Origin: Minisyncoccota bacterium
Lineage (GTDB): Bacteria; Patescibacteriota; Minisyncoccia; Phycocordibacterales; JABAAK01
Assembly: GCA_958295675.1 (NCBI GenBank)
Contig: OY282360.1
Coordinates: 52,133 to 116,132, forward strand
Direction of reading: 5' to 3'
Length of the DNA: 64,000 nt
Shown here: positions 1 through 64,000 of the stretch, piece by piece
Position numbering within the stretch: the first letter of the stretch is position 1
Layout: the number at the start of each line of letters is the position of its first letter
Position numbers and translations under genes: made by a program
The notes under the pieces: generated by a model
The model's database searches: none
What the model saw: only the letters and a program-made list of their open reading frames with translations
What the model was told of the DNA's origin: nothing

Positions 1-1
1 T

Positions 2-124
2 AATACCGTTTCCCCGAATACCACGGTACAGGTATCAGAAGAAGATAAGGAAAAAATTAAATCATTGGTATCAGATCTCACAAATCAAAATGACACACAG
101 GAAGTGTACACCAATGAAGTGTAA
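2..124 (+). CDS. 3' end of an unknown CDS (partial, runs off the window start)
   Basis: Open frame from window edge to TAA at 122-124 (…QEVYTNEV*); no recognisable domain in the 40 aa seen. Confidence 0.3.
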   Translation, partial: NTVSPNTTVQVSEEDKEKIKSLVSDLTNQNDTQEVYTNEV

Positions 125-127
125 TAT

Positions 128-625
128 ATGAAACTTATATCCGTAGATCCGGGATACGGGCGAACAGGGTTCGCGATTCTGTCAGAAAAAGACAGAAAAC
201 CAATTCTTGTACACTCCGAGTGCTTTGAGACCGAAAAAAACACACCATATGAAGAACGGCTCACATTTGTCGGCAGACGACTGGAATACCTAATAAAAAC
301 ATATGGGCCGAACCATATGGCTATTGAAAAACTTTTCTTCGCAAAAAACAAAAAAACAGCGATGCATATCGCCGAGGTGCGCGGCATGTGTATCTATCAG
401 GCAAAGAACTTAAACATAGATATCACGGAATACACACCGAATCAGATAAAAAACGCGGTGACCGGAAACAGCAATGCGAACAAAAAAGATATTATCCGCA
501 TGATACCTCTCCTAATAACAATGAACGGAACGCAAAAAAAGCATGATGACGAATACGATGCGATAGCTGCCGGCATCACCCATCTTGCCGCGGCACGAGG
601 TGTGCATGTTGGCGAAGCGATATAA
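128..625 (+). CDS. ruvC: Crossover junction endodeoxyribonuclease RuvC (Holliday junction resolvase)
   Basis: 165 aa; N-terminal ISVDPGYGRTGFAIL (RuvC catalytic Asp motif); size and charge pattern typical of RuvC; ATG verified at 128. Confidence 0.85.
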   Translation: MKLISVDPGYGRTGFAILSEKDRKPILVHSECFETEKNTPYEERLTFVGRRLEYLIKTYGPNHMAIEKLFFAKNKKTAMHIAEVRGMCIYQAKNLNIDITEYTPNQIKNAVTGNSNANKKDIIRMIPLLITMNGTQKKHDDEYDAIAAGITHLAAARGVHVGEAI

Positions 626-657
626 GAAGGTATGCTGTACATAAGACACACAGATTT

Positions 658-3006
658 ATGATGAAACATAAAAAATACAGGTATGCGAAAGATATAATCC
701 TGCTCGGTGTATCGGGATGTTTTTTACTGATTGGCTGCATCGTTCTTTTCTATGCTCTCACACCGTTGCCGGATGTGGAAATAGAAAATATCGCGACCAA
801 ACAATCAATTGTCCTTGAAGACAGGAACGGTGAATTCCTCTTTGATTTCTCCAAAAATGAGAAAAGGATTTATACACCCCTCGGAGACATATCTGAAAAT
901 ATTATAGACGCGACAATCGCGATAGAAGACCATCTGTTTTTTGAACATAAAGGCATACGAATCGGCGCGTTCTTACGGGCACTGGTGAACAATATACGAA
1001 CCATGTCTTTCAGTCAGGGAGGGTCAACCATAACGCAGCAGGTGATAAAAAATGTTTTTCTTACAACAGAAAAAAACATAGAGAGAAAAATGAAAGAATT
1101 TCTTCTCGCAAAAAAACTTGAAGAACGGCTCGGCAAGGAAGATATCCTGGAATTATATCTCAACACCATACCGTACGGCGGCATAATCTACGGCATCGGT
1201 GAAGCGAGCAATTCATTTTTTGGGAAAAAGCCGAGCGAAATAACCATAGCCGAAGCGGCATATCTTGCGGCAATACCGAACGCACCAACCTATTTCTCAC
1301 CTTACGGATCTCACAAATCTGCACTGGAGGCGAGGAAAAATCTAGTTTTAGCGCGCATGCTTGAGTACGAACTTATCACCAGAAAAGAATACGCCGAAGC
1401 GAGGAAAGAACATGTTTACTTCCAGGAACAGGCCGCGTTTTCAATACAGGCACCACACTTTGTGTTCTTTGTGAAAGAGCATCTCGAGCGGGAGCACGGT
1501 GCAACTCTAAAACCGCTTGAGGGAACAAGAATACGCACCACCATTGATGTGAAACTGCAGAACGACATAGAAAAAATCATCACCGAATTCGGACCAACAT
1601 TTGAAGAGCGATATGGCGGAAAAAATATAGCATCTGTAGTGCTTGCAGCGAAAACTGGTGAGATACTGGCAATGGTCGGATCCAGAAACTTCTTTAACAA
1701 CGAAATTGACGGCAGGGTGAATATCATAACATCGTACAGGCAGCCAGGATCCACCTTCAAACCCATATCATACGCGAAAGCAATGGAAAAAGGTCTCCGT
1801 CCGGAAACGATTGTTTACGATGTTCCGACCCAGTTCAACAGTTCCTGTGATACGGATAAGTTTGAGACAACAAAAACTGACGGATGTTACTCACCGATCA
1901 ACTACACCGGAAAGTTTGCCGGTCCGGTATCGCTTCGTGAAGCACTCGCTCAATCAATTAACATCCCTGCTATCAAGGTACTGTATATAGCAGGAATCAA
2001 TGAAGTTGTAGATTTGGCGGAAGATATGGGAATTAACTCCATAAAAGATAAAAATCGGTTCCACGGCCTCAGTTTGGGGCTTGGCAGCGCGGAAATCACA
2101 CCATTAGAGCTGGCGCAAGCATATAGTGTTTTTGCGAATGACGGGATATTTATACCGTACATGTGGCTTCCAAATCAAGATAGGAATGGAAAAAGAAGAG
2201 TTCTTTCAAAAGATGCCGCACGGGATATCACCAGCATACTCACCGATGACAGCGCACGAGCGCCGCTATTCGGAAGAGGGTCTCCTCTGCACATCACCAA
2301 CCCTCGTGTCGCGGTAAAAACAGGAACGACGAACAACTCGGTGGACCTGTGGGTTGTCGGCTATTCACCCGATCTGGTTGTACTTGTATGGGGAGGGAAT
2401 TCAGACGGAACACCTCTTGAAATCGGAGCATCCGGTCTCGCATTCTCAAAAACATTCAAGAACATTATGCTCACCGCATCAGCAAAGTACGGAAATAAAG
2501 GGGCGTACTTCCCGACAAATACAAACGCATCTCATGGCGGTCCGAACATTCTTTTCGGAAAAATAAACACTGATGATCAGCACAGCATTCTTCACTACAT
2601 CCAAAAAGATGACATCGCGCAGGAACAAGAAAACCCTGAAAATGATGCGCAATATACACATTGGGAGTATGCCGTGCAACATTGGCTACAAAATAACGGT
2701 GAAAAAGAAATACAACAAAATAACAATCAGCAGGAACGCGCGCGCAGTTTCCAAATTCAATCACCGGAGCCGGGATCCGCAATACCGAGAGACCGCACAG
2801 TGACCATCATAACGACACAGGTACTCGCTGAAAACACACAATATGAATTCTATGTGAATGATCGTCTTATTGGCTCATCACATATCCCCCTGTTTGGATT
2901 TAATCCGGCGGTATCATCAGCTGATGAGAATGTGATTATACGGGTTGTCGCAAACAGTCCGATCGGAACATTTGTCGCGGAGGAATCCTATACAATTCAG
3001 AACTAA
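658..3006 (+). CDS. Class A penicillin-binding protein (PBP1A-type transglycosylase/transpeptidase)
   Basis: 782 aa; N-terminal TM anchor; GT51 motifs EDHLFFEHKGI and GGSTITQQ; transpeptidase SxxK (GSTFKP) and KTGTT motifs. Confidence 0.9.
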   Translation: MMKHKKYRYAKDIILLGVSGCFLLIGCIVLFYALTPLPDVEIENIATKQSIVLEDRNGEFLFDFSKNEKRIYTPLGDISENIIDATIAIEDHLFFEHKGIRIGAFLRALVNNIRTMSFSQGGSTITQQVIKNVFLTTEKNIERKMKEFLLAKKLEERLGKEDILELYLNTIPYGGIIYGIGEASNSFFGKKPSEITIAEAAYLAAIPNAPTYFSPYGSHKSALEARKNLVLARMLEYELITRKEYAEARKEHVYFQEQAAFSIQAPHFVFFVKEHLEREHGATLKPLEGTRIRTTIDVKLQNDIEKIITEFGPTFEERYGGKNIASVVLAAKTGEILAMVGSRNFFNNEIDGRVNIITSYRQPGSTFKPISYAKAMEKGLRPETIVYDVPTQFNSSCDTDKFETTKTDGCYSPINYTGKFAGPVSLREALAQSINIPAIKVLYIAGINEVVDLAEDMGINSIKDKNRFHGLSLGLGSAEITPLELAQAYSVFANDGIFIPYMWLPNQDRNGKRRVLSKDAARDITSILTDDSARAPLFGRGSPLHITNPRVAVKTGTTNNSVDLWVVGYSPDLVVLVWGGNSDGTPLEIGASGLAFSKTFKNIMLTASAKYGNKGAYFPTNTNASHGGPNILFGKINTDDQHSILHYIQKDDIAQEQENPENDAQYTHWEYAVQHWLQNNGEKEIQQNNNQQERARSFQIQSPEPGSAIPRDRTVTIITTQVLAENTQYEFYVNDRLIGSSHIPLFGFNPAVSSADENVIIRVVANSPIGTFVAEESYTIQN

Positions 3007-3013
3007 CAGGCAT

Positions 3014-4126
3014 CTATTTTTCAAGCAGCGGCGAAATAATTGTGGTAAGTGTTGTGTCATCAGCACCGCGAATCATAAGCGGTTTTGTTGCATCATTCAC
3101 CACACTGAAAACAATACGGTCGTCAGATATGACTGACAGCGCATCACTGACAAAGCGATAATTAAAGGACGGTAATGTATCAACCTTGCCTCGCATGGTT
3201 GCCGGGACAATATTTCTGGTTGATCCGACTGTTTCATTATCAAAACCAAGGAGAATTGATGACGCATCCTTAATATCAAACGAAAGTTTATTCAATTTAT
3301 CTGAAAATAGACGGGCCTTTTTCAAAAAATTCAAAAAATCACTCCGTAAAACAGTTATTTCAAGATCAAAATTACCCGGTATTATATTCCTATAATCGGG
3401 GAAACTGCCTTTCACGCTGTTCATCTTTATCAGCACATTTTCAGTAACCACAGTTATGGTGCCATCATAAACATACAAACTGACATCAGGGCTTGCAATA
3501 CCCTCTAAAACACGCAATATTTTAAGCACGCTCTTGATGGGAATGATAACAGATATATCATCACTTTGTGTTTCCTCCAGCAAAAACCTTGCTTCGGCAA
3601 GACGAAATGCATCAGTTGAAACAAAGTAAACTGAATCATTTTTTGTGTGTAAATACACACTTGCTATTTCAGGTTTTATCGCGCTTTCTGATGCGGCATG
3701 CTGCACATTCTTAAATCCTTGTACCAGCACCTCTCGTTTGATAACAAAAGATGGTTTTCCATCGGGCTTATCACCTTCAACAACGACATCGTCACCGCTT
3801 AGGATATATATTTCTGAGGTGCTGGTGTTGGTGCGGACAAGAATCTTCTTTTCCTCAAGTTCAATGGTTGTCATTGTATCTACTAACGATCCGACAACGC
3901 CGTCCAGTGCATGTATAGGAATAAAGGCTGTTCCATCCCGAACCTCGTCAACATCAACGGTGTATATAATATTAAAATCAAACTGCTGAGTTTTGAAAGA
4001 AACTTTTTGTGAAGAAACCTGAACAAGAATACCCCCGGATGATGAGCCCGGCACCTCTTTCGCAACAACTCTTGCGAGGGTGTTTGTGATGTTTTTCAAT
4101 ATATCTGTCTGTAGTGTAAATTTCAT
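3014..4126 (-). CDS. dnaN: DNA polymerase III beta sliding clamp
   Basis: 370 aa, immediately downstream of dnaA on the same strand; three-domain clamp length; ATG verified at 4126. Confidence 0.85.
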   Translation of the reverse strand: MKFTLQTDILKNITNTLARVVAKEVPGSSSGGILVQVSSQKVSFKTQQFDFNIIYTVDVDEVRDGTAFIPIHALDGVVGSLVDTMTTIELEEKKILVRTNTSTSEIYILSGDDVVVEGDKPDGKPSFVIKREVLVQGFKNVQHAASESAIKPEIASVYLHTKNDSVYFVSTDAFRLAEARFLLEETQSDDISVIIPIKSVLKILRVLEGIASPDVSLYVYDGTITVVTENVLIKMNSVKGSFPDYRNIIPGNFDLEITVLRSDFLNFLKKARLFSDKLNKLSFDIKDASSILLGFDNETVGSTRNIVPATMRGKVDTLPSFNYRFVSDALSVISDDRIVFSVVNDATKPLMIRGADDTTLTTIISPLLEK

Positions 4127-4358
4127 ATATAAAATATATTATTAGTATTATATATGGGTAAAAGTGTAAAAGCAAAAAATGTAATGAAACAAGCGTGTTT
4201 TTTCAGCAAAAGTTTTATGTACAAATATGTGTGTAATTTTTTGTAATTCATGGAATAAGTCGGTAAAAATATTTTTAATATCATTTTATGTGTACAAGAA
4301 AGACAATTAACAAGTTTTAGAGAAAATTTTAAAACTTTTACACAAAGTTTTCCATGTG
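4127..4358. promoter_or_regulatory. Candidate oriC / DNA unwinding element (extremely AT-rich dnaA-dnaN intergenic region)
   Basis: 232 nt of roughly 80% A+T between dnaA and dnaN; degenerate DnaA-box-like TTTTACACA / TGTGTAA elements; position matches oriC in many bacteria. Confidence 0.4.
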
Positions 4359-5720
4359 TTATATGTCAATTGTTTTCATCAAAGAGTCAAAATCTTTCTG
4401 AACAATGGAATTACTTTGCATCTCTTTCTGTATTTTTTCACATGCGTGCATGACTGTTGTGTGATCTCTGTTTCCGAATTGTTTGCCGATAAAGGAATAC
4501 GAAAGCCCTAAGTGCTCTCTGAAGATGTACATTATCACCTGTCTCGCATGCACCACCTCCCTTTTGCGCAACTTTGTTGAAAGAAGACCTGGTTGTATTT
4601 TATAAAATTCACAGACAATTTCAACAACATGTTCGTACGGTACAGAGGTTTTGGGGCGCACATGATTCCGTATATACTTCTTAACAGTAACAAGATCAAC
4701 CTGTTTTTGAGATGATTCCGCGGTGTGAAGGTGGATGCTTTTCAATGCCCCGCTCACCTCCCGTATATTTTTTGATACCTTTTCCACAACATAATCAATC
4801 GCATCGGGTGTCATATTTAAGCCCATCTTTCCTGCTTTTTCGGTGCAAACAATACGCATATCCTCATATTTTGGCTGTTCAATATCAATAACAACACCGG
4901 AGTTCAGGCGCGTTCTGATGCGGTCTTCCATTTTGTCCAGTTCCGCCGGGGGTTTGTCTGATGAAAGAACTATCTGCGCGTTTTTGTTTACCAGTGCATT
5001 GAACAGGTGAAACAATTCCATGAGAGTTGATTCGCTTTTCTGTAAAAAATGCACATCATCTATGACAAACAGCTGATAACTTCGGTACATATTCCTGAAT
5101 TCCTTCATGCGGTCTTTTTTCAGCGCAGAGATATAGTTTTCCACAAATGTTTCACTGGTTGTGTAATGCACATTTATTGAAGGATTTATTTTTTTTATCT
5201 TGTTGCCGATTGCCTGCAGAAGATGTGTTTTACCGACACCGGTCGGTCCGTATACATAAAACGGGTTGTACATTGTTCCGAATTTTTCTATAATTGTCTG
5301 AGCCGCTGTATATGCGAATCTGTTGTAAGGAGCAATAACAAAATCTTCAAAGGTAAGATCAGGATTAAGATTGGTTTCTTTATCAAAAGTATTCAATTCA
5401 AGCGGGAAACTTTTTATTTTACTCTTCGGTTTCACCGCTTTCTTGATTATCCTTCGTGATATGGTTAATTTTACACTGCGGACATTGGGACTTGCTTTCA
5501 TAACCTCAGAAGCAATGATACTCTGATAGTTTTTTTGTATCCACCCGCGGGTTAATTCATTCGGCACACCCAAAACAAGCACTCGCCCCTCTTCTTCAAA
5601 CCTGAGCGGAAATACACCCGAAAGCCATGTGTTAAAACTGTTCGCTGAAATGTACTCTTTAACAATCTCAGATACTTCAATCCATAGTGTTTGTATATCA
5701 AGGATGCGTGCAACATTCAT
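4359..5720 (-). CDS. dnaA: Chromosomal replication initiator DnaA
   Basis: 453 aa; Walker [20 protein letters not shown] box, C-terminal DnaA-box binding domain ([11 protein letters not shown]); ATG verified at 5720. Confidence 0.95.
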
Positions 5721-5835
5721 ATGCTTGTATTGTTCCCTATCCGACCCATTATGACAATAGTCAAAAAAGCGAGAAAACCGAAAAGACAGAAGAGAGATTT
5801 GTGCATAACTTGTTAATTAGTCGTCAGTATCGCCT

Positions 5836-5864
5836 ATTGCACCGACAGGCAGCTTGCTGTATAC
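5836..5864 (+). promoter_or_regulatory. Sigma70-like promoter upstream of rpmH (TTGCAC-17nt-TATACT)
   Basis: -35 TTGCAC (5836-5841), 17-nt spacer, -10 TATACT (5859-5864), ~27 nt before rpmH ATG. Confidence 0.4.
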
Positions 5865-5890
5865 TCAACAAACATAGAGTGCAAACTATT

Positions 5891-6025
5891 ATGAAAACAA
5901 AAGTGAAGAAAAGAATGCGTAAACACGGATTTTTAGCGCGCAGTAAAACACCCGCCGGTCGGAGGGTGCTTGCTCGGCGTCGAACAAAGGGCAGATCAAG
6001 ATTAGGTGTAAAAGGTCGCGCGTAA
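5891..6025 (+). CDS. rpmH: 50S ribosomal protein L34
   Basis: 44 aa [44 protein letters not shown]; classic L34; true start is the internal ATG at 5891 of the longer track ORF. Confidence 0.9.
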
Positions 6026-6033
6026 TACAAACC

Positions 6034-6324
6034 ATGAAAACATCATTGTGCCGAGACGAGGTGGGGCAAATTCTAAAAAAAGGAAAGAGAATTATACGCG
6101 ATGATATGATTATAGTTCATAGCGGCAAAAAGTCCGATGCCTGCAAGTATGCGATTCTCGTATCAAAAAAGAAGGTAAGAACAAGCGCGGAAAGGAATAA
6201 AGTGCGGCGAATCATGAGGGAGGTATTGAGGGAGACACCGCTGCCGTTTTCAAGGTTTGTCATTGTCTGTACTGCTAAGAAATATACAAATAAAAGTGTC
6301 AGGCAATCTTTGCAGAAGCAATAG
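6034..6324 (+). CDS. rnpA: Ribonuclease P protein component
   Basis: 96 aa basic protein directly after rpmH and before yidC (conserved rpmH-rnpA-yidC synteny). Confidence 0.8.
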   Translation: MKTSLCRDEVGQILKKGKRIIRDDMIIVHSGKKSDACKYAILVSKKKVRTSAERNKVRRIMREVLRETPLPFSRFVIVCTAKKYTNKSVRQSLQKQ

Positions 6325-6360
6325 ATAATGCTGTATACTGAATGTCATCATATCTAATCT

Positions 6361-7095
6361 ATGGGATTTTTTTTCACAACCTTTTATCAGCCAATAGCAA
6401 ATGTTCTTTTCTGGGTGATGGATGTGTTCAACAATTATAATCTCGCGTTTGGGATTCTGCTGCTTGTCATTATCGTCAAACTCGTCGTGCTTCCGTTGTC
6501 AGTAAAAAACACCAAGTTTCAAATACGAATGAAAGCCATCACGGACGATTTAAAAAAAATACGGGATACCATAAAAGATAAAAAAGAGCAGGCGGAAAAA
6601 ACGCTTGCTTTGTATAAAAAGGCCGGCATCAATCCTTTTACCCCTTTTCTTCTCCTGATTATACAAATACCGATATTCATCGGCGTTTTCTTTGTCGTTC
6701 GAGATTTGGGACAGGGAGATTTTTCGTACACAGACACACTCTACAGTTCCATTGTCCACCAGCCGATTGATCTGCAGTTTCTCTTTCTCAATCTTGCAGA
6801 TAAAGGCGGGCTTTTTATCGCATTGTTGGTCGGTATAACCCAATACATTTTAATGCATTTTTCTCAAAAACACCTCGGAACAACAGTATCAAAGGCACAA
6901 AAAATTGTTTTTACAGTCATTTTCCCCATCGTTGCGGGACTCATATCGTTTTTCTTTGTGGCTGCCGTCGGTGTTTACTGGTTGTTTATCAACCTTGTTT
7001 CAATACTGCAGGAATGTATTGTGCTGCATACTATACGGCAAAAGGAGAACAGGACACAGGACGACATCCCGGTATCTCCGCCAGATAATGTTTAA
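6361..7095 (+). CDS. yidC: Membrane protein insertase YidC/Oxa1 (short form)
   Basis: 244 aa, multi-TM, conserved position after rnpA. Confidence 0.85.
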   Translation: MGFFFTTFYQPIANVLFWVMDVFNNYNLAFGILLLVIIVKLVVLPLSVKNTKFQIRMKAITDDLKKIRDTIKDKKEQAEKTLALYKKAGINPFTPFLLLIIQIPIFIGVFFVVRDLGQGDFSYTDTLYSSIVHQPIDLQFLFLNLADKGGLFIALLVGITQYILMHFSQKHLGTTVSKAQKIVFTVIFPIVAGLISFFFVAAVGVYWLFINLVSILQECIVLHTIRQKENRTQDDIPVSPPDNV

Positions 7096-7221
7096 AACAG
7101 AGTATTTCCAGTACAAAACGCAACAGATTATTGACAATATAAATAATCACATTATAATAATAAATTGGTTGGCTCTTGACAGGGAGCCATTTCTTTTGCA
7201 CTCCATAAAACAGGAGGAAAG

Positions 7222-7533
7222 ATGATCAAACACGACATAGTCGGCTACCGTACCGAGGGTGGGGATATTGGGGCGGCGCGCCTTCTGGACATTTCTCGCG
7301 GATCAGTCGGAGAAGTCCAGCGGCTTGTCAAGAAATTGCCCGAAAACCGAGTCATCCTCATTATTGGCAATCCGGAGATGTTCGCCGATGTGGCAGCGAC
7401 AAAGGGCTGGCAATTGGGTGTTAGGTGTGACAGCAATAATCCACAGCAGTGGAGGTTTCGGGTTACAAACCACAACACCTTCTCAATATTTGTTGACAGC
7501 AGGTTGGTGACATTGTTCCCCACCGCCTGTTGA
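7222..7533 (+). CDS. Hypothetical protein (GC content visibly higher than neighbours)
   Basis: 103 aa ORF with AGGAGG 7 nt upstream of ATG and a stem-loop/T-run terminator right after the stop; no recognisable domain. Confidence 0.5.
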   Translation: MIKHDIVGYRTEGGDIGAARLLDISRGSVGEVQRLVKKLPENRVILIIGNPEMFADVAATKGWQLGVRCDSNNPQQWRFRVTNHNTFSIFVDSRLVTLFPTAC

Positions 7534-7537
7534 ACGC

Positions 7538-7570
7538 AAAGGACACCCTTTTGGGTGTCCTTATTTTTTT
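7538..7570 (+). terminator. Rho-independent terminator (GGACACCC-tttt-GGGTGTCC + T9)
   Basis: Perfect 8-bp GC-rich stem, 4-nt loop, followed by TTATTTTTTT. Confidence 0.6.
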
Positions 7571-7579
7571 GCACAACAC

Positions 7580-8920
7580 CTATATTTTCAGCATCCACAA
7601 AGAAAGATCAGTTTTGTTCACAAAAAAGAAGAATGCTCCGTCCTCGCTTATTCTCGGATTCACAACATCAAATGTTCTGTTATTTGATAGCCGTTGAATG
7701 TCGCTTTGATTGGGTGCCATAAGAAGTTTTTTCTCGCCGGTAACCGCATTGATCAGTATTATTGAATCGTTCAGTGTAATATCCCCCTGGTACCACGAAT
7801 CAGGAAAATGTGTTTCGTATCCGGATCGTGTTCTCGCCGGAACAGTGTTCGGAACAGCGCAAACGAATATTCCGTTAAAGCCGTCACATTTTTCCGGCAG
7901 AGTCATCGGCATCTTCACCACCTTTTCCCTTGATTGCTCAGTGATAACAGTGCTTCCGACCAATTCTCGTTTATTGGCTCGATACAAAACAAAATAACCG
8001 GACGATGTATCAACAAATGCCGAACCGCCGGACGGCACATTGACTAATTTATTTATCGGTATCTCATCCCTGGGATCAAGAAGGTACACATGACCTTTTG
8101 TGAGGTCGCTTATTGGCGTGGCGAGGGTGATGTACTCATTTCTTCCCCATTGCGGCAGCCAGTTAGTGAAATCTGATTCCCATATTACTTTTGTCTCTTC
8201 AGGGTTGGCAACATTAATCACCATACCGACAGTTTTATCATTAAACGACCTGACAAAGAAAAGATGGTTTGTATTGTTTGTTGCCACGCGGATATTGTTC
8301 TCAAACATTTGAATATTGTCAGATTCGGATGGCGTAAAAGAAACAAATGCTGATTTAATAACTGTTTCATCTTCCGGGTTCTCGTATAGCATCAGTGTTT
8401 TTCCGTTTGAAAATATATGGCTCTCCCGCACCCTGACAAACTCGCCCGGAGAAACGAAATTAAGTGAGTATGGGAATGTTTGAATACGATACCTATCACC
8501 TCTTCCGCCTTCAACAACTCGCACAATCCACCGTCCGTCAGCATTCTTATCAATGCGGTATCCGGCGGTCGGTCCGGCAAACAATCGAACTAATCTCGGC
8601 GCGCTTTCCGGTTCATTTTCCACTCTTTCTTCTTCGTCAGGAATAAAAAACACACGATCATCTCGCGGACCTTGATCATCAATATCGGTCACAGTATTAT
8701 CAGAAGGAAATTGCTGTTCGGGCAGCACTGTTATATTGTCAGCACCGAGCTGTCTTTCCGCTGTTGTTACAGCATCTCCGTTGCTCCGCTCAGTGGTACT
8801 TATATTCGGTTCGTTGTTGAAAATAAGAAAAAAAAGCAGAACAAGAGCAATAACTGACAGTAAAAAAATAATAGCAATCGTGATTTTTTTCCCTGTTAAT
8901 TTCATGCATGCAGTATACAA
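7580..8920 (-). CDS. Secreted/membrane-anchored hypothetical protein (last gene of the T4SS-like operon)
   Basis: 446 aa; N-terminal signal anchor (KKITIAIIFLLSVIALVLLFFLIF); likely start at the MKLTGKK codon (8905); no assignable domain. Confidence 0.6.
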   Translation of the reverse strand: MYTACMKLTGKKITIAIIFLLSVIALVLLFFLIFNNEPNISTTERSNGDAVTTAERQLGADNITVLPEQQFPSDNTVTDIDDQGPRDDRVFFIPDEEERVENEPESAPRLVRLFAGPTAGYRIDKNADGRWIVRVVEGGRGDRYRIQTFPYSLNFVSPGEFVRVRESHIFSNGKTLMLYENPEDETVIKSAFVSFTPSESDNIQMFENNIRVATNNTNHLFFVRSFNDKTVGMVINVANPEETKVIWESDFTNWLPQWGRNEYITLATPISDLTKGHVYLLDPRDEIPINKLVNVPSGGSAFVDTSSGYFVLYRANKRELVGSTVITEQSREKVVKMPMTLPEKCDGFNGIFVCAVPNTVPARTRSGYETHFPDSWYQGDITLNDSIILINAVTGEKKLLMAPNQSDIQRLSNNRTFDVVNPRISEDGAFFFFVNKTDLSLWMLKI

Positions 8921-8932
8921 TAACTATTATAC

Positions 8933-9550
8933 TTAATTACACCACCAGATATGCCAACACCCATCGTCGTCCGGCGGCTCTGCGACATCGTCACCCTTAT
9001 CACCTTTCTGGGTTTGTAAACTGGTTTGTGAGAGTCCAGAAAGGAGTTTTGAATCTAATAGCCTTGGGTTTATAAATTGTAAAATAAGATAGGAAAGCAA
9101 GAGCAAAACAATAGCGATAACAACACCAGTCAGCTTTGTTCGCATATCAAGCACCTTGCCCACATTGCCGCTCAATTTTCCGTAAATCATGCCGGTGCCA
9201 TGTACCGCAAGCATAATAACCGCGATTGTGCCGGCAAATGTGATTAGTATTTTGAGTAGTCCGTTGATTATATCACGCAACGTATCCCCATCCTTCTCAA
9301 CCGCGATTGTCTTCGTTCCGTTTGGTACTAAACCAAAAATATCTGTGACCAGTTTTAATTTTTTAAAACTTTCTTCCCCTCCTGGTAGTGGTATAGCTCT
9401 TATGTTTTCCGTTTCGAGATCTGCTGCTGCTTTTTTAGCATCTATTTCTTCTTCCTCTGCGATAACCGGATGAAACAGAAAGGCGAGAGTAAAAATGCTA
9501 TAAAACAACAGCAAATGTATAGTGTGCTTTTTGATTCTTCCTATTTTCAT
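8933..9550 (-). CDS. Candidate VirB2/TrbC-like pilin (signal peptide + two hydrophobic helices)
   Basis: Signal peptide MKIGRIKKHTIHLLLFYSIFTLAFLFHPVIA, acidic stretch, then two TM helices; placement inside T4SS-like operon; assignment by architecture only. Confidence 0.4.
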   Translation of the reverse strand: MKIGRIKKHTIHLLLFYSIFTLAFLFHPVIAEEEEIDAKKAAADLETENIRAIPLPGGEESFKKLKLVTDIFGLVPNGTKTIAVEKDGDTLRDIINGLLKILITFAGTIAVIMLAVHGTGMIYGKLSGNVGKVLDMRTKLTGVVIAIVLLLLSYLILQFINPRLLDSKLLSGLSQTSLQTQKGDKGDDVAEPPDDDGCWHIWWCN

Positions 9551-10508
9551 TTTCTGCCTGTATTCGCAGGGGTATAGTAACATCCTCCTGCCCATCCGCG
9601 GAAATATCAATTTTTCTACCTTCTTTGAGATGGTTTTGGTTGTTGTTCACAAACCACTTATATTGTATCGCATTTTTTTCAAAATCACCCTTACTGAAAT
9701 AAAACGGGTACACAGAGAAAGTTGCCGGTTTATCGTCGGATAAAGTAACATTTTTTGAGGCAGCGGCATTATCTGAAAGACCATGTAGGAGCGTTGAAGG
9801 ATAAACCAAAACCCTCGGTTCTGTTATAGGGACAAACAACACTCTTTCAAGCAACACATCGTTCCTGTTTATCAGCGTTGCTTCAACTCGCACAAAGACG
9901 GATTCACCAACATGTCGTGCACCCTTCCCGTACACCACACTACTGACCCCCGGTCCGCGGTCTTCAAGAAATTCAGATTTAACTTCCCAGCGAAACGAGA
10001 AATCGTCTTCTGTATATGTTGTGCCGTTTTGATCAATAAAATGTATTTTTGCGGAAATCTTTATCGGGGTTTCCGGGCTGACAAGACGGTGACCCCTATA
10101 CTGCGGTGTGGTCACCGCATCACCCTCCCACAGCAAATCAAAAACAATCGGTCTGACCCATTTTGTAACCTGCAAGGACCGCCTTTGGTCAAATGCGTTA
10201 AAATAAACAATATTCGCGACAATGTGTTTTGGGGAACTGTCAGTCGGCATGTCCAGCTGCAGTTTGTTTGCATATTGTTCCTGCTCATCGCCGTTGATGT
10301 ACCACCGAACCGATCGTATATTTGCCACCGAAGAACCGCCGGATCTGAGAGATGCTGTCACAAAACTGCCGGGAGATGGGTACTCTTCATCCAAAGAAAT
10401 GCTGTATGCGCCATGCTCTCCCTGCTGCGCGAGTGAAACTGTCGCTCCGACAAAAAACAGGAAAAGGAGGGTAATATAGGTAACGCAGGTGATATTTTTT
10501 ACATGCAT
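9498..10508 (-). CDS. Secreted hypothetical protein
   Basis: 336 aa with N-terminal signal peptide (…FFVGATVSLAQQ); part of co-directional operon. Confidence 0.55.
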   Translation of the reverse strand: MHVKNITCVTYITLLFLFFVGATVSLAQQGEHGAYSISLDEEYPSPGSFVTASLRSGGSSVANIRSVRWYINGDEQEQYANKLQLDMPTDSSPKHIVANIVYFNAFDQRRSLQVTKWVRPIVFDLLWEGDAVTTPQYRGHRLVSPETPIKISAKIHFIDQNGTTYTEDDFSFRWEVKSEFLEDRGPGVSSVVYGKGARHVGESVFVRVEATLINRNDVLLERVLFVPITEPRVLVYPSTLLHGLSDNAAASKNVTLSDDKPATFSVYPFYFSKGDFEKNAIQYKWFVNNNQNHLKEGRKIDISADGQEDVTIPLRIQAENENRKNQKAHYTFAVVL

Positions 10509-10573
10509 ACACAGTAGTATACATCACTACAGGGAAGTTACTTGTTTCTTCGTGAATACGGCGATCCTCAACG

Positions 10574-11083
10574 CTAATTTTTCAGCAACATCTTCGATAT
10601 TTCCCGTACCCGCAGAAACCACACAAAAAATGTCCAAAATGTAAAGCCGCCGACGAACGGCAATGATTCCACGAAAAAAACAAGAAGTCCGATAATACAA
10701 TCAAGCAGTGTGTAACTGCCTTTTGGTGTGGCGAGTACAATACTGAGAAATATACACAGCACGATGAGAGAAATGACAAAATGCAAGGTATACACACCAA
10801 GAGATGCACTTATAATAACCTCACCGGCTCGCTCTATATGCTCACCAACTTGCTCTATACTCTCAATCTTAAAATTAAAAAGCCAGTTCAGAGCATTGTT
10901 CACAACCTCGCCAAGCTTGCTCACAAGCTTGCCTACACCCTCAACAATGATACCTCCAGCAGCACCGATTGTTGCAGGCACTGCCGCCACAACCTGAAGA
11001 TTTAAAAAAACAACACCTATTGAATCAGCAATTGCAGCAATGCCGGTAAAAAAGAGCAGCGACATGGAAAGAGGTTTCTTCAT
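10574..11083 (-). CDS. Polytopic small membrane protein, translationally coupled to VirB4
   Basis: 169 aa, ~4 TM segments; start overlaps VirB4 stop by 4 nt (ATGA). Confidence 0.55.
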   Translation of the reverse strand: MKKPLSMSLLFFTGIAAIADSIGVVFLNLQVVAAVPATIGAAGGIIVEGVGKLVSKLGEVVNNALNWLFNFKIESIEQVGEHIERAGEVIISASLGVYTLHFVISLIVLCIFLSIVLATPKGSYTLLDCIIGLLVFFVESLPFVGGFTFWTFFVWFLRVREISKMLLKN

Positions 11084-12948
11084 ACCGTTTCCTGTTCATG
11101 GACAACAGGCGAGTCAGAGGTTTGGCTTTCAGGCGCACCTCCAATTTCTTCTTTCTTTGCCGCGGACTGTTGCGCCAACACCTGTGACGGATCGGAGGTG
11201 ATTATTTTATCTTCCGTCAGCGATGCGATTATTTTTATAGCAACCCTTTTAAGTCCGGCAATAAAAAGACCCTCGCCGAGACCTGCCTCTAAAAGCAGAT
11301 ATTTTTCATTATCAGTCAGGTTAAAAATCTCCTGTATTAAATCTATAGAAGTCGCCGATTGGCGCAGAAGCAGCACAAGTGATGCATTGTTCAATATTGG
11401 TTTCCCATATTTTGACCGAAGAAAGTCACTCACATCCTGTGTAATAGTACCGACACCGAGATAGTACTTTCTGCCCCGCTTCACAAGACCGAACAAAAAT
11501 GCCGCGGTATCATCCGATTGCATCATAATCCACGCTTCATCAACAACAAGCAGTCGTTTCTTCAGATTTTTTCGGACATTATTCCATATAAATCGGGTAA
11601 TAATATACATCGCCGCGGTTTTCAATTCGTCTTCCATATCACGAATTGAGAAGACGACAAACTGCTTGTCCATATCAACATTGGTCGGCTGGTTGATAAA
11701 ACCGGCCCACGAGCCGCTGGTATACCTGTCCAATCGCTCCGCAAGTTCTTCTCCGCCGTCAATGCCGGCAAGCACAAGCGCAAAATCAGACAAGAGAGGC
11801 GGCTCCATATTGCCGAACTCGCCGGACGGAGTGATGTCTTTCAACGCGTATGTTTCTCTGATGGCGCGGTCAACAATTGATTCTTCTTCCTGAGTTAAGC
11901 TGCCGAGCAGAACCCGGAAAAGACCTATAAGATTGATAATCGCACTCCGCAGTACATCGGCGGGGTTCTCATCCTCACCGACAGACGGCAAATCAAACGG
12001 ATTGATATGGTGGTGTGAATTAAGTGAGACATTAAAATACCTGCCTCCGGTTGCCTGCGCAAGCCGTTCAAACTCTTTTTCCGGATCTATAATAATAACA
12101 TTAGTGCCCACCATGAGTGATCGCAGCACTTCAAGTTTCATCGCGTATGATTTTCCCGCTCCAGATGTGGCGAATGTGACGGAGTTGTAGTTCGGCAGTG
12201 AGAAACGGTCAAACAGAATGAGAGATGCATTGTGTTCGTTAATGCCGTACAAGATACCTTTCTCAGACGATAAATCAAACGATACAAACGGGAACAAGCT
12301 CGCTAATGGTTCCGAATTTAATTTTGTGTGTATGGCGAGCAAATCAGTCCCGAAAGGACTGGTACTCCGGAATCCTTGTTCCTGCTGAAAGACGGTCGGC
12401 TTGACGAAAATAAGCCGCCCCTCAAGAATGGAGCGGACATCTTTCTCCACCTCATCAATTTCCTCAAGGTTTTCACCATAAATAGTGATATAAACACCAA
12501 CCTCAAACAGGCGTTCTGTCGCTTGCTGTATATTTGACCGCAAGGTCTCAAGGTCCTGATGAGCGGTATCTAGCTTCGGGTCACGCACCATTCCTTTCCG
12601 TTCCCGCTCAATAATCTGGCTTTCAACCTGCGCAACCTTTCTTCTGAATTTTCTCAGCACATCCTTTGATTCCATAGGGTGTATGTAAATAGCGATATCA
12701 AACTCCTTATTCATATTGATAATCGGAGAAAACCAGCCCTCATTGAGAAAACGCGGGTATGACACGATAGCGAAAGAGCGAACCACCTTATTGCCGAGAG
12801 AGATATTTTTTGGCGTAACCTGTATCGCTGCCGGAGCGATAACATCACGCAATCCGATGCTTGCCTGATCAAAAGATTCATGCGGAATGAAATGATCAAG
12901 GTCATTTTCTTCTTCCCTTCCTTTTTTTAAATTACTCAATAGACCCAT
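11080..12948 (-). CDS. VirB4/TraE/ConE-type type IV secretion ATPase, C-terminal 622 aa segment
   Basis: Walker A TSGAGKSYAMK, Walker B RLLVVDEAW; continuous in frame with upstream ORF across a single TAA. Confidence 0.85.
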   Translation of the reverse strand: MGLLSNLKKGREEENDLDHFIPHESFDQASIGLRDVIAPAAIQVTPKNISLGNKVVRSFAIVSYPRFLNEGWFSPIINMNKEFDIAIYIHPMESKDVLRKFRRKVAQVESQIIERERKGMVRDPKLDTAHQDLETLRSNIQQATERLFEVGVYITIYGENLEEIDEVEKDVRSILEGRLIFVKPTVFQQEQGFRSTSPFGTDLLAIHTKLNSEPLASLFPFVSFDLSSEKGILYGINEHNASLILFDRFSLPNYNSVTFATSGAGKSYAMKLEVLRSLMVGTNVIIIDPEKEFERLAQATGGRYFNVSLNSHHHINPFDLPSVGEDENPADVLRSAIINLIGLFRVLLGSLTQEEESIVDRAIRETYALKDITPSGEFGNMEPPLLSDFALVLAGIDGGEELAERLDRYTSGSWAGFINQPTNVDMDKQFVVFSIRDMEDELKTAAMYIITRFIWNNVRKNLKKRLLVVDEAWIMMQSDDTAAFLFGLVKRGRKYYLGVGTITQDVSDFLRSKYGKPILNNASLVLLLRQSATSIDLIQEIFNLTDNEKYLLLEAGLGEGLFIAGLKRVAIKIIASLTEDKIITSDPSQVLAQQSAAKKEEIGGAPESQTSDSPVVHEQETV

Positions 12949-12954
12949 ACGATG

Positions 12955-13566
12955 TTAGTATACCGCAGGCGGTGCTTGCGTGTCCCCAGGGTTAAATGTT
13001 TGATACAACAATTCGGTCACCTCTTCGGTGCCCAGCTGCACAGCACGCAGACCGAGAGAGCGAATATTGTTCTGTATGAAACCGACCCGCTGCAGCAGTT
13101 GTCCTTGCTGTTCCTCAAACTGCTTCTCTTTTTGTGTTTCAGTTTTTTTGAAGATTTGCAATCCACCTTTCCCTTTTGACTGCACCGGAGAGTAAGTAAC
13201 AATCACAAAGAATTGTTTGGTCATTATTTCATTCTGGTCGGTGAAATCTTTTATAAAATTAATGTATTCCTTTGTTTGCAGGCGAAGCAATTCATTCCCT
13301 TGTTTGTCATGAAGATCCTGCAGAAACTGAAGGTACGGCTTTATATTCAACCGTCTGGACTGTATAAGCACTTGAATACCAACCTCAAGAGAATTAAGCA
13401 GTGACTGAAATTGATACAGAATTGCCTCCCGCTCCGTTTCAGATTTTAAGTTAAAATTAAGAGCGGATACAAGCACAATTGCGCACAATACACCATCCTC
13501 ACGGACAATAATACCATCCTGTATCTCTCTGACAGGTACGAATGATTGTGTGGTGCTGTTTGTCAT
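12955..13566 (-). CDS. VirB4 N-terminal domain segment (203 aa), ends at an in-frame TAA 6 nt before the ATPase segment
   Basis: PVREIQDGIIVREDG…ALNFNLKSE resembles the N-terminus of Gram-positive-type VirB4 (ConE/TcpF/Orf16); same frame as 11080..12948. Confidence 0.7.
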   Translation of the reverse strand: MTNSTTQSFVPVREIQDGIIVREDGVLCAIVLVSALNFNLKSETEREAILYQFQSLLNSLEVGIQVLIQSRRLNIKPYLQFLQDLHDKQGNELLRLQTKEYINFIKDFTDQNEIMTKQFFVIVTYSPVQSKGKGGLQIFKKTETQKEKQFEEQQGQLLQRVGFIQNNIRSLGLRAVQLGTEEVTELLYQTFNPGDTQAPPAVY

Positions 13567-14000
13567 ATAGTTACTTCAATATCATCATCAGGAGCATCGT
13601 CAAACATAAGGTTAGTATTCAGATCATTCACTTTATTTGAATCATGAGTGGCCGCGCTTGACACATCTTCCGAGGTGCTTTGCCGCATTTTCCGTTCCAC
13701 ATATTTTTCATTTCCTTCCTTTTTCCACACATACATTTTTTTGCCGGTAAAAAAACGGATTATTGACTGCAGTACAACTGAGAACGGCTGATTGTTAAAA
13801 TTGAAAAACGCAAGCAATCCCGCGAGGAGCGCGACAGGGGACCCCAAAAACAAGGCGGGCAAGAAACCACCGGCAAAAAAGAAAAGAAATATCATAAAAC
13901 CACCCGCACCGCCGAGATACAACAACTGTTTAAAACTGAGCCCGAAGATGATAGTATCGGAAACATCCAAACTTTGCGGAACTTGAAAGCGCATACGCAC
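13563..14000 (-). CDS. PrgI/VirB3-like small membrane protein
   Basis: 145 aa, two adjacent TM helices, sits immediately upstream of VirB4 with 4-nt overlap, as VirB3/PrgI does in conjugation loci. Confidence 0.55.
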   Translation of the reverse strand: MRMRFQVPQSLDVSDTIIFGLSFKQLLYLGGAGGFMIFLFFFAGGFLPALFLGSPVALLAGLLAFFNFNNQPFSVVLQSIIRFFTGKKMYVWKKEGNEKYVERKMRQSTSEDVSSAATHDSNKVNDLNTNLMFDDAPDDDIEVTI

Positions 14001-14083
14001 ACAGTATACAACATATCAACAGCGCAAGACCAAACTCACGATCAAATCATGTATTACCACCTTCGTCCGTCCGAGGTCTGCCA

Positions 14084-16549
14084 TCACTCCCTGCCGCCGG
14101 GTCGTGGTGTTCCTTTTCTTGCAGCATTTACTTCCTGCCCAAAGTTGCCGATATCTGTTATTACCGGTTGCCCACCTCCTGGCGGTTGTGCAGGAGATGT
14201 TGGTGTTGTTGTCGGTGGTGGTGTTGTCGGTGGCGGCGTTGTCGGTGGTGGTGTTGGTGACCCACCACCACCTGCTAATATTTTTTCTGCCCTCCTCTTC
14301 ATATTTGGTTTTACATTAGGGTGTTTTTCAATAATTTCTGCTTGATAACGCGGTACTGTCGGACGGTTAAGAACAGTGTTCATAACACCAGTATTATTTG
14401 TATCCCCATCCATTGCACCCTTAATCATTTGTTTAAATTTCTCTTCCCCTTTTTCTCCACCGTCCTTCATCGTCTGACTTTGATTGAGAATATCATTGAT
14501 AACAGCACCACTTGCTTTTTTAACAAGTTTTTCAAACATTTCATCATATTGAGGTGCGGCAATATCACCGGGCACTTTTTTAACAATCTCAGATCGCAAT
14601 TTCATATTTTTATCCCCTGCGTAACTATTCAGAACATCAACATATGACCCTTCGTTATCATTCATATCTTCAATATTTTTCTCAATCTTCGCTTCCTCTG
14701 TTTTCATTCTCCTGATATCTTTTTCAATATTTGCCCTTCTGCTTGCTTTTTCAGGTTCTGTGATGTTTCGCGTGTTAAGATTCCTGATCATTTCCTCCGC
14801 TTGTCTTATATTTTCTTGAACTCCACTGAGTTCCTCATTCTCTTTGTTTCTCTCCTTATCATTTTCTTTAAGGTATGATATGGTCCCGTTAATGGATTTG
14901 ATCTGCTCTTTCTCATCAAGTTTTGCCGGCTCATATACCGATTGTTTTTGAATATTTTCCCTCGCCGCATTTCGGATAGCGATGTCAAGTTTCCCGTCAT
15001 CTGTTATTTTTTTCAAAGTTCTGGTCGAAGTATTTTTATTATTTGCAATCGCCTTCCAAGTCGCCTCATCTTTTTTGGCACCCTTTTCATTACCTTTTTT
15101 GAGACCTTGTTTAAGTATATTTAGTTGAGCCGCACTCAAGGTGTCGTTGGCGGCAAGAGTGGATCCGAAGCCGTTCTCTTTCAGATGTCTTACCTCTCTA
15201 TCCAAAAGTCCCGATGATTTGGCAAGTTTCATCTTCTCATCATATGTGCCGTCAACAACATCAGACCACCTTTCTCTCTGCTCGTTTCGCGTAGCGCGTA
15301 GTTCCTGTATACCTTTTTTCGCCTCTGGAGTGATTTTCTTCCCCCCGAGCACATCCTTGGCGACAGCGGTGTACGCTTTTCCGGTTCTATTGAGGTTTCG
15401 GAATGTTCGCCCCAAAAAAGCTCCCGCTCCAACCCCCACTCCGGTCTTTTGAGCAATCTTACCAAGAGTATTGCTCACGCGACCTGCCGGCAACATTCCC
15501 GCAACATTGCGGGCGATACCGAAGGATGCGCGACCAACAATACCTGCGCCTCGGGGCGAAACAAACTTGCGCAAGTGTTTACCAATCTCAAACTTGCCAA
15601 TCTTTATACTACTGACAATGCGACCCACATAGAAAATGCCGAAGATAAACACAATACTCACAATACACAATTCAACAAGAAATGCTTCAGTATTCGATGC
15701 ATTGTCCTTGAGTATCTTGTTGTTCGCTGTAGCGAATATGTTAAATATAATCAAAAAGCCAAAAATAAGCATGACCGGGGTCAGCAATGCCCTTCTGAAC
15801 ATGTCCTGCCATGTCTCAAAGAACTGCGCGATCATCTTAACACCCGGCGCCTCACGCACCTCTTTGGTAAAAAACCCTAAAAATGCAAGGGGTGATGAGA
15901 TGACCAATAAGATGGCGAGTATAAATCGTTCAATAAGCAGAATGGCAAACCACACAAAACCAAATGAAACAAAAAAGGTTGTAATAGCACCGATTGTTTG
16001 ATAAAGAAATCTCCATAATCCTGACTCAAATACGCCATCCAACCCCTCTTGAGTAGTAAAAAGACCTGTTTGCATAAGATGCTCAATCTCCACCACAGAG
16101 AGAACAGCAATAAACAGAGCGTTTGAAATGTCAAATAACGCTAACACAAAAAAAGCACTGAAGTTTACAAGCAGCGCCACCGCAAGCAGACCAAGTAAAA
16201 TTTTCTTGTTTCTCTCCCAATTTCCGAAAAGCGTGGTTATGGCGGTCAATATAAAGAACACCACAATGAGTAAATTGACGATATCCCGCACCGTCTGCCA
16301 AACGGGCTGCAATCCCAAATCTGTGGTCCAAAAATCGGCAAAATCAAGAATTGTGTACTGAATAACAAACAAAAAAAGTTTTATGCACAAGGCGAAAAAT
16401 CCATTGGCAGCATCCAATAATGCTGAACCCAACATATTACCGATTGCATTAAAAATAGCATATACCTCTATCGGGAATAATATTAACAGCAGCACAAAAA
16501 AGAGAAGCACTCTCAATATTGGTATGTTTTTTTGAAAAGATGTGCGCAT
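14084..16549 (-). CDS. VirB6/TrbL-like polytopic membrane protein with long coiled-coil and Pro/Thr-rich C-terminal tail
   Basis: 821 aa; ~8 TM segments in N-terminal 330 aa; C-terminal ~480 aa hydrophilic, K/E-rich, ending PTPPPTTPPPTTPPPTTTPTSPAQPPGGGQP. Confidence 0.6.
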   Translation of the reverse strand: MRTSFQKNIPILRVLLFFVLLLILFPIEVYAIFNAIGNMLGSALLDAANGFFALCIKLFLFVIQYTILDFADFWTTDLGLQPVWQTVRDIVNLLIVVFFILTAITTLFGNWERNKKILLGLLAVALLVNFSAFFVLALFDISNALFIAVLSVVEIEHLMQTGLFTTQEGLDGVFESGLWRFLYQTIGAITTFFVSFGFVWFAILLIERFILAILLVISSPLAFLGFFTKEVREAPGVKMIAQFFETWQDMFRRALLTPVMLIFGFLIIFNIFATANNKILKDNASNTEAFLVELCIVSIVFIFGIFYVGRIVSSIKIGKFEIGKHLRKFVSPRGAGIVGRASFGIARNVAGMLPAGRVSNTLGKIAQKTGVGVGAGAFLGRTFRNLNRTGKAYTAVAKDVLGGKKITPEAKKGIQELRATRNEQRERWSDVVDGTYDEKMKLAKSSGLLDREVRHLKENGFGSTLAANDTLSAAQLNILKQGLKKGNEKGAKKDEATWKAIANNKNTSTRTLKKITDDGKLDIAIRNAARENIQKQSVYEPAKLDEKEQIKSINGTISYLKENDKERNKENEELSGVQENIRQAEEMIRNLNTRNITEPEKASRRANIEKDIRRMKTEEAKIEKNIEDMNDNEGSYVDVLNSYAGDKNMKLRSEIVKKVPGDIAAPQYDEMFEKLVKKASGAVINDILNQSQTMKDGGEKGEEKFKQMIKGAMDGDTNNTGVMNTVLNRPTVPRYQAEIIEKHPNVKPNMKRRAEKILAGGGGSPTPPPTTPPPTTPPPTTTPTSPAQPPGGGQPVITDIGNFGQEVNAARKGTPRPGGRE
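14196..14280. repeat. Short tandem DNA repeat (GGTGGTGGTGTTGTCGGTGG units) encoding a PPTTPPPTT low-complexity tail
   Basis: Directly visible triplicated ~27-nt unit within the VirB6-like gene. Confidence 0.6.
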
Positions 16550-16557
16550 ACTCTATA

Positions 16558-18186
16558 TTACTCAAAAAACAACAGAATGTACTCCGGAGGAAGAGATTTT
16601 TGAATTCTGGTAATTGAATCGGTCATCTCCTTTTCTATTTTACCTCGGAACACACCGGCATTCCGATAGAGTGCGCGGGCATCTGATGCACTCAAATCCT
16701 TCCAAGTTCTCGTCAAGGCACTCAGATCGTTTTCTCCGACAAACACTCTTCCGAGTGAACTATATGCCTCCGAACGCCGCTGAGCCGCGGCGAAATCATA
16801 ATTCTCAAAATCGATTGATGGGGGTGTCAACGCCTGCTGTGCGGATGATGTCGGAAGAGTAACCTGTCCGGCATGTCCGAGCGCAAACAGGAGGTAAGCA
16901 ACCTCTTCTGTTTTTTGCGGCACGGTGTTTAGCATCAATGTAACTGCATTCCCAAAATCATTCAATGTGCAGTTTGTTTTGTATTTACCGGAGACAACCG
17001 GCGGTACCGGCGGATAGTGCCTTCCCAAACATGTCCGATCAGTCTCGTTCTCAAGGCATACAAACCTCCCTGTCTGACCCAATGTGGTAATATTCCTAAT
17101 TTCCGAAGAGGAATAGTGTCGTGCTGAACACTGCGCTTCCTCTTCTCCTTCATGGCACCCCATCTCTTGTGTTGTACATACTTCAGTTTCTGCGTTTTCC
17201 GCGCATACTCGCACATAGTTAACAAAACATCCGGGAAGAAAATCAAGGTCGTTGCGGTTTTGTACAAAAACACGCGCTGTTCCTGATCCAAAGGCGCGCC
17301 GCGTTGTTTCTTCAACCACCTGTCTCAATGAAATGCCCTGATAAAGAGATCTTTGTCCATCTTCACTCCTTTGTATATGCGTTTGATATCCGTTGAGAGA
17401 ACCGCCGTTCCCATAATCCTCATAAGTACCGACAAGTTCAATATATGCCTTTGCGGTTGTTTCATACACACCCTTCATGATAGACAGTCGACTCCGGTCT
17501 GTTTTCAATCCGCACCACGAATCAATAAACGGAGCGCGCTGTAGGTAGGAAGAGGGTCGTTTGATCATGTCAATAAGCTTCGCTCCTCCTCTGTATTGTT
17601 TGATCGCGCCGTCATGCACACCGATAAGATTGTTTTCCGGTCGGAGCACCGGTGTAGTTACAGTAAGATGTTCGGCAGAATCAAGCAGGGGTTCAGCAAC
17701 GCCATTTTGTGAATTCAAGGGGTTTTGATTCGTAACTGTGGCGATTGAAGAGGTCGCGCAGTTAATAGCAGAATCTGCCGTAAACAATAAAGTGTTCGGC
17801 ATTAATAAGGACGGAGTTCTGATATTTTTTAATATATATGAAAAAAGTGTGCTTCCGTCCCGAATAAGGATGTCGGCGACCACTAGTTCCATATATGTTT
17901 TGTTAAAAGAAACGCCGTTGAGTAAATTGACATCTTGCCCTATCCCTGCATTTCGGTTTATTGCTGTTTGTTCCGATGATATCCTCGGAATTTGTTCAAT
18001 ATAACTTCTGATACGGTCAATCTGCTGCTGTCGCTGTTTGATTTTTTGAGCAATTTGATCAATACTCAATTCACTTTTGCGGATGGTTTGAGCTGATACA
18101 GCATTATACTGACAAGAAACAAGAATAAAAAACAGAAAGAAAGCAAGAAAGATAAGGTGCGTGATTTTTGTTACATATATCGTCAT
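16558..18186 (-). CDS. Secreted Cys-containing hypothetical protein
   Basis: ~542 aa from ATG at 18186; signal anchor LIFLAFFLFFILVSCQ; multiple Cys in the C-terminal half. Confidence 0.55.
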   Translation of the reverse strand: MTIYVTKITHLIFLAFFLFFILVSCQYNAVSAQTIRKSELSIDQIAQKIKQRQQQIDRIRSYIEQIPRISSEQTAINRNAGIGQDVNLLNGVSFNKTYMELVVADILIRDGSTLFSYILKNIRTPSLLMPNTLLFTADSAINCATSSIATVTNQNPLNSQNGVAEPLLDSAEHLTVTTPVLRPENNLIGVHDGAIKQYRGGAKLIDMIKRPSSYLQRAPFIDSWCGLKTDRSRLSIMKGVYETTAKAYIELVGTYEDYGNGGSLNGYQTHIQRSEDGQRSLYQGISLRQVVEETTRRAFGSGTARVFVQNRNDLDFLPGCFVNYVRVCAENAETEVCTTQEMGCHEGEEEAQCSARHYSSSEIRNITTLGQTGRFVCLENETDRTCLGRHYPPVPPVVSGKYKTNCTLNDFGNAVTLMLNTVPQKTEEVAYLLFALGHAGQVTLPTSSAQQALTPPSIDFENYDFAAAQRRSEAYSSLGRVFVGENDLSALTRTWKDLSASDARALYRNAGVFRGKIEKEMTDSITRIQKSLPPEYILLFFE

Positions 18187-18188
18187 AC

Positions 18189-20690
18189 TTATGATTCTGA
18201 TGCACACTCTTCTCCCGCCTCTCTGATTTGTGCGCAAACATCAGAAAGGATATTTTCAACCTGAGAATGCACAAGGTTGAGATTATTCAATTCCTGCTCA
18301 AGGCGTTGTATACGATTAGTATATTCCTCATGAATGTCTTCATCTTCCTCCGTCCTCCTATCTATTCGAGATTGTTCAATCTGGGCGCGAATGTTTTCTT
18401 GCTCTTGTTCAATTTTTTCTTTCTCTGACATAAGTATGTTTCTAGATTCTCTATAACTACCAAGAAACAATGCTGCTTGACCTGTTTGGTTTGGTGTCGG
18501 GTTCTGGTTAGGATTATCATCTTGGAATTTAGTTCGAGAAGGTCTCGGCTGTTCGTCTCGAGTACCAGTCGGTCTATACTCATCACCGCTAATAGACCTG
18601 ACCAGCACACTCCCCCTTCCGTACGCTTTTCCACGTCCTTCTGTTATTGATTTTTTGATAAGACCGCCAACTGTCGCATCAACCACCTTTTGAAACACCT
18701 CACCCATCTCATCAGCTTCGGTAACCGGTTCAATCTGCAGATCTATAAACTTTTCCGCTCGATTGTTTATATTTTGTGCTGTTTGGTTAATTCTACAGCG
18801 AAGAAGATTTATTCTTGCCTCAGCACTATCTGTCTCACCAACCTCTTTCACTTCATCCGTGCAATCAAAAGCGGCGAGTGTGTCATCTTCAGCAAGGTTT
18901 GTGGAGCCGGGTGTTTGTTCGCCAATTTCTCTTGCGATCTCGTCAACTCTTCTCTGTTGTATGTGTCTCTGCATACCCAGCGATCCTCCGGTTTCTGCAA
19001 CATAATGTCCGAACAGCTTTGTCGTTTGATTAATCAAATTCTGCACCTCTCTGTTAATGCTTTCTCTCGGTCTGGTTCGCGGAACAGATCCGGAAGATAT
19101 ATTCACCGCACCTGAAATATTGATATCAAAAGGATTTTCCGCAAATTCTCTTAAATTATTTTTAAAATCAGACAGGGTGCACCTTGGTCTTTGAATTTGC
19201 GGTCGGGTGTACTGGATAGAGAGAATATTGGATATGTCAATCTCCACGCCATCAATATCACAGAGAAAACCAAGACCTTCCCGCTCCAACGCATCGCCGA
19301 TCGCTCTGTCTGTAAAATCTTTCCAGAACTGATTCGGATGTGATATGAAAAGTGGTCTACCATTAAAACCATCCATTGCAAAATTTATATATTCATTAGC
19401 AATATCAGCAGCTATTTCTTTAGCCCAATTATTGATATCAATATCACTAAAGCATTCCTTAAAAATATTTGGTCCATCAAGGTTTGCAACAGAAGTTGTT
19501 GCCACGAGGTTTGCAGCCAACCCGGCTGTGACACATGCGGCCATTGGACCAATCGTCGAAAAAGCCAACCCTTTTAATGCATTCTTAACAAAGTCATCCT
19601 CTTCATAACTACCCTCCTCAAAATTAAAATTCGGTCCATCTCCCGCGCTATATTGTGGGTCACCAAAGTCCAAAGGCGGTTGTCCGTCACCGCTCGGAAA
19701 CACAATACCCGGGAAATCAGCGGGAACAGCGGTTTGGTCAAAGGGGTTGCTACCCCCTTCGGAACCAGAAGGAGTGCTGTCCGGTGCATGCCGCGCCACA
19801 CACTCTGCATCAGTTTCATTCACAAAACACACATATTGTTTGCCGTCAATGGTTCGTACTTCAAACTGCGATTCAAAGCGATGTCTCGTGAGACACTCCG
19901 CATCAGTTTCATCTTTATGGCACAGAAGTTGCTGTGTTGTACATACCCGTTCTTCACCTTCACCGACGCACACCTCAATAGATCTGTACTCTGACTGTGC
20001 CGTATGCCGCGCCACACACTCCGCATCAGTTTCATTCACAAAACACACATATTGTTTGCCGTCAATGGTTCGTACTTCAAACTGCGATTCCAAGCGATGT
20101 CTCGCGAGACATTCCGCATCAGTTTCATCTTTATGGCACAGAAGTTGCTGTGTTGTACATACCCGTTCTTCACCTTCACCGACACACACTTCAATAGCTC
20201 TGTACTCTGATTGTGCTGTATGCCGCGCCACACACTCCGCATCAGTTTCATCTGTAAAGCACATAAATTGTTTGCCGTCAATGGTTCGTACTTCAAGACG
20301 GGCCAAATTCCTTTCCCGGCACTCTTCGTCAGTTTCGTCAGTGAAACACACCAATTGCCGTGTTGTACAGAATTCCCGCCCATCGCTTTCAATGCAAATT
20401 TCCATATTTTGTACCACAGTCCCTTGTATCACGGTTCCCTGTACCACAGTCCCTTGTATTCCACCTCGAGGAATACCTATTAAAAGACCGCCGTCCGGTG
20501 TGCCGGAGGCGACACGGTCCGAAAAAGGCGTACCGGATCCTCCATCACCGCCATTGAAACCAACATTGAAAACAAGCCAACCGCCAAGCGCTAAAGAGAG
20601 CACAACAACAACTCCCAGCACAATAGAAACCAAAGCAATACCACTATTGTCAGAGAAATATTTGTTCATACACACACAGTATACTCTCAA
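18189..20690 (-). CDS. Large membrane-anchored surface protein with tandem 82-aa Cys-rich acidic repeats
   Basis: 833 aa; N-terminal TM IALVSIVLGVVVVLSLALGGWLVF; ~3.5 repeats of CFTDETDAECVARHTAQSEYR…CVGEGEERVCTTQQLLCHKDETDAEC; coiled-coil C-terminus. Confidence 0.6.
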   Translation of the reverse strand: MRVYCVCMNKYFSDNSGIALVSIVLGVVVVLSLALGGWLVFNVGFNGGDGGSGTPFSDRVASGTPDGGLLIGIPRGGIQGTVVQGTVIQGTVVQNMEICIESDGREFCTTRQLVCFTDETDEECRERNLARLEVRTIDGKQFMCFTDETDAECVARHTAQSEYRAIEVCVGEGEERVCTTQQLLCHKDETDAECLARHRLESQFEVRTIDGKQYVCFVNETDAECVARHTAQSEYRSIEVCVGEGEERVCTTQQLLCHKDETDAECLTRHRFESQFEVRTIDGKQYVCFVNETDAECVARHAPDSTPSGSEGGSNPFDQTAVPADFPGIVFPSGDGQPPLDFGDPQYSAGDGPNFNFEEGSYEEDDFVKNALKGLAFSTIGPMAACVTAGLAANLVATTSVANLDGPNIFKECFSDIDINNWAKEIAADIANEYINFAMDGFNGRPLFISHPNQFWKDFTDRAIGDALEREGLGFLCDIDGVEIDISNILSIQYTRPQIQRPRCTLSDFKNNLREFAENPFDINISGAVNISSGSVPRTRPRESINREVQNLINQTTKLFGHYVAETGGSLGMQRHIQQRRVDEIAREIGEQTPGSTNLAEDDTLAAFDCTDEVKEVGETDSAEARINLLRCRINQTAQNINNRAEKFIDLQIEPVTEADEMGEVFQKVVDATVGGLIKKSITEGRGKAYGRGSVLVRSISGDEYRPTGTRDEQPRPSRTKFQDDNPNQNPTPNQTGQAALFLGSYRESRNILMSEKEKIEQEQENIRAQIEQSRIDRRTEEDEDIHEEYTNRIQRLEQELNNLNLVHSQVENILSDVCAQIREAGEECASES
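19780..20400. repeat. Intragenic tandem repeat, 246-bp period, ~2.5 copies
   Basis: Near-identical 246-nt units visible in the DNA and as repeated 82-aa blocks in both strands' translations. Confidence 0.7.
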
Positions 20691-21595
20691 TTTTCAGACG
20701 AAACACCTGATTGCAGTGAATTCACAACAGATAGTGCGATATTGATAAATGCGTTACGAGCCCCCTCTGTAGTCGGATCTTGAATATGTTGGAACATTTT
20801 TCCTGTAGTAAGCAGCTTGATCGCATAAAAATAGTTTTCCGCGGTATTGGATGCAACAGCGACATCAAGAGCTTCACAAAGATAGGTTATTCTCTCCAAA
20901 ATAAGATAATACGATTCATATACATCATTCGGCACATTTCTCGGTATAGTTTTCAGTGTAAAATCACATGCCGCTTGAACTCTTTTTGTGTCGGGAGACA
21001 CCGCGGTATTTTTTGCGAAAATCTCAAATACAAGATCGCCTATCGGTTGTTTTTCTTTAGAAAAAGATTGGAGTGCAAGCAGAAACTCACTCAGTACCAT
21101 CTCTCGGGAAACTGTGTTGTCAATATTCAAATGAACACGAGGCAAACCGCGCCGCTCAACCCGTTTCAGAAAATAGTCAGTGGATATATCAACAAATTGA
21201 TCTTTTTCTTCCGGAGAAACCTCAGAACCGTCAATATCACCCAGCAAGAACCTCATTACAATATCCTCAGTGAACTCCCCCGGACCGCCATACAACAATT
21301 CGTTAACGGTTATATTCTTGGTCAAGGCAATATCTTTGTGATACGGAAAAGAAGAGGCATTCAACGGATCGGATTCGGTGATATCTTCAAGCCAATCAGG
21401 AACACCATCACCATCACTGTCTGATTCTGTTGTGTGGGTTTCAAGACGAATACCGTGTTCGTCCAATTGGGATGTTGGCGTAGATTTCGAGAAAAAAATA
21501 ATAAGGAACACTGCGGCAAAAAAGATAAACAGCAACGCGATTCGTTTGCGAACAAGGGGTATGTTTTTAGGAAGTAATCGCATACCGTACAGCAA
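20687..21595 (-). CDS. Membrane-anchored hypothetical protein (first gene of the T4SS-like operon)
   Basis: 302 aa; N-terminal TM IALLFIFFAAVFLIIFF; acidic DSDGDGVPDW stretch. Confidence 0.55.
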   Translation of the reverse strand: MLYGMRLLPKNIPLVRKRIALLFIFFAAVFLIIFFSKSTPTSQLDEHGIRLETHTTESDSDGDGVPDWLEDITESDPLNASSFPYHKDIALTKNITVNELLYGGPGEFTEDIVMRFLLGDIDGSEVSPEEKDQFVDISTDYFLKRVERRGLPRVHLNIDNTVSREMVLSEFLLALQSFSKEKQPIGDLVFEIFAKNTAVSPDTKRVQAACDFTLKTIPRNVPNDVYESYYLILERITYLCEALDVAVASNTAENYFYAIKLLTTGKMFQHIQDPTTEGARNAFINIALSVVNSLQSGVSSEN

Positions 21596-21617
21596 TCATG
21601 GTACCATAATATGCATA

Positions 21618-22016
21618 ATGATATACTCAATATTCAATAGATTGTCTGCGAAAAAAACTATCGTTGCATTTTTTTGTTTTTTTTGTGTAGCACTGACTCC
21701 AATGACAGTACAGATGCAGGGTGTGTTGGATAATGAAGGCGGGCCGATTTTGGTATCCATTCCGTGCATATCCTCCGGTCCGTTCTTCGGTCCTGCTTTT
21801 TGGACGGTGAAACTTTCGTATCACGGTGTACCAATCCCAAAGACAATAATTTATCCGTGGCTTCCAGGTGCTGTTACAAAAATGTCGTTTCTACCAGCAA
21901 CTGTTGGCACTAAAACACTAGGGCATTCGTTTCCGACTGGTGTTTGTTATGCAGGATATACAGTGTTGACCGGCATGATGAGTGTTCAACACGGTATCGC
22001 GCCTTCCTCTTTGTAA
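21618..22016 (+). CDS. Small secreted hypothetical protein
   Basis: ~132 aa from ATG at 21618 with signal peptide (KKTIVAFFCFFCVALTP); opposite strand to flanking genes. Confidence 0.4.
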   Translation: MIYSIFNRLSAKKTIVAFFCFFCVALTPMTVQMQGVLDNEGGPILVSIPCISSGPFFGPAFWTVKLSYHGVPIPKTIIYPWLPGAVTKMSFLPATVGTKTLGHSFPTGVCYAGYTVLTGMMSVQHGIAPSSL

Positions 22017-22031
22017 CATATTACATACAGA

Positions 22032-22796
22032 TTAACCTGTTTTTTCGCGCGCGGTATCCAGCCACACAGCAAACGGCACATTCTCAGCACGGGCGGTGCG
22101 GTCAATGCTGTGTGCGGTTAAAATACGCTGTATTTGCGGTTCATTGTCAAATTTTTTAAACACATTCTTCCGTTTTTCATGGAAGGCAATATGTACAATT
22201 CTGAAAAATTCATCTTGAACCTCTTGCGATCGCGTACATATATCCGTTATAGTCACAAGCGCGGAATCTACAGCAGGAGGGGGTGAAAATGCGTTCGGTT
22301 GTATAGTCATGCCGTAGTGTGCTACACCAAAAAATTGCACAGAAAGCGAGAGAATGGATTCCTTGCCGTCTCTTTTTGTGATGCGTTCTGCTATCTCCCT
22401 CTGCACCACCAGTGCCATCGCGTTCGGCGGATGTGAATGTGTGAGCAGATCTCTGATAAGAAATCCGGTAAGGTAGTATGGAATGTTCGCGATAACGACA
22501 TAGGGTGTGTGCTGCACAAAGTCAACCCATCCTTCATCCCGCACATCGCCATGGTGGAGTACAAATGTTCCGTTTGCCACAGCATCAGCAAATCGTTCTT
22601 TCAATACAGAACAGAGTCCGCCATCTTTTTCAATCGCAAAAACTGTCCGTTTCTTCATCAGCAAATATTCCGTTAGTGCCCCCTTGCCGGGCCCAATTTC
22701 AACAATAACAGTATTATTCGGAACCGGCAGTGCGCGAGCGACGGCCTGCAGCACAGTTCGGGATCGCAGAAAATGTTGTCCGAGTTTCTTTCTCAC
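22032..22796 (-). CDS. rsmA: 16S rRNA (adenine1518/1519-N6)-dimethyltransferase
   Basis: LGQHFL, SAM-binding EIGPGKGALT, catalytic ANIPY motifs. Confidence 0.9.
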   Translation of the reverse strand: MRKKLGQHFLRSRTVLQAVARALPVPNNTVIVEIGPGKGALTEYLLMKKRTVFAIEKDGGLCSVLKERFADAVANGTFVLHHGDVRDEGWVDFVQHTPYVVIANIPYYLTGFLIRDLLTHSHPPNAMALVVQREIAERITKRDGKESILSLSVQFFGVAHYGMTIQPNAFSPPPAVDSALVTITDICTRSQEVQDEFFRIVHIAFHEKRKNVFKKFDNEPQIQRILTAHSIDRTARAENVPFAVWLDTAREKTG

Positions 22797-22797
22797 A

Positions 22798-24693
22798 TTA
22801 CCATTGTATATCTTCGGCGCTATTTTCGCCTGTTTCCGTATGATGAGTACTGTTTGCGGTAGGTGTTGTTGTGAGTAAGTGTTCCGGAATGTCGCTCAGG
22901 AAGGAGGACGGGTGCCTATTCTCATACCCTCCGAACACACCTCGCCGTCGCGCGAACGAACAGGACAAGGTGTCTTTCGCACGGGTCATGGCGACATAGC
23001 AAAGCCGTCGCTCTTCCTCCGGATCGTGAGTTGCGAATTCATCGCGCAGGAACGGAAATAATCCTTCTTCCATGCCGGCGATGAAGACATGGGGAAACTC
23101 AAGACCTTTCGCCGCGTGTACGGTCATGAGGCGCACGGTTTGCTTGTTAGTTGTACGCAGGGTGTCCTGATCGCTAACAAGCGCGACTTCTGCTAATAAT
23201 TGCGCGATACCGTCCGTGCCGGACAGGTGTGAAAAACGCTCGGCGAATACGATAAACTCGCGAACTTCATACATACGGTCTTCAGGATTATCAAATGTTT
23301 TGGTTAAATATGTTTTATAATCCAAGAAAGAGACGAGTTCACGCAGTACATGCGCGACCGGATGATGTTGCGCGAGTTCAGTAACCCGAGTGATATCAAA
23401 TCGTAACGCGGCAACTTTTGCTGAAATACCGGCGGACAGCAGGTGTTCCTCTTTGTTAAAAATGCGTTCCAGTGTTCGCGCGCCGATGCCGCGTTTCGGT
23501 GCGTTTGAAGCGCGTACAAACGCTTCCTGTGAAGCGGGATTCTGCACAAGAGTAAGATAAGCCAGTAAATCTTTTATTTCCGCGCGGTCAAAGAATCTTG
23601 CCCCCAACACAGTGTACGGTATGCGATTGGTGATCATGTGTGTTTCAAGGGCGCGCGCCTGAAAATTTACGCGAAATAAGACGGCGATATCACTATATGC
23701 GGCACCTTCGTTGCACAGGCGTATGATTTCCTTGGCGATCAATTCTCCTTCATGCTCTTCATCTTCGGCAGACAGCAGGGTGATAGGCGAGCCATCAGCG
23801 CGGGCGGTCATAAGATTTTTCTCCTGCCTGAAGACATTTTTCATAATAATGGCGTTCGCGGCAGCAAGAATATTGCCGGTTGAACGGTAATTTTGTGTCA
23901 GAAAGACGGTTGTTGCGGGTGCATATCGTTCTGTGAATCCGAGCATATTATGCACGCTCGCTCCTCGCCACGAGTAGATAGTTTGATCAGTGTCTCCGAC
24001 TGCGATAATACGGGTTTTCTCCCCTTTCAATAGCGCAACCAACTGATTCTGCAGGGTGTCGGTGTCCTGAAATTCGTCAACCAGAATGTAGGTGTAACGA
24101 TTCCGGACATGTTCGCGCACACGCGTTTCTTTTTGCAGCAGGGTAACTGTTTTGATAATAAGATCATCAAAATCAAGCGCGTGTTCATTCTGCATGGCAA
24201 GCGTGTATACCGGCAGCAGGTGCTCTGCCGTGTTCATAGTGTCACTTTCATCCTCTGCGGCAAGTCCTGTTTTGAGACGACCTATGGCATGCTGCATGGC
24301 GCGCGGTGTATAGTCGGTTATGCCTTCCTGTTTCATACACCGCTTTATCAGCCGTCGGCATGCATCCCGGTCAAAAATAATAAAATTGTTCGGCACCTTC
24401 GCTTCAACAGGAAATTCACGCAACAGTGACACACAGAACGAATGAAAAGTGCCGACAAACGGCACTTTGCCCGCGGTGAATCGTGCATGAACCCGGCCGC
24501 GCATCTCATCCGCCGCTTTGTTGGTGAATGTCAACGCGAGAACGGTATGTCCCGGTATGCCGTTTTGTAGTAGGCGGATAATTTTTTCCACCAATACATA
24601 TGTTTTTCCGGTACCGGCACCGGCAACAATTAACAATGAAGAGTCATTTGTTGCGATTGCCTTTTGTTGCTCTGTATTGTGTTCTGATTGCAT
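22798..24693 (-). CDS. ATP-dependent DNA helicase UvrD/PcrA family
   Basis: 631 aa; Walker A AGAGTGKT; LALTFTNKAADEM (helicase motif Ia), DEFQDT, later SF1 motifs. Confidence 0.9.
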   Translation of the reverse strand: MQSEHNTEQQKAIATNDSSLLIVAGAGTGKTYVLVEKIIRLLQNGIPGHTVLALTFTNKAADEMRGRVHARFTAGKVPFVGTFHSFCVSLLREFPVEAKVPNNFIIFDRDACRRLIKRCMKQEGITDYTPRAMQHAIGRLKTGLAAEDESDTMNTAEHLLPVYTLAMQNEHALDFDDLIIKTVTLLQKETRVREHVRNRYTYILVDEFQDTDTLQNQLVALLKGEKTRIIAVGDTDQTIYSWRGASVHNMLGFTERYAPATTVFLTQNYRSTGNILAAANAIIMKNVFRQEKNLMTARADGSPITLLSAEDEEHEGELIAKEIIRLCNEGAAYSDIAVLFRVNFQARALETHMITNRIPYTVLGARFFDRAEIKDLLAYLTLVQNPASQEAFVRASNAPKRGIGARTLERIFNKEEHLLSAGISAKVAALRFDITRVTELAQHHPVAHVLRELVSFLDYKTYLTKTFDNPEDRMYEVREFIVFAERFSHLSGTDGIAQLLAEVALVSDQDTLRTTNKQTVRLMTVHAAKGLEFPHVFIAGMEEGLFPFLRDEFATHDPEEERRLCYVAMTRAKDTLSCSFARRRGVFGGYENRHPSSFLSDIPEHLLTTTPTANSTHHTETGENSAEDIQW

Positions 24694-24967
24694 AGACAGA
24701 CACAGTATACATATTGTGGATTACTGCTGTTGCGTGAAATAAGTTACATTGGTACAATAACAACATAATTCGTTATGAAAAATTCATCAGGAACAGCCAA
24801 GTCACGGCGAAAACTGACAATGCTGCAGGTCTCTGTGATCATGATAGTAGTACTATTGTTTATTGCATGGAGTGTGAGCAGTATGATTACATACGGCAGC
24901 GACCGTCGTCCAAGTGAGGATTTATTTCTCAATTCACAAACAGTACAGGTAATGCAGGTGTAGGCAA

Positions 24968-26509
24968 CTACAAAGATGGCGGCACTCGGTAACTGACCGC
25001 TTCAAAAATATGGTCCGGCAGTATAGATTCACTATTTTCCATATCGGCGATAGTGCGCGCGCATTTCATGGTGCGATGATACCCGCGCGGAGAAAGCGAC
25101 ATTTTTACCGCGGCCTGCTGCAGCACAGATGCCGCTTCTGAAGAGATTGAAATATATTGTTCAATACCATCAGCATCAATTTCGTTATTTAGGTTGATAG
25201 GTGTGCCATCATATCGCTGTCGCTGCGCTTCCCGCGCCTCCCAAACCGCTTGTTTCACAGTATCACAGCGTGCCAAGTCGTCGGTATTCTGTGCCGACCC
25301 AAGCTCCTCAAATCCGGTTGCCTCAACAGAGACCCACACATCAATGCGGTCTACAATCGGACCTGTGAGTTTTTTTCGGTAGGACTGTTTTGTCGCAGGC
25401 GAGCAGGTGCACACCTTGTCTGTTCCGGTGTTGCCGCATGGACACAAGTTGAAAGCGATGACAAGTATACAGGATGCAGGAAAAGTGGCGATACCGCTGG
25501 ATCTGGTGATGGTGATGGAGTGTTCCTCAAGCGGTTCCCTGAGCGATTCTATAACCCGTCGGTCAAATTCGGGAAATTCATCCATAAATAAAACTCCGCG
25601 ATGCGCGAGGGATATTTCTCCGGGTCGTATCACAGTTCCACCGCCGATAACTGAAGTGTGGGATGAGGTGTGATGCGGATTTCTGAAAGGGGGTGTGCCG
25701 ATCGGGTCGGTTACATTTCTAGTGATAGAGTGCAATGCGGTAACTTCCACACACTCATCTTTGGTCAGTGGTGGAAGAATGGAGACAAGGGACCGCGCGA
25801 GCAGGGTTTTTCCGGTGCCGGGAGGTCCGTACAGAGCAATATTATGTCCGCCGGCACCGGCAACCGCAAGCGCCCGTTTCACACTTTCCTGTCCTTTAAT
25901 TGAAGTAAAGTTGATACTGTTTTCTGGCAGTGGAGGTGGTGTATATATGTGTGTAACGGGTTCAATACACTTTTCACCGCTCAAGTGAGTGATGATATCG
26001 CCGAGAGACATGCAGGGAAATATGGTTATACCGTCTATAAGCGCCGCTTCTTCGGCATTTGTTGCGGGAATGTATATTTCCGGAAACCCTTCTTGTTTTG
26101 CATGCTGCAACAGCGGCAGCATACCGACCGCCTTTTCCAGATTTCCATCCAATGTCAGTTCTCCAACAAATAATTTGCCTTCAGGGTTAAAATGAATATT
26201 TTTATTCGCAAGCAGATAGGTGAGTGCTATCGGCACATCAAACAATGTTCCTGTTTTGCGAAGTTCGCCCGGCGAAAGTGAAACAATAACTTTTTGATTA
26301 TTCCGTTCCGGCGGTATGAATCCAGCATGCTTGATCGCGGCGGAAACACGCCCGCGTGCTTCATCAACCGCCTTGTCCGGAAGACCGATGATTGAAAATG
26401 CGTACACACCCGGTGTTATGTCAGCTTCAACTCGGACAGTGCGCGCGGTAAGAGAAACGCGTTGCGCGCTGTATGTGTACGCGTGAAGTTTTTTCCGGTC
26501 GGTCTGCAT
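24968..26509 (-). CDS. comM: Mg-chelatase-like AAA+ ATPase ComM/YifB
   Basis: 513 aa; N-terminal Lon-like substrate domain (IIGLPDKAVDEARGRV), AAA+ core GPPGTGKT, C-terminal Mg-chelatase helical domain. Confidence 0.85.
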   Translation of the reverse strand: MQTDRKKLHAYTYSAQRVSLTARTVRVEADITPGVYAFSIIGLPDKAVDEARGRVSAAIKHAGFIPPERNNQKVIVSLSPGELRKTGTLFDVPIALTYLLANKNIHFNPEGKLFVGELTLDGNLEKAVGMLPLLQHAKQEGFPEIYIPATNAEEAALIDGITIFPCMSLGDIITHLSGEKCIEPVTHIYTPPPLPENSINFTSIKGQESVKRALAVAGAGGHNIALYGPPGTGKTLLARSLVSILPPLTKDECVEVTALHSITRNVTDPIGTPPFRNPHHTSSHTSVIGGGTVIRPGEISLAHRGVLFMDEFPEFDRRVIESLREPLEEHSITITRSSGIATFPASCILVIAFNLCPCGNTGTDKVCTCSPATKQSYRKKLTGPIVDRIDVWVSVEATGFEELGSAQNTDDLARCDTVKQAVWEAREAQRQRYDGTPINLNNEIDADGIEQYISISSEAASVLQQAAVKMSLSPRGYHRTMKCARTIADMENSESILPDHIFEAVSYRVPPSL

Positions 26510-26515
26510 AGAGTA

Positions 26516-28423
26516 TTATTGTGCGTTCGCTGAACGAATGCGGTTATTTATCTCCACAATTGCCTCCTCATTGCCGACAATAAACACAAGGATTGAACGG
26601 TTGAAGAAGTAGTACATCAAACGATACTCGCTTTTCGGGTTCTTTAGAATACGCACCTCTTTATTATCTATTAATCTCGTTTCAACAGAGGTGTTTTCCG
26701 TATTCGCGGATTGGATTGTGTTCGGAAATACATTGCTGAACGCGTTCAGCGCGTTCTTTTCCCAGTTGAGCATCCAAACAAGCGCGTCTCCATATCGTTC
26801 CACACCAACAATAAATACACCGTTCGCGCTCGTATTTGTGGTGTAATTGCCGGTGAAATACCAACCGCGCAATGTTTCAAGCAAACCGTTCGGCAGATTC
26901 ATGGTAAACAATCTTGAGAACTCCTCCAATGAGAGCAGAACATTCTGGTCTTCACGAATTGCATAAGGAATAAATTTGCTGATAGTGTATTGCTGACCGG
27001 CATTCCGTGTGATACCGTTCCAATCTTCAATTGCTGTGGTGATATCGACAGCAACCTGCCGCTCACTGATGATAACATCGGAAGATGGTTGTATTTCTTC
27101 CGGGGCAATAATACCGGAAGTTTCATTCGGACGGGTCGCTATAGAAATAATGACCACAACCAGTCCGACCAGAATAAGTAATACAATCAGTATCGCGACA
27201 ACACTTTGTTTCTGTATAATGATATTTTTCGGCGGGTGTACATCATATGACCGCACATCCCGTGTTTCAAATCCCTGTTCGCGTAACCGCTCTTTTTTCT
27301 CAGAAAATTCCTGCCATTTCTTTCGCATACTTTCTTTCTCAATCACCTCCTCTTGTTGTTGCTGCATGATCAGCTGTTCCGCTTCACTAAATGATTCTCG
27401 GCGTTTGCCGACATTGCGCAGCCATGCGAACATACCCGGCTTTTTAGGTAATTGTCCGGCGGTCTCCTGCGGAGCGGTTTCAATAGGGGCTGATGTTTTG
27501 TTTGTCTGAACTATGGATGCACCCAACGGCTGCGCGTTCATGGAAGGTTGTGTCGGTGCGGATTGTTCGGCGGCTGTTTCCGGCAATCGATCTCTTATCT
27601 CATCAACAGTCACAGTGTTCGGTTTTGTGCTTTTTTGTATGCTGTCCGAATCTGAACCATCCGCGACTGCATCGCTTGCGATATTCTGTTTCTCTGCTGC
27701 CGGAAACGGTTCAACATCTTTCATGTAGTCAGCCGCTCCCGCAATGGATTTTGTGATGTGCTCTTTATGTATATCTTGCTCCGTCTGTTCCGGTTTTCCC
27801 GTCTCTTTTTCCTTCCGCGACCATTTTTTCATGAGGTTTCGCTGTTCATCTTTCAGAACAGCGGATTCTTTCATAAGTTCACGCACATTCTGCCGGTATG
27901 TTTCCTGTGCTTTCTTTTTTTCTTCCATCTCGCGAGCAAGCACAGTTCGCAGTTCAGTACCTCCGGTCGTTTTTGCAACCTGCTGACTGTCGCCCCTATA
28001 TGTTCTGAGTGTCGGAATATGGATCACTTTCTTTTTTTCTTCAGGTGCAGCACCCTCTGTACTTGGGGAGGGTTCAGGAAAGCTTTTCGGACCGGATACT
28101 TTTTTTAAAGAACTTTCAGTTTCTACTGTCGGACCATCGGATGCGGATACCGCATGAGAATCAGCGGTACGATGGTCGGGCGGCACCTCATCCGCAATCG
28201 GCGCGTTCATCTGACTTGTATCACCACCTTGTTCTGATGGCGTTTCAGCAGCCACTGATTCAGGCGGTTTCTTTGATGCACCTGCATGTTGTGCGGTCAA
28301 CGCATTGTTTTTTGTCTGTGCGGACTCATTTGATCTCTCCACAGCGGAGTCGTCGGCTTGTTTTGCAGAACCCGGGATATCAAATTCACGCTTTACTATC
28401 TCTTTGTTGTCTTCTTCCTCCAT
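26516..28423 (-). CDS. Hypothetical membrane protein (long disordered N-terminal region, one TM, C-terminal globular domain)
   Basis: 635 aa; low-complexity charged N-terminal ~400 aa, TM VVAILIVLLILVGLVVVIISIA, ~200 aa C-terminal domain. Confidence 0.55.
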   Translation of the reverse strand: MEEEDNKEIVKREFDIPGSAKQADDSAVERSNESAQTKNNALTAQHAGASKKPPESVAAETPSEQGGDTSQMNAPIADEVPPDHRTADSHAVSASDGPTVETESSLKKVSGPKSFPEPSPSTEGAAPEEKKKVIHIPTLRTYRGDSQQVAKTTGGTELRTVLAREMEEKKKAQETYRQNVRELMKESAVLKDEQRNLMKKWSRKEKETGKPEQTEQDIHKEHITKSIAGAADYMKDVEPFPAAEKQNIASDAVADGSDSDSIQKSTKPNTVTVDEIRDRLPETAAEQSAPTQPSMNAQPLGASIVQTNKTSAPIETAPQETAGQLPKKPGMFAWLRNVGKRRESFSEAEQLIMQQQQEEVIEKESMRKKWQEFSEKKERLREQGFETRDVRSYDVHPPKNIIIQKQSVVAILIVLLILVGLVVVIISIATRPNETSGIIAPEEIQPSSDVIISERQVAVDITTAIEDWNGITRNAGQQYTISKFIPYAIREDQNVLLSLEEFSRLFTMNLPNGLLETLRGWYFTGNYTTNTSANGVFIVGVERYGDALVWMLNWEKNALNAFSNVFPNTIQSANTENTSVETRLIDNKEVRILKNPKSEYRLMYYFFNRSILVFIVGNEEAIVEINNRIRSANAQ

Positions 28424-28509
28424 ACCAGTGAATATGATACCTCATTCCGAGCGAAAGAACGGTACAAATAAAATAATTGACGCATGTGATTAGTTGTTCG
28501 GGTTGTATG

Positions 28510-30690
28510 TTAACGCCGCCTGCCTCGTGGCCGTCTTGTTTGTCTCTGTACATTTCCGCTTCGCCCTTTGCGCTGACTTTCTTTCGGTTGTTGTTTGATA
28601 AGCGCGTCAAAGAATGAAGGATCACGATCCTTGATACTCAGAGCAATGCGTCCGTCCGGACGAATTTCTTTTACTATCACAGGTACAGTGTCTCCAACCG
28701 CAACAATATCCTCAAGTGTATTCACCCGGGATGGAGAGAACTCGGAAATATGCACCATGCCGTCCTTGTTTGGTGTCATTTCAACAAACGCGCCGAATTC
28801 AATGATACTTTTAATTTTTCCTTCTAATGTATCTCCAACCTCAAACGAGCGGGTCATATTTGTTATCTGCGTAACAGCCGCAGTGACACAGTCCTTTTTA
28901 CCGCCCACTGTGACGGTGCCGTCATCATCAATATCAATACTATCAACACCGGTGTCAGCGCGCAGCGCTTTAACAGTTTTTCCGCCGGAACCGATTACCA
29001 AACCAATCGTGTCGGGATCAATAGTAACAGTTTGTATGTATGGCGCATACGGAGACATTTCACTTCTCGGTTCGGCAATCGCTTCGGCAATGGTTTCCAG
29101 TATAGTCATGCGTGCAGCACGCCCTTTTTCAAGTGCTTCATCAAGAATGTCCGGCGTAATGCCTTCAACTTTCACATCCATCTGTATCGCGGTAATGCCG
29201 TTTTTAGTGCCGGCAACCTTGAAATCCATATCGCCATAGTGGTCTTCAGGTCCCTGAATATCAGTCAACACCTTGTAGGTGTCACCGTGATGCATTAATC
29301 CGATAGCAATTCCGGCAACAGGTGCTGTGATAGGCACACCGCCATCCATCAGCGCGAGAGTTGAGGCGCACACAGATCCCATAGAAGTGGATCCATTGGA
29401 GGAGAAGCATTCGGAAACCAGCCGCATAGTGTACGGAAAATCATCCTGTGACGGTAGTGTGTAGCGCAGTGCCTTCTCCGCGAGTGCACCGTGTCCGATT
29501 TCTCGACGCCTCGGATTGCCGACCCGTCCGGTCTCACCTGTAGAGAATGGCGGAAAATTGTAGTGGTGCATGAATCGTTCGTTCGCATCCGGATCTTCAA
29601 CAGTGTTCAGTGCCAGCGCATCGCCGGGACTGCCGAGTGTTAATGCGGTGAATATGTGCGTTCCGCCGCGGTAAAAAATACCGGTGCCGTGTAAGCGCGG
29701 AGACACGCCGCCTGCCTGCGCGTACAACTGCCGAACCTCATCAAGAGCGCGACCGTCAACGCGCCGATTGTTTTCTACCGCTTCGGCGTGAATAAGATCA
29801 TCAATTGTTTTTTCAAAGTGCGCCTCGGCAAGCCGCCGTTCGGAAATGTCATCAATATGATCCCGGACAACCGCTCTCCATTCGCGCTCAAGTGTATGCA
29901 CATTCGTTCCCGGGTCAAATAAATTTTCTTTCAGTGTCGGCAGCGCGTGTTCCTTAAACAGGCGTCTGGTGTCGGCAGATATTTCCCGATTAGTAAGAAC
30001 TGTCTTCTCTTTGCCAATTTCTTTAATGATCCCATCTTGAAATTCCTGTAATTGTGTGATGATGGTCAGCGCATCCTTGCTCACCTGCTTCAGGTCTGTT
30101 TCCGGAACCTCTTTCCCCTCCATCTCAACCATGGTGATGCAGTTATCCTTACCGCACAGAAGAAAATGGTCTGTGCAGTCCCTCCCTTCCTCAAACGGTG
30201 TGAACACCTTCCAGTTATTTTTTGTATTGACATAGCGAACAGCAGAAACAGGACCGTTCCACGGAATGGATGAAGTGCCGAGCGCGAGTGATGCCCCAAT
30301 AACGGCAAGGACATCAGGATTATACATACCGAATGACAGCACGGTTGCGATGACCTGCACCTCGTTGCGCAGGTCTTTCGGAAACAGTGGTCGGATGGTG
30401 CGGTCAATGATTCTGGCGTTCAAAGTAGCTTCCTGTGACGGTCTTCCTTCCCGGCGCATAAAACGGCTGCCGAGAATAGCTCCGACAGAATAGAAGCGTT
30501 CCTCAAATTCAACAGATAGTGGAAAGTAGTCCTGAGACGCCTCATGATCTTCCATAACAGCAGTAACAAACACAACAGTATCACCGGCGCTGACCAATAC
30601 GGATCCATGCGCATGTTCCGCCATGTCAGTGAATGATGCGGTAATGGTTGTATCGCCCACGGTTGTCGTAAATTCTTGTTTTTTCTGCAT
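28510..30690 (-). CDS. pnp: Polyribonucleotide nucleotidyltransferase (PNPase)
   Basis: 726 aa; two RNase PH-like domains, KH and S1 C-terminal domains, basic tail; rpsO upstream. Confidence 0.95.
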   Translation of the reverse strand: MQKKQEFTTTVGDTTITASFTDMAEHAHGSVLVSAGDTVVFVTAVMEDHEASQDYFPLSVEFEERFYSVGAILGSRFMRREGRPSQEATLNARIIDRTIRPLFPKDLRNEVQVIATVLSFGMYNPDVLAVIGASLALGTSSIPWNGPVSAVRYVNTKNNWKVFTPFEEGRDCTDHFLLCGKDNCITMVEMEGKEVPETDLKQVSKDALTIITQLQEFQDGIIKEIGKEKTVLTNREISADTRRLFKEHALPTLKENLFDPGTNVHTLEREWRAVVRDHIDDISERRLAEAHFEKTIDDLIHAEAVENNRRVDGRALDEVRQLYAQAGGVSPRLHGTGIFYRGGTHIFTALTLGSPGDALALNTVEDPDANERFMHHYNFPPFSTGETGRVGNPRRREIGHGALAEKALRYTLPSQDDFPYTMRLVSECFSSNGSTSMGSVCASTLALMDGGVPITAPVAGIAIGLMHHGDTYKVLTDIQGPEDHYGDMDFKVAGTKNGITAIQMDVKVEGITPDILDEALEKGRAARMTILETIAEAIAEPRSEMSPYAPYIQTVTIDPDTIGLVIGSGGKTVKALRADTGVDSIDIDDDGTVTVGGKKDCVTAAVTQITNMTRSFEVGDTLEGKIKSIIEFGAFVEMTPNKDGMVHISEFSPSRVNTLEDIVAVGDTVPVIVKEIRPDGRIALSIKDRDPSFFDALIKQQPKESQRKGRSGNVQRQTRRPRGRRR

Positions 30691-30696
30691 AAATCG

Positions 30697-31206
30697 TTAT
30701 CGGGGGCGGATAAGGAATTTTCTTGAAGTAACGCATAAATCAACAAAATCGTCAGCAGTCTCCTGTAGTCGCTGCGAGCAGGTTTTACCGAACGCGATCA
30801 CCTCCACCTGACAGCCGAACTTTTTCACATACTCAAGCGCCGGTACAAAATCACCATCACCGGAAACCAATGCAATCACATCAAGTTTGGGCGCCAGCCC
30901 AATCATGTCAATCGCCAATCCGACATCCCAATCGGCTTTCTTTGCATTATCACTGAATATTTGTAAATCTTTGCTTCTTGTTTCAATACCCATATTTACT
31001 AACGCCTCAAGAAACCCGGTTTCCTCCCCGCTCTCAGTGCGGATAACATACGCGATAGCGCGTATAAGGGTGCGGTCGGATACGATTGTTTTCACAACCG
31101 ACTCAAAATTAACCCGCGAATCATAAAGATTTTTCGCGCTGTGATATAAATTTTGAACATCAAGAAAAACACCGACCCGCTGGTTTGGGTGCTTAATAAC
31201 TGTCAT
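30697..31206 (-). CDS. NYN-domain (LabA-like, PIN-like) ribonuclease-family protein
   Basis: GVFLDVQNLY … SGDGDF motifs of NYN/LabA fold; start taken at ATG 31206. Confidence 0.7.
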   Translation of the reverse strand: MTVIKHPNQRVGVFLDVQNLYHSAKNLYDSRVNFESVVKTIVSDRTLIRAIAYVIRTESGEETGFLEALVNMGIETRSKDLQIFSDNAKKADWDVGLAIDMIGLAPKLDVIALVSGDGDFVPALEYVKKFGCQVEVIAFGKTCSQRLQETADDFVDLCVTSRKFLIRPR

Positions 31207-31332
31207 ATATTTTAGAAAAGTAACATGAATAATGTGCAATTACTGACCTGCGCAGAGTGCGGTTGATACGCTCACACACCTTTGAAAAAATGTGCGCAAT
31301 AGGTGTGGAAATATACTTAAAAAACAATATGA

Positions 31333-31599
31333 TTACCTTCGCAGACCGAGTGTTTTGATGGTGTTCTCGTATATACCGTTACTCTTTCTTTTCAAATAAG
31401 AAAGGTGCTTACGCCGTCGCTCAACCAAACCGACCAATCCTCTGCGGGAATGCCTGTCTTTGTGATTATTTTTGAGATGATCACTCAATTTTTTGATACG
31501 CGCCGTCAGTATTGAAATCTGCACAGCGGAAGAGCCCGTGTCTGTATCACGAGTCCGTACCGCTGCTGCACTTGCTTGTTTTTCCTCTTTCGTAAGCAC
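31333..31599 (-). CDS. rpsO: 30S ribosomal protein S15
   Basis: 88 aa; …LTARIKKLSDHLKNNHKDRHSRRGLVGLVERRRKHLSYL…; likely GTG start at 31599. Confidence 0.85.
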   Translation of the reverse strand: MLTKEEKQASAAAVRTRDTDTGSSAVQISILTARIKKLSDHLKNNHKDRHSRRGLVGLVERRRKHLSYLKRKSNGIYENTIKTLGLRR

Positions 31600-31689
31600 A
31601 ATGCCAGTATATATGGGTGGTAAGGAATATGCAATAACACAAAACCTGTGCATCACACTGATGTGCAGAATGCATACTACAATATATAT

Positions 31690-32550
31690 ATGGAATTTTC
31701 CAAAGCAAAGCGGCAATTTCTGGAACATGTTGAGCTTGGGTTGGGGCGGTCAATTAAGACGGTTGAGAATTATGATCGCTATCTCACCACATTTGCCTCA
31801 ATAATGAAAGTAACAGACACAAACCAAATCACTGAGTCATTTATCCATACCTTCCGTCTCACACTAAACAGACGGGGGAATATGAAGAAAACGACGCAGA
31901 ATTACTATCTCATCGCACTACGGATGTTTCTTCGCCATTTGGAAAGCAACGGAGAACAATGTTTGTCGCCGACCGCGGTGGTGCTGGCGAAGACCGGCAT
32001 GCGGGATATTGATCTGATAACCGCGGATGAACTGAAACGCCTGTTTCAAACTGTATCCGGAGACACAACACAGGACATTCGTGATAGGGCAATTTTGGAG
32101 ACATTGTTTTCAACAGGGCTGCGCGTATCGGAATTGGTGTCGCTCACCCGCGACATTGATCTCTCCGCAAAAGAAGTGGTTGTGCGCGGCAAGGGTGAAA
32201 AGGTGCGCGTGGTTTTTTTCTCAGATTCGGCGGTGCGGGCTATACAAGCATACCAAAAGAAGAGAAAAGATATGTCCAGCGCGCTTTTTGCCGGTAGGAG
32301 CGATGCACAACTCACCGTTCGGTCTATTGAACGCATTGTCACTAAGCGCGCGCGCGAGGCGGGTATTACCAAAAAGGTAACACCGCATGTTCTGCGCCAC
32401 ATGTTCGCCACCACTCTGCTTGCGAACGGCGCGGATTTGCGCGCGGTGCAGGAAATGCTCGGGCATGCGCACATAGCGACAACGCAGGTCTATACACACA
32501 TCACAAATAAGCGGTTGAAAGATATTCATAAAAATTTTCACGGGTTGTAA
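31690..32550 (+). CDS. Tyrosine site-specific recombinase, XerC/XerD-like
   Basis: 287 aa from ATG 31690; catalytic region HVLRHMFATTLL … LGHAHIATTQVYTH (R-H-R-Y signature). Confidence 0.85.
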   Translation: MEFSKAKRQFLEHVELGLGRSIKTVENYDRYLTTFASIMKVTDTNQITESFIHTFRLTLNRRGNMKKTTQNYYLIALRMFLRHLESNGEQCLSPTAVVLAKTGMRDIDLITADELKRLFQTVSGDTTQDIRDRAILETLFSTGLRVSELVSLTRDIDLSAKEVVVRGKGEKVRVVFFSDSAVRAIQAYQKKRKDMSSALFAGRSDAQLTVRSIERIVTKRAREAGITKKVTPHVLRHMFATTLLANGADLRAVQEMLGHAHIATTQVYTHITNKRLKDIHKNFHGL

Positions 32551-32570
32551 GCGATGTATACTGACGGTGT

Positions 32571-33290
32571 ATGCGTCCTAAAACAGGCAATGGTTTTACA
32601 CTTATTGAACTGCTCATTGTGATTGCAATTCTCGGCATTTTGGTTGGTGTGGTTGTCGTCGCACTGTCCGGCAGTGGGACTGACACGGCAAGAATTAGTA
32701 ATACCATTCAGAATGCCGGTCGGGTGGAAATCTTCACCAAGCAACTGCATACACTCGGCTATGACGGCAATGCCATAGCGGCACGGATAAACAGTAATCC
32801 TGACTTTGCGACCTTCACAACAGCGGAAAAGGTGATAGGATCATACGGTTACATAATCAACTCGCTGGGCGGGAAAACATGCAATAGTGGTGTGGATAGT
32901 AGTGTGGGGGGTGGCAATAAAGAAGAAGTATATGAATTTTTGGAACATTTGGTGGGTGCATCGGCAGTGTTGGAGCATCATCCTGGTGGGACACTTCTGC
33001 AGAATGCCGAAATAAGCGTAATATGCTCGGCAGTTCGATCTGACTCAAGGCGTCTTTTCCTTATCGCTGTGAAAGTGGTTGACGACATTTGGTGGTGCTC
33101 GTCAAATTTTATATTCAACAAGTCTCATACACCGAGCGAAAAAAAATATCATAGTGGATTTTGGAATGGTTTCTATAGAACGGCACCATCAGGCAAGATA
33201 AATAAAGCATGTCACAATGCCAAAACACCTAGTAAGGACTCCACACTATTTGACGGCAGGCCGATACGGGACCACCAATCAAACTATTGA
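32571..33290 (+). CDS. Type IV pilin / pseudopilin with class III (prepilin peptidase) signal
   Basis: N-terminus MRPKTGNGFTLIELLIVIAILGIL: G|FTLIE cleavage/N-methylation motif followed by hydrophobic helix; 239 aa. Confidence 0.8.
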   Translation: MRPKTGNGFTLIELLIVIAILGILVGVVVVALSGSGTDTARISNTIQNAGRVEIFTKQLHTLGYDGNAIAARINSNPDFATFTTAEKVIGSYGYIINSLGGKTCNSGVDSSVGGGNKEEVYEFLEHLVGASAVLEHHPGGTLLQNAEISVICSAVRSDSRRLFLIAVKVVDDIWWCSSNFIFNKSHTPSEKKYHSGFWNGFYRTAPSGKINKACHNAKTPSKDSTLFDGRPIRDHQSNY

Positions 33291-33325
33291 ACACTGTGTT
33301 GCCGCAAATGCTACACTGCCTATAT

Positions 33326-34120
33326 ATGAAAATATATTCATGGAATGTAAACGGACTTCGGGCGGTACACAACAAAGGCGCACTGGACTCGTTCATAAAA
33401 AAAGAAAACCCTGACATTCTGCTGTTGCAGGAGATAAAAGTGAAGGAGGAGCAATTGAGCGATGCACTTACCGATGATTCTTTCATTCGCTGCTACAACC
33501 CTGCGGACAAAGCGGGATACTCAGGTGTCGCCATTTGGGTGCATCCGCGTAACAAAAAGATATTCAAGGAATTTTCAAAAGGTATGCCGCGCTGGAAAGA
33601 CGGTGAAGGACGGGTGGCGCAGTGTTCGTTGACAAACAAGACAGTCATTCTCTCCGTCTATGTACCGAACGGCGGCAAATCAGATGATGCGTATAAGGAT
33701 AAACTGCTGTTTTTCAACCTGCTCGCATCATACGCAAAAAAACTCCAGAAAGAGGGGCACAAGGTTATCATCGGCGGCGATTTTAATGTCGCGCGCAGCG
33801 AATTAGATCTTGCCGAGCCGGAAAAATTCAGAAACCATACCCACTTCAATGATGAGGTGCGGGCACACATGGAAAAACTCACAGCAGCCGGTCTTGTGGA
33901 TACCTACCGGACACGCAATCCGGACAAAGAAGGTGCGTACAGTTACTGGGACAACTTCAGTTTTTCACTTCCTCGCGGCACAAAACCCCGTGATGTAAAC
34001 AAGGGCTGGCGTCTTGACTACTTATTGGTTGATCCGTCTACAGACAAAAACATCAAAGAAGTTTCTATACACCAAAACATCTTCGGGTCGGATCACTGCC
34101 CTGTTTCAGTGCACCTATAG
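33326..34120 (+). CDS. xth: Exodeoxyribonuclease III (AP endonuclease, EEP family)
   Basis: MKIYSWNVNGLRA start motif, LLLQEIK, final SDHCPV; true ATG at 33326 (track ORF begins at an upstream TTG). Confidence 0.9.
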   Translation: MKIYSWNVNGLRAVHNKGALDSFIKKENPDILLLQEIKVKEEQLSDALTDDSFIRCYNPADKAGYSGVAIWVHPRNKKIFKEFSKGMPRWKDGEGRVAQCSLTNKTVILSVYVPNGGKSDDAYKDKLLFFNLLASYAKKLQKEGHKVIIGGDFNVARSELDLAEPEKFRNHTHFNDEVRAHMEKLTAAGLVDTYRTRNPDKEGAYSYWDNFSFSLPRGTKPRDVNKGWRLDYLLVDPSTDKNIKEVSIHQNIFGSDHCPVSVHL

Positions 34121-34126
34121 CGAACA

Positions 34127-35620
34127 TCACCGAACACCGTGTTTTTTGCGTATACTCATAATTTCTTCCTGTTCTTCCTCCATACGCCGCACCTTCCCTT
34201 TTTCACCAAGTGCCGCAAGTTTCTCGTCAGGCATTTGTGATAATTCCTTTGCGCGAACGAACAGCACCTCCTTCTCATTTTTTGTTGGATCTTCAAGCAC
34301 TTCGGCAAGCAGTGTATGCAGCATATAACCGATACGAGGTCCCGGTTTCATATCCAATTCCTTCATAAGCATGCTTCCGTCTATTACCAGTGTGCCGGGG
34401 GTAATCGGTTCTCGCAGCACTTCCTCCACCATTGCTGTGTACTTGCGCAGACGGTACGGCTGTTCTTTCGGACGACCGGTACCGATACGGTCGCACATAC
34501 GCAGATCAATCAAATCCCAAATATTTTGCGCGCCAACTCGTGCCACCATCCGCCGGACACCCGCCGCTGTAACTTGTTCTGTGTCCGAAAAAAACATGTG
34601 CCATCGCACCAGAAGTGATGCCATATCAACAATATCCTTTGAAAATCTCATACGCCGCAGAATCTTCCTCGCAACGCGCGCGCCGACAACTTCATGCGTG
34701 TAGAATGTCCAGTCCTGTTTCTCATTTGACCATTCGCGCGTTTCCGGTTTACTAATGTCGTGCAGCAGTGCGGCAAGCCGCAACTCAAGCGACAGCTCTT
34801 TCACCCGAGCGTGCTCAAGAGTGCGGACATTATGCTCAAACACATCGTACTTATGCGCCTGATTCTGTTCAATGGACACTCCGCGCAAAAGTTCAGGAAT
34901 AATATGCCGCATCAGTCCGATTTCTTTAAGCAGAAAAATACCCTCAGCGGGCTTGTCTGCCATTAGAATTTTCACAAATTCATCCCGCACCCGTTCCACA
35001 GCAATGACAGCGAGCGAATCAGCGTGTTTCCGTATCGCTTCTCCGGTTTTTTCTTCAATAGAGCCGTTTAGCTGGGTGGCAATGCGCACCGCCCGCATCA
35101 TGCGCAGCGCATCTTCATTAAACCGTTCTTCAGGGTTGCCGACTGCGCGTATGTGTCCGTTGTGCAGATCGGCAATCCCGTTGTGCAAATCAACCAATTC
35201 CTTAGTAATCGGGTTGTACGCCAATGCGTTTATAGTAAAATCCCGCCGCGACAAATCCTCTTCCAAAGAAACACCGAACATCACCGCATCCGGCCGTCTA
35301 TTGTCGCTATACCCTGTCTCCTTTCTGTACGGCGTCACCTCTATGAGATTTTGAGCAGGATCTTTAATATCGTCAAACACCACACCAACTGTGCCGTAAT
35401 CATTCTCATAAACAGTGTGATCAAACAAATCCTGTATCTGCTCGGGTGTCGCATTAGTGGTGAAGTCCCAGTCAGCAACCGGATACTTCATAATCATGCC
35501 GCGAACACATCCGCCGATAATGTACGCATCAAAACCGGCATTGTGCAGCGTTTCAGCGACGGAAAGCACATGCTTCGGAACATCAAGATCAACAATATTT
35601 TTTGTTTCTTGTTTTGCCAT
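34127..35620 (-). CDS. cca: tRNA nucleotidyltransferase (CCA-adding)/poly(A) polymerase family with HD domain
   Basis: GGCVRGMIM…DWDF pol-beta nucleotidyltransferase head; HD-domain in C-terminal half. Confidence 0.85.
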   Translation of the reverse strand: MAKQETKNIVDLDVPKHVLSVAETLHNAGFDAYIIGGCVRGMIMKYPVADWDFTTNATPEQIQDLFDHTVYENDYGTVGVVFDDIKDPAQNLIEVTPYRKETGYSDNRRPDAVMFGVSLEEDLSRRDFTINALAYNPITKELVDLHNGIADLHNGHIRAVGNPEERFNEDALRMMRAVRIATQLNGSIEEKTGEAIRKHADSLAVIAVERVRDEFVKILMADKPAEGIFLLKEIGLMRHIIPELLRGVSIEQNQAHKYDVFEHNVRTLEHARVKELSLELRLAALLHDISKPETREWSNEKQDWTFYTHEVVGARVARKILRRMRFSKDIVDMASLLVRWHMFFSDTEQVTAAGVRRMVARVGAQNIWDLIDLRMCDRIGTGRPKEQPYRLRKYTAMVEEVLREPITPGTLVIDGSMLMKELDMKPGPRIGYMLHTLLAEVLEDPTKNEKEVLFVRAKELSQMPDEKLAALGEKGKVRRMEEEQEEIMSIRKKHGVR

Positions 35621-35680
35621 ATATACAGTATATAGTTATTTGTCCGTGAACTGTAAAAACTGCTACACTGTGTGCTACAT

Positions 35681-35754
35681 GCGCCCGTAGCTCAGCTGGA
35701 CAGAGCGCCCGGCTTCGGACCGGGAGGTCGTGGGTTCAAATCCTACCGGGCGTG
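35681..35754 (+). tRNA. tRNA-Arg (anticodon TCG)
   Basis: Manual cloverleaf: acceptor GCGCCCG/CGGGCGT, D arm GCTC…GAGC, anticodon stem CCCGG/CCGGG with loop CTTCGGA, T arm GTGGG-TTCAAAT-CCTAC; 74 nt, no encoded CCA. Confidence 0.8.
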
Positions 35755-35798
35755 CTGAACACAAAAAACAATATACGAAAGCGTGATACAGTACCAGT

Positions 35799-37484
35799 AT
35801 GCAGAGCAAGCGCATAGGAGAAAAAGAGTTTAGTGCGGCACCATATTGGGCAGATGCCGTCGCCGATATCCTCATCGCTGCGCATCCGGACAAAAAAACA
35901 TTTGTCTGCGCCGCGGGCATTAGTCCCTCCGGATCGGTTCATTTCGGTAATTTCAGGGAAATTGTCACTTCATTCGCGGTCGCACAGGCACTCAAAGATA
36001 AAGGAAAAAAAGCGGAGTTAATATTTTCATGGGACAATTTTGACCGATTCAGAAAGGTGCCGGCAGGTATTCCAAAGGAATACGAGCAATATGTCGGCAA
36101 GCCGCTTTCAGGTATTCCATCCGCAAATAATACAAATGAATCGTATGCCGAAGTATACCAGAAAGAATTTCAGGATGCGATGAAAGAATTTGCAATCTCG
36201 ATTATTTATAAAGATCAAACAAAACTTTACACAGCAGGCACCTATGACCGCCACATTATTACCGCGATACAGAAACGAAAAGAGATAGCGGACATTCTGC
36301 TCGCGCACATGACGGATAAAGGAAAGGAACTGAAAGGTATCAGCGACCGTGAATACCGGGAATCCTACTACCCAATATCGGTATATTCGCGGTTTACAGG
36401 CAAGGATGCGACAGAGATTCTCTCATGTGACAATACAACTATCCGCTATCGCTGTAAAATCACAAAGGAGGAGGAGGAGATAGATTTCACACAAACACAT
36501 ATTGTGAAACTGAATTGGAAAATAGATTGGGCGATGCGCTGGATGCACGAGGATGTGTGTTTTGAGCCGGCAGGCAGCGATCACGCCGCGCCAAATGGCA
36601 GCTATGATGTTTCATCAGAAGTAGCGAGAAAGATATTCAACACAGAGCCGCCAATGTTCACCGAGTTCGGCTTCGTCGGACTGCGCGGTCTCGGCACCAA
36701 AATGTCCGGATCGTCGGGAAAAAATATCACACCGGCAATACTTCTCACCATCTACGAACCGGCACTACTGCTGTGGATGTATCTCCGTCGTCTTCCGAAA
36801 CAAACCTTTTCCCTCGCATTTGACACTGAAGTGTATAGGCAATACGATGAAATGGATAAAATATTTCGCATGCCGAAAGCAAATCGGTTAAAACATCTAT
36901 TAAAAATAAAAAAAGCGAATATCAACCGAACAGACGGCGCGGAAAAACGGGTAGCAGAAATGCTGAAAAAAATACACAGTATCAGCAGAAACCCAATTCC
37001 TTTCCGCCAGTTGGTGGGACTTGCACAAATTATTCAATGGGATGAAGCCAAACTCGGCAAACTGCTTGTGGCATCAGGACAATCGTTTGATTCTGAGACA
37101 ATCCGCGCCCGCTTACCGAAAGCGAAAACATGGGTTACTGAATATAACACGGATGCACTTGTCACTCTTCGGACTGAGGTAAACACAGAAGCATGGAAAG
37201 AGATAGATGAAGAAAACAGAGAATACATTCGTCAGCTTGGGGAATATATACAGCAGTACGGAACCGGCAATATACAAGAAACAGAGAAATTTCTCTACAA
37301 TCTTCCCAAAGTGCAGTACACAAATGAAAACGATTTAAAAAAAGCGCAACGAACCTTATTCAAACATATATATCGTCTTCTGATCGGTAAGGATGCCGGT
37401 CCGCGGCTCAGCACATTCCTTTGGTCTGTATCCGCAAAACAATTACTGCACCTTTTTTCATTTAATCAGGTGGAGGAACTTTAA
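35799..37484 (+). CDS. lysK: Lysine--tRNA ligase, class I (archaeal-type LysK)
   Basis: HIGH-type motif SGSVHFGNFRE, WDNFDRFRKVP (matches class I LysRS), KMSGS (KMSKS). Confidence 0.8.
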   Translation: MQSKRIGEKEFSAAPYWADAVADILIAAHPDKKTFVCAAGISPSGSVHFGNFREIVTSFAVAQALKDKGKKAELIFSWDNFDRFRKVPAGIPKEYEQYVGKPLSGIPSANNTNESYAEVYQKEFQDAMKEFAISIIYKDQTKLYTAGTYDRHIITAIQKRKEIADILLAHMTDKGKELKGISDREYRESYYPISVYSRFTGKDATEILSCDNTTIRYRCKITKEEEEIDFTQTHIVKLNWKIDWAMRWMHEDVCFEPAGSDHAAPNGSYDVSSEVARKIFNTEPPMFTEFGFVGLRGLGTKMSGSSGKNITPAILLTIYEPALLLWMYLRRLPKQTFSLAFDTEVYRQYDEMDKIFRMPKANRLKHLLKIKKANINRTDGAEKRVAEMLKKIHSISRNPIPFRQLVGLAQIIQWDEAKLGKLLVASGQSFDSETIRARLPKAKTWVTEYNTDALVTLRTEVNTEAWKEIDEENREYIRQLGEYIQQYGTGNIQETEKFLYNLPKVQYTNENDLKKAQRTLFKHIYRLLIGKDAGPRLSTFLWSVSAKQLLHLFSFNQVEEL

Positions 37485-37504
37485 AAAATGTATTCCATTG
37501 CCGG

Positions 37505-38473
37505 CTATTCTTTCAAATGTTTTTCAACAATTGAAACAACTTGATCAACACTAAGTTGTGAATCAACACCCTGCGGACTACCTCCGATAGTCGGCGATCC
37601 TCCCCACCCCGGCTCTAATTCATTGAGTTCCATAAGTGCTGCTTTAATATCTGCAAACTTCTTTTCAAAAGTGCAGACAGTGAACTTCTTGTATGGATCT
37701 TTTCCGTGCTGTTTGAAGGAGGGATTCAACGCAACAACAACCGGAGCGAGAGAATATCCGACAGTTGTTCCGGCTCGGTGTGTACTCTCCACAAATGCAA
37801 TTCTGCCGTCCGCTCTGGTTTCATAAGTAATATCACCATTTTCCAGCGCCTTTACCATATCCAATTTTTCTTCATGCACCTGCTTGCGGTATATTTCTGA
37901 TTCATTGCCGGTTTTTAACCACTCTTTCATTGATGCAACACGATCGGCAAGCGGTACCTTGAAGTCTGATATTTCCGCAGCAATCGCAGCAAGCACTTCT
38001 TCATTCTGATTATTCCATAATGTTTCTTGTGTGGGCAGCGGTTTCGGTCCGAGGTACCCTCCTTGTGCGAATTTATCAGAATCAGCAATGATTTTTACTC
38101 GTTCCATCGCTGCGTCATCAAGGACTCCGTCTTCAGATCGAATTGTAAATACAGCCATTGCGCCAACCGAATCAAGGTCAGCACGAACAGTGGCGAATAA
38201 GGCATCTTGAGGTGGGGTTTCAAATATAACAGCTTCCTCAATGGCGGCTGTGTCAGAATCCCCACCTGTGTGTTGGGGATCAATATTCACAACACAACGC
38301 TCCGCAAGTTCCGGTACAGTGACCTCAATACCGTATACATTATTACTTTCAAACACTTGATCATTATGCTCCCTTGCAGCCGGTATTGGTCTGGGGTCAA
38401 GTACTGCAAACGAATAAAAAGATGGTTTTTCCCGTTGCTCTTTATTTCCAAAATTATCAAATTTATTTTCCAT
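37505..38473 (-). CDS. Hypothetical protein (no recognisable domain; GC higher than the adjacent cassette)
   Basis: ~323 aa from MENKFDNF; acidic; ends at the left edge of the AT-rich cassette. Confidence 0.5.
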   Translation of the reverse strand: MENKFDNFGNKEQREKPSFYSFAVLDPRPIPAAREHNDQVFESNNVYGIEVTVPELAERCVVNIDPQHTGGDSDTAAIEEAVIFETPPQDALFATVRADLDSVGAMAVFTIRSEDGVLDDAAMERVKIIADSDKFAQGGYLGPKPLPTQETLWNNQNEEVLAAIAAEISDFKVPLADRVASMKEWLKTGNESEIYRKQVHEEKLDMVKALENGDITYETRADGRIAFVESTHRAGTTVGYSLAPVVVALNPSFKQHGKDPYKKFTVCTFEKKFADIKAALMELNELEPGWGGSPTIGGSPQGVDSQLSVDQVVSIVEKHLKE

Positions 38474-38599
38474 ATATACATCATAATAACACGCAAAACT
38501 CAAGACAGAATATATAAAAAACAATAAATGGATTTCTATAGATATCCAGGGTGCCGTTCAGGCGATTATGCTCGAACTATAGCACGAAAGTTGAAAGAG

Positions 38600-38760
38600 T
38601 ATTTTGAGAACAACACGCGCGCTCAGTAAGCACGAGAACTAGTCGCTCCGCCCTCCCGTGCCAATCACCGCTGTTATTTTCTTTTTCCATTCAATCCGTC
38701 CACTCCGTTTTTCCCACTCTGTCCTTTTGCTCCGCAAAAGTTCGAATCTGGAAATGCTTT
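38600..38760. repeat. Left copy of a ~130-nt imperfect inverted repeat flanking the AT-rich cassette
   Basis: CGCGCTCAGTAAGCACGAGAACTAGTCGCTCCGC…CTCCCGTGCCAATCACCGCTGTTATTTTCTTTTTCC is the reverse complement (roughly 80-85% by eye) of 43895-44025. Confidence 0.6.
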
Positions 38761-38776
38761 ATTATCTGTAGTATAA

Positions 38777-39691
38777 TTAGGCATCATCAAGATTATATTG
38801 TTTTAGTAATTCAACTCTCCAGTTAATAACTAGATTATTAAAAATCTCTACGCAATATTTTGTTAAAACCGTTTCTTCTAATAGAAATAAATTTGTATCA
38901 TAACACCTTTGTGTACGCGAATACTTATAATCTAATATACATTCCTCTTCCTCTCTTCTGATGTCTCCAATTTCAAATATAGATAATACACTAATAAAAT
39001 AATCTGTTAGAACAGTTTCTCCAAGAGGTTCAGACATGCTTAATCCAAGGTTTGGATTTCCAAATGGAGCTTGTGTTGGCATTATCTTATTCTTGTTCGT
39101 TTTTTGAATAAAATAATACCTTTCTACCCTAAAATTTATAAAAGAAAAAACTGTTTTTAATATCTGTTCATCAGTCATACTTTTTTTAAAAAAACTCTTT
39201 TTTGCCGCCATTTCTGATTGTACAAGAGTATTTAATTGTTCATTGAGTGTTTTAAATACTGATTCCTTAACAGACTTTTTCTCTTTCCGCTTTTTACACA
39301 AATTTTCTATGGTCATGTCATTCATAAAAACTTGCAACGCAAGGCTTTCAAAATAAATTAACAATCTTTGTTCTCTATCAGAGTATTTAAATTTAGTATT
39401 TTTAGGAGCTCGCATATCTTTTAGCATCTTATTGTGAAATTCCTTTATCTTTGCAGCGGAATTGCTTAATGAAATTGCGTGAGCACGTGAAATATGCATG
39501 AGAATAATTGCAAAATCATTTAAAGAAATACTTCCTTCCTCTTTTGCAGAATTCATTGTTTTTTTGAGAAAGTGGAAATTCTTTCTTGTCCCTTCAAGAT
39601 CAAACTTCACTCTAATTAATTTTTTTCGCCAATCTTTGAGCAAGTCAGCGCATTTTAACTCTGTTTTGTTTATGTTATCTCTTGTCTTCAT
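38777..39691 (-). CDS. Hypothetical protein of AT-rich cassette (possible abortive-infection/defense accessory)
   Basis: 304 aa, K-rich helical, no motif recognised; markedly lower GC than the chromosome backbone. Confidence 0.55.
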   Translation of the reverse strand: MKTRDNINKTELKCADLLKDWRKKLIRVKFDLEGTRKNFHFLKKTMNSAKEEGSISLNDFAIILMHISRAHAISLSNSAAKIKEFHNKMLKDMRAPKNTKFKYSDREQRLLIYFESLALQVFMNDMTIENLCKKRKEKKSVKESVFKTLNEQLNTLVQSEMAAKKSFFKKSMTDEQILKTVFSFINFRVERYYFIQKTNKNKIMPTQAPFGNPNLGLSMSEPLGETVLTDYFISVLSIFEIGDIRREEEECILDYKYSRTQRCYDTNLFLLEETVLTKYCVEIFNNLVINWRVELLKQYNLDDA

Positions 39692-39785
39692 AACTGAAAG
39701 GAAATTGCAGATACATAAAATATACCATATCTATTCTTTCGCACTGGGTCAGCGCCTACGATACCTCTAAGAAAAAGAAATTATA

Positions 39786-41258
39786 TCATGATGCTACAGA
39801 AGCTGACACTTTCTTTCTTGCGTCAATCAAAACAATATTTTCATCTTTTTCTAGACCAATCTCTTCTAGAATTTTAATAACTCTTTCATATTCACTTTTC
39901 TCAAAAAATAATATAACTGTAAAACCATTAAATGTTCTGTTTGCTCTTTTGTATATTTCTACCTGTTTTTGTAAATTTTGCTTTAATTTTTTATTTTTTG
40001 CAAGTTTAAATTCAACCAATGTCTTGTCTCTCTTGCTCGAGATAGTAAAATCAACTGAACCTCGACCATTATTCACCTCACGGTTTACATCAAAATCAGA
40101 ATTGTAACATGTCAAATGGAATAATAGTTGAAGATCTCTTTCATTGCTGATACATCCATCTTCACGATAGAAAAGCTTATATCCGTCCATGTTTTCTATA
40201 AAATCTTTCAGAATAAGAATCCTTTTCTTTGCCTCATGATAACTTCTCACTGGCTTATAAAAACCAAGGTTTTGTAATCGCCCAATCAGAGATTGTGCAT
40301 TTTCTACAAAGAAGGTATCAGAATAATCAACCTTTTGTTGACTGATATTTATTGCTTGGTCACCATTTTCTTCCTTATATTTTATGTAGTAATCAAAGAG
40401 CTCCGGAAACCTAATGAAAGTTGATCGTATCGCTGTATTCCTTTCTTCCTTTTTCATCTCCCTATTTCCTCTTTCGTACTGTTTTATACGATTTTTATAG
40501 TAATTATTTATTTGATGGCGTAGTTGAGCATTATCAATAGTACTTGGTATTTCTGTAAAATCTTCAATCAGACCTTTTCTATTAATCCATACATCATCTT
40601 TGGTCAATATATCTACTGGCGTTAAAATGACATAGTCATTTTCAAATTTTGGCAAGATAAAATTTTTTTCTGCCCACACTTCCGTATCATAGTTAAAATA
40701 AGATTTCTTGACCCTGAAAGTTCTCGTTAGTCTTTTGTCAATGTATCGTTTTGTAAATTTTTGGGTGTATTCAAGTAAAAAATGCTTGATTAAATTGGTA
40801 ACAAAATCACTTATATTATCCCTACCAACGCCATCCTTAACCAAGCACAATTTTTCTAAATGCGCCCCTCTCGTTATATTTTCTTCACCAAAATTTTGAA
40901 AAACAGTATTTAAATTTCCGTGCAGAGCTTCTGCAAATTTCATTCCGAGTGCGTGTCCTTTGTTTCCGATCACAGAATAACCAAGCCAGTTTTGCTGAAC
41001 CTCACTGAACATATACCATGACTTCATTTTGCCAACATCTACTTCTTCAGAAGATTTGTCTTTCACGAAAATTAAATATTTGATTATTTCATTGTGTAAT
41101 TTTTGATATTCTTCCTTTTCGCTATTAAAAAGAAGGAAAGGATCAATAAAAAGAGGTAAATCAGTAATAAGGGATATATTAAATGCTCCATATTCTTTGA
41201 GATCGTCTTTTTTTACATTAAAATAGTCTGAAAAGTGGGGTTTCACATGCTTGTGCAT
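39786..41258 (-). CDS. Hypothetical protein with C-terminal PD-(D/E)xK-like nuclease motif
   Basis: 490 aa; C-terminal …GRGSVDFTISSKRDKTLVEFKLAKN fits D…(D/E)xK spacing of restriction-endonuclease-like fold; N-terminal 380 aa unassigned. Confidence 0.5.
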   Translation of the reverse strand: MHKHVKPHFSDYFNVKKDDLKEYGAFNISLITDLPLFIDPFLLFNSEKEEYQKLHNEIIKYLIFVKDKSSEEVDVGKMKSWYMFSEVQQNWLGYSVIGNKGHALGMKFAEALHGNLNTVFQNFGEENITRGAHLEKLCLVKDGVGRDNISDFVTNLIKHFLLEYTQKFTKRYIDKRLTRTFRVKKSYFNYDTEVWAEKNFILPKFENDYVILTPVDILTKDDVWINRKGLIEDFTEIPSTIDNAQLRHQINNYYKNRIKQYERGNREMKKEERNTAIRSTFIRFPELFDYYIKYKEENGDQAINISQQKVDYSDTFFVENAQSLIGRLQNLGFYKPVRSYHEAKKRILILKDFIENMDGYKLFYREDGCISNERDLQLLFHLTCYNSDFDVNREVNNGRGSVDFTISSKRDKTLVEFKLAKNKKLKQNLQKQVEIYKRANRTFNGFTVILFFEKSEYERVIKILEEIGLEKDENIVLIDARKKVSASVAS

Positions 41259-41444
41259 ATGATATTATTATATCAAAACTGTCCTGTCAGGGCTTATTTC
41301 TCTTGCTTGTGATTGATTCAGGATTTTCTTCTGAATATATAAGGTTTGAAATACATAGTTCATTTTCTTTTTTCTTCATATCAACATTCTTCATTGCCCT
41401 GTTGTATCCTGTATGTTAGGCATTGAGGAGCCATCTTTTTCATT

Positions 41445-42536
41445 TTATTTTCCTGATTTAGTGCGGTTATCTTTTTTGCATAACATCTGGCAATTTTTTG
41501 CAATTGTTTTACCACCTTCATGCCAAGGGGTAATATGGTCAGCCTCCATCTCTTGAATCTCAAACCGTTTTTCGCATTTTGCGCAGATACCCTTTTGCCT
41601 CTCATACGCTTCTCGCTTCATGTTCTCGGTAAAGGTACGAATAGAAAGATGTTTTTCCTCTCTCGTTAAGACATAGGGGTAAATGCCAGATTTTTTAGTC
41701 ACATCTTCGTCTTGCATTAATTCAGTAATCTCAGTCTCTAGTTTTTTAGCATTCAGGTTTTGAGTATTGAATTGGTTATACAGTTCACCCCAATGTACAC
41801 TCGCCATCTCATTGCGGTAATTGGTAAAAGTCTTTCGCACCCAAGCAACCACCCTTTGAAAGTATTCCCATAATTCATCAGCATTTTTATCGTGCTGATG
41901 TTTTGCCATGTACTCTTCTATTTCTCCGTTATTGATCCAGGAAAGTGCAGTCTCTAGATAGTCCTGTCTTATCGGCGAACCCTTCAGAAGTGATCCATCA
42001 TCATTCGCCAAAAGGTATGCTGCACAACCTGTTTTGCTAAATTTTAGCTTTGCGTCAGAGAGCCACGGTCCGGTGTAGACCGCATTTCGTATTTCCTGGT
42101 CAGTTAATTCTGCACCGGCAATATTAATAATCCTAAACCAATCAAGCCGCTCTTTATCTGTGCCTTCGCAGAAGTAAATCATTAGTTCATAATTTAAAAT
42201 CTGGTCTTGTTCCTCGCCAGTTAAATTATGAAAATAGTGATTATTCAATGAAAAGTCACCGTTTATATATTGTCCTATACTTATAGTTCGTTGTTGACCG
42301 TCCAGCATTTCATAATTTCCACCTTCTTTTACCATCCAGTACATAACATTGAGTGGAAAACCATTTTTAATTGTTTCAATTACGGCATCACGCTGTTTGC
42401 CGGTATAGACAAACTCTCTTTGGTATTTAGGACGAATGTCTAATCTACCACCATAGGCGGTAACACCTTCCTCATCACTGTCTTTGTATTTCTCAACCAC
42501 ATCACGAACCAAAATCTTGTGTAATTCAATTTTCAT
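41445..42536 (-). CDS. DUF262 (ParB-like, DGQQR motif) + C-terminal HNH nuclease protein
   Basis: MLDGQQRTISIGQY (DGQQR signature) in N-terminal half; C-terminal CAKCEKRF…ADHITPWHEGGKT…NCQMLCKKDN = HNH (Cys4 + His-Asn-His); start overlaps MTase stop. Confidence 0.75.
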   Translation of the reverse strand: MKIELHKILVRDVVEKYKDSDEEGVTAYGGRLDIRPKYQREFVYTGKQRDAVIETIKNGFPLNVMYWMVKEGGNYEMLDGQQRTISIGQYINGDFSLNNHYFHNLTGEEQDQILNYELMIYFCEGTDKERLDWFRIINIAGAELTDQEIRNAVYTGPWLSDAKLKFSKTGCAAYLLANDDGSLLKGSPIRQDYLETALSWINNGEIEEYMAKHQHDKNADELWEYFQRVVAWVRKTFTNYRNEMASVHWGELYNQFNTQNLNAKKLETEITELMQDEDVTKKSGIYPYVLTREEKHLSIRTFTENMKREAYERQKGICAKCEKRFEIQEMEADHITPWHEGGKTIAKNCQMLCKKDNRTKSGK

Positions 42537-42537
42537 G

Positions 42538-43566
42538 TTATTTTTTTGCTTTTTTATTTCTTATTAATATTCTGAAGTATGTATACTTTCCATCTATCGA
42601 TAAATCCTTATCATCATCACCTTTTCTAAACTTTACTATCTCAAACTGGTCAGGATTATATTTGTCAAGGAATGTGATTGGGACACCTATAACACCATCA
42701 TAATTATAAGGTATATCGGTATATTTATCTACATTAATTGCATTATAATTATCATATTTTGGATATTCTTCCGGTGTGTATTTTTTATAAAGTACGATAT
42801 CGTTTTTGTGTTTTGTAACTTCAAGATTTGTAAACCAACATGAAGTTGCTACACGAGCAATCTTCTTGCCATTTTCATCAATATGGTGAAATTTTTCCCA
42901 ATCGTCTGGTACAACAAAAAACATTCCTACATTAAAATTAGTATAACCAGTTCGAATTTTATTTTCCTTGAAAAATTTAAAAATCTCTTTATATGTAATT
43001 GCATTTGTATTACCAATAATCAAGAATTCTTTATCAAGTTCTGTTAATTGTGTAACATACTCACGAAATAATGAAAATGGAGGGTTAGTAACCACCACAT
43101 CCGCTTGTTTGAGTAAATTGACACATTCTTCACTACGAAAATCACCATCACCTTCAAGAGGTTTTGCAACATTAGCATCTTGTCTCAGTAATTGCTCAAC
43201 GTCTTCCAAATTGACTGCACCATCATTATTAAGATCTTTAACTTCATTAATTTCAATTCTAAATGGCTCCTTTCCTTCAGGTTTTAATCCCTCTATTTCA
43301 ACGAGTGGCAACTGCCCACCAGCAATTGGTGACCTTATATAACTTGTGGCAATAAGTTTTTTAAGTTTCAGTGCGTTAAAATTAGCGGCAAAATACTTAA
43401 AAAAGTTACTTTCATAAGGATCATCGCAGTTACAGTACACAACCTTATCATGAAATTGTTCTTTGTAATGTCTTAACTCTTTCTCAATATCAACAAGTTG
43501 AGTATAAAACTCATCTTTTTTTGCTTTAGATGCCTGATGAAGAGCTGTATTTGAAGATTTAGCCAT
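42538..43566 (-). CDS. DNA methyltransferase (amino-methyltransferase, NPPF motif IV; N6A or N4C)
   Basis: DEFYTQ near N-terminus and VVVTNPPFS catalytic motif; 342 aa; translationally coupled to the DUF262-HNH gene. Confidence 0.8.
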   Translation of the reverse strand: MAKSSNTALHQASKAKKDEFYTQLVDIEKELRHYKEQFHDKVVYCNCDDPYESNFFKYFAANFNALKLKKLIATSYIRSPIAGGQLPLVEIEGLKPEGKEPFRIEINEVKDLNNDGAVNLEDVEQLLRQDANVAKPLEGDGDFRSEECVNLLKQADVVVTNPPFSLFREYVTQLTELDKEFLIIGNTNAITYKEIFKFFKENKIRTGYTNFNVGMFFVVPDDWEKFHHIDENGKKIARVATSCWFTNLEVTKHKNDIVLYKKYTPEEYPKYDNYNAINVDKYTDIPYNYDGVIGVPITFLDKYNPDQFEIVKFRKGDDDKDLSIDGKYTYFRILIRNKKAKK

Positions 43567-43894
43567 AACAATTTCTTATACTTAAAGTATGCCATCTAAT
43601 TTTTATGATAATCCAACAGAAGAAATTCCAGCAAAAACAAATTATCCACCCATTTTTCTTATAACGACAGTGTGTATTCTCATAATAGGAAATCCGTCCG
43701 TGAAAACCCTATCGGGAGGTTCACTGGCGGATTACTAGTTTTCCTCTCCTTCGCCAACGCCGAACATTTTCTTTTGCAGTTTTGATACGTGCCGTTAAGG
43801 CATAGAAAGGTTCTAGTGATACATATTGATGACCCACCTGCTCTCCGTACCGAATCCGCGGCGAGCACGCGGAGTTGGGGCGGTGGAAGAATAG

Positions 43895-44025
43895 AAAAAG
43901 AAAATAACGGCGGTGATTGGCACGGGAGCGGAGCGAACGGAGGGGTCTTGTCGCAGGCATGTCCCCGCAACGATGCGGAGCGACTAGTTTTCATGTTTAC
44001 TGAGCGCGAATGTGTGTCATCTTGT
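43895..44025. repeat. Right copy of the imperfect inverted repeat (contains a 46-nt insertion relative to the left copy)
   Basis: GAAAAAGAAAATAACGGCGGTGATTGGCACGGGAG…CGGAGCGACTAGTT…TACTGAGCGCG matches the reverse complement of 38600-38700. Confidence 0.6.
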
Positions 44026-44034
44026 ATCCTTGGG

Positions 44035-44105
44035 TGCGGGCGGGGAGAATCGAACTCCCGTTTTCCGCTTGGAAGGCGGATGTTCTACCACTAAACTACG
44101 CCCGC
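44035..44105 (-). tRNA. tRNA-Gly (anticodon TCC)
   Basis: Cloverleaf on minus strand: acceptor GCGGGCG/CGCCCGC, anticodon stem TCCGC/GCGGA, loop CTTCCAA, T arm GGGAG-TTCGATT-CTCCC; 71 nt. Confidence 0.85.
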
Positions 44106-44132
44106 GAGGTCAACGCTTTTACTATACTACAC

Positions 44133-44170
44133 AAAAAGCGAAGACAAGATTTCCTGCCTTCGCTTTTTTG
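44133..44170. terminator. Bidirectional-looking stem-loop (AAAAGCGAAG…CTTCGCTTTT) flanked by A-run and T-run
   Basis: 10-bp stem, 14-nt loop, T6 on plus side and A5 on the other. Confidence 0.45.
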
Positions 44171-44448
44171 TATTGCATAATTTTCAATTACTCACTTCCC
44201 TCTCCTCCAGCTGTTTCTGCACCTGCCTCCTTCCGCTCTTCATCGTTGCCCTCACCAGGAGTATTGTTCTGCATTTCGTCTGTGTTTTCGTTCATCATAT
44301 ATGATTGATTTGATTTTTTGATAATACAGTCCGTATGGACATAACCACATAATACTACATGCCAGCAAGATATCAATAGGAAGCAAAATACAGGAGTATA
44401 AAATACAATACTTGCATATATGTCAAGTTTATGCTAATATAGTACTAT

Positions 44449-44742
44449 ATGATTAATAAAACAGAACAAAAAACCATAAAAATCAAGGTCTTTTTCACCG
44501 TGTTTATCGCAGTTTTGCTGGCATCGTTTATAGCAGTACCTCTGTATACCAATGCGCATACACCCACCAATGATGTCTGTCAGGAAGAGAGAATAGAGGA
44601 AAACCGTCGCTTTCTTGGCATTCTCATCACACTTTTGGGTATGTTAGAGGATGAATCCGTAGGTGGCGAATCTCCTGCAGACGATGGCAGTGATAGGCAG
44701 AGTACAGCAACCACTGGTAAAAATATGCTTGCATCTGTCTAA
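44449..44742 (+). CDS. Small membrane protein, hypothetical
   Basis: 97 aa; TM FFTVFIAVLLASFIAVPLY; acidic C-terminus. Confidence 0.4.
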   Translation: MINKTEQKTIKIKVFFTVFIAVLLASFIAVPLYTNAHTPTNDVCQEERIEENRRFLGILITLLGMLEDESVGGESPADDGSDRQSTATTGKNMLASV

Positions 44743-44792
44743 GAAAGTGTCATAAACATCGTATTATTTCATTATCAATTACATTATTACCC

Positions 44793-44858
44793 CTCACGCC
44801 CCCTGGTGTGTCCGTGCTTTATTACTACCCTCTTCACGGACACACCAGGGGGCGTGAG
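44793..44858. repeat. Perfect 24-bp inverted repeat hairpin (18-nt loop) immediately 3' of tRNA-Pro(CGG)
   Basis: CTCACGCCCCCTGGTGTGTCCGTG …18 nt… CACGGACACACCAGGGGGCGTGAG; no mismatches. Confidence 0.7.
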
Positions 44859-44874
44859 CATTATATATACATTG

Positions 44875-44946
44875 TCGGAGAGCCGGGACTCGAACCCGGA
44901 GTCACACGCACCCGAAGCGTGTATGTTACCCTTACACTACTCTCCG
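44875..44946 (-). tRNA. tRNA-Pro (anticodon CGG)
   Basis: Acceptor CGGAGAG/CTCTCCG, anticodon stem CACGC/GCGTG, loop TTCGGGT, T arm CCGGG-TTCGAGT-CCCGG; 72 nt. Confidence 0.85.
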
Positions 44947-45022
44947 AATACTAATAATATAGTACACAACTTCAATACTATACAGCACCTGTAATCATTT
45001 CATATGATACAGTACCTACATC

Positions 45023-45751
45023 ATGGCGGTAGAAATTGTATCCCTGCTTATTGTTATCGGCATTCTACTATATGTGTTGCCGTCCCTTATTGCGCATTAT
45101 CGTGGACACAAGCACACACTCCAGATTATCCTACTCAACCTTTTCCTTGGTTGGACAATTGTTTGTTGGTTCGGTGCATTCGTTTGGTCTGTTCTGACAG
45201 ACACACCACCAATTGATCTGAAACAGGTACTTAAGAAAATATTGATCACACTTCTTATTGTCACACTGCTTTTCATTGGATTAGTGTTCGGAATAAATCG
45301 GTTTCTGTACACATCTATTACTTCAGAATCGGAAGATATTTCTTGGCAACTCTCCACACAAGTAGGTTATCTCATATCACCATATCCATTCGCACAATTA
45401 CATTCAGACACTGCGCATGGCAGTCAATCATCTCTCTACATACATTGTCGGCATGACTTTCTGCAAGTACATATAGCTACCAACTTGCACGGACAGTTAC
45501 CCGGTGATGAATCAGATAAGCAGGTAAGGGCGCGACATCGAATAGGTCAGGGTGACTGGATAGATTTGGAATGGATTGCAAAACGCGGCGGTGTTACTTA
45601 TCCAGACACTGATTTTGTTCATTTTGTGAATTCACTGGACCAAGAAAAATCTGACCTTGTGATTGAATTTGAAACCGGCACCAAAGTTCAATTCCCTATT
45701 TGGAACGGTTACGACGATATGCGCAATCATATTACTTGTTTGCGGCAATAG
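45023..45751 (+). CDS. Superinfection-immunity-like (Imm/SIP family) membrane protein with C-terminal extension
   Basis: N-terminal …LPSLIAHYRGHKHTLQIILLNLFLGWTIVCWFGAFVWSV matches the two-helix superinfection immunity protein signature; second TM pair follows; 242 aa. Confidence 0.6.
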   Translation: MAVEIVSLLIVIGILLYVLPSLIAHYRGHKHTLQIILLNLFLGWTIVCWFGAFVWSVLTDTPPIDLKQVLKKILITLLIVTLLFIGLVFGINRFLYTSITSESEDISWQLSTQVGYLISPYPFAQLHSDTAHGSQSSLYIHCRHDFLQVHIATNLHGQLPGDESDKQVRARHRIGQGDWIDLEWIAKRGGVTYPDTDFVHFVNSLDQEKSDLVIEFETGTKVQFPIWNGYDDMRNHITCLRQ

Positions 45752-45863
45752 ATGTTTTATCCGGTATTGTATAACGACAACACTTTCCGTGGTTGAACAG
45801 ATAGAGCACTGCATACAATTGAACCCGCATGTCCACAATAACAGATACAAAAATTCCTTTCAG

Positions 45864-45936
45864 TCGGGGAGCCGGGATTCGAACCCGGAGTCACCCGCAC
45901 CCAAAGCGGGCATGTTAGCCGTTACACCACTCCCCG
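45864..45936 (-). tRNA. tRNA-Pro (anticodon TGG)
   Basis: Acceptor CGGGGAG/CTCCCCG, anticodon stem CCCGC/GCGGG, loop TTTGGGT, T arm CCGGG-TTCGAAT-CCCGG; 73 nt. Confidence 0.85.
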
Positions 45937-45985
45937 GATAAGCAGTGGTAATTATACCATATATGCACTGTGCTATACTGTATAC

Positions 45986-46723
45986 ATGAAAGAAAAAAGA
46001 AATTTTTTTCTTGCTATTATAGGGATATTAATTATTCTATTAATTTTCTCTCTTTTTTCAGATTATAAGGAGCATGTATATGAAGAGAGAAAAGTGTTGT
46101 ATGAAGATGAAAGTGTTGAAGTTGCCAATCAGGAAAACCGTCCTAAATCCTGCAACAGTAATATTAAGGAGGTTGTTTCTGAAGAAGGTATGATTGCTGT
46201 TACATATGAAAGACCATCATGGCTGACCGGGCATGTAAAACAATGTGATATTGAACAATATATCTATGCACAGTATGCAGAGATTAAAAAAAGTGCGGAC
46301 GATTTGTTAGCCGAATTTCCGGATAGTGCACTACTTCCCTTTCGGCTGAATATAAAAATAAAACAGTATGTTGTTGATCCATACGAAAGTATTATTATTG
46401 AAAACTGGCATTATACCGGCGGCGCACATGGCAATGTTGCATATAAATATTATAATTTAAAGGAAAAGAGTGACATCTCATTTGAAAAATATCTGAATGA
46501 TATCAGATATGATAAGCAGAATCTATTACAACAAGTGAACAAGCAACTAGAAGAAGATGGAAATGATATGATAGAAAAATTTGAATCGGAATATGAAGAT
46601 CAGGAAGTTTCATTTCCATGGCATATACACCAGCGCGAAGACGAATCCTTGGGCATCACATTCATTTTTCCTCCATATTTTGTCGCATCATATGCGGCTG
46701 GCACGATTGTGTATTCATTTTAA
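45986..46723 (+). CDS. DUF3298/DUF4163-like membrane-anchored protein
   Basis: N-terminal TM FFLAIIGILIILLIFSLF; WHYTGGAHGN motif characteristic of DUF3298 (RsiV/PdaC-type) domains. Confidence 0.6.
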   Translation: MKEKRNFFLAIIGILIILLIFSLFSDYKEHVYEERKVLYEDESVEVANQENRPKSCNSNIKEVVSEEGMIAVTYERPSWLTGHVKQCDIEQYIYAQYAEIKKSADDLLAEFPDSALLPFRLNIKIKQYVVDPYESIIIENWHYTGGAHGNVAYKYYNLKEKSDISFEKYLNDIRYDKQNLLQQVNKQLEEDGNDMIEKFESEYEDQEVSFPWHIHQREDESLGITFIFPPYFVASYAAGTIVYSF

Positions 46724-46764
46724 ACACTTCTTTTCTTTCCTCCCTTTATATTGCTTAAAACAGA

Positions 46765-47172
46765 TTATACCCAGAAAATTTCTATACTCGGATACAAACG
46801 ATCGTGCGGCAAGATAACACCAATAACACCTAATGCAACACCAGTATATTTCGGATGACTATTTAAATAATAGTTGCCAAATTGTGACATTCGTTGTATT
46901 TTCTTTTTTGTAATTCGGTCTGATAGACAAAAATCAAAATCAATTATATTATCAACATTTTGTGTGTTTCTATGTGAAACATTAGAAGATGTTTCACGTG
47001 AAACACTCTTAACTTCAAATATATAAAGCACCTGATTCTTTTTTGCAATAATATCCACTTCTATAAATTTAGCTTTGTATTGCATGGCTATTATTGTATA
47101 TCCACAACTTTTCAAATACTTTTCCGCATATTTTTCCCCAGTATTTCCAATAAATTTCTGAAGTGTAAACAT
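46765..47172 (-). CDS. YraN/UPF0102-family predicted endonuclease (PD-(D/E)xK fold)
   Basis: GEKYAEKYLKSCGYTII…FIEVDIIAKKNQVLYIFEVKS matches the YraN signature; contains a perfect parS 16-mer in its coding sequence (46990-47005). Confidence 0.7.
   Translation of the reverse strand: MFTLQKFIGNTGEKYAEKYLKSCGYTIIAMQYKAKFIEVDIIAKKNQVLYIFEVKSVSRETSSNVSHRNTQNVDNIIDFDFCLSDRITKKKIQRMSQFGNYYLNSHPKYTGVALGVIGVILPHDRLYPSIEIFWV
46990..47005. promoter_or_regulatory. parS consensus site (TGTTTCACGTGAAACA) inside the YraN-like gene
   Basis: Perfect match to the 16-bp palindromic chromosomal ParB/Spo0J binding consensus. Confidence 0.7.
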
Positions 47173-47196
47173 AGTTCTCTACAATTTATATACCAT

Positions 47197-47858
47197 TGTT
47201 TCACGTGAAACATGTACAAATACACATATTTCACACACAAGTGTTTCACGTGAAACAGTTTCCTTGTGAAACGATTTACGTAAAATAAGGATATTTTTGC
47301 ACAAAGATGTTTCACGTGAAACATGCAGAGCCGTTAAACACACACAAGTGTTTCACGTGAAACAGTTTCCTTGTGAAACGATTTACGTAAAATAAGGATA
47401 TTTTTGCACAAAGATGTTTCACGTGAAACATGCAGAGCCGTTAAACACACACAAGTGTTTCACGTGAAACAGTTTCCTTGTGAAACGATTTACGTAAAAT
47501 AAGGATATTTTTGCACAAAGATGTTTCACGTGAAACATGCAGAGCCGTTAAACACACACAAGTGTTTCACGTGAAACAGTTTCCTTGTGAAACGATTTAC
47601 GTAAAATAAGGATATTTTTGCACAAAGATGTTTCACGTGAAACATGCAGAGCCGTTAAACACACACAAGTGTTTCACGTGAAACAGTTTCCTTGTGAAAC
47701 GATTTACGTAAAATAAGGATATTTTTGCACAAAGATGTTTCACGTGAAACATGCAGAGCCGTTAAACACACACAAGTGTTTCACGTGAAACAGTTTCCTT
47801 GTGAAACGATTTACGTAAAATAAGGATATTTTTGCACAAAGATGTTTCACGTGAAACA
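47197..47858. repeat. Tandem array of 13 perfect parS sites: six identical 107-bp direct repeats, two parS each, plus one flanking copy
   Basis: TGTTTCACGTGAAACA found at 47197, 47242, 47308, 47349, 47415, 47456, 47522, 47563, 47629, 47670, 47736, 47777, 47843; 107-bp period verified by coordinates; each unit also carries a GTGAAACG half site. Confidence 0.85.
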
Positions 47859-47961
47859 TGTTTCACAAGGTAACACTTACAAGGTGTTTATAGCATTATA
47901 GTAGATACTTGTATAGAATCCTATTTTATTAATAAAAAGAATGGGACAGATATATTATTTC

Positions 47962-47993
47962 AAAAAAATTCCTCTTTTGTGTAAAAGAGGAAT
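47962..47993 (-). terminator. Rho-independent terminator for the minus-strand small membrane protein gene
   Basis: On minus strand: TTCCTCTTTT-acac-AAAAGAGGAA followed by TTTTTTTG. Confidence 0.5.
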
Positions 47994-48021
47994 AATCAGG
48001 CGATGCCTGATGAGAATGTCG

Positions 48022-48309
48022 CTATGAACACTCAATTGATGTAAATGGAAAGATCTGCATCAACAGAACTCCGCCGAAGATGGTAAGACCGATCGTCAAG
48101 AAAAACACAAGTTCTGAGACACCTCCGTCTTTAACCCGCTTCAGCACAGAAATCGCTACTGAGATGACGGATGGGACGAGAAAAGCAAGCACAACGGCAT
48201 TGATCATTACTGGTGCCACATTCGGCAGTCCGGTTACAACAAAAATGCTGAGTATCAATGTGGCAACAAGAACAGAGAGAGTTCCCAGCCTAGTTGTTTG
48301 TTTTGCCAT
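48022..48309 (-). CDS. Small two/three-TM membrane protein, hypothetical
   Basis: 95 aa from ATG at 48309 with GGAG 8 nt upstream; hydrophobic helices throughout. Confidence 0.5.
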   Translation of the reverse strand: MAKQTTRLGTLSVLVATLILSIFVVTGLPNVAPVMINAVVLAFLVPSVISVAISVLKRVKDGGVSELVFFLTIGLTIFGGVLLMQIFPFTSIECS

Positions 48310-48480
48310 GTTTCTATCTCCTTTTATGGAAAGAAAGTGGAAATCTAGCAGGCGAGCACGAGAAAAGGTATTTTGCCTCCTACAAGCACTCAAGTACATA
48401 ATACCACTTTTAATGATATTTCACAATAAGTAAAATATCCATTTTTTAAAAAGTATCCCTATGTGAAAAAATTGACAATT

Positions 48481-48774
48481 TTATATCTTCACCTTATAAT
48501 TTTTCCCATTATATATAATAGCAACCCCTTCCTTTTCAAGTATATGTTTTTTTCGATGAATACCGCCACGATTGTAGTTACCGAGTGTGCCATCACTTTT
48601 TATCACTCTGTGGCAGGGAACTGACGGATTATGGTTATGTGCCATGAGAGTGCCAACAGCTCGTTGTGCATTAGGATTGCCGGCTTTGCGCGCAACTTCT
48701 TGGTATGTCATGGTACTTCCTTTCGGTATTGATGAGACAATATATAGAACTTTTTCTTTAAATGCGGTTGTCAT
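48481..48774 (-). CDS. Methylated-DNA-protein-cysteine methyltransferase DNA-binding domain protein (minimal MGMT/Ogt-like)
   Basis: 97 aa; active-site motif VPCHRVI with Cys retained; only the C-terminal alkyltransferase domain present. Confidence 0.7.
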   Translation of the reverse strand: MTTAFKEKVLYIVSSIPKGSTMTYQEVARKAGNPNAQRAVGTLMAHNHNPSVPCHRVIKSDGTLGNYNRGGIHRKKHILEKEGVAIIYNGKNYKVKI

Positions 48775-48782
48775 ATTATCAG

Positions 48783-48853
48783 TGCGGGTAGGGAGAATCG
48801 AACTCCCGTCTTAGCCATGGCAAGGCCACGTTCTACCACTAAACTATACCCGC
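48783..48853 (-). tRNA. tRNA-Gly (anticodon GCC)
   Basis: Acceptor GCGGGTA/TACCCGC, anticodon stem TGGCC/GGCTA, loop TTGCCAT, T arm GGGAG-TTCGATT-CTCCC; 71 nt. Confidence 0.85.
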
Positions 48854-48961
48854 GGACAGAATGCGACATGCATGCGGTACACACAATGTCGCGCGAATAT
48901 AGTATAGCGTATACAGACGATATGAAAACCAATCTCTGTTAATGGTACACACAACTTGTTT

Positions 48962-49032
48962 GACAAGCAGGTTAGTATGCAATACACTGGTGTTGTGTAA
49001 TAGTTGTATTCCGCCTCAGGCGGGATTTTTTA
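48962..49032 (+). promoter_or_regulatory. Possible nusA promoter (TTGACA-17-TACACT) followed by a leader hairpin with T-run
   Basis: TTGACAagcaggttagtatgcaaTACACT then CGCCTCAGGCGG + GATTTTTT ~25 nt before the nusA ATG. Confidence 0.3.
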
Positions 49033-49054
49033 ATCCAATTTTGTAAAAAAAGAT

Positions 49055-50386
49055 ATGTTTGATATAAAAGAAATAAAAAATGTTGTGCAGCAGATTGCGG
49101 AGACGAGACAATTATCCGAGGATGCATTATGGTCGGCGATTGAAGCGGCTTTTGCCGCGGCGTACAAAAGAGAGTATGCAAAGAACGATCAAATTATCCG
49201 AGCGCGTATCAATCGCGAGAACGGAGAATTCAATTTTTTTCAGGTGAAACAGGTTCTTGATGAGTCACAAATTCTTCCGGAGGATGAACAGTCGGAAGAT
49301 GAGGAGGAAACGCGTGTGCGGTTTAATCCGGAACGACATATGATGGTTGATGACGCGCAATTAGTCCGACAGGGTATTAAGGCAGGTGAGGAGATTCTGT
49401 TTCCGCTTGAAGTAAAGACCGATTTCGGTAGAATAGCGGCACAGTCAGCGCGACAGGCAGTAACGCAAAAGATACATGAAGCGGAACGGGAAGCTGCAAT
49501 GTCAGAGTTTGAAGGGAAAGAGCACACACTGGTGCATGGGCAGGTACAGCGCATTGAGCGTGGAAATGTGTTTGTTGATCTCGGCAGGACGGTCGCGATT
49601 CTTCCGTTTTCCGAACAAATTCGCAACGAGCGATTTAAACAAGGGGATACAATTCGCACATATATTCAGTCAATTGATACAACACGAAGAAGCGGCGGCT
49701 TTGTCCGCCTCTCCAGATCGGTGCCGGAGTTTGTTGTGAAACTGTTTGAGATGGAGGTGCCTGAGCTCATGGATGGTGTTTTAGAAATAAAAGCAATAGC
49801 CCGGGATCCTGGTGTACGGACAAAAATTGCAGTTGAAACAAAAGATCCGTCGGTTGATCCGGTGGGTTCGTTCGTTGGACAGCGTGGTGTGCGAGTAATG
49901 ACAGTGAAGAGTGAATTGGGGGGTGAACAGATTGATATTATCAATTGGTCAGAAAATGTTAATGAGTTTATCGGTGAATCATTACTGCCGGCGGAGGTAA
50001 TGGGTGTGACGGTTGATAATAATGCACAACGGGCATTAGTGCGGGTGACTGATGAGCAAATACCGATTGCCATCGGTCGCGGTGGTCAGAATATTCGGCT
50101 GGCCGCACAACTAACCAAATGGACTGTTGTTATTGTGGATAGTAGTGAGATTGAGGTTGCTCAGGCAAATCCTGAGGGTGAAATAAATATCATAAAAAAA
50201 GATGATCGTAATGCCACTCCGAACCAAAAGAAAGACGCGGCGGACGAAAAATCAGACATGGAATTGGCGGGCAATGAAGACACCAATAGTAATGGACAAA
50301 AACAAGAAAATATTACAGAAAGTGTTCCTGATGATATAGGAACAGATGAATTAAAAGAGAATGCAGATGAAAAAAAACCAGAGTGA
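49055..50386 (+). CDS. nusA: Transcription termination/antitermination factor NusA (with acidic C-terminal tail)
   Basis: 443 aa; NusA N-terminal domain, S1 domain (HTLVHGQVQRIERGNVFVDLG), two KH domains, long D/E/K-rich tail. Confidence 0.9.
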   Translation: MFDIKEIKNVVQQIAETRQLSEDALWSAIEAAFAAAYKREYAKNDQIIRARINRENGEFNFFQVKQVLDESQILPEDEQSEDEEETRVRFNPERHMMVDDAQLVRQGIKAGEEILFPLEVKTDFGRIAAQSARQAVTQKIHEAEREAAMSEFEGKEHTLVHGQVQRIERGNVFVDLGRTVAILPFSEQIRNERFKQGDTIRTYIQSIDTTRRSGGFVRLSRSVPEFVVKLFEMEVPELMDGVLEIKAIARDPGVRTKIAVETKDPSVDPVGSFVGQRGVRVMTVKSELGGEQIDIINWSENVNEFIGESLLPAEVMGVTVDNNAQRALVRVTDEQIPIAIGRGGQNIRLAAQLTKWTVVIVDSSEIEVAQANPEGEINIIKKDDRNATPNQKKDAADEKSDMELAGNEDTNSNGQKQENITESVPDDIGTDELKENADEKKPE

Positions 50387-50473
50387 AATCGGAACAGGAG
50401 AAAGAAAATACCAAGTAAATAAAGGGTATTTTGTGCCTTTGCGAAATATGAATCCATGGTATACTAAAAGCGC

Positions 50474-50998
50474 ATGAACTTATTGCACGATGTTGATCCA
50501 GGGGATAGTGATGTGATACATGCGATTATTGAAATCCCCCGTGGATCGAAAAATAAGTACGAAATAGATAAGGAAACCGGTTTTATTACTTTAGACCGGG
50601 CAATGCATACGGCGCAGGACTATCCTGTTGATTATGGGTTTGTGCCGCAGACCTTATGGGATGACAATGATGCACTTGATATTGCAGTTATCACAACCTA
50701 CCCACTATACCCCGGCATTATGGTACGCGCCCGTCCGGTGGGCATTATCCGGATGATTGATGATGGGGAGAGTGATGATAAGGTGATCAGTGTGCCGGTG
50801 GACGACCCAAGATTTGATGAGGTGCAGGATATACAGAATGTAAATAAACATAGGGTACTGGAGATACAACATTTTTTCAGCACATACAAACAGATGCAGA
50901 ACAAGGTGGTAACCATACAAGGTGTCGGCACCGCAGCCGAAGCAAAACAGGCATTTGAACGCGCTTGTAAGATGTACAAAGAAAGCCTAACCAAGTAA
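50474..50998 (+). CDS. ppa: Inorganic pyrophosphatase (family I)
   Basis: 174 aa; EIPRGSKNKYE, DYGF, DDNDALD active-site motifs. Confidence 0.9.
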   Translation: MNLLHDVDPGDSDVIHAIIEIPRGSKNKYEIDKETGFITLDRAMHTAQDYPVDYGFVPQTLWDDNDALDIAVITTYPLYPGIMVRARPVGIIRMIDDGESDDKVISVPVDDPRFDEVQDIQNVNKHRVLEIQHFFSTYKQMQNKVVTIQGVGTAAEAKQAFERACKMYKESLTK

Positions 50999-51006
50999 TA
51001 TCTGAC

Positions 51007-51651
51007 ATGTTTATACACCACGAAAATAACACAAGGGATCATACTGGCGGTATGCGCATTTCTGATGCGGTGGTGCTGGTGGTGATAGTGTGTATATTTG
51101 TTTCACCAGTACTTATACTGCCGCTATTTCGCGTGCTTGCGGAGACAGTAGTGGTACAACAGGAGCAGATTGACACATTGGAGACCACGATAAACCACAA
51201 GGACTATAACATACTGTTGTCGTCATTGTTCGGTCGTGTGCAGCGTGATGTTTCTGATGAGGCGCACGACTATGTGCGGGATATTGATGAATACCGTATC
51301 AGGGTTGCACGCGGTGTTGAGGAGAATAATGAACTGCTTGCAGCTGTTTCAGTGCTTATACAGGATTATCCGAAGCAATTGGCGGACGGTTATCGTGAAG
51401 AGATAGAACAATTACAGAGAAAGGTGCAGAAACACAAACAGACCCTCCTGCCATACATAGAGAATGATGTATTTCTCAGTGATGCGGTGGTAGATTATTT
51501 TGATTTATATCCGTCTATTGTTGAGCGGTTAATCGGACAGGTAAAACGGAATACATCAGTTGATTATTTGAATGCGATACGGCAGGATTCATACACACTG
51601 CGCCGGGAGATTACTGTTCTGTATGCACGGGCGCGTGATGTGCTGCGTTAA
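51007..51651 (+). CDS. Membrane-anchored hypothetical protein
   Basis: 214 aa; single TM AVVLVVIVCIFVSPVLILPLF; coiled-coil rest. Confidence 0.5.
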   Translation: MFIHHENNTRDHTGGMRISDAVVLVVIVCIFVSPVLILPLFRVLAETVVVQQEQIDTLETTINHKDYNILLSSLFGRVQRDVSDEAHDYVRDIDEYRIRVARGVEENNELLAAVSVLIQDYPKQLADGYREEIEQLQRKVQKHKQTLLPYIENDVFLSDAVVDYFDLYPSIVERLIGQVKRNTSVDYLNAIRQDSYTLRREITVLYARARDVLR

Positions 51652-51693
51652 TAACACATCATAAAGTTGCTTAAACTATAGCAAAGGTGTATC

Positions 51694-51999
51694 GTGCAGG
51701 TGATGGAGCGTAAAAAAGACCGATCAACCTATAGCGCAATCTTTGCAGTTCTCTTGATTGTCCTTATCATTGTCATTATCGGTTATAGTGCAGTGCAGGA
51801 TATTGTGCGCGACTGGAAAGATGGATTCGGAGATCAAGTAACAGCGGTAAATACCACAGATGTTCCGTCAGAGAGCACAGTGCTTTATGAAAATCTGTCT
51901 GATGAGGAGGCAGATCAGATTATTAAAGAACTACTGCAGTCGGGAAAGACAAACTTAGAGAGAATAGAAGAGATAGAATCAATAATTTTAGATAAATAA
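51694..51999 (+). CDS. Small membrane-anchored hypothetical protein
   Basis: 101 aa; TM AIFAVLLIVLIIVIIGY; stop overlaps tig start (TAATG). Confidence 0.45.
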   Translation: MQVMERKKDRSTYSAIFAVLLIVLIIVIIGYSAVQDIVRDWKDGFGDQVTAVNTTDVPSESTVLYENLSDEEADQIIKELLQSGKTNLERIEEIESIILDK

Positions 52000-53102
52000 T
52001 GAATACAGCACAACAAACATTTTCATTGGAAATTCAAAAGGATGAAGAAAGGTCGCATGCCGAAATAACAGGCACAGTTCCGAGAGAGAAGATAGAGGAG
52101 GTCCGCACATCTGTTTTGGAGCGTTTGCAGAAACAGAAGAAGATAGATGGATTCCGGGACGGCACTGCACCGCTTGATATCGTTGAACGCACAGTTGGTT
52201 CACTGGAAGTGTGGCGACAGAGCACACATGAAGTGATCATGCGCCATTTTCCTGAGATAGTCGCGGAAGAGGGATTGGCACCGCTCGGCTCTCCGAATTT
52301 ACAACTTACCAGCATGCCGGTTAATGGTGATGTCGCGTTTCGCATTAGTTTTTTCACAATGCCGAAAGTGACCTTGCCCGACTATGCGGCGATTGTAAGA
52401 GCGATGGATGATCCTAAGTCACCGGAACCTGCAACCGATGAGGAAGTACAACAGATAGTGAATGATGTTCGCAGAAGTTTATATAAAAAAGCGCATCTGG
52501 AAAAACAACCACCAACTGACGAGAAAGATCTTCCGGAACTTACTGATGAATACATTCAGGAGATATCGCAGCAGTACAAAGACAGGGAAAGTTTTCTGAA
52601 AGGAGTCCGAGAATCCATTACCGCAGAGAAGAAAATGCAGGCACGCGCGATGTTCCGGGAAAGCATGTTGGATGCGATTATCGCCAAGACAGCGATTACA
52701 ATACCGGATGTTGTGGTTGAAGAGGACAGTAAAAGGGCGTATATGGACCTTGAAAAACAAGCAGAGCGTCTCGGTACCACGATAGCACAATACCTCAAGG
52801 AACAAAATATTAATGAGGAACAGTTGCGCGGACAACTTAAAGAGGAATCAAAAAAGCGGGCACACTTGCAATTGGTGATGAATGCCATCAGCGCGAAAGA
52901 GCATATTCATCCGGACAGCAAGGATGTTGAGAAGGAGGTTGCGCGATTTAGGGATCGTGCGGGTGACATGACTGATGAGCAAGTGCATACCTATATTGAA
53001 TCAATTTTAACAAACGAGGCAGTGATGCAGTTTTTGGAAAAACAACAGGGAAAAGAGCATGATGCGCAAGGGAACCCGCCGCAAAATACCGCCAGTGGAT
53101 AA
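51999..53102 (+). CDS. tig: Trigger factor (short form)
   Basis: Ribosome-binding signature IDGFRDGTAP (GFRxGxxP); conserved position directly upstream of clpP. Confidence 0.8.
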   Translation: MNTAQQTFSLEIQKDEERSHAEITGTVPREKIEEVRTSVLERLQKQKKIDGFRDGTAPLDIVERTVGSLEVWRQSTHEVIMRHFPEIVAEEGLAPLGSPNLQLTSMPVNGDVAFRISFFTMPKVTLPDYAAIVRAMDDPKSPEPATDEEVQQIVNDVRRSLYKKAHLEKQPPTDEKDLPELTDEYIQEISQQYKDRESFLKGVRESITAEKKMQARAMFRESMLDAIIAKTAITIPDVVVEEDSKRAYMDLEKQAERLGTTIAQYLKEQNINEEQLRGQLKEESKKRAHLQLVMNAISAKEHIHPDSKDVEKEVARFRDRAGDMTDEQVHTYIESILTNEAVMQFLEKQQGKEHDAQGNPPQNTASG

Positions 53103-53135
53103 CATCTCTTGTTTTATGCTACACTGCGTGTACGT

Positions 53136-53714
53136 ATGAGTTTAATTATCCCAACTGTTATTGAGCAGACCAGCACCGGTACCCGTGCGTATGACATCTA
53201 TTCCCGTCTTTTGAATGATAGGATTATTTTTCTCGGCGGACCGATTGATGATCACAGTGCAAATCTCATTGTTGCACAGTTGTTGCTCCTTGATTCTCAG
53301 AATAAAGAGAAACCGATGCATCTCTACATTAATTCTCCGGGCGGTTCTGTCACTGCGGCAATGGCAATACTGGACACAATGAACCATGTGAAGGCCGATG
53401 TGGCGACAGTGTGTGTGGGGCTTGCAGCATCGGCGGGCGCGGTAATTCTTGCCAGTGGCGCGCGCGGAAAACGATCAGCATTAAAGAACGCCGAAATTAT
53501 GATCCATCAACCCCACGGAGGTGTGGAAGGTCAGGTGACGGATATCGCTATTGCGGCGAAGCGGATGCATGATATCAAGACACGAATGAACAAGATTTTG
53601 GCGAAGATAACAGAAAAAAGCGTGGAACAAATCGCAAAGGATGTTGAACGGGACAACTATATGACTGCAGACGAGGCAAAAAAGTACGGCTTAATAGACA
53701 AAATTCATAGTTAG
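53136..53714 (+). CDS. clpP: ATP-dependent Clp protease proteolytic subunit
   Basis: [11 protein letters not shown], catalytic Ser in GLAASAGA, His in MIHQP; ATG verified at 53136. Confidence 0.95.
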
Positions 53715-53839
53715 TATTGTAATAGGTATCCAAAGACGGAAATAGTGAATATATACAATATGTCCACCAACCTATTTTTCCTTTGCTATACTTATGACAT
53801 GGGCAAAAGCCCTCGTTACAAGAAATAAAATATAGCTAT

Positions 53840-54115
53840 ATGATAAATAAAGCAAACTTGATTGAGAAAGTGCAGGAGGAAAACGATTTTACCAAAGCAC
53901 AGGCGGAGCAAATTGTTGATATGATATTTGACTGCATTGTGGACGAGGTGAAAAAAGGTAGCACTGTTTCCGTTGCCGGCTTTGGTATTTTTGAGGCAAA
54001 AAAACGAGCTGCACGAATGGGGCGAAATCCGAAGACAGGTGAAACCATTCAAATCAAGGCATCTACTTCTCCGAAGTTTCGCCCGGCAAAGGCATTCAAG
54101 GAGGCGGTTAACTAA
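53840..54115 (+). CDS. hup: DNA-binding protein HU
   Basis: 91 aa; MINKANLIEKV…GFGIFEAKKRAARMGRNPKTGETIQIKAS…PKFRPAKAFKEAV. Confidence 0.9.
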   Translation: MINKANLIEKVQEENDFTKAQAEQIVDMIFDCIVDEVKKGSTVSVAGFGIFEAKKRAARMGRNPKTGETIQIKASTSPKFRPAKAFKEAVN

Positions 54116-54136
54116 AGGTGTCGCAAAAAGCATGCT

Positions 54137-54178
54137 ATATACAACGACCGCACCTGCGGTCGTTGTATATTATTTAAG
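54137..54178 (+). terminator. Rho-independent terminator after hup
   Basis: 13-15 bp stem ATATACAACGACCGC/GCGGTCGTTGTATAT with ACCT loop, followed by TATTTAA. Confidence 0.6.
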
Positions 54179-54208
54179 TGTAAAAATTAAGCGTATACTA
54201 ATACATAT

Positions 54209-54913
54209 ATGCGGTCTGTACTCATTCATAACTGGAAAACATATATACCATCTGAAGATGCGGCTGTTGCACTTGCTGCTGCGTTACATGCACCGACTGA
54301 TACACTTTTGGTTGTCTGTCCATCCGCAGTGCATATACCCGTGATTAGGGAACACCTTTCAGGAAAAGGGATACATCTCGGAGCGCAGGATATTAGCGTT
54401 TCACGTGAAACACCGCAGACAGGCAGGTTATCAGGGGATCAACTCACTGATATGGGCGTACAGCATGTCATTGTAGGACATGCGGAAACCAGAGCAAACG
54501 GAGTGATTAATGCTATGGTTGTAGAAAAGGTAAAACATGCTACGGCAACAGGTATAACGCCAATTATCTGTATAAGCGAGCAAAAGAAGGATGAACCGTC
54601 AATAGGGGATGAGGTAGTCGGACAACTGCAAGAAATTGTGGAAAAAACTGACTCTATAGAACAAAGCATCATCGCGTATGAACCAACCGCGCACATTGGT
54701 GCGGAAAACGCACTTGATACGCAGGCGATAGGGGTTATAACAGCACGATTGCGCGATGTGCTGAAGAAAGACAGTATCCCCATACTCTATGGCGGGTCTG
54801 TTGATGCTGACAATGCGGTAGATATTATGAAAAATGGCGGGGTAAACGGCTTTCTGCTCGGACGGGCAAGTGTCAAGGCGGACACAGCAAATGCTATAAC
54901 CGCATTATTTTAA
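54209..54913 (+). CDS. tpiA: Triosephosphate isomerase
   Basis: NWK start motif, GAQD, GHAETR (GHSERR), YEPTAHIGA (YEPxWAIGTG), YGGSV; contains near-perfect parS at 54397. Confidence 0.85.
   Translation: MRSVLIHNWKTYIPSEDAAVALAAALHAPTDTLLVVCPSAVHIPVIREHLSGKGIHLGAQDISVSRETPQTGRLSGDQLTDMGVQHVIVGHAETRANGVINAMVVEKVKHATATGITPIICISEQKKDEPSIGDEVVGQLQEIVEKTDSIEQSIIAYEPTAHIGAENALDTQAIGVITARLRDVLKKDSIPILYGGSVDADNAVDIMKNGGVNGFLLGRASVKADTANAITALF
54397..54412. promoter_or_regulatory. parS-like site CGTTTCACGTGAAACA (15/16) inside tpiA coding sequence
   Basis: One mismatch at position 1 relative to TGTTTCACGTGAAACA. Confidence 0.5.
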
Positions 54914-54915
54914 CT

Positions 54916-56094
54916 ATGTTACTGCCCACCATACAACAAAAACACATACCAAGCGGTACCCAGGTGCTTATCCGAACTGCGCTTAATGTGCCGATAGAGA
55001 ATGGTGAAGTAATCAGTATGTTTCGCTTATACAGTGCTTTGCCGACAATTAAATTTCTCAAAGAAAAAGGTGCGCGTATCACCTTAATAAGCCATCTCAG
55101 CGACGAGACCGCATCACTCGCACCAGTGCATCAAATGCTCAACAAATTCATACCCGTCTCATTCATTCCGCACCTGACAGGAGAAGCGCCGTTTGCGGCA
55201 CGGCAACAACTGCAGCCGGGTGAAGTGCTTCTCCTTGAAAATACAAGGCACGATAAGCGAGAAAAACAGAACGACAGTCTGTTTGCTGAAGAACTTGCCG
55301 CAAATGCAGATATGTTCGTGTTTGATGATTTTACTGCAGCACATCGCGAGCACACCTCAACAACCGGAGTTATGGAATATCTCCCGCCGTATGCCGGTAT
55401 AAGGTTTTATGAAGAAGTGACCGCACTTTTACGCATAACAGAACGGCTTGAAAGACCGGCGGTCGCGGTACTCGGCGGTGCGAAATGTGAGACAAAAATT
55501 CCATTGATAGCGGAACTTGTGGAAACATATGACACGATATTCGTCAGTGGTGTCATCGCCAACACTCTGCTGAAGCATCGCGGACACAATATCGGCAATT
55601 CAAGGGTAGAAGATGTAGAAATACCGAAAGAAGTTGCTGAGGCAAACAATATCATACTCCCACAGGAAGTTGTCGTTACAAAAGATTTCATGAAGACGCG
55701 TATGGTACCGCTGGAAAAGGTGGAGGAGGATGACACCATCGTTGATGTTGGTGATCAGGTACTGAAAATAATGCAGTATCATTTTGAAAAAGCAAAAACC
55801 ATTGTGATGAACGGACCGACCAGCTGGTATGAAAAAGGATTTACAAAACAGACCGTACTGATAACAGAGATGGTGCGGCAATCAAACGCATATAGTTTTC
55901 TCGGTGGCGGTGATATTGTCGGCTTGCTTGAACAGAGAGACATGCTGAAAGGATTAATGTTTGTTTCAACCGGAGGCGGCTCATTGCTTGAATATTTAGC
56001 GAGCGGCACACTACCGGTCTTACGCGCATTTGAAAAGAAAATACAGGACAGGCAGATGCTCGGTGAAATGGTTCAGGAAACAAATCATATATAA
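54916..56094 (+). CDS. pgk: Phosphoglycerate kinase
   Basis: 392 aa; N-terminal R…LNVP substrate-binding motif, hinge and C-terminal nucleotide-binding domain GGGDIV…; tpiA-pgk adjacency. Confidence 0.9.
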   Translation: MLLPTIQQKHIPSGTQVLIRTALNVPIENGEVISMFRLYSALPTIKFLKEKGARITLISHLSDETASLAPVHQMLNKFIPVSFIPHLTGEAPFAARQQLQPGEVLLLENTRHDKREKQNDSLFAEELAANADMFVFDDFTAAHREHTSTTGVMEYLPPYAGIRFYEEVTALLRITERLERPAVAVLGGAKCETKIPLIAELVETYDTIFVSGVIANTLLKHRGHNIGNSRVEDVEIPKEVAEANNIILPQEVVVTKDFMKTRMVPLEKVEEDDTIVDVGDQVLKIMQYHFEKAKTIVMNGPTSWYEKGFTKQTVLITEMVRQSNAYSFLGGGDIVGLLEQRDMLKGLMFVSTGGGSLLEYLASGTLPVLRAFEKKIQDRQMLGEMVQETNHI

Positions 56095-56109
56095 TGATAT
56101 TCTGAAAAT

Positions 56110-56946
56110 ATGAATAAAAAGATACTTATTCTTATCGCCGGCATTGCCATCATCACACTTTTTTATTGTTCAGCAACCACACTGTACCGGCATATATTTT
56201 CAGAAGAAGCGATGCCTCTTGATGAGCACATACACCTGCTTGAGCCGTTTCTTGAGGTGATTCGACCGGCGGACATTATAGGCAAAACACCAGTTGTGGT
56301 AATTGTACCCGGCTGTCTGCACACCGTCAGCCATAATCCCTCGTGGCATGATCTCTTTCTGGAATCAGGTTATGCAGTGGTCATAATGGACAGTTTTACT
56401 CCGAGAGATTTGGAGGGTGATGCGCTGGAGAGGGTATGCTCATTACTTGCTGTGCCGGGATTTGACAGGGCAGGCGACATGTACGCAACTGTGGAGTATC
56501 TCAGACGACAGGATTGGGTTGATGCGGACCGTATTGCACTCGCCGGCTGGTCTCATGGCGGATGGGCGGTGATGGATGCGATGGCATTTTACGAAGAGCG
56601 AAAAAATCCATACAACATATCAGGAGAGATACCCAATCACCTTGATGGTGTGAGCGCTATTTTCATTGTGTACCCGCATTGCGGATTCGGTACCGCGGCA
56701 CATAACGGCTTTTTATGGAGCAAACGCATCCCGACGCTTATACTTATCGCAGGACAGGATCGTGGAGTGGATCCTGAAAAATGTATCAAATGGCACAACA
56801 AGCAAGAAAACCCTAATCTGCGGTTCACGATTCTTGAGAATGCGGAGCACACTTTTGATATTCCTGCACCGTACAACAGAGATCCGGTCCGATTTTCAGA
56901 GGAGTACTTGCGCGAAGCGATGAATATGGTACGCAATCTACTCTGA
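56110..56946 (+). CDS. Dienelactone hydrolase-family alpha/beta hydrolase (membrane-anchored)
   Basis: N-terminal TM; nucleophile elbow GWSHGG; Asp/His downstream (AEHTFD). Confidence 0.65.
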   Translation: MNKKILILIAGIAIITLFYCSATTLYRHIFSEEAMPLDEHIHLLEPFLEVIRPADIIGKTPVVVIVPGCLHTVSHNPSWHDLFLESGYAVVIMDSFTPRDLEGDALERVCSLLAVPGFDRAGDMYATVEYLRRQDWVDADRIALAGWSHGGWAVMDAMAFYEERKNPYNISGEIPNHLDGVSAIFIVYPHCGFGTAAHNGFLWSKRIPTLILIAGQDRGVDPEKCIKWHNKQENPNLRFTILENAEHTFDIPAPYNRDPVRFSEEYLREAMNMVRNLL

Positions 56947-57372
56947 CTCTTTATATTGTGATTTAACCATATCGGCGATTTGTTGTGCAATTTTCACCTG
57001 TTCTTCATCACTTTCATACTTTGTGTGGGGCAATCTGCCGAATTCAGTTTTATTGAATCGGGGAATAATATGAAAATGTAAATGGAATACTTCTTGTCCC
57101 GCCTCCGATCCGTTGTTTGAGATGATATTGATACCCGGCGCACCGGTTGCCTTTTTCACCGCATCGGCAACTACAACAATTGCCCGCATAAGATCGCCGG
57201 CGGCGATGTCGGAGAGCGTATGTATGTCTTTTATCGGTTTCTTCGGTATCACCAATGTGTGTCCTTTATGTACCGGGTTGATATCTAAAAATGCAAGCAC
57301 GGTGTCGGTCTCATATACCTTGCTTGCAGGAATTTCTCCGTTAATAATTTTTTGAAATATTGTCTCTGCCAT
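56938..57372 (-). CDS. HIT-family (histidine triad) nucleotide hydrolase
   Basis: Histidine triad EVFHLHFHIIPR; start MAETIFQKIINGEIP verified at 57372. Confidence 0.85.
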   Translation of the reverse strand: MAETIFQKIINGEIPASKVYETDTVLAFLDINPVHKGHTLVIPKKPIKDIHTLSDIAAGDLMRAIVVVADAVKKATGAPGINIISNNGSEAGQEVFHLHFHIIPRFNKTEFGRLPHTKYESDEEQVKIAQQIADMVKSQYKESE

Positions 57373-57416
57373 ACATGGTTCAGTATAGCCGATTCGTAGT
57401 AAGGACACATGCTACC

Positions 57417-59117
57417 ATGCGTATAATGTATTCTGTAAGGGAGAATCCGCCTCAGGATATTCAAAAAACACTTGAAGGGCATGATGAACTCACCCAGCGT
57501 CTGCTCTATGCGCGAGGCATCACCACTCAAAAAGATGCAGATCTATTTCTCCGTAAAGTATGGGAGGATATTAATCCGTATATATATGCCGATATGCGCA
57601 AGGCGGCAGAACGCATACTTACTGCCGTGGCAAAAAAAGAGATTATCGGCATATATGGTGATTATGATTGTGACGGTATACCGGCAGCGGCAGCACTGTA
57701 TTCAACTCTCAGGGCGTTCGGACATAACGACATTGTGTACCATGTGCCGGACCGAAACAGAGATGGGTTTGGTCTGAACACCAAAGGCATACAGCATCTT
57801 ATTGACAGCGGCGTGACTGTAGCGTGTATTCTTGATTGCGGAACTTCAGATCCTGATGGTATTGCGCAGATGCGAACTGCGGGAATTGACACGGTGGTTA
57901 TAGATCACCATTTACCCGGCAAAACAGTACCTGATACATTCGCCATGCTGAATCCGACATTAGAAAAAGAAATATCTGAACCGCATCCATGCGCCGCCGG
58001 TATTACCTATTTCTTCATCCAAGCTCTTATTCTGCAGGCACAGGATATGCCGCTTGCTGTAAAACCGAAGCCGGGCTGGGAAAAATGGCAGTTAGATGTG
58101 GTGTGTTTAGCAACATTATCAGACATGGTGCCGTTACGCGGTATCAACAGACAAATTGCCCACTACGGTCTCTCGGTTATGCGAAAGAGTCCGCGCCCGG
58201 GTATTCACGCGCTTTGCGAAGATCTCAAAATTAATCAGCGGCAGATCACGCAGGATGACCTCACCTTTCTCATTGTTCCGCGCATCAATGCGGCATCCCG
58301 TATGGGTGATGCCCGCATCGCGTTCAATCTTCTCACTTCAGATGATGTGGTTGAGGCAAAAGAATTAGTAAAAATACTCACCAAACTGAATAATAAAAGA
58401 AAAACAACTGTGGCAACTATGGTGCGCGAAACACATAAACATGCGGAAAAAAAGAATGAGAATAAGGCGGTGTGGGTATTCGGCAACCGCACATGGAAAC
58501 CATCCCTTGTCGGATTGGTCGCGCAGAAACTGGTAGAAACATATGGCAAAACGATATTTGTGTGGGGACAGGAAGATAGTCGTGAGAAATCGGTTATTAG
58601 AGGGTCATGCAGATCAGCAAAGCACAACACTTTCAATATGATGCAGGAAATACCGGATCTTTTTGTTGAAGCGGGCGGTCATGCACAGGCAGGAGGATTT
58701 ACACTTACAGAAGCAGCTGAAATTACACTTGAAGATCGGTTAAATGAGACGCTCGCGTGCAAGCAAGAGGAAACATCCGTGTATTATGTTGACAGTGAAT
58801 GTGTGATTGGCGATATACAGCGGCTTCTGTCGCTTTGTGAGCGTTTCGCGCCATTTGGTGCGGAAAATGAGCAGGTGCGGGTCGCAATACCGAAATGCAC
58901 GGTACGCAGGCAGATTTGGTTCGGGAAGAATAAAGAGCATATACGGTATGTATTTTCAGATGATACCGGCGAGGTAGACGGCATATCGTTCTTTGCTGGA
59001 AAAAAGGAGGATGGTGAAACACTGGAACGCGCGTCCTTACGCGCTGTAATCGGTCTGCTTGAATGGGATTTTTTTAGAAACCGACCGCGTGTGCGGGTAA
59101 AAGATATTGTGCGGTAG
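57417..59117 (+). CDS. recJ: Single-stranded-DNA-specific exonuclease RecJ
   Basis: DHH-family motifs GDYDCDG, VIDHHLPG, DHHA1 region GGHAQAGG; ATG 57417 avoids overlap with divergent HIT gene. Confidence 0.85.
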   Translation: MRIMYSVRENPPQDIQKTLEGHDELTQRLLYARGITTQKDADLFLRKVWEDINPYIYADMRKAAERILTAVAKKEIIGIYGDYDCDGIPAAAALYSTLRAFGHNDIVYHVPDRNRDGFGLNTKGIQHLIDSGVTVACILDCGTSDPDGIAQMRTAGIDTVVIDHHLPGKTVPDTFAMLNPTLEKEISEPHPCAAGITYFFIQALILQAQDMPLAVKPKPGWEKWQLDVVCLATLSDMVPLRGINRQIAHYGLSVMRKSPRPGIHALCEDLKINQRQITQDDLTFLIVPRINAASRMGDARIAFNLLTSDDVVEAKELVKILTKLNNKRKTTVATMVRETHKHAEKKNENKAVWVFGNRTWKPSLVGLVAQKLVETYGKTIFVWGQEDSREKSVIRGSCRSAKHNTFNMMQEIPDLFVEAGGHAQAGGFTLTEAAEITLEDRLNETLACKQEETSVYYVDSECVIGDIQRLLSLCERFAPFGAENEQVRVAIPKCTVRRQIWFGKNKEHIRYVFSDDTGEVDGISFFAGKKEDGETLERASLRAVIGLLEWDFFRNRPRVRVKDIVR

Positions 59118-59118
59118 C

Positions 59119-60627
59119 ATGCTTCGCCTATTTATTGCGTCAATTTCAATTGCTTTTGTAATCGGCTGTATCATAGCGTACAGTATTGTCCCGCAATCGT
59201 TCTACATTGCGACCGCAATATCAGTAATAGCGGTAGTCATGTTCATATTTCGCAGGAGCGGCATAGCAGTTCTTGTATGTGTGTCGCTCATCGCTCTGCT
59301 TCTGGGCATGCTGCGTGTAGAACATTTAGAACAGATGCAGGTGGATGATTGGCAATCACTGTACGGCACAGAAGTATTGATTTCAGGGAAGGTGATAGGG
59401 GATATAGAACAGCGAGAATCCAGCAGTAGATTTGTGGTGGAGATACAGACATTAAAAACAGAACATGGTGAAATACTGCATCCGGATGGATCAGTTCTAT
59501 TATATGAACCATATCCGACAATGTGTGTTACAGGAGAAGAGATGTCCGCAGCAATACGGCTTCAGGAACCGGAGGATTTTTTGACAGAAGCAAATAGAAT
59601 CTTTCGCTACAAACAGTACCTCCGTCTGTTTGATATATACGCCACATCTTTTATACGGGAGAGCGGATGCGCAGGTAATTCAGAGCATACGGACATATTT
59701 GCCGCACTTCGTAAGCGTTTTATGGAAGCAATACACAGTGTGCTGCCGGTGCAGGAGGCATCACTCCTTGGCGGTCTTTTGCTCGGTCTGCGCGGATCGC
59801 TCTCAGATGAGATAATGGAGATATTCAGAGTTACCGGATTAATACATATTATTGTGCTTTCAGGATACAATATCACACTTGTTGCCGAGGCAGTCCGCCG
59901 TGTATTTGCTCGGACACCACGAATGATGTCGCTCATCATGTCACTTATTACTATCATTGCGTTTGTGCTGCTTGCCGGTGCGCAGACGGCAGCGGTACGC
60001 GCTGGCAGTATGGCAACTATTGCACTTGTTGCTCGAGCGAATTTTAGAGAGTATGACGGCGTCAGAATCCTATTGCTCGTCGGTGCACTAATGGTGCTAT
60101 ACAATCCGGATCAGATACTATTCAGCACTTCATTTCATATGTCATTCCTCGCCACTCTCGGTTTGCTCATTTTTTCTCCGGCGTTTGAGAACATGCTCAC
60201 AGGAATAACAGAACGATTTCAAATACGCAACATCATTGCTGCAACACTCGCGACACAGATTTTTCTGTTGCCGTATTTAGCGTATTCAATCGGAGAAGTG
60301 TCAATCATCGGCATTCTTGCGAATATTTTAGTGCTGCCGCTTGTGCCGGTGGCAATGGCGCTCGGCGCGCTGCTCATTGTTATAGCAATTATCGCGCCAT
60401 TTGCAGCGGCTGCTGTTGCGCCGGCGGCATATTTACCGCTCGCCGCTATTATTTGGATTGCCGACATGCTCGCGGTGCCGTTTGCGGTGTTCACACTGCC
60501 GAAAATTTCCGCGGTAACTATGCTGATCGCCGTCGCTGTTTTAGCGTACATAGGACTTAAAAGTAGTAAGGATAGCAGAGAAAAGTCGTATAGCAACAAA
60601 CATCTCTATAGTAATGATGATGGCTGA
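59119..60627 (+). CDS. comEC: ComEC/Rec2 competence channel, membrane core only (no fused MBL domain)
   Basis: ~10 TM segments; conserved competence-domain region LLAGAQTAAVRAGSMATIALVARANFR; ends without beta-lactamase domain. Confidence 0.8.
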   Translation: MLRLFIASISIAFVIGCIIAYSIVPQSFYIATAISVIAVVMFIFRRSGIAVLVCVSLIALLLGMLRVEHLEQMQVDDWQSLYGTEVLISGKVIGDIEQRESSSRFVVEIQTLKTEHGEILHPDGSVLLYEPYPTMCVTGEEMSAAIRLQEPEDFLTEANRIFRYKQYLRLFDIYATSFIRESGCAGNSEHTDIFAALRKRFMEAIHSVLPVQEASLLGGLLLGLRGSLSDEIMEIFRVTGLIHIIVLSGYNITLVAEAVRRVFARTPRMMSLIMSLITIIAFVLLAGAQTAAVRAGSMATIALVARANFREYDGVRILLLVGALMVLYNPDQILFSTSFHMSFLATLGLLIFSPAFENMLTGITERFQIRNIIAATLATQIFLLPYLAYSIGEVSIIGILANILVLPLVPVAMALGALLIVIAIIAPFAAAAVAPAAYLPLAAIIWIADMLAVPFAVFTLPKISAVTMLIAVAVLAYIGLKSSKDSREKSYSNKHLYSNDDG

Positions 60628-60746
60628 CCTATTGCAAAGATAATAAGCAGGAGAATAAGAAGCGGAATCCACATATTTCCGCCGCCATTGCTTGGTTTGT
60701 CTGCCATACACCGCTTAGTATACCAGTTGCTGTAAAATATACATGT

Positions 60747-61409
60747 ATGTATGAGACACATTTTCTGAAAGATGACGGCAGATTGTCTGCTGAAACAAAA
60801 GCACACATAGAGACGGTAGTCGGAGAAGGGTACGGCAAAGTACACACAACCCTCAACTTGATTGACTGCAACATCTTTTTTATTATCAGTGAGAAAAGAA
60901 TATTGCCGGGAGAATGTTTTCAGGAGTCACCATGCGATCATGATTCCTTATATATGTTTATTGACTGCGGTATAGAGAAGAGATTGGAAGATAATCAACA
61001 ATATGTCACAGACAACCTTATTGACCACCTGTTCGGCGGTCTGTACGCGACTGCACGAGCAAAAAATATAGGCCTTACTGCCGAGTGCGGTCTGATAGAG
61101 GAAATTATCAGTGAAGGTTTTTCCGGTCATTTTATAGCGGAACAGAACGGCGGACAGGTAAAGCCGTACTATACCAATTTACAAAAAAATGAAATTGCAT
61201 CACTGTGGCGGCACGTAATTGATGAAGGTGCGGTGAACAATACGGATATTGAAAAATGGTATTGGGGCAGCGATAAGGAAAAAATACCACCTCTTGCCGC
61301 GCTATCACTCGGTTATGCCGCAGTAAACAGCTATCTGCGACAAATAAAAAGAGACAGTGGTGTAGGACTCACAACACCGGCAGGGCGTGTCGTTGCGACA
61401 ATTCGTTAA
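60747..61409 (+). CDS. Hypothetical protein
   Basis: 220 aa; no recognisable motif. Confidence 0.5.
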   Translation: MYETHFLKDDGRLSAETKAHIETVVGEGYGKVHTTLNLIDCNIFFIISEKRILPGECFQESPCDHDSLYMFIDCGIEKRLEDNQQYVTDNLIDHLFGGLYATARAKNIGLTAECGLIEEIISEGFSGHFIAEQNGGQVKPYYTNLQKNEIASLWRHVIDEGAVNNTDIEKWYWGSDKEKIPPLAALSLGYAAVNSYLRQIKRDSGVGLTTPAGRVVATIR

Positions 61410-61996
61410 CGCGCGACAAATGTATCCTCAACAGTTTTCCAATTCACTGCCTGTAAGTATGCGTCAACATAACTCCCTTTTTCAGCCGGCACATAATCCA
61501 AAAGATACGCATGCTCCCACATATCAACCGCAAGCACCACAGGAAGATTTACATTACCGAGTTCGTGGTCGGACACCCACACAATATGCAGAGTTTCTTT
61601 CTCTTTATCATGGACGACAAGCACCCAACCGATACCACGCATCACCTCCGCGGTCTTTTTTACCCCATTGACAAAACCATCAAATGATCCGAATTGTTTA
61701 ATAACCTGTGCGTGAAGCGGACTTCCTTCAGTGCATGCGGACGGTCCGTTTTCCAAAGCACTGAAAAAACACTCATGATTTAGAACACCGGCGAGTTCAA
61801 AACCAATCCGCCTTGTCACCGCAGAAAGCACTGTCGGATCTCCGGGACCTTTTTCACACAATGAACGGAGTGCGGTATAGTGTGCGTTCAAATTTTTCAC
61901 ATACCCGGCATATAATCCGAGATGAATCTCCATCGCCTTTTCAGAAATGCCGTCCACTTTCGGAATAGAGAATGTTTTTACCTCATATTGTTTCAT
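61406..61996 (-). CDS. sodA: Superoxide dismutase (Fe/Mn family)
   Basis: Metal ligands in HLGLY…, DMWEHAYLLDY signature near C-terminus. Confidence 0.9.
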   Translation of the reverse strand: MKQYEVKTFSIPKVDGISEKAMEIHLGLYAGYVKNLNAHYTALRSLCEKGPGDPTVLSAVTRRIGFELAGVLNHECFFSALENGPSACTEGSPLHAQVIKQFGSFDGFVNGVKKTAEVMRGIGWVLVVHDKEKETLHIVWVSDHELGNVNLPVVLAVDMWEHAYLLDYVPAEKGSYVDAYLQAVNWKTVEDTFVAR

Positions 61997-62050
61997 GCGA
62001 AGACAGTGTACCACATACCAGCACCATAAAAACTTGCGGTATGATATTAT

Positions 62051-62941
62051 TTGATGAATTTTCGTATCGTACTTCTGATACAGATAATCCTCGTTCTACT
62101 CATCGGCTACTGGTGGTACACATTGGTGGTGGTGTCACTGCGCGCCGATACTGACGAGGTACGGGTACATTTTTTGAATGTCGGGCAGGGTGATGCTGTA
62201 CTTATTGAAACAAGCAATACAGGACAGATACTTATTGACGCAGGACGGGGTATTAAAGTGTTGGATGAATTGGATAACATACTGCCGATGCATGACAGAG
62301 AGATTGAGATTGTGGTGATGACACATCCGGATGCCGACCATGTGGGCGGGTTTATTCCGGTTTTTAGGCAGTACGATACAAATACAATCATCAGGTCTTT
62401 TGTTGAGTCAAAGACAAGTGTGTGGAAAAAAGTAAAGGAGGAAATACAGAAAGAATTGAAAGATGGCGCGAAGGAGCATGTTATTACCCGCGCGTACTCA
62501 TTCTCACTGAACGGCGCGAAGTTTGATATATTGTGGCCGTTAAATGAAGAGGTGAAAGAAACAAACGCCGCATCAGTTATTCTCCTAATGACCTATGGTG
62601 ATAACAAAGTGCTGCTCACCGGAGATGCAAACATGGCGGTTGAAGATAAAATGGTCAGTATTTTTGGCGGACTGATTGAGGATGTAGATATATTGAAAGC
62701 AGGGCACCATGGATCAAAAACATCAACATCTGCGTTATTTTTGAATCATACAAAACCGAATGCAATTGTATATTCAGCATCTGAACATAATCGGTACGGA
62801 CATCCGCACGACATAGTGCGTGAACGCGTGCTTGTTTACAGTGAGCATCATCCGGAACAGCAATTACAGGAGTATGAGACAAAGGATGGCGCAATTTCAT
62901 TCTGTCTGAGCAGAACAATATTCAAAGAGTGTGACGCATGA
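62051..62941 (+). CDS. ComEC-associated metallo-beta-lactamase-fold protein (stand-alone MBL domain with N-terminal TM)
   Basis: HFLNVGQGDAVLIE and MTHPDADHVGG (HxHxDH) motifs typical of the ComEC C-terminal MBL domain; N-terminal TM. Confidence 0.75.
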   Translation: MMNFRIVLLIQIILVLLIGYWWYTLVVVSLRADTDEVRVHFLNVGQGDAVLIETSNTGQILIDAGRGIKVLDELDNILPMHDREIEIVVMTHPDADHVGGFIPVFRQYDTNTIIRSFVESKTSVWKKVKEEIQKELKDGAKEHVITRAYSFSLNGAKFDILWPLNEEVKETNAASVILLMTYGDNKVLLTGDANMAVEDKMVSIFGGLIEDVDILKAGHHGSKTSTSALFLNHTKPNAIVYSASEHNRYGHPHDIVRERVLVYSEHHPEQQLQEYETKDGAISFCLSRTIFKECDA

Positions 62942-62946
62942 AAGAT

Positions 62947-63189
62947 TTAAATAATCCGAGCACTGCGAAGACCTTTTTCAACTCCTTGCTTCTTCAAAAC
63001 ACGCAATCCCTTCGGTGTTAACGCGACTTTGACTGATTTGCCGAGCGACGGTATAAATATCTTCTTTTTTTGCAGGTTTATCTGCTTTCGAACCTTGCCA
63101 GTCGGATTAAACTTAGTCGCGCGGGTACGATTACTATACCCGCCTCCGACGGTTCCGGTCTTTTGTGTAATCGGACAGATTTTTGCCAT
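62947..63189 (-). CDS. rpmB: 50S ribosomal protein L28
   Basis: 80 aa basic protein MAKICPITQKTGTVGGGYSNRTRATKFNPTGKVRK…. Confidence 0.75.
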   Translation of the reverse strand: MAKICPITQKTGTVGGGYSNRTRATKFNPTGKVRKQINLQKKKIFIPSLGKSVKVALTPKGLRVLKKQGVEKGLRSARII

Positions 63190-63325
63190 ACAGCACATAC
63201 TGTACCATACAGGTATCGCAAACCGCAACAAATCAGCGGATCACTCTTAAACGCAAAAATTTATAATATATCCTTTCGTACACTGCACAGAGAAACCACA
63301 TCTATGCTGTGGTCCGTCTAAAAGC

Positions 63326-63673
63326 TTATGTATCAGACCAAACAGCAAGTTCATTGCCGAATGGATCGCGGAAATGAAAGCGCCGCCCACCGGGAAATGA
63401 AAATATCTCTCTTAAAATAGTGCCACCCGCTTTTTGAACCGACATCGCACTTTCTTCTAAATTGTGTGAGTAGAGCACAACAAGCACACCGCCTTCCCGC
63501 ACCTCGGCGGTCTGAGTAAAACCACCAATCTCTTTATCACGACCTTTGATGCCGACATAGGTTGAGGAATAATCCGTGAATTCCCAATCAAACGCTTTGC
63601 TATAAAAATGTTTTGCCTCGGCGATATTAGTCACACTGAATTCAATATAATCAACTTCGTGATGTATATGCAT
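63326..63673 (-). CDS. Glyoxalase/bleomycin-resistance (VOC) family protein
   Basis: 115 aa; paired beta-alpha-beta-beta-beta modules (VDYIEFSVTNIAEAKHFY … HFRDPFGNELAVW). Confidence 0.7.
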   Translation of the reverse strand: MHIHHEVDYIEFSVTNIAEAKHFYSKAFDWEFTDYSSTYVGIKGRDKEIGGFTQTAEVREGGVLVVLYSHNLEESAMSVQKAGGTILREIFSFPGGRRFHFRDPFGNELAVWSDT

Positions 63674-64000
63674 ATATGCAGCATAACCCGCAGAATATCT
63701 AGCGAATGATATACAATAGTATATATGGTTCAACATCTAAAAAATTGGATTTTCAACAGATTTTTTAATATTCCAAACGGCAATAGATGGTTCTCCGGTA
63801 GATTTTTAGCGGTAAACTTTATCTCAATTATTCTTGTGATTCTATATGCCATAATTGTCGGCATCATCCCTCTGTGGTTAGATAGATTGCTGACCAATCT
63901 TTTTATACTCGTATGGTTTTTGATTGCGCTCAGATATATCGTGCAGGCAATCCGAATGCGAAAAATACTTGATACTGCCGGTGTGGTGTTTATTACACTT

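What the first reader, a model, noticed from the sequence alone, without database searches (positions are those of the whole stretch)
7580..21595. Fourteen-kb co-directional T4SS-like operon lacking coupling protein and relaxase, enriched in secreted proteins
Ten tightly packed minus-strand genes, several with 4-nt ATGA overlaps, encode VirB4, PrgI/VirB3-like, VirB6-like and a candidate VirB2-like pilin. Five large secreted or membrane-anchored proteins have no assignable domains. No VirD4, relaxase, VirB1 hydrolase, VirB8 or VirB11 is recognisable. This minimal Gram-positive-type set plus many exported unknowns suggests a non-conjugative role such as DNA uptake, surface-filament assembly or host-cell attachment, rather than plasmid transfer.
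Basis: partly seen in the sequence, partly recalled or inferred. Interest (0 to 1): 0.6.

Follow-up and report, generated by a model that had tools for sequence, protein, structure and literature searches.

The report
Patescibacteria chromosomal type IV secretion locus
This is the chromosomal, relaxase-less type IV secretion gene cluster that nearly all ultra-small CPR/Patescibacteria carry next to their replication genes; it is real and biologically important, but it was already described in 2020-2025, so the finding is a rediscovery.

Summary
Window 7580-21595 (minus strand) carries 11 (not 10) packed genes. Six exported or membrane proteins have no Pfam domain. No VirD4, relaxase, VirB1, VirB8 or VirB11 is recognisable anywhere in the 64 kb.

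The window comes from a Paceibacteria (Kaiserbacteria-like) chromosome of about 0.72 Mb. The cluster lies between ksgA/uvrD and yidC/rnpA/dnaA/dnaN, and this order is conserved in about 20 related loci. The core VirB6-PrgI-TrsD-VirB4 order holds across the 80 fetched CPR loci where the flank allows. So it is vertically inherited and not an ICE.

This is the "Patescibacteria T4SS" of Quinonero-Coronel et al. 2025 (PMC12102498). Its Saccharibacteria counterpart is essential for epibiotic growth (Wang et al. 2023, PMC10633639).

Small additions:
- Structure models show g01 as an anchored 7-bladed beta-propeller and g03 as an anchored string of three Ig-like domains.
- g10 carries a widespread uncharacterised Cys-containing domain.
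- At least five genes have their own leaderless TATACT promoter-like box, so a single "operon" is doubtful.

Verdict: already known, modest interest.

The parts
20687..21595 (-). g11: N-terminally membrane-anchored exported protein (302 aa) with a thrombospondin-type-3 Ca-binding motif (DSDGDGVPDWLE) and a roughly 200-aa C-terminal domain of unknown fold. It is the first gene after ksgA. The start codon is uncertain (TTG 21595 or ATG 21583).
   Evidence: One TM at residues 19-37. Weak PF18884 TSP3_bac hit. The family profile hits only the Ca-binding repeat of Bap (7c7r, 4e-5). Homologues sit at the same position in L004, L005, L027, L028 and L033.
18189..20669 (-). g10: membrane-anchored exported protein (826 aa). 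It has three 72-aa Cys-rich repeats (residues ~80-300), a conserved uncharacterised domain (residues ~360-700, invariant C470 and C497) and a C-terminal coiled coil.
   Evidence: TM at 10-28 and 26 Cys. A 216-bp tandem DNA repeat at 19788-20296. 410 library representatives at E<=1e-3, all matching residues ~360-700. Invariant columns. No Pfam, NCBIfam or PDB identity. A domain homologue lies 5-9 kb upstream of virB4 in 18 loci.
16558..18186 (-). g09: signal-peptide or anchored exported protein (542 aa, 11 Cys) carrying one copy of the g10 Cys-rich module. It is lineage-specific, with no homologue in the 80 fetched loci.
   Evidence: TM/SP at 5-23. BLASTP against g10 gives 40% identity over 72 aa, E = 9e-14. 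No tblastn hit in any locus. No Pfam, NCBIfam, PHROG or PDB hit.
14084..16549 (-). g08: extended VirB6-like polytopic membrane protein (821 aa). It has a signal peptide, about 8 TM helices in the first 310 aa, a charged coiled-coil-rich tail and a Pro/Thr linker.
   Evidence: TM prediction. 12 of 43 syntenic homologues hit PF04610 TrbL/VirB6. The family profile hits TrwI (VirB6 of R388, 7o3v_F) at E = 3.2e-4. The profile finds a homologue upstream of virB4 in 64 loci.
13563..13994 (-). g07: PrgI/VirB3-like small membrane protein (two TM helices). Its stop overlaps the start of g06 (ATGA).
   Evidence: PF12666 PrgI 3.7e-11, above the cut-off. TM at 24-42 and 44-62. Homologue directly upstream of TrsD/VirB4 in 71 of 80 loci.
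12955..13566 (-). g06: TrsD-like protein, i.e. the VirB4 N-terminal domain encoded as a separate 203-aa polypeptide.
   Evidence: NCBIfam NF041427 TrsD 7.6e-7. It also matches positions 2-146, 7-180 and 100-239 of three VirB4 models. Present next to virB4 in 79 of 80 loci at 31-72% identity.
11080..12948 (-). g05: VirB4-type ATPase (622 aa) of the MPF-FATA/CD1110 type, lacking the N-terminal domain that g06 supplies.
   Evidence: Walker A at residue 260 and Walker B at 466. 50-86% identical homologues across CPR classes.
10574..11083 (-). g04: small polytopic membrane protein (169 aa, 4 predicted TM) whose start overlaps the VirB4 stop (ATGA). A similar small polytopic ORF follows virB4 in related loci.
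   Evidence: TM prediction. Junction sequence. Homologues in L001-L003. Positional analogues of 130-196 aa with 2-4 TM in L003, L004, L005 and L028. No family hit.
9498..10508 (-). g03: N-terminal TM helix followed by three Ig-like beta-sandwich domains (336 aa). It is a surface stalk or adhesin-type protein, not VirB8-like.
8933..9550 (-). g02: VirB2-like T4SS pilin precursor (205 aa from the ATG at 9550). It has a signal peptide, a ~65-aa spacer, two hydrophobic helices and a short Cys-containing tail.
   Evidence: PF18895 2.3e-4, PF04956 1.2e-3 and NF045849 1.8e-4, all below the curated cut-offs. Hydrophobic segments at 13-31, 98-116 and 133-151. 13 of 14 aligned pilin-like ORFs (the window's own plus 13 from related loci) hit PF18895, best 8.4e-9.
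7580..8905 (-). g01: N-terminal TM anchor, a ~70-aa disordered linker and a 7-bladed beta-propeller (441 aa from the ATG at 8905). It is the last gene of the cluster.
7539..7562 (.). GC-rich hairpin (AAGGACACCC-TTTT-GGGTGTCCTT) between the convergent gene ends 7533(+) and 7580(-). It is terminator-like and marks the downstream boundary of the cluster.
   Evidence: Terminator scan.
20678..20683 (-). TATACT -10-like box 8 nt upstream of the g10 ATG. Equivalent boxes lie at 14003-14008 (g07), 12957-12962 (g05), 10516-10521 (g03) and 8912-8917 (g01). These are putative leaderless promoters that would split the cluster into several transcription units.
   Evidence: The pattern TATACT-N5-9-ATG occurs 17 times in the window against 2.15 expected, and 0 of 100 shuffles reach 17.

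Best explanation
The cluster is the chromosomal, vertically inherited type IV secretion system characteristic of Patescibacteria (CPR), here in a Paceibacteria/Kaiserbacteria-like genome. It descends from the conjugation machinery of monoderm bacteria (MPF-FATA type) and has lost the DNA-processing half (relaxase, adjacent coupling protein).

Shown here:
- An intact VirB4 ATPase, split into a TrsD-like N-domain protein and the ATPase proper.
- A PrgI/VirB3 membrane partner.
- An extended VirB6 polytopic protein.
- One VirB2-like pilin.
- Six co-located exported or membrane proteins, five of which have conserved positions in related genomes.

Inferred mechanism:
- VirB4 and TrsD dock on PrgI and VirB6 in the cytoplasmic membrane.
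- ATP hydrolysis extracts processed pilin from the membrane and polymerises it into a short T4SS pilus or conduit through the cell wall.
- The anchored surface proteins build or decorate the extracellular part and contact the host bacterium. These are the beta-propeller g01, the three-Ig stalk g03, the Ca-binding g11 and the Cys-rich g09 and g10.

The machine serves the episymbiotic lifestyle through contact-dependent exchange of macromolecules with a host cell, not plasmid transfer. I favour a pilus or contact conduit used for transfer across the symbiont-host interface. The direction of transfer and the substrate are unknown.
For: Identity of the core parts:
- VirB4.
- TrsD/VirB4 N-domain.
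- PrgI.
- VirB6 by family-level homology.
- Pilin by family-level homology and architecture.

Taxon and inheritance:
- The closest VirB4 homologues are all CPR, at 50-86% identity.
- The PrgI-TrsD-VirB4 order is conserved in 71-79 of 80 loci, and VirB6 lies upstream in 64.
- The whole order ksgA-g11-g10-VirB6-PrgI-TrsD-VirB4-small TM-g03-pilin-g01-(yidC, rnpA)-dnaA-dnaN recurs in Paceibacteria loci.
- GC content is like the flanks.

Not conjugative:
- No relaxase or T4CP in 64 kb.

Literature:
- The same system, components, lack of relaxase and oriC-proximal location are described for 2,417 Patescibacteria genomes (PMC12102498).
- The Saccharibacteria homologue SEML1_0006-0019 is essential for epibiotic growth, has no recognisable coupling protein or relaxase, and has essential pilins (PMC10633639).
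- The review PMC12857230 takes the same view.

Surface accessory proteins:
- TM anchors.
- Confident propeller and Ig-like models.
- g10-domain relatives fused to discoidin or Ig domains.
Against: - No function was tested here. Essentiality data exist only for one Saccharibacterium, not for Paceibacteria.
- The pilin and VirB6 of this window do not reach curated family cut-offs on their own.
- No VirB8-like or cell-wall hydrolase component was found, so the model of the envelope-spanning part is incomplete.
- Assigning g01, g03, g09, g10 and g11 to the machine rests only on conserved neighbourhood. In the two closest relatives (L001, L002) the g03-pilin-g01 module is not next to virB4.
- A VirD4-like gene elsewhere in the genome could not be checked.
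Confidence: 0.85

Rival explanations
1. An ordinary integrated conjugative element (or its decayed remnant), whose coupling protein, relaxase and oriT lie outside the reader's coordinates.
For: VirB4 is of the MPF-FATA conjugative type. A tyrosine recombinase gene lies about 10 kb away at 31648-32550. VirD4-like genes are common elsewhere in CPR genomes (PMC12102498).
Against: - No relaxase or T4CP in the whole 64 kb.
- The locus is flanked by ksgA/uvrD and yidC/rnpA/dnaA in the same order in many Paceibacteria species.
- VirB4 is 50-86% identical across classes and tracks taxonomy (PMC12102498).
- GC content is not deviant.
- All core genes are intact.
- The recombinase sits among housekeeping genes, looks Xer-like, and is separated from the cluster by PNPase, ComM and UvrD.
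Confidence: 0.03
2. A T4SS-derived DNA (or nucleotide-source) import machine, analogous to ComB of Helicobacter or Ced of Sulfolobales, that pulls host DNA into the symbiont.
For: - The system lacks a relaxase, as import systems do.
- CPR cannot synthesise nucleotides de novo.
- The authors of PMC12102498 favour import of DNA or other macromolecules.
- In the ABY1 class the locus neighbours comF, recG and radA.
- There is a weak partial CedB match, 5e-8, far below the cut-off.
Against: - The window already encodes the canonical uptake route: ComEC 59107-60627, ComM 24968-26509 and a type IV pilin 32571-33290.
- In S. epibionticum, transformation depends on comEC, which is dispensable for growth, whereas the T4SS is essential. 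Any import would therefore have to bypass ComEC.
- No DNA-binding or nuclease component is recognisable in the cluster.
Confidence: 0.2
3. A protein-effector exporter, like the T4CP-less Ptl or Brucella VirB systems, that injects or releases proteins to manipulate or lyse the host bacterium.
For: T4CP-less effector systems exist (PMC12857230). Wang et al. suggest protein export as the alternative to DNA transport. McLean et al. noted a resemblance to ptx/ptl. Many Sec-dependent exported proteins are encoded in the cluster.
Against: No candidate effector with a toxin or enzyme domain is recognisable in or next to the cluster. The exported proteins look structural or adhesive: propeller, Ig-like, Ca-binding, Cys-rich repeats.
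Confidence: 0.25
4. A pure surface-filament or adhesion organelle: VirB4 is used only to assemble a VirB2-type pilus and present adhesins, and nothing passes through it.
For: The VirB2-like pilin is conserved next to virB4, which is unusual for monoderm T4SS (PMC12857230). The pilins are essential in S. epibionticum. The accessory proteins have adhesin-like folds.
Against: Type IV pili already provide adhesion and motility in CPR (a pilin gene lies at 32571). Retention of an extended VirB6 channel protein suggests that a translocation function is kept.
Confidence: 0.2

Closest known systems
Patescibacteria-clade T4SS (Quinonero-Coronel et al. 2025, PMC12102498), with the experimentally studied example Southlakia epibionticum ML1 SEML1_0006-0019 (Wang et al. 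2023, PMC10633639)
   Same: VirB4, adjacent TrsD, PrgI/VirB3, VirB6 and a VirB2-like pilin near virB4. No relaxase and no adjacent T4CP. A chromosomal site next to dnaA, dnaN, rnpA and ksgA, as reported for Paceibacteria. A monoderm-type component set.
   Different: - One pilin gene instead of the 6-gene pilin array of S. epibionticum.
- No recognisable lysozyme-like protein (SEML1_0006) or NTF2/VirB8-like protein (SEML1_0012).
- Instead, a Paceibacteria-type accessory set: anchored beta-propeller, three-Ig protein, Ca-binding protein and g10-domain protein. As far as I read the papers, these are shown only as unannotated grey genes.
MPF-FATA conjugative T4SS of Firmicutes (pCF10 Prg/Pcf, pGO1 Trs, CTn2 CD1110 family)
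   Same: VirB4 scores above the curated cut-off of the CD1110-family model. PrgI and TrsD homologues are present. There is a VirB6-like polytopic protein. No outer-membrane core components.
   Different: No T4CP (PcfC), relaxase (PcfG), VirB1-type hydrolase (PrgK) or VirB8-like protein (PrgL/PrgD) detected. It has a VirB2-like pilin, which Gram-positive systems lack. It is chromosomal and vertically inherited rather than on a mobile element.
T4SS-derived DNA-uptake systems (ComB of Helicobacter pylori; Ced of Sulfolobales)
   Same: A VirB4-type ATPase with membrane partners, no relaxase, and a non-conjugative use of a T4SS.
   Different: Only a partial, sub-threshold CedB match. There are no ComB-type VirB7-10 components. 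The genome also has ComEC, ComM and a type IV pilin for uptake.
T4CP-less effector exporters (Bordetella Ptl, Brucella VirB)
   Same: They work without a coupling protein and export Sec-delivered or other proteins. McLean et al. noted the locus resemblance for TM7x.
   Different: Those are diderm MPF-T systems with VirB7-11. No toxin or effector gene is recognisable here.

Membership tests
Patescibacteria-clade T4SS (PMC12102498) | VirB4 belongs to the CPR-specific clade nested in MPF-FATA | tested here: met
   The best family model is the CD1110 (MPF-FATA) VirB4, above its cut-off. All of the closest 120 database hits and 80 genome loci are CPR or unclassified MAGs at 50-86% identity. No formal tree was built.
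Patescibacteria-clade T4SS (PMC12102498) | TrsD (VirB4 N-domain-like) gene associated with virB4 | tested here: met
   12955-13566: NF041427 TrsD 7.6e-7 and N-terminal regions of VirB4 models. Adjacent to virB4 in 79 of 80 loci.
Patescibacteria-clade T4SS (PMC12102498) | PrgI/VirB3 and VirB6 homologues near virB4 | tested here: met
   PrgI PF12666 3.7e-11. VirB6 by family-level evidence: 12 of 43 homologues hit PF04610, and the profile hits TrwI at 3e-4. The window protein alone has no significant hit.
Patescibacteria-clade T4SS (PMC12102498) | VirB2-like pilin gene(s) near virB4 | tested here: met
   8933-9550: sub-threshold PF18895/PF04956/NF045849 hits plus a signal peptide and two TM helices. 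13 of 14 aligned pilin-like ORFs (the window's own plus 13 from related loci) hit PF18895.
Patescibacteria-clade T4SS (PMC12102498) | No relaxase, and usually no T4CP, next to virB4 | tested here: met
   No relaxase or VirD4/TcpA/FtsK-type domain in any ORF of the 64-kb window. The rest of the genome was not searchable.
Patescibacteria-clade T4SS (PMC12102498) | Chromosomal context near dnaA, dnaN, rnpA and ksgA (Paceibacteria pattern) | tested here: met
   dnaN 3014-4126, dnaA 4359-5720, rnpA 6034-6324, yidC 6361-7095 and ksgA 22032-22796. Same order in L003, L004, L005, L027 and L028.
Patescibacteria-clade T4SS (PMC12102498) | Required for epibiotic growth | not testable with these tools
   Known only from Tn-seq in S. 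epibionticum.
Conjugative T4SS / integrative conjugative element | Relaxase (MOB) and oriT | tested here: not met
   None in the 64-kb window. Whole genome not tested.
Conjugative T4SS / integrative conjugative element | Type IV coupling protein (VirD4/TcpA) | tested here: not met
   None in the window. CPR genomes often have one far from virB4, which is not testable here.
Conjugative T4SS / integrative conjugative element | Mobile-element signature: variable presence, insertion-site repeats, deviant composition | tested here: not met
   Conserved synteny with housekeeping genes across species. GC 0.435 against flanks of 0.414 and 0.473. Flanking repeats were not specifically searched.
Gram-positive MPF-FATA T4SS (full component set) | VirB1-type cell-wall hydrolase and VirB8-like (NTF2) protein | tested here: inconclusive
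   No hydrolase or NTF2 domain by Pfam, NCBIfam or PHROGs. The g01 and g03 models are a propeller and Ig-like domains, not NTF2. The g09, g10 and g11 folds were not modelled.
DNA-uptake T4SS (Ced/ComB) | CedB/ComB4-type ATPase with cognate CedA or ComB6-10 partners | tested here: not met
   The CedB model gives only 31.9 bits over 75 positions against a cut-off of 700. No ComB/VirB7-10 homologues.

The most novel reading that the evidence does not exclude
The class-conserved exported proteins around the core form a so-far undescribed extracellular module of the Paceibacteria T4SS. These are the anchored 7-bladed beta-propeller g01, the three-Ig stalk g03, the Ca-binding g11 and the g10 Cys-containing domain family (410 representatives in the 50%-identity protein library). 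In this reading they replace the missing VirB8, VirB1 and adhesin functions and determine host-cell recognition. The fast-evolving Cys-rich repeat proteins g09 and g10 would act as host-specificity determinants.
Probability: 0.35. Interest if true: 0.5.

Novelty: already known. Interest (0 to 1): 0.3.

Why it matters
CPR/Patescibacteria make up a large share of bacterial diversity and appear to live attached to other microbes. This T4SS is one of the few machines they all keep in genomes of about 0.7 Mb, and in the one tractable species it is essential. What it transports is an open question, and the answer would explain how these symbionts feed on or manipulate their hosts.

The present locus adds no new kind of system. 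It is a clean, complete Paceibacteria example, with a single pilin and a compact accessory set. The fold assignments made here for two accessory proteins, and the delineation of a widespread g10 domain, could guide structural or cryo-ET work.

Tried and rejected
1. ICE hypothesis. I scanned all sizeable ORFs of the 64-kb window against Pfam. There is no relaxase or T4CP, so I rejected it for the window.
3. Naming the g10 conserved domain. Pfam and NCBIfam scans of 37 family members and a PDB profile search gave nothing consistent. Only 2 of 37 hit DUF4141, and a few have fused discoidin, Ig or pentapeptide domains. A literature search for DUF4141 was uninformative.
4. g09 as a divergent g10-domain protein. 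The hmmsearch was not significant. The two share only the 72-aa Cys-rich module.
5. g11 and g09 against PDB sequences and PHROGs. Only the Ca-binding repeat matched.
6. Locating the source contig by exact VirB4 look-up: not on record.
7. afdb50 fold search: library unavailable.
8. DnaA-box clustering to place oriC: no enrichment.
9. Direct BLASTP of g06 against g05 to show the split: not significant, as expected for complementary rather than paralogous parts. The split is shown instead by model coordinates.
Full report
**Observation**

Window 7580-21595 holds eleven consecutive minus-strand ORFs. After refining start codons they are:

| Gene | Coordinates |
|---|---|
| g11 | 20687-21595 |
| g10 | 18189-20669 |
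| g09 | 16558-18186 |
| g08 | 14084-16549 |
| g07 | 13563-13994 |
| g06 | 12955-13566 |
| g05 | 11080-12948 |
| g04 | 10574-11083 |
| g03 | 9498-10508 |
| g02 | 8933-9550 |
| g01 | 7580-8905 |

It also missed that g06 is a T4SS component. True ATGA start/stop overlaps exist at two junctions, g07/g06 and g05/g04. The third four-base overlap (20687-20690) depends on an unlikely TTG start.

**Core components**

- **g05 is a VirB4 ATPase.**
  - Pfam gives TraG P-loop 8.6e-24, plus AAA_10 and DUF87.
  - NCBIfam's 'VirB4-like conjugal transfer ATPase, CD1110 family' scores 369.5 bits against a curated cut-off of 325.
  - The solved VirB4 C-terminal domain 4ag5 matches at 9e-43.
  - Walker A (ATSGAGKS, residue 260) and Walker B (LLVVDE, residue 466) are intact. 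They are conserved in 79/79 and 74/79 homologues.
- **g06 is the separately encoded VirB4 N-terminal domain (TrsD).**
  - g05 matches only positions 180-733 of the 752-position VirB4 model.
  - g06 matches positions 2-146 of the same model, and the TrsD subfamily model at 7.6e-7.
- **g07 is PrgI/VirB3** (PF12666 3.7e-11, two TM helices).
- **g08 is VirB6-like.**
  - It has no significant family hit itself.
  - It has a signal peptide, about eight TM helices and a 500-residue charged tail, the 'extended VirB6' layout.
  - Of its 43 syntenic homologues, 12 match PF04610 TrbL/VirB6.
  - The profile built from the family finds the R388 VirB6 TrwI as best solved-structure match, E = 3.2e-4.
- **g02 is a VirB2-like pilin.**
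  - It has a signal peptide and two hydrophobic helices.
  - Its matches to PF18895, PF04956 and the mycoplasma ICE pilin model are all sub-threshold.
  - Of 14 aligned pilin-like ORFs (g02 plus 13 from related loci), 13 match PF18895.

**Where it sits**

The window is a piece of a CPR/Patescibacteria chromosome. An identical VirB4 is on record from a 724,510-bp contig. The nearest genome loci are Kaiserbacteria/Paceibacterota MAGs at 76-83% identity, followed by Giovannonibacteria, Azambacteria, Andersenbacteria, Moranbacteria and Saccharibacteria at 50-62%.

The cluster is bracketed by housekeeping genes:
- On one side: ksgA, uvrD, comM and PNPase.
- On the other: yidC, rnpA, dnaA and dnaN.

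No ORF in the 64 kb has a relaxase, VirD4/TcpA, VirB1, VirB8 or VirB11 domain. GC content (0.435) is like the flanks.

**Conservation**

- In the 80 loci fetched around VirB4 homologues, TrsD is adjacent in 79 and PrgI in 71. A VirB6-family protein lies upstream in 64.
- In about 20 Paceibacteria-type loci the full order recurs: (uvrD)-ksgA-g11-g10-VirB6-PrgI-TrsD-VirB4-small polytopic protein-g03-pilin-g01-(yidC, rnpA)-dnaA-dnaN. Offsets from virB4 are nearly fixed.
- This is vertical inheritance under purifying selection, not a mobile element.
- g09 has no homologue in any locus. It shares a 72-residue Cys-rich module with g10, which in g10 is a 216-bp tandem DNA repeat.
- In the two closest relatives (L001, L002) the g03-pilin-g01 module is not next to virB4, so the linkage is not absolute.

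**The 'domain-less' exported proteins**

All five have an N-terminal anchor or signal peptide.
- Neither is VirB8-like nor a hydrolase.
- **g10:** it contains a conserved domain (residues ~360-700, two invariant cysteines) with 410 representatives at E <= 1e-3. In some relatives it is fused to discoidin or Ig domains. It has no Pfam, NCBIfam or PDB identity.
- **g11:** it has a thrombospondin-type Ca-binding motif.

**Is it one operon?**

Probably not.
- The motif TATACT-N5-9-ATG occurs 17 times in the window against 2.15 expected.
- Most of these matches end exactly on a gene start. Five are inside the cluster, before g10, g07, g05, g03 and g01.
- Shine-Dalgarno-like sequences are rare.
- This suggests several leaderless transcription units. 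That is an inference and needs TSS mapping.

**Comparison with what is known**

- Quinonero-Coronel et al. 2025 (PMC12102498) describe this system in 2,417 of 3,035 Patescibacteria genomes. Their description covers:
  - a monophyletic VirB4 clade nested in MPF-FATA;
  - TrsD, PrgI/VirB3, VirB6 and VirB2-like pilins near virB4;
  - relaxases almost always absent, and T4CP homologues usually far away;
  - in Paceibacteria, a location next to dnaA, dnaN, rnpA, ksgA and rpmH.
- McLean et al. 2020 (PMC7427843) had already noted VirB4, VirB6 and VirB2 in Saccharibacteria.
- Wang et al. 2023 (PMC10633639) showed by Tn-seq that the S. epibionticum cluster, including its pilin array, is essential for epibiotic growth. 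They found no recognisable coupling protein or relaxase.
- A 2025 review calls these systems the most exciting newcomers of the T4SS superfamily (PMC12857230).
- I found no paper up to mid-2026 that establishes the substrate.

**Mechanism**

- *Shown:* the parts list and its conservation.
- *Inferred from established T4SS biology:*
  - VirB4 with TrsD docks on PrgI and VirB6 in the membrane.
  - It uses ATP to extract processed VirB2-like pilin and assemble a pilus or conduit through the wall.
  - The anchored propeller, Ig-stalk, Ca-binding and Cys-rich proteins form or decorate the extracellular part and contact the host cell.
- *Function:* contact-dependent exchange with the host. I rank the options as follows.
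  - A transfer conduit, whether for protein export or macromolecule import, is more likely than a purely adhesive filament.
  - DNA import via the normal competence route is unlikely to be the essential role. ComEC, ComM and a type IV pilin are encoded separately in the window, and comEC is dispensable in S. epibionticum.

**Differences from the Saccharibacteria prototype**

- One pilin gene rather than six.
- No recognisable lysozyme-like or NTF2-like neighbour.
- A Paceibacteria-specific accessory set instead.

These are variations within a known kind.

**Verdict**

The feature is real and correctly interpreted, but already known. Interest is modest (0.3). The residual novelty lies in the accessory proteins and in the leaderless promoter organisation.

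Noticed in passing
window-wide; e.g. 8903-8917(-), 10506-10521(-), 12946-12962(-), 13992-14008(-), 20667-20683(-), 32557-32573(+), 35618-35632(-), 45974-45988(+), 50460-50476(+), 54194-54211(+): A -10-like box TATACT lies 5-9 nt upstream of many ATG start codons: 17 matches against 2.15 expected, with 0 of 100 shuffles reaching 17. With a looser box, 23 of 61 predicted genes have one, while only 6 have a Shine-Dalgarno-like motif. This suggests widespread leaderless mRNAs in this organism. A literature search found no clear description of this for CPR.
   Followed up: partly
window 37500-48000: A low-GC stretch (0.364 against 0.432 for the window) holds an EcoRI-type adenine methyltransferase (42538-43566), a GmrSD-N/HNH endonuclease (41445-42536), a superinfection-immunity-domain protein (45023-45751) and three ORFs without Pfam hits (37505-41258). 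Four tRNA genes are interspersed (Gly 44033, Pro 44874, Pro 45863, Gly 48782). It looks like a horizontally acquired defence island.
   Followed up: partly
window 24968-26509(-), 32571-34120(+), 57360-60627(+): Competence and type IV pilus-related genes lie outside the T4SS cluster. They are ComM (Mg-chelatase-like), a prepilin-type N-methylation-motif protein followed by an overlapping exo/endonuclease-phosphatase family gene, and RecJ followed by ComEC. They are relevant because they provide a DNA-uptake route independent of the T4SS.
   Followed up: partly
window ~46000-49000 versus dnaA at 4359-5720: Cumulative GC skew reaches its minimum near 44-48 kb. Gene orientation switches there too: mostly minus strand from 3 to 48 kb, plus strand from 49 kb. 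This is about 42 kb from dnaA. The replication origin may therefore not be adjacent to dnaA. DnaA-box-like 9-mers are not enriched anywhere (21 found against 18.6 expected), so the origin position stays unresolved.
   Followed up: partly
window 19788-20296 and 16558-20669(-): A 216-bp tandem repeat (2.4 copies, 94% match) encodes a 72-aa Cys-rich module (C-x-ETD-x-EC...RH). There are three copies in g10 and one diverged copy in the neighbouring g09. The long + strand ORF 19747-20745 is a shadow of this repeat. The module has no family assignment.
   Followed up: partly
window 21596-22031: A 436-bp stretch lies between ksgA and the first gene of the cluster. It has no convincing ORF on the minus strand and no Rfam match. 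It may hold the upstream promoter or regulatory region of the cluster.
   Followed up: no
window 35799-37484(+) and 26516-28423(-): The lysyl-tRNA synthetase is of class I (PF01921), the archaeal-type enzyme. A 635-aa ORF between comM and PNPase has no Pfam or PHROG hit and no homologue in the fetched loci.
   Followed up: no

Follow-up and report, generated by a model that had tools for sequence, protein, structure and literature searches.

A trsD-like gene and virB4 in a common reading frame: probable two-gene form of the type IV secretion motor in a member of the Patescibacteria

The most abundant component of the type IV secretion systems (T4SS) of Patescibacteria is TrsD, a remote homologue of the N-terminus of VirB4; patescibacterial proteins were assigned to TrsD with a dedicated HMM profile, and 1,664 of the 2,272 homologues counted adjoin virB4 (Quiñonero-Coronel et al. 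2025, Microb Genom, PMC12102498). The same study reports that trsD is essential in Ca. Southlakia epibionticum ML1, that the T4SS is essential for epibiotic growth in one system tested (citing Wang et al. 2023), and that the T4SS locus in these bacteria is often located near the origin. The presence of TrsD beside virB4 in Patescibacteria is already published in that work, and the arrangement is not new. It is also our only source for the homology between TrsD and the VirB4 N-terminus; Guglielmini et al. 2014 (PMC4027160), who mention VirB3-VirB4 fusions in some MPF_T systems, do not use the name TrsD in their main text. A comparable pair, TrsD-TrsE of pGO1 and TraD-TraE of pSK41 and the pIP501 group, is found on staphylococcal and enterococcal conjugative plasmids and belongs to the pGO1 subclass of MPF_FATA. 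In the single-chain VirB4 proteins, such as TrwK of R388, the CD1110 family and the VirB4/CagE family (TIGR00929), the entire protein is one polypeptide of ~750-830 aa.

Here we analyze a gene pair from a 64,000-nucleotide stretch of DNA (the window) of a Minisyncoccota bacterium. An earlier note had described this pair as a VirB4 ATPase interrupted by a single in-frame TAA and had offered four explanations, namely a recent nonsense mutation, a sequencing error, a naturally split two-subunit VirB4, and stop-codon readthrough. Re-translation of the minus strand reproduced its coordinates, ORF lengths, 6-nt gap and common frame exactly: the 203-aa product ends in ...PPAVY followed by TAA, the 622-aa ORF begins 6 nt downstream in the same frame, and straight translation across both ORFs yields 829 codons, of which one is an internal stop (Table 1). 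The ATG of the trsD-like gene overlaps the stop codon of the upstream prgI-like gene, and the stop codon of virB4 overlaps the ATG of the next gene, in both cases as ATGA. The product of the prgI-like gene, a PrgI family member, has hydrophobic segments at residues 25-68. The pilin-like gene of the locus matches PF18895 (2.8e-4), PF04956 (1.2e-3) and the pilin-like model NF045849 (2.2e-4), all below the cut-off. Family profile searches returned no match for the 169-aa protein or for the 821-aa protein; the latter contains many TM-like segments within residues 1-320 and, judging from topology and position only, is probably a VirB6-like channel component. The locus is chromosomal and lies near dnaA/dnaN. 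Scans of the window for Rfam families and tRNAs detected five tRNAs and nothing else.

Table 1. Features of the T4SS locus, in positions of the window
Feature	Coordinates	Strand	Basis
VirB2/T4SS pilin-like gene, weak match	8933..9610	-	sub-cut-off profile matches
Gene for a small membrane protein of 169 aa, coupled to the virB4 end	10574..11083	-	ORF, membrane segments
virB4, 622 aa: remainder of the N-terminal half and RecA-like ATPase domain with Walker A/B	11080..12948	-	profile and structure matches
Intergenic spacer CATCGT, 6 nt	12949..12954	-	sequence
TAA, read as the ordinary trsD stop codon and no interruption	12955..12957	-	sequence and related loci
TATACT, -10-like box from the last trsD codons and the stop, with its end 8 nt upstream of the virB4 ATG	12957..12962	-	promoter-like match at 12986..12957
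trsD-like gene, 203 aa, standalone VirB4 N-terminal domain homologue	12955..13566	-	ORF, profile and fold matches
prgI/VirB3-like small membrane protein gene, directly upstream of trsD	13563..14000	-	PF12666 PrgI 3.7e-11
821-aa polytopic membrane protein, candidate VirB6-like channel component	14084..16549	-	topology and position

The domain assignments of the earlier note, with a VirB4 N-terminal domain in the first ORF and the ATPase body in the second, were borne out by profile matches. The 203-aa protein matches only N-terminal positions of four VirB4 models in the profile search, with alignments to positions 100-239 of 894 in NF045975 (E 4.6e-12), 7-180 of 792 in TIGR00929 and 2-146 of 752 in the CD1110 model. 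It also aligns with positions 20-200 of 201 in the TrsD/TraD model NF041427 (E 7.6e-7), at 29.2 bits and far below the cut-off of 200; by this profile evidence, the protein is a remote relative of the narrowly defined staphylococcal NF041427 family and falls outside it. The top 14 PDB fold matches of its AF2 model (pLDDT 73.6) are TrwK/VirB4 chains, at moderate similarity (E about 2e-3, TM about 0.5); a PDB sequence search with the N-domain profile gave nothing meaningful. A Pfam search up to E 10, with a copy of the database without PF26593, produced no match, and PF26593 is a precomputed annotation among the homologues of this protein. With its VirB4 N-terminal homology, a length within the ~200-230 aa of the TrsD/TraD type and a position between a VirB3-like gene and virB4/trsE, the 203-aa protein is a TrsD-type homologue of the VirB4 N-terminal domain.

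The 622-aa protein contains the Walker A (SGAGKS) and Walker B (LLVVDEAW) motifs and matches AAA_10 as well as PF19044 (8.6e-24, 84 bits against a cut-off of 25.8). It exceeds the cut-off of the CD1110-family VirB4 model NF045971 (369.5 bits against 325) over positions 180-733 of 752, and together with the N part it tiles the VirB4 profiles end to end. It further matches the VirB4 C-terminal domain 4ag5 (E 9e-43) and the ATPase domain of 7o41. The N-terminal and ATPase domains are not on one polypeptide: a stop codon and a new start codon intervene, as in all relatives examined.

This two-gene arrangement is conserved far beyond the present genome. The 203-aa protein has 420 homologues, and the best 120 of these (45-100% identity) are all standalone proteins of 129-225 aa. 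The 39 longer N-domain homologues sampled (261-450 aa) have disordered tails and lack the ATPase. Of the top 150 representatives of clusters formed at 50% identity, only one is fused (P0222, 797 aa), its N part aligning to residues 6-210 and its C part to residues 230-790. All 80 related species-level genomes of Patescibacteria that were fetched (Paceibacterota, Kaiserbacteria, Zambryskibacteria and similar) carry an N-domain gene and, after it, virB4 as a gene of its own. In 79 of the 80, the virB4 start could be located, and the counts of starts, frames, gaps and stop codons refer to these; the encoded N-terminus is conserved (M-G/S-I/L-F-D-F…), with ATG in 78 loci and GTG, likely a script artefact, in one.

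These data bear directly on two of the explanations in the earlier note. The layout of two ORFs in one frame with one stop between them, together with the existence of a fused relative, is what would be expected if an intact virB4 of ~830 aa had recently become a pseudogene by nonsense mutation; but the stop is at the same place in 80 of 80 related genomes, the standalone form is universal among the 120 homologues listed, 49 columns are invariant in an alignment of 16 diverse N-domain proteins, and the downstream gene has its own conserved N-terminus. With two separate genes in every relative between 81% and 45% identity, and with a downstream start that is conserved among them, a nonsense-interrupted pseudogene is practically out of the question. 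A false stop created by a sequencing or assembly error is just as improbable, given that the same structure recurs in assemblies that many projects obtained independently and on many sequencing platforms, and that both NCBI and ENA contain an exact match (P0001) to the 203-aa protein. The comparison of orthologous loci proposed in the earlier note thus yielded consistently two genes and a conserved start of the second part, whereas the Shine-Dalgarno (SD) motif expected in front of that part is generally scarce here (2 of 46 window genes).

The common frame of the two genes follows from the spacer length, a multiple of three, and is not a conserved feature. The virB4 gene is in the frame of the N-domain gene in 14 of the 79 loci, in the +1 frame in 38 and in the +2 frame in 27 (gap modulo 3 of 0, 1 and 2, respectively); by chance, the same frame would arise about once in three cases. 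The gaps are mostly 1, 4 or 5 nt, with a range from -44 to 943 nt, and the equivalent stop codon is TAA in 57 loci, TAG in 17 and TGA in 5. This variation in frames, gaps and stop codons indicates that there is no selection for an in-frame arrangement or for readthrough. Programmed readthrough or recoding of the TAA would add a fused 828-aa VirB4 to the two separate proteins, and the in-frame layout with only two codons from the stop to the ATG would permit such a fusion. Against this, a frameshift would be required in the 65 related loci that are out of frame, several loci carry inserts of 400-900 nt between the two genes, and no conserved structure or sequence context was seen around the stop, the identity of which varies. 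Moreover, bacterial translation generally terminates most efficiently at TAA. With neither the frame nor the stop context conserved, we consider readthrough very improbable. Taken together, the gene pair is almost certainly the normal two-gene form of the patescibacterial T4SS VirB4 motor, with the same frame and the TAA being coincidental. This reading is based on the conserved two-gene organization, on the homology found for both halves and on the unconserved frame. Accordingly, of the four options in the earlier note, the natural split is the one that agrees with the comparative data; the description as an interrupted VirB4 and the other three options found no support there.

Compared with the TrsD and VirB4 of the described Patescibacteria T4SS, the present locus belongs to the same phylum-level clade, encodes the same components (PrgI/VirB3, TrsD, VirB4, VirB6-like and VirB2-like pilins), has TrsD adjoining virB4, and, in its vicinity to dnaA/dnaN, agrees with the near-origin location noted previously (PMC12102498). 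The only peculiarity is the 6-nt spacer that gives the common frame. The pGO1-type systems show the same order of a VirB3-like gene, a ~200-230-aa TrsD and a ~620-670-aa ATPase with a short gap; in pGO1 itself (NC_012547), the order is trsC-like, trsD, trsE, and trsD and trsE are separated by 14 nt. In the alignment with pGO1 TrsE (E 1e-39), residue 3 of the window ATPase is paired with residue 2 of TrsE, that is, the two proteins align from their first residues, and the break is accordingly at a homologous position. For the N part, BLASTP against pGO1 TrsD was not significant and hhalign gave a weak match (probability 19%), hence the relationship to pGO1 TrsD is deduced from the NCBIfam profile match, synteny and the ATPase alignment. 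The pGO1-type apparatus is a plasmid-borne conjugation system of Bacillota, whereas the system described here is chromosomal, patescibacterial and probably involved in host interaction.

The single-chain VirB4 proteins have the same domain content and order as the pair analyzed here, with the predicted model of the N part sharing the TrwK N-terminal fold and the C part matching the 4ag5 and 7o41 ATPase domains. The difference is that in the present locus there are two polypeptides, cut at about residue 200 in a linker, and the break coincides with a poorly conserved stretch after the NPGD motif. The VirB3-VirB4 fusions of MPF_T systems similarly indicate that the module of VirB3, the VirB4 N-terminal domain and the ATPase tolerates re-partitioning, although in the opposite direction, fusion as against fission. 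The splits in Patescibacteria and in the pGO1 type may stem, as far as sequence comparison goes, from one shared ancestral event or from several events in the same linker.

The expression of virB4 is less clear-cut. Motifs of the form TATA[AC]T that end 3-14 nt before the start codon (observed, 5-14 nt) precede 11 of the 46 window genes, virB4 among them, compared to 0.9% of random positions. The TATACT ahead of virB4 may act as an internal promoter from which a leaderless virB4 mRNA starts. One alternative, which concerns expression only, is that virB4 is translated from its own leaderless transcript via TATACT, uncoupled from trsD, such that the two halves would be made in different amounts. 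The enrichment of the box and the near absence of SD motifs are compatible with this, as are similar boxes located 8-11 nt before the virB4 ATG in three relatives (L001, L002 and L004); but in most relatives the two genes are 1-5 nt apart, a spacing characteristic of translational coupling, and no obvious box is seen, one of the three (L002) has a clear GGAGG, and the promoter scan around the junction was overall at chance level. We therefore regard a purely leaderless virB4 as possible but rather unlikely. Somewhat more doubtful still is the idea that the last trsD codons and the TAA double as a -10 box, GTATACT, launching a leaderless virB4 mRNA, with the ATPase body and the N-domain subunit at different, separately regulated levels; if true, such regulation would be one functional reason for keeping the split. 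A terminator scan detected none between trsD and virB4, and a literature search on leaderless or SD usage in Patescibacteria found nothing.

Under the two-gene reading, the trsD-like gene encodes the first ~200 residues of VirB4, a single chain in most other systems, and the 622-aa gene encodes the rest, including the ATPase. Both proteins would be produced from a tightly packed prgI(VirB3)-trsD-virB4 operon with ATGA overlaps on the flanks and the 6-nt gap between the halves, with virB4 expressed through termination-reinitiation coupling, the internal leaderless promoter, or both. The two halves are predicted to reassemble non-covalently, with TrsD acting as the VirB4 N-terminal domain that attaches the hexameric ATPase to VirB3/PrgI and to the membrane channel. 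The split itself appears to be ancient and to be maintained by selection throughout the phylum.

Why a separate VirB4 N-domain subunit exists in Patescibacteria and in pGO1-type plasmids is a question already recognised. For annotation, the gene pair should be designated as trsD-like and virB4 rather than as a VirB4 pseudogene, and this genome should be counted as having an intact T4SS. A false pseudogene call for the VirB4 motor would distort inferences on the lifestyle of the organism because the T4SS is essential for epibiotic growth in one system tested.

Judging from sequence comparison, the products of two adjacent genes of the window, a 203-aa TrsD-like protein and a 622-aa ATPase, jointly tile a complete VirB4. 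The ATPase contains the Walker A (SGAGKS) and Walker B (VVDEAW) motifs, matches PF19044 and AAA_10, scores above the curated cut-off of the CD1110-family VirB4 model, of which it spans positions 180-733 of 752, and is matched by the crystal structure of a VirB4 C-terminal domain (4ag5; E = 9e-43). A search of the local Pfam copy with the 203-aa protein yielded no match; the four VirB4 models that this protein matches are aligned exclusively at N-terminal positions (NF045975, 100-239 of 894; TIGR00929, 7-180 of 792; CD1110, 2-146 of 752; PRK13853, 19-181 of 789), and the TrsD/TraD model NF041427 is covered nearly fully (20-200 of 201; E = 7.6e-7), with a score far under the model cut-off. The best 14 PDB fold matches of its AlphaFold2 model (mean pLDDT 73.6) are TrwK/VirB4 chains of the R388 system (probability 0.97-1.0, TM about 0.5, about 210 aligned columns). 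In P0222, a rare fused relative of 797 aa, the N-terminal part aligns with residues 6-210 and the C-terminal part with residues 230-790, so that the break falls in an unconserved linker of about 20 residues.

The minus strand at the junction reads ...CCG CCT GCG GTA TAC TAA CAT CGT ATG GGT.... The earlier note, whose coordinates, lengths and frame statement for both reading frames proved correct when compared with the sequence and the ORFs, took this for a VirB4 gene interrupted by a single in-frame TAA. This reading is rejected given the distribution of the two genes among relatives. Among the homologues listed (120 of the 420 found with the 203-aa protein, from 100% down to 45% identity), every one is a standalone protein of 129-225 aa, 117 of them within 190-225 aa. 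When cluster representatives at the 50% identity level were searched exhaustively, 2,074 hits were obtained, and just one of the best 150 is a full-length fusion. About a quarter of the representatives sampled (39 of 148; for example, P0154, P0172, P0196, P0211 and P0229) are longer, at 261-450 aa, and are not fused to the ATPase either; their extra length is a long P/T/Q/N/A-rich, apparently disordered C-terminal tail that follows an NP(G/E)(D/E) motif. The aligned N-domain proteins share a conserved F-N-P-G-D motif close to the C-terminus and all stop a few residues beyond it.

Analysis of the junction in 80 species-level loci from Paceibacterota, Kaiserbacteria, Zambryskibacteria, Taylorbacteria and other Patescibacteria (denoted L001-L080) showed that in all 80 VirB4 is encoded by a gene of its own, downstream of the small gene. 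The VirB4 start could be placed in 79 of these, the script having found none in L035. The start is conserved, with the protein beginning M-(G/S/A)-(I/L/F)-(F/L)-D-F-L-K, and the codon is ATG in 78 loci; the single GTG call (L003) is probably a script artefact because, a short way upstream of it, there is an ATG that opens the conserved N-terminus. The gaps between the genes range from overlap to 943 nt, most commonly 1 nt (14 loci), 5 nt (12) and 4 nt (10), and relative to the first gene, the frame of the second is the same in 14 loci, +1 in 38 and +2 in 27. That the two genes of the window share a frame is thus accidental, a result of the 6-nt spacer, and the conserved split excludes both a recent nonsense mutation and a sequencing error. 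Readthrough of the stop, also considered in the earlier note, shows no sign of selection: the same-frame loci are the minority, and the first gene ends with TAA (57 loci), TAG (17) or TGA (5). Of the explanations put forward, the naturally split, two-subunit VirB4 is the one supported: these are two genes, each conserved and with its own start and stop, that are jointly equivalent to one VirB4.

Coordinates of the features discussed (window, or related locus L)
Feature	Sequence	Position	Strand	Remarks
N-part ORF (trsD)	window	13566..12955	-	203 aa; ends PPAVY-TAA
C-part ORF (virB4)	window	12948..11080	-	622 aa; ATG at 12948, 6 nt past TAA, same frame as N part
PrgI/VirB3-like gene	window	13563-14000	-	TGA stop overlaps trsD ATG
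169-aa membrane protein gene	window		-	ATG overlaps virB4 stop
821-aa polytopic membrane protein	window	upstream of pair		probably VirB6-like
Pilin-like gene	window	downstream of pair		weak match
dnaA	window	4359-5720	-	about 2 kb from T4SS cluster
dnaN	window	3014-4126	-	about 2 kb from T4SS cluster
TATACT box	window	12962-12957		overlaps last trsD codons and stop
Long-ORF start regions (examples)	window	10508, 12948, 24693, 32571, 35620, 45986, 50474, 54209
PF14373 protein gene	window	45023-45751	+	242 aa; E = 3.9e-17
Long spacers	L010; L021; L022; L034	4628-5091; 4634-5080; 4634-5054; 4315-4756
Long spacers	L053; L077; L080; L042	4634-5084; 3281-3740; 4616-5111; 4182-4650
Hairpin spacers	L050; L051; L068; L008	4631-4702; 4598-4716; 4634-4755; 3662-3774		z = -5.9; -9.7; -6.8; -2.6
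Palindromes	L080; L053; L010	4597-4638; 4613-4646; 4608-4647
PrgI/VirB3-like gene	L042	4673-5101		PF12666, E = 2.4e-10

The natural split of VirB4 in Patescibacteria is already published and is not new. Quiñonero-Coronel et al. (PMC12102498) describe TrsD as a distant homologue of the N-terminal part of VirB4 that occurs in the pGO1 subclass of MPF_FATA; of the T4SS components detected in Patescibacteria it is the most abundant, with 2,272 homologues counted, of which 1,664 are found together with virB4. The Staphylococcus aureus plasmid pGO1 has the same order as the window, namely, a VirB3-like gene, trsD (227 aa, annotated "TrsD/TraD family conjugative transfer protein") and trsE (672 aa), the latter two separated by 14 nt. 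The likeness of the N-terminal part to pGO1 TrsD is only remote; the alignment of the ATPase with TrsE starts by pairing its residue 3 with residue 2 of TrsE (628 columns, 25% identity, E = 1e-39), and thus VirB4 is cut at a homologous place in both.

The operon to which the trsD-virB4 pair belongs is packed tightly on the minus strand. Three features lie about 40 kb from dnaA and dnaN, around 44000-48000: the minimum of the cumulative GC skew, a change of gene orientation from minus (up to about 44 kb) to plus (from about 45 kb on) and a stretch of low GC content (33-36% at 38-48 kb) that contains four tRNA genes. The replication origin may therefore not be adjacent to dnaA. Between tRNA-Pro genes of this low-GC region is a gene for a protein with an N-terminal superinfection-immunity domain, possibly left over from a mobile element.

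Eight of the 80 related genomes have a trsD-virB4 spacer of about 420-500 nt (943 nt in L042) in place of the usual 1-15 nt. In six of these, the spacer contains an ORF of 114-134 aa, and all four ORFs scanned match the "23S rRNA-intervening sequence protein" family (PF05635, E = 2e-18 to 7e-40), a bAvd-like four-helix bundle; the L053 and L080 spacers hold only related reading frames without a clean ATG-started ORF. Imperfect inverted repeats of 19-34 nt, with sequences that vary by locus, flank the insert in the seven loci tested (all but L042). The insert has the architecture of an rRNA intervening sequence, placed here between two protein-coding genes of one operon, and insertions seem to have struck this junction repeatedly. 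At the same junction, in four other loci, ORF-less spacers of 72-122 nt fold into long hairpins; these spacers may be what is left of this inverted-repeat element, or empty forms of it. No significant hairpin was found in the spacers of L078 and L028. Perfect or near-perfect palindromes of 17-21 nt are centred just past the trsD stop in three loci, and the trsD 3' end therefore recurs inverted at the start of the insert, a feature that could reflect how the insertion took place or could act as a hairpin signal. In L042, a PrgI/VirB3-like gene follows the PF05635 gene between trsD and virB4, unlike in the window, where it lies upstream of trsD, so these three genes do not keep a constant order.

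In most relatives the gap is short, which suggests that translation of the second cistron is coupled to the first by termination-reinitiation. Among the 46 long ORFs of the window, SD-like motifs precede just two, and a TATA[AC]T or (G)TATACT box ends 5-14 nt (mostly 5-10) ahead of the start in 11, versus 0.9% of random positions. In place of SD sites, this genome thus seems to rely on promoter boxes abutting start codons, which suggests that leaderless or near-leaderless mRNAs are widespread in it; a literature search on leaderless mRNAs and SD usage in Patescibacteria found nothing. Given the scarcity of SD motifs, the frequent boxes near starts and the box that ends 8 nt before the virB4 ATG, an internal promoter producing a leaderless virB4 mRNA is conceivable, if rather unlikely. 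A scan around the junction found no terminator between trsD and virB4.

In the R388 structures (PMC9259494 and the PDB entry descriptions), the VirB4 N-terminal domain touches VirB3 and the membrane complex. By extension from these structures, TrsD would bind the ATPase protein non-covalently and would thereby join it to PrgI/VirB3 and the channel. In Ca. Southlakia epibionticum ML1, the TrsD homologue adjoining VirB4 is essential (PMC12102498).

Follow-up and report, generated by a model that had tools for sequence, protein, structure and literature searches.

The 833-residue protein encoded on the minus strand at 18189..20690 of the window (the whole 64,000-nucleotide stretch of DNA that was analysed) appears to be a modular, membrane-anchored, extracytoplasmic component of the chromosomal T4SS operon of an ultra-small Patescibacteria (CPR) bacterium resembling Paceibacteria/Kaiserbacteria, a component in which a conserved domain is combined with a slot of variable content; we give this reading a probability of about 0.55. 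The open reading frame, reported in a preliminary description of the sequence, is present as described, with an alternative ATG start at codon 8 (position 20669), and the same protein sequence is recorded as P0001 on a 724,510-bp contig. The single N-terminal transmembrane segment claimed in that description corresponds to one strong segment (aa 17-41), and its "long coiled-coil C-terminus" holds insofar as the tail is probably coiled-coil, but this tail spans only the last ~90 residues (746-833); a 340-residue conserved domain preceding it had been overlooked. The features of the protein, from N- to C-terminus, are as follows:

18189..20690, minus strand: target open reading frame, 833 aa; the TTG start overlaps the stop codon of the upstream gene as TTGA
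20568..20642, minus strand: N-terminal transmembrane anchor, aa 17-41 (Kyte-Doolittle 19-residue window score 2.86)
20409..20458, minus strand: QGTV(V/I) x3 mini-repeat, period 15 nt, in the Gly-rich spacer preceding the Cys array (TRF and protein sequence)
20193..20402, minus strand: Cys module copy 1, aa 97-166, 6 Cys, a diverged copy (66-71% DNA identity to copies 2 and 3)
19977..20192, minus strand: Cys module copy 2, aa 167-238, 72 aa, 6 Cys (TRF and sequence comparison)
20036..20128, minus strand: 93-nt segment equal to one half-unit, between two ETDAEC-coding motifs, missing in the L001 orthologue and bounded by the 16-nt direct repeat ATGAAACTGATGCGGA
19776..19976, minus strand: Cys module copy 3, aa 239-305, 6 Cys (93% DNA identity to copy 2)
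19596..19775, minus strand: Pro/Gly/Asp-rich linker, aa 306-365 (sequence)
18576..19595, minus strand: conserved family domain, aa 366-705, 340 aa (434 relatives and alignments)
18192..18455, minus strand: highly charged tail, probably coiled-coil, aa 746-833, with C-x9-C at its end (sequence; weak coiled-coil Pfam match)

The association of this gene with a T4SS, also proposed earlier, was borne out by its position inside an operon that encodes VirB6-like, PrgI, TrsD and VirB4 proteins as well as a VirB2-like pilin. The neighbouring features, in the order in which they lie along the minus strand, are the following:

20687..21595, minus strand: g302, upstream gene with a single transmembrane segment, conserved partner in the triad g302 - family member - VirB6-like
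16558..18237, minus strand: g559, downstream neighbour, 549-559 aa, lineage-specific, an insertion that separates the target from the VirB6-like gene
17014..17214, minus strand: single 6-Cys module in g559 (its aa 342-408), 40-44% identity to the target copies
14084..16549, minus strand: polytopic VirB6-like protein, 821 aa (TM prediction and locus comparison)
13563-14000, minus strand: PrgI/VirB3-like
12955-13566, minus strand: TrsD
11080-12948, minus strand: VirB4 ATPase (369 bits to NF045971)
8933..9610, minus strand: VirB2-like T4SS pilin (below Pfam and NCBIfam cut-offs)

This arrangement recurs elsewhere. Of 80 loci probed through VirB4, 19 carry a family member on the VirB4 strand and upstream of VirB4, as does L001, and the gene immediately following the family member encodes 6-8 TM segments at 17 of the 19. 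The VirB4 of the window looks split, which had raised the idea of an alternative genetic code; this was discarded, since TAA, TAG and TGA terminate long open reading frames 19, 8 and 7 times, respectively, and what looks like a split corresponds to an arrangement already known, TrsD + VirB4. A further candidate relationship, that of g559 as a diverged paralogue of the conserved-domain family, was also rejected (hhalign probability 0.2%, HMMs E>3).

The domain at aa 366-705 is, within the reach of the searches performed, the only part of the target protein with relatives elsewhere. A search of 1.84 billion cluster representatives yielded 434 relatives at E<=1e-3, the best non-orthologue scoring an E of 5.5e-63, and among 150 matches listed (of the 434), 148 align solely via aa ~320-745, the other two being P0002, which is the close orthologue, and P0096, the orthologue of g559. 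The domain opens with a moderately hydrophobic helix (aa 371-402) and carries the motifs KECxxD, GLGFLCD, PRCTLSD and EADEMGE, which correspond to KECxLD ... GLGFLCD ... PRCTLSD ... ADEFGE in the family at large; C477 and C504 are invariant across 77 aligned sequences. It has no match in Pfam, NCBIfam or the PDB, and tblastn against 72,556 plasmids returned nothing for a typical family member and only a chance-level archaeal match (E 0.03) for the target domain itself. AF2 produced a mostly helical model with a mean pLDDT of 66 and a pTM of 0.41 (an alignment of 14 sequences had given a pLDDT of only 40), and this model, being of moderate quality and matching none of the solved structures with which it was compared, gives no clue to function. 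Between strains the domain evolves rapidly, with a dN of 0.071 vs 0.003-0.016 in housekeeping genes. As judged by alignment and gene order, it defines a widespread, unannotated family of Patescibacteria T4SS operons.

What varies among family members is the slot between the N-terminal transmembrane segment and the conserved domain, which holds the Cys module in the target and DnaJ, fn3 or nothing in other members, some family members also carrying discoidin or Ig-like domains at the C-terminus. Most members examined possess an N-terminal transmembrane anchor or a Sec-type signal peptide; in the short ones, a cleavable-looking signal peptide with an AxAQ signal-peptidase-like consensus is followed by a hydrophobic/amphipathic helix. 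The anchor of the target and the AxAQ consensus of the short members, together with the invariance of the Cys pairs and the partnering with fn3, discoidin and Ig domains, make an extracytoplasmic location likely, in line with the earlier description of an exported protein. Some doubt on this topology comes from the DnaJ domains found in the slot of other members, which are normally cytoplasmic, and if the helix at aa 371-402 were a second transmembrane segment, the slot and the conserved domain would lie on opposite sides of the membrane. In the mechanism that we propose, the conserved domain would dock the protein onto the T4SS, gene adjacency being the only link, while the slot would carry different passenger modules in each lineage.

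An adhesin or filament-tip function, suggested in the preliminary description, is a plausible candidate role, and fits both the fixed place beside VirB6 and the swappable modules. A sharper version of our best explanation states that the family is an analogue of VirB5 that would sit on the VirB6 platform, nucleate the VirB2-like pilus and reach its tip, with the Cys repeats acting as a tip adhesin; we consider this possible, but on balance doubtful. The place of the gene directly upstream of that for the VirB6-like protein, g559 apart, reproduces the classic virB5-virB6 order, VirB2-like pilins are encoded in the operon, PMC12102498 reports no VirB5 for the Patescibacteria clade, and the signal peptide and helix of the short members are also in keeping with the idea. 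However, no VirB5/TrbJ model appears among the Pfam and NCBIfam matches of the target or of more than 35 relatives. VirB5 proteins are about 220 aa long, a size that the ~340-aa domain exceeds. Several members do show weak DUF4141 matches at the hydrophobic helix, and DUF4141 genes adjoin traJ (VirB6) in Bacteroides conjugative transposons (PMC10434189); yet these matches are sub-threshold (best E 8.7e-6, 25.5 bits vs a cut-off of 30), cover only ~35 residues, and are missing from the target.

The conserved domain of the modular T4SS component that we favour might mark the host-contact subunit that is missing from the Patescibacteria T4SS, a VirB5-like or altogether new piece seated on VirB6 or the pilus, with a swappable slot that sets the host to which the cell attaches or which it manipulates, a proposal that we put forward as a tentative one, with the odds against it. 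Patescibacteria represent a large part of the diversity of bacteria and live in attachment to other microbes, and the T4SS is a machine thought to be necessary for this life on other cells. An unannotated family fixed beside VirB6 and bearing lineage-specific exposed modules would be a candidate host-contact part; were this true, the passengers of the slot (Cys stalk, J-domains, fn3, lectin-like) would decide which host cell the epibiont attaches to or manipulates, and the module common to the target and g559 would represent a lineage-specific, rapidly resizable host-recognition element. In the single species examined by Tn-seq, epibiotic growth required the T4SS (PMC10633639). The family of the target is not among the T4SS components named in the consulted sections of PMC12102498 and PMC10633639, the former of which, in the same sections, detects no adhesins and assigns none to the Patescibacteria T4SS; the T4SS cluster of cultivated Saccharibacteria (Southlakia) contains no obvious counterpart of the target gene.

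The Cys-rich, acidic tandem array that fills the slot of the target, recognized in the preliminary description, stands out clearly, with Cys making up 8.6% of its residues vs 0.63% in 8 other proteins of the window and a net charge of -23 over 209 aa, but its dimensions had to be revised. The period is 216 bp (72 aa) rather than 246 bp (82 aa), there are 3 copies (aa 97-166, 167-238 and 239-305) rather than ~3.5, and each copy contains 6 Cys, instead of 4-5, arranged as three C-x8-C pairs, nine pairs overall. The description of the copies as near-identical applies to copies 2 and 3, and this 93% DNA identity supports the recent expansion that had been suggested, but does not extend to the diverged copy 1. 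TRF scored the repeat at 906 with 94% matches, and 169 12-mers are shared at an offset of 216, vs <=6 in 200 codon shuffles, which is far above chance. Within each 72-aa unit, a half-unit A with 4 Cys is joined to a related half-unit B with 2, both terminating in C-x3-ETD-x-E-C-x2-RH; the His of the RH is kept in 5/6 target half-units and in both half-units of g559, and is missing from the first A half-unit of the target. No protein other than the target, P0002, g559 and P0096 was found to carry the module, and scans of JGI metagenomes with the module profile and with both orthologues detected no relative, the automatic peptide patterns of the orthologue scan being poor. Searches of Pfam with single modules and with the whole array gave only sub-threshold, chance-level matches at E<=10, and a PDB profile search with the repeats gave a best E of 1.7. 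Within the scope of these searches the module is an orphan domain observed in a single lineage, and taken alone it would be a curiosity unless a binding partner is found. It is under purifying selection, with a dN/dS of 0.13 vs 0.30 for the conserved domain.

The Cys are even in number and strictly spaced as C-x8-C, and a motif scan of the array found no CxxC; on these grounds we propose that the Cys pairs probably form local disulfides. The three acidic 72-aa modules would then be disulfide-stapled hairpin or loop units that together would form a rigid stalk or binding surface, negatively charged and directed away from the cell. It is unlikely that the Cys, His and acidic residues bind metal instead of forming disulfides, either Zn/Fe through C-x8-C and the RH His or Ca through DETDxE loops, so as to make a metal-dependent or metal-scavenging surface array. 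The motif at the half-unit ends with its widely kept His, the strongly acidic composition (47 D+E in 209 aa), a TSP3-like Ca-binding motif in g302 (weak Pfam match) and the fact that no Dsb-type oxidoreductase gene was seen within the window are all compatible with metal binding. The array, however, shows none of the CxxC or CxxH knuckles that typify Zn sites, the His is missing from its first A half-unit, Pfam gives no metal-binding family at E<=10, and local disulfides are typically marked by such Cys, strictly paired at a fixed 8-residue spacing in a region that is probably exported; the Ca option, for its part, is compatible with disulfides and hence is no true rival.

It is less likely still, and in our view quite improbable, that the target is a substrate of the T4SS, namely an effector or toxin delivered into the host cell, rather than a structural or adhesive part. 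Its polymorphic architecture with swappable modules and the fast divergence of its conserved domain would suit such a substrate, and the J-domains of other members would make sense within a host cell, but the membrane anchor or Sec-type signal peptide of most members is unusual for one-step T4SS substrates, and the slot between g302 and VirB6, strictly kept in many lineages, resembles that of a machine subunit. Moreover, no toxin or enzyme domain was detected, and a coupling protein beside virB4 is missing in most Patescibacteria T4SS clusters (PMC12102498).

The disulfide-stapled array that we favour also appears to change in length. The array counts 3 copies in the window vs 2.5 in the L001 orthologue, the sole close one, from which exactly one half-unit is missing, in frame and with the junction within the 16-nt direct repeat, a copy-number comparison that consists of two sequences only. 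The length variation proposed earlier is therefore borne out by one strain comparison, as an in-frame copy difference at a repeat boundary, of the kind seen in length-polymorphic tandem repeats. Phase variation, suggested alongside it, found no support, since every change is in frame and the open reading frame contains no frameshift-prone simple repeat; its repeat units, 216 and 15 nt long, are multiples of 3, unlike those of a contingency locus. Recombination or slippage among the near-identical ETDAEC-coding stretches would lengthen or shorten the array, generating in-frame length variants. That the array or its copy-number difference is an assembly artefact is very improbable: short-read assemblers can collapse or mis-join 216-bp repeats at 93% identity, and only two assemblies exist, the shorter array lying on a 23.7-kb contig, but the reading frame is intact in both, substitutions between copies are scattered and mostly synonymous, the repeat changes between strains comprise 12 synonymous and 6 non-synonymous ones (the dN/dS of 0.13 given above), the 16 identical nucleotides at the deletion junction in the window sequence are fewer than the usual assembly k-mers, and a diverged single copy of the module is present in the neighbouring gene of both assemblies.

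Among the closest known systems is the chromosomal MPF_FATA-like T4SS of Patescibacteria (Quinonero-Coronel et al. 2025, PMC12102498; Wang et al. 2023, PMC10633639), which is of the same operon type as that of the window, sharing with it VirB6-like, PrgI/VirB3, TrsD, VirB4 and VirB2-like pilin genes in a cluster near dnaA that contains neither relaxase nor coupling protein (PMC12102498). No significant sequence match, nor any fold match of the moderate-quality AF2 model, links the target to VirB5, PrgB or known adhesins. The likeness to VirB5/TrbJ, which nucleate the pilus and lie at its tip in Gram-negative T4SS, and to the DUF4141 proteins of Bacteroidetes is one of position, directly before virB6 and in the presence of VirB2-like pilins, of the signal peptide and hydrophobic helix of the short members, and of the weak DUF4141 matches, whereas the family domain is larger than VirB5/TrbJ and has long variable inserts, and the transmembrane anchor of the target looks uncleaved. 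PrgB of pCF10, an example of the Gram-positive T4SS adhesins, is likewise a large, repeat-containing, surface-directed protein encoded in a T4SS operon and thought to mediate cell contact; the target differs in being anchored by an N-terminal transmembrane segment, and shows neither an LPxTG sorting signal (LP.[TSA]G) nor an adhesin-domain or Antigen I/II-type Pfam match. The small, acidic, Cys-rich tandem modules recall the eukaryote-type EGF, LDL-receptor class A, TNFR and TSP3 modules (35-70 aa), which suit extracellular stalks and Ca-dependent binding, although the three C-x8-C pairs of the target fit none of them and give no Pfam match at E<=10. Finally, the Trw T4SS of Bartonella employs sequence-variable copies of VirB2 and VirB5 that have been proposed to fit different host surfaces (PMC12857230), and resembles the present system in that variation is concentrated in surface-exposed T4SS parts; Trw, however, varies by multiplication of whole genes, whereas the target varies by the swapping of modules and by in-frame changes in repeat number within one gene.

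The window comes from near the replication origin of a Patescibacteria (CPR) chromosome, and the protein under study is encoded within a minus-strand operon that runs from 21595 to 7580. The genes required for the following discussion are:

128-7095: RuvC, PBP1, DnaN, DnaA and YidC
20687-21595 (-): g302, a single-TM protein, first in the operon
18189-20690 (-): the target, an 833-aa ORF
16558-18237 (-): g559, the gene downstream of the target
14084-16549 (-): polytopic VirB6-like protein

These operon genes are followed, in order, by those for PrgI/VirB3, TrsD, a VirB4 ATPase (369 bits against NF045971), three small membrane proteins (including a VirB2-like pilin) and a 446-aa single-TM protein. 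A Gram-positive-like (MPF_FATA-type) T4SS has recently been reported for Patescibacteria, and the target operon is this system (PMC12102498). Among the species-representative genomes probed, the nearest VirB4 relatives belong to 'Candidatus Kaiserbacteria'/Paceibacterota MAGs (76-83% identity). The VirB6-like protein carries a long charged C-terminal extension with a Pro/Thr-rich end tract, PTPPPTTPPPTTPPPTTTPTSP.

The target ORF is present as proposed in a preliminary description, with a single strong TM at aa 17-41 by hydropathy; it begins with a TTG that shares bases with the preceding gene's stop codon (TTGA), an alternative ATG lies at codon 8, and a weaker hydrophobic helix at ~aa 371-402 falls under the TM threshold used. 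That description omitted a conserved domain (aa 366-705), which emerged when 1.84 billion cluster representatives were searched exhaustively with HMMER, aa 1-745 serving as the query, and 434 proteins matched at E<=1e-3. Almost all of the matches listed (148 of 150) align solely through aa ~320-745, where aa ~370-525 form the core and aa ~600-705 a further block; the remaining two are P0002, the orthologue of the target, and P0096, the orthologue of g559 and the single match listed that aligns to the repeat region of the target. Alignments of 14 and 77 sequences reveal the motifs KECxLD, W..GF.G.P.F..P, GLGFLC, CTLS and ADE.GE, as well as invariant C477 and C504; since the further conserved residues are mainly G, P, W and F, the sequences suggest a structural rather than a catalytic role. 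Searches of Pfam, NCBIfam and PDB sequences gave no match to this domain, either in the target or in 45 relatives, and none of 72,556 plasmids encodes a relative.

Members of this family range from 172 to 2268 aa and share a common plan: an N-terminal signal peptide or TM, a variable insert (0 to >1000 aa), a moderately hydrophobic helix and the conserved domain, often followed by additional C-terminal modules, which in some members are discoidin and Ig-like domains. Short members display an AxAQ-like signal-peptidase consensus. The variable slot holds a DnaJ domain in the relative P0004 (aa 138-190) and DnaJ (aa 83-136) plus fn3 in P0014, with DnaJ matches in 8 of 35 relatives scanned. A family member lies upstream of VirB4, and in the same orientation, in 19 of 80 VirB4-probed loci, and likewise in L001, a separately fetched locus outside these 80 that carries the close orthologue. 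The next gene encodes a 6-8-TM VirB6-like protein in 17 of the 19, while the preceding gene is a single-TM ORF of g302-like size in 14 of the 16 loci with an upstream ORF; BLAST supports similarity to g302 only in locus L005 (31% over 254 aa), and in locus L006 it is confined to a 24-residue TSP3-like motif. In g302 itself, the motif DSDGDGVPDWLED resembles the bacterial TSP3 calcium-binding repeat (weak Pfam match). Lineages with family loci include Giovannonibacteria, Niyogibacteria, Azambacteria, Doudnabacteria and others.

In the target, the variable slot is filled by a cysteine-rich array, whose period had been given as 246 bp (82 aa) but is 216 bp (72 aa), since TRF places a period-216 array at 19788-20296 (94% matches, score 906) and 12-mers are shared at offset 216. 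The 169 12-mers shared at this offset, versus <=6 across 200 codon shuffles, place the repeat far above chance expectation. There are three module copies (aa 97-166, 167-238 and 239-305), of which the second and third are 93% identical in DNA, and the first is 66-71% identical to either; each consists of two related half-units, A with 4 Cys (e.g. EVCVGEGEERVCTTQQLLCHKDETDAECLARH) and B with 2 (e.g. EVRTIDGKQYVCFVNETDAECVARH). The array has 18 Cys in nine pairs, each pair enclosing exactly eight residues, and CxxC is absent from the target protein. Cys content is 8.6% in the array versus 0.63% in eight other window proteins, and the net charge of the array is -23. Directly before it lies a QGTVV/QGTVI mini-repeat (three copies, 15-nt period, 20409-20458, minus strand), within which falls I88V, one of the few residues at which target and orthologue differ.

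An initial search of 5.8 billion proteins with the target returned just two, the identical protein, encoded on a contig of 724,510 bp, and the orthologue P0002 (795 aa, 92% identity over the aligned part). A module HMM, run on the 151 proteins of the family search set, the window translated in six frames and 81 fetched loci, matched 3 copies in the target, 2.5 in P0002 and one each in g559 and P0096, and nothing else in this set. The module has no Pfam match beyond chance level, even with the cut-off relaxed to E<=10, and no match among PDB sequences, and scanning 241 million JGI metagenome records with a degenerate pattern yielded no relative; because these searches gave nothing outside one lineage, the module is, on sequence comparison, so far an orphan. 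It is common to two adjacent T4SS-operon genes, with a between-gene identity of 40-44%. The single diverged 6-Cys module of g559 lies at 17014-17214, and the remainder of g559 is related to neither the target nor its family. Among the loci examined, g559 stands between a family member and the VirB6-like gene in the window and L001 only.

The L001 orthologue lacks 93 nt (window 20036-20128), exactly one half-unit, with a 16-nt direct repeat inside the ETDAEC-coding motif at the deletion junction, and has two more small in-frame indels elsewhere. The anticipated in-frame length variation is thus supported, in this one comparison, by the missing half-unit. There is no indication of on/off phase variation, the differences being in frame.

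Evolutionary rates, window/L001 pair only
Cys repeats: dN/dS 0.13, dN 0.0145
Conserved domain: dN/dS 0.30, dN 0.071
VirB6-like protein: dN/dS 0.47, dN 0.083
PNPase, ComM, UvrD, KsgA: dN/dS 0.05-0.10, dN 0.003-0.016

The Cys repeats are constrained coding sequence, not junk. The fast-evolving genes of the region are, in this pair, those of T4SS envelope proteins, the fastest being the VirB6-like gene. A 635-aa ORF between ComM and PNPase (26516-28423, minus strand), with no Pfam match, also has a raised dN/dS (0.39) relative to its housekeeping neighbours.

Elsewhere in the window, GC content drops to 33-36% at 37500-48000 (~43-49% elsewhere), in a region that was probably acquired horizontally as a defence island:

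37505-41258: three large ORFs, no Pfam match
41445-42536: GmrSD_N/HNH endonuclease
42538-43566: EcoRI-type adenine methylase
45023-45751: superinfection-immunity domain protein

ComEC usually includes a beta-lactamase-fold domain within itself; here, a ComEC-type Competence/DUF4131 protein (59107-60627, plus strand) is encoded apart from a metallo-beta-lactamase-fold protein (62051-62941, plus strand), the two being separated by DUF2268 and Fe/Mn superoxide dismutase genes.

The best-supported reading, to which we assign a probability of roughly 0.55, is that the target is a modular, extracytoplasmic, T4SS-associated protein. The conserved domain would tie it to the machine, as its fixed position beside VirB6 suggests, and the variable slot would display lineage-specific modules, in this case a three-copy acidic stalk, probably disulfide-stapled, given that its Cys form C-x8-C pairs, that signals for export are present and that relatives carry partner domains of extracellular type. 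A sharper version, which makes the family a VirB5 analogue or places it at the pilus tip, agrees with the gene order, the pilins of the operon and weak DUF4141 matches in the family, but failed a sequence test and is tentative at best. Metal binding by the Cys modules, instead of the disulfides to which their pairing points, is somewhat less probable still. The destination or topology of slot modules is uncertain because normally cytoplasmic J-domains fill the slot elsewhere, an odd feature for a signal- or TM-bearing T4SS-operon protein; such domains could reflect delivery into host cells or a different topology, and a role of the target as effector or cargo is unlikely. An assembly artefact is very improbable.

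For the modular, T4SS-associated protein, what is new here is that a T4SS-operon surface protein combines a conserved domain lacking annotation with a Cys-rich repeat module that is an orphan. The repeat alone is a lineage-restricted curiosity; the greater value lies in the VirB6-adjacent family with swappable modules. Patescibacteria T4SS were already known, and the family is not among the components named in the sections consulted of the survey (PMC12102498) and of a Tn-seq study (PMC10633639), the former stating that no adhesins were detected in these systems. The Southlakia T4SS cluster has no obvious counterpart of the target. The window operon resembles the Patescibacteria T4SS of the survey, with a separate TrsD gene, pilins, no relaxase and a location near dnaA (PMC12102498).
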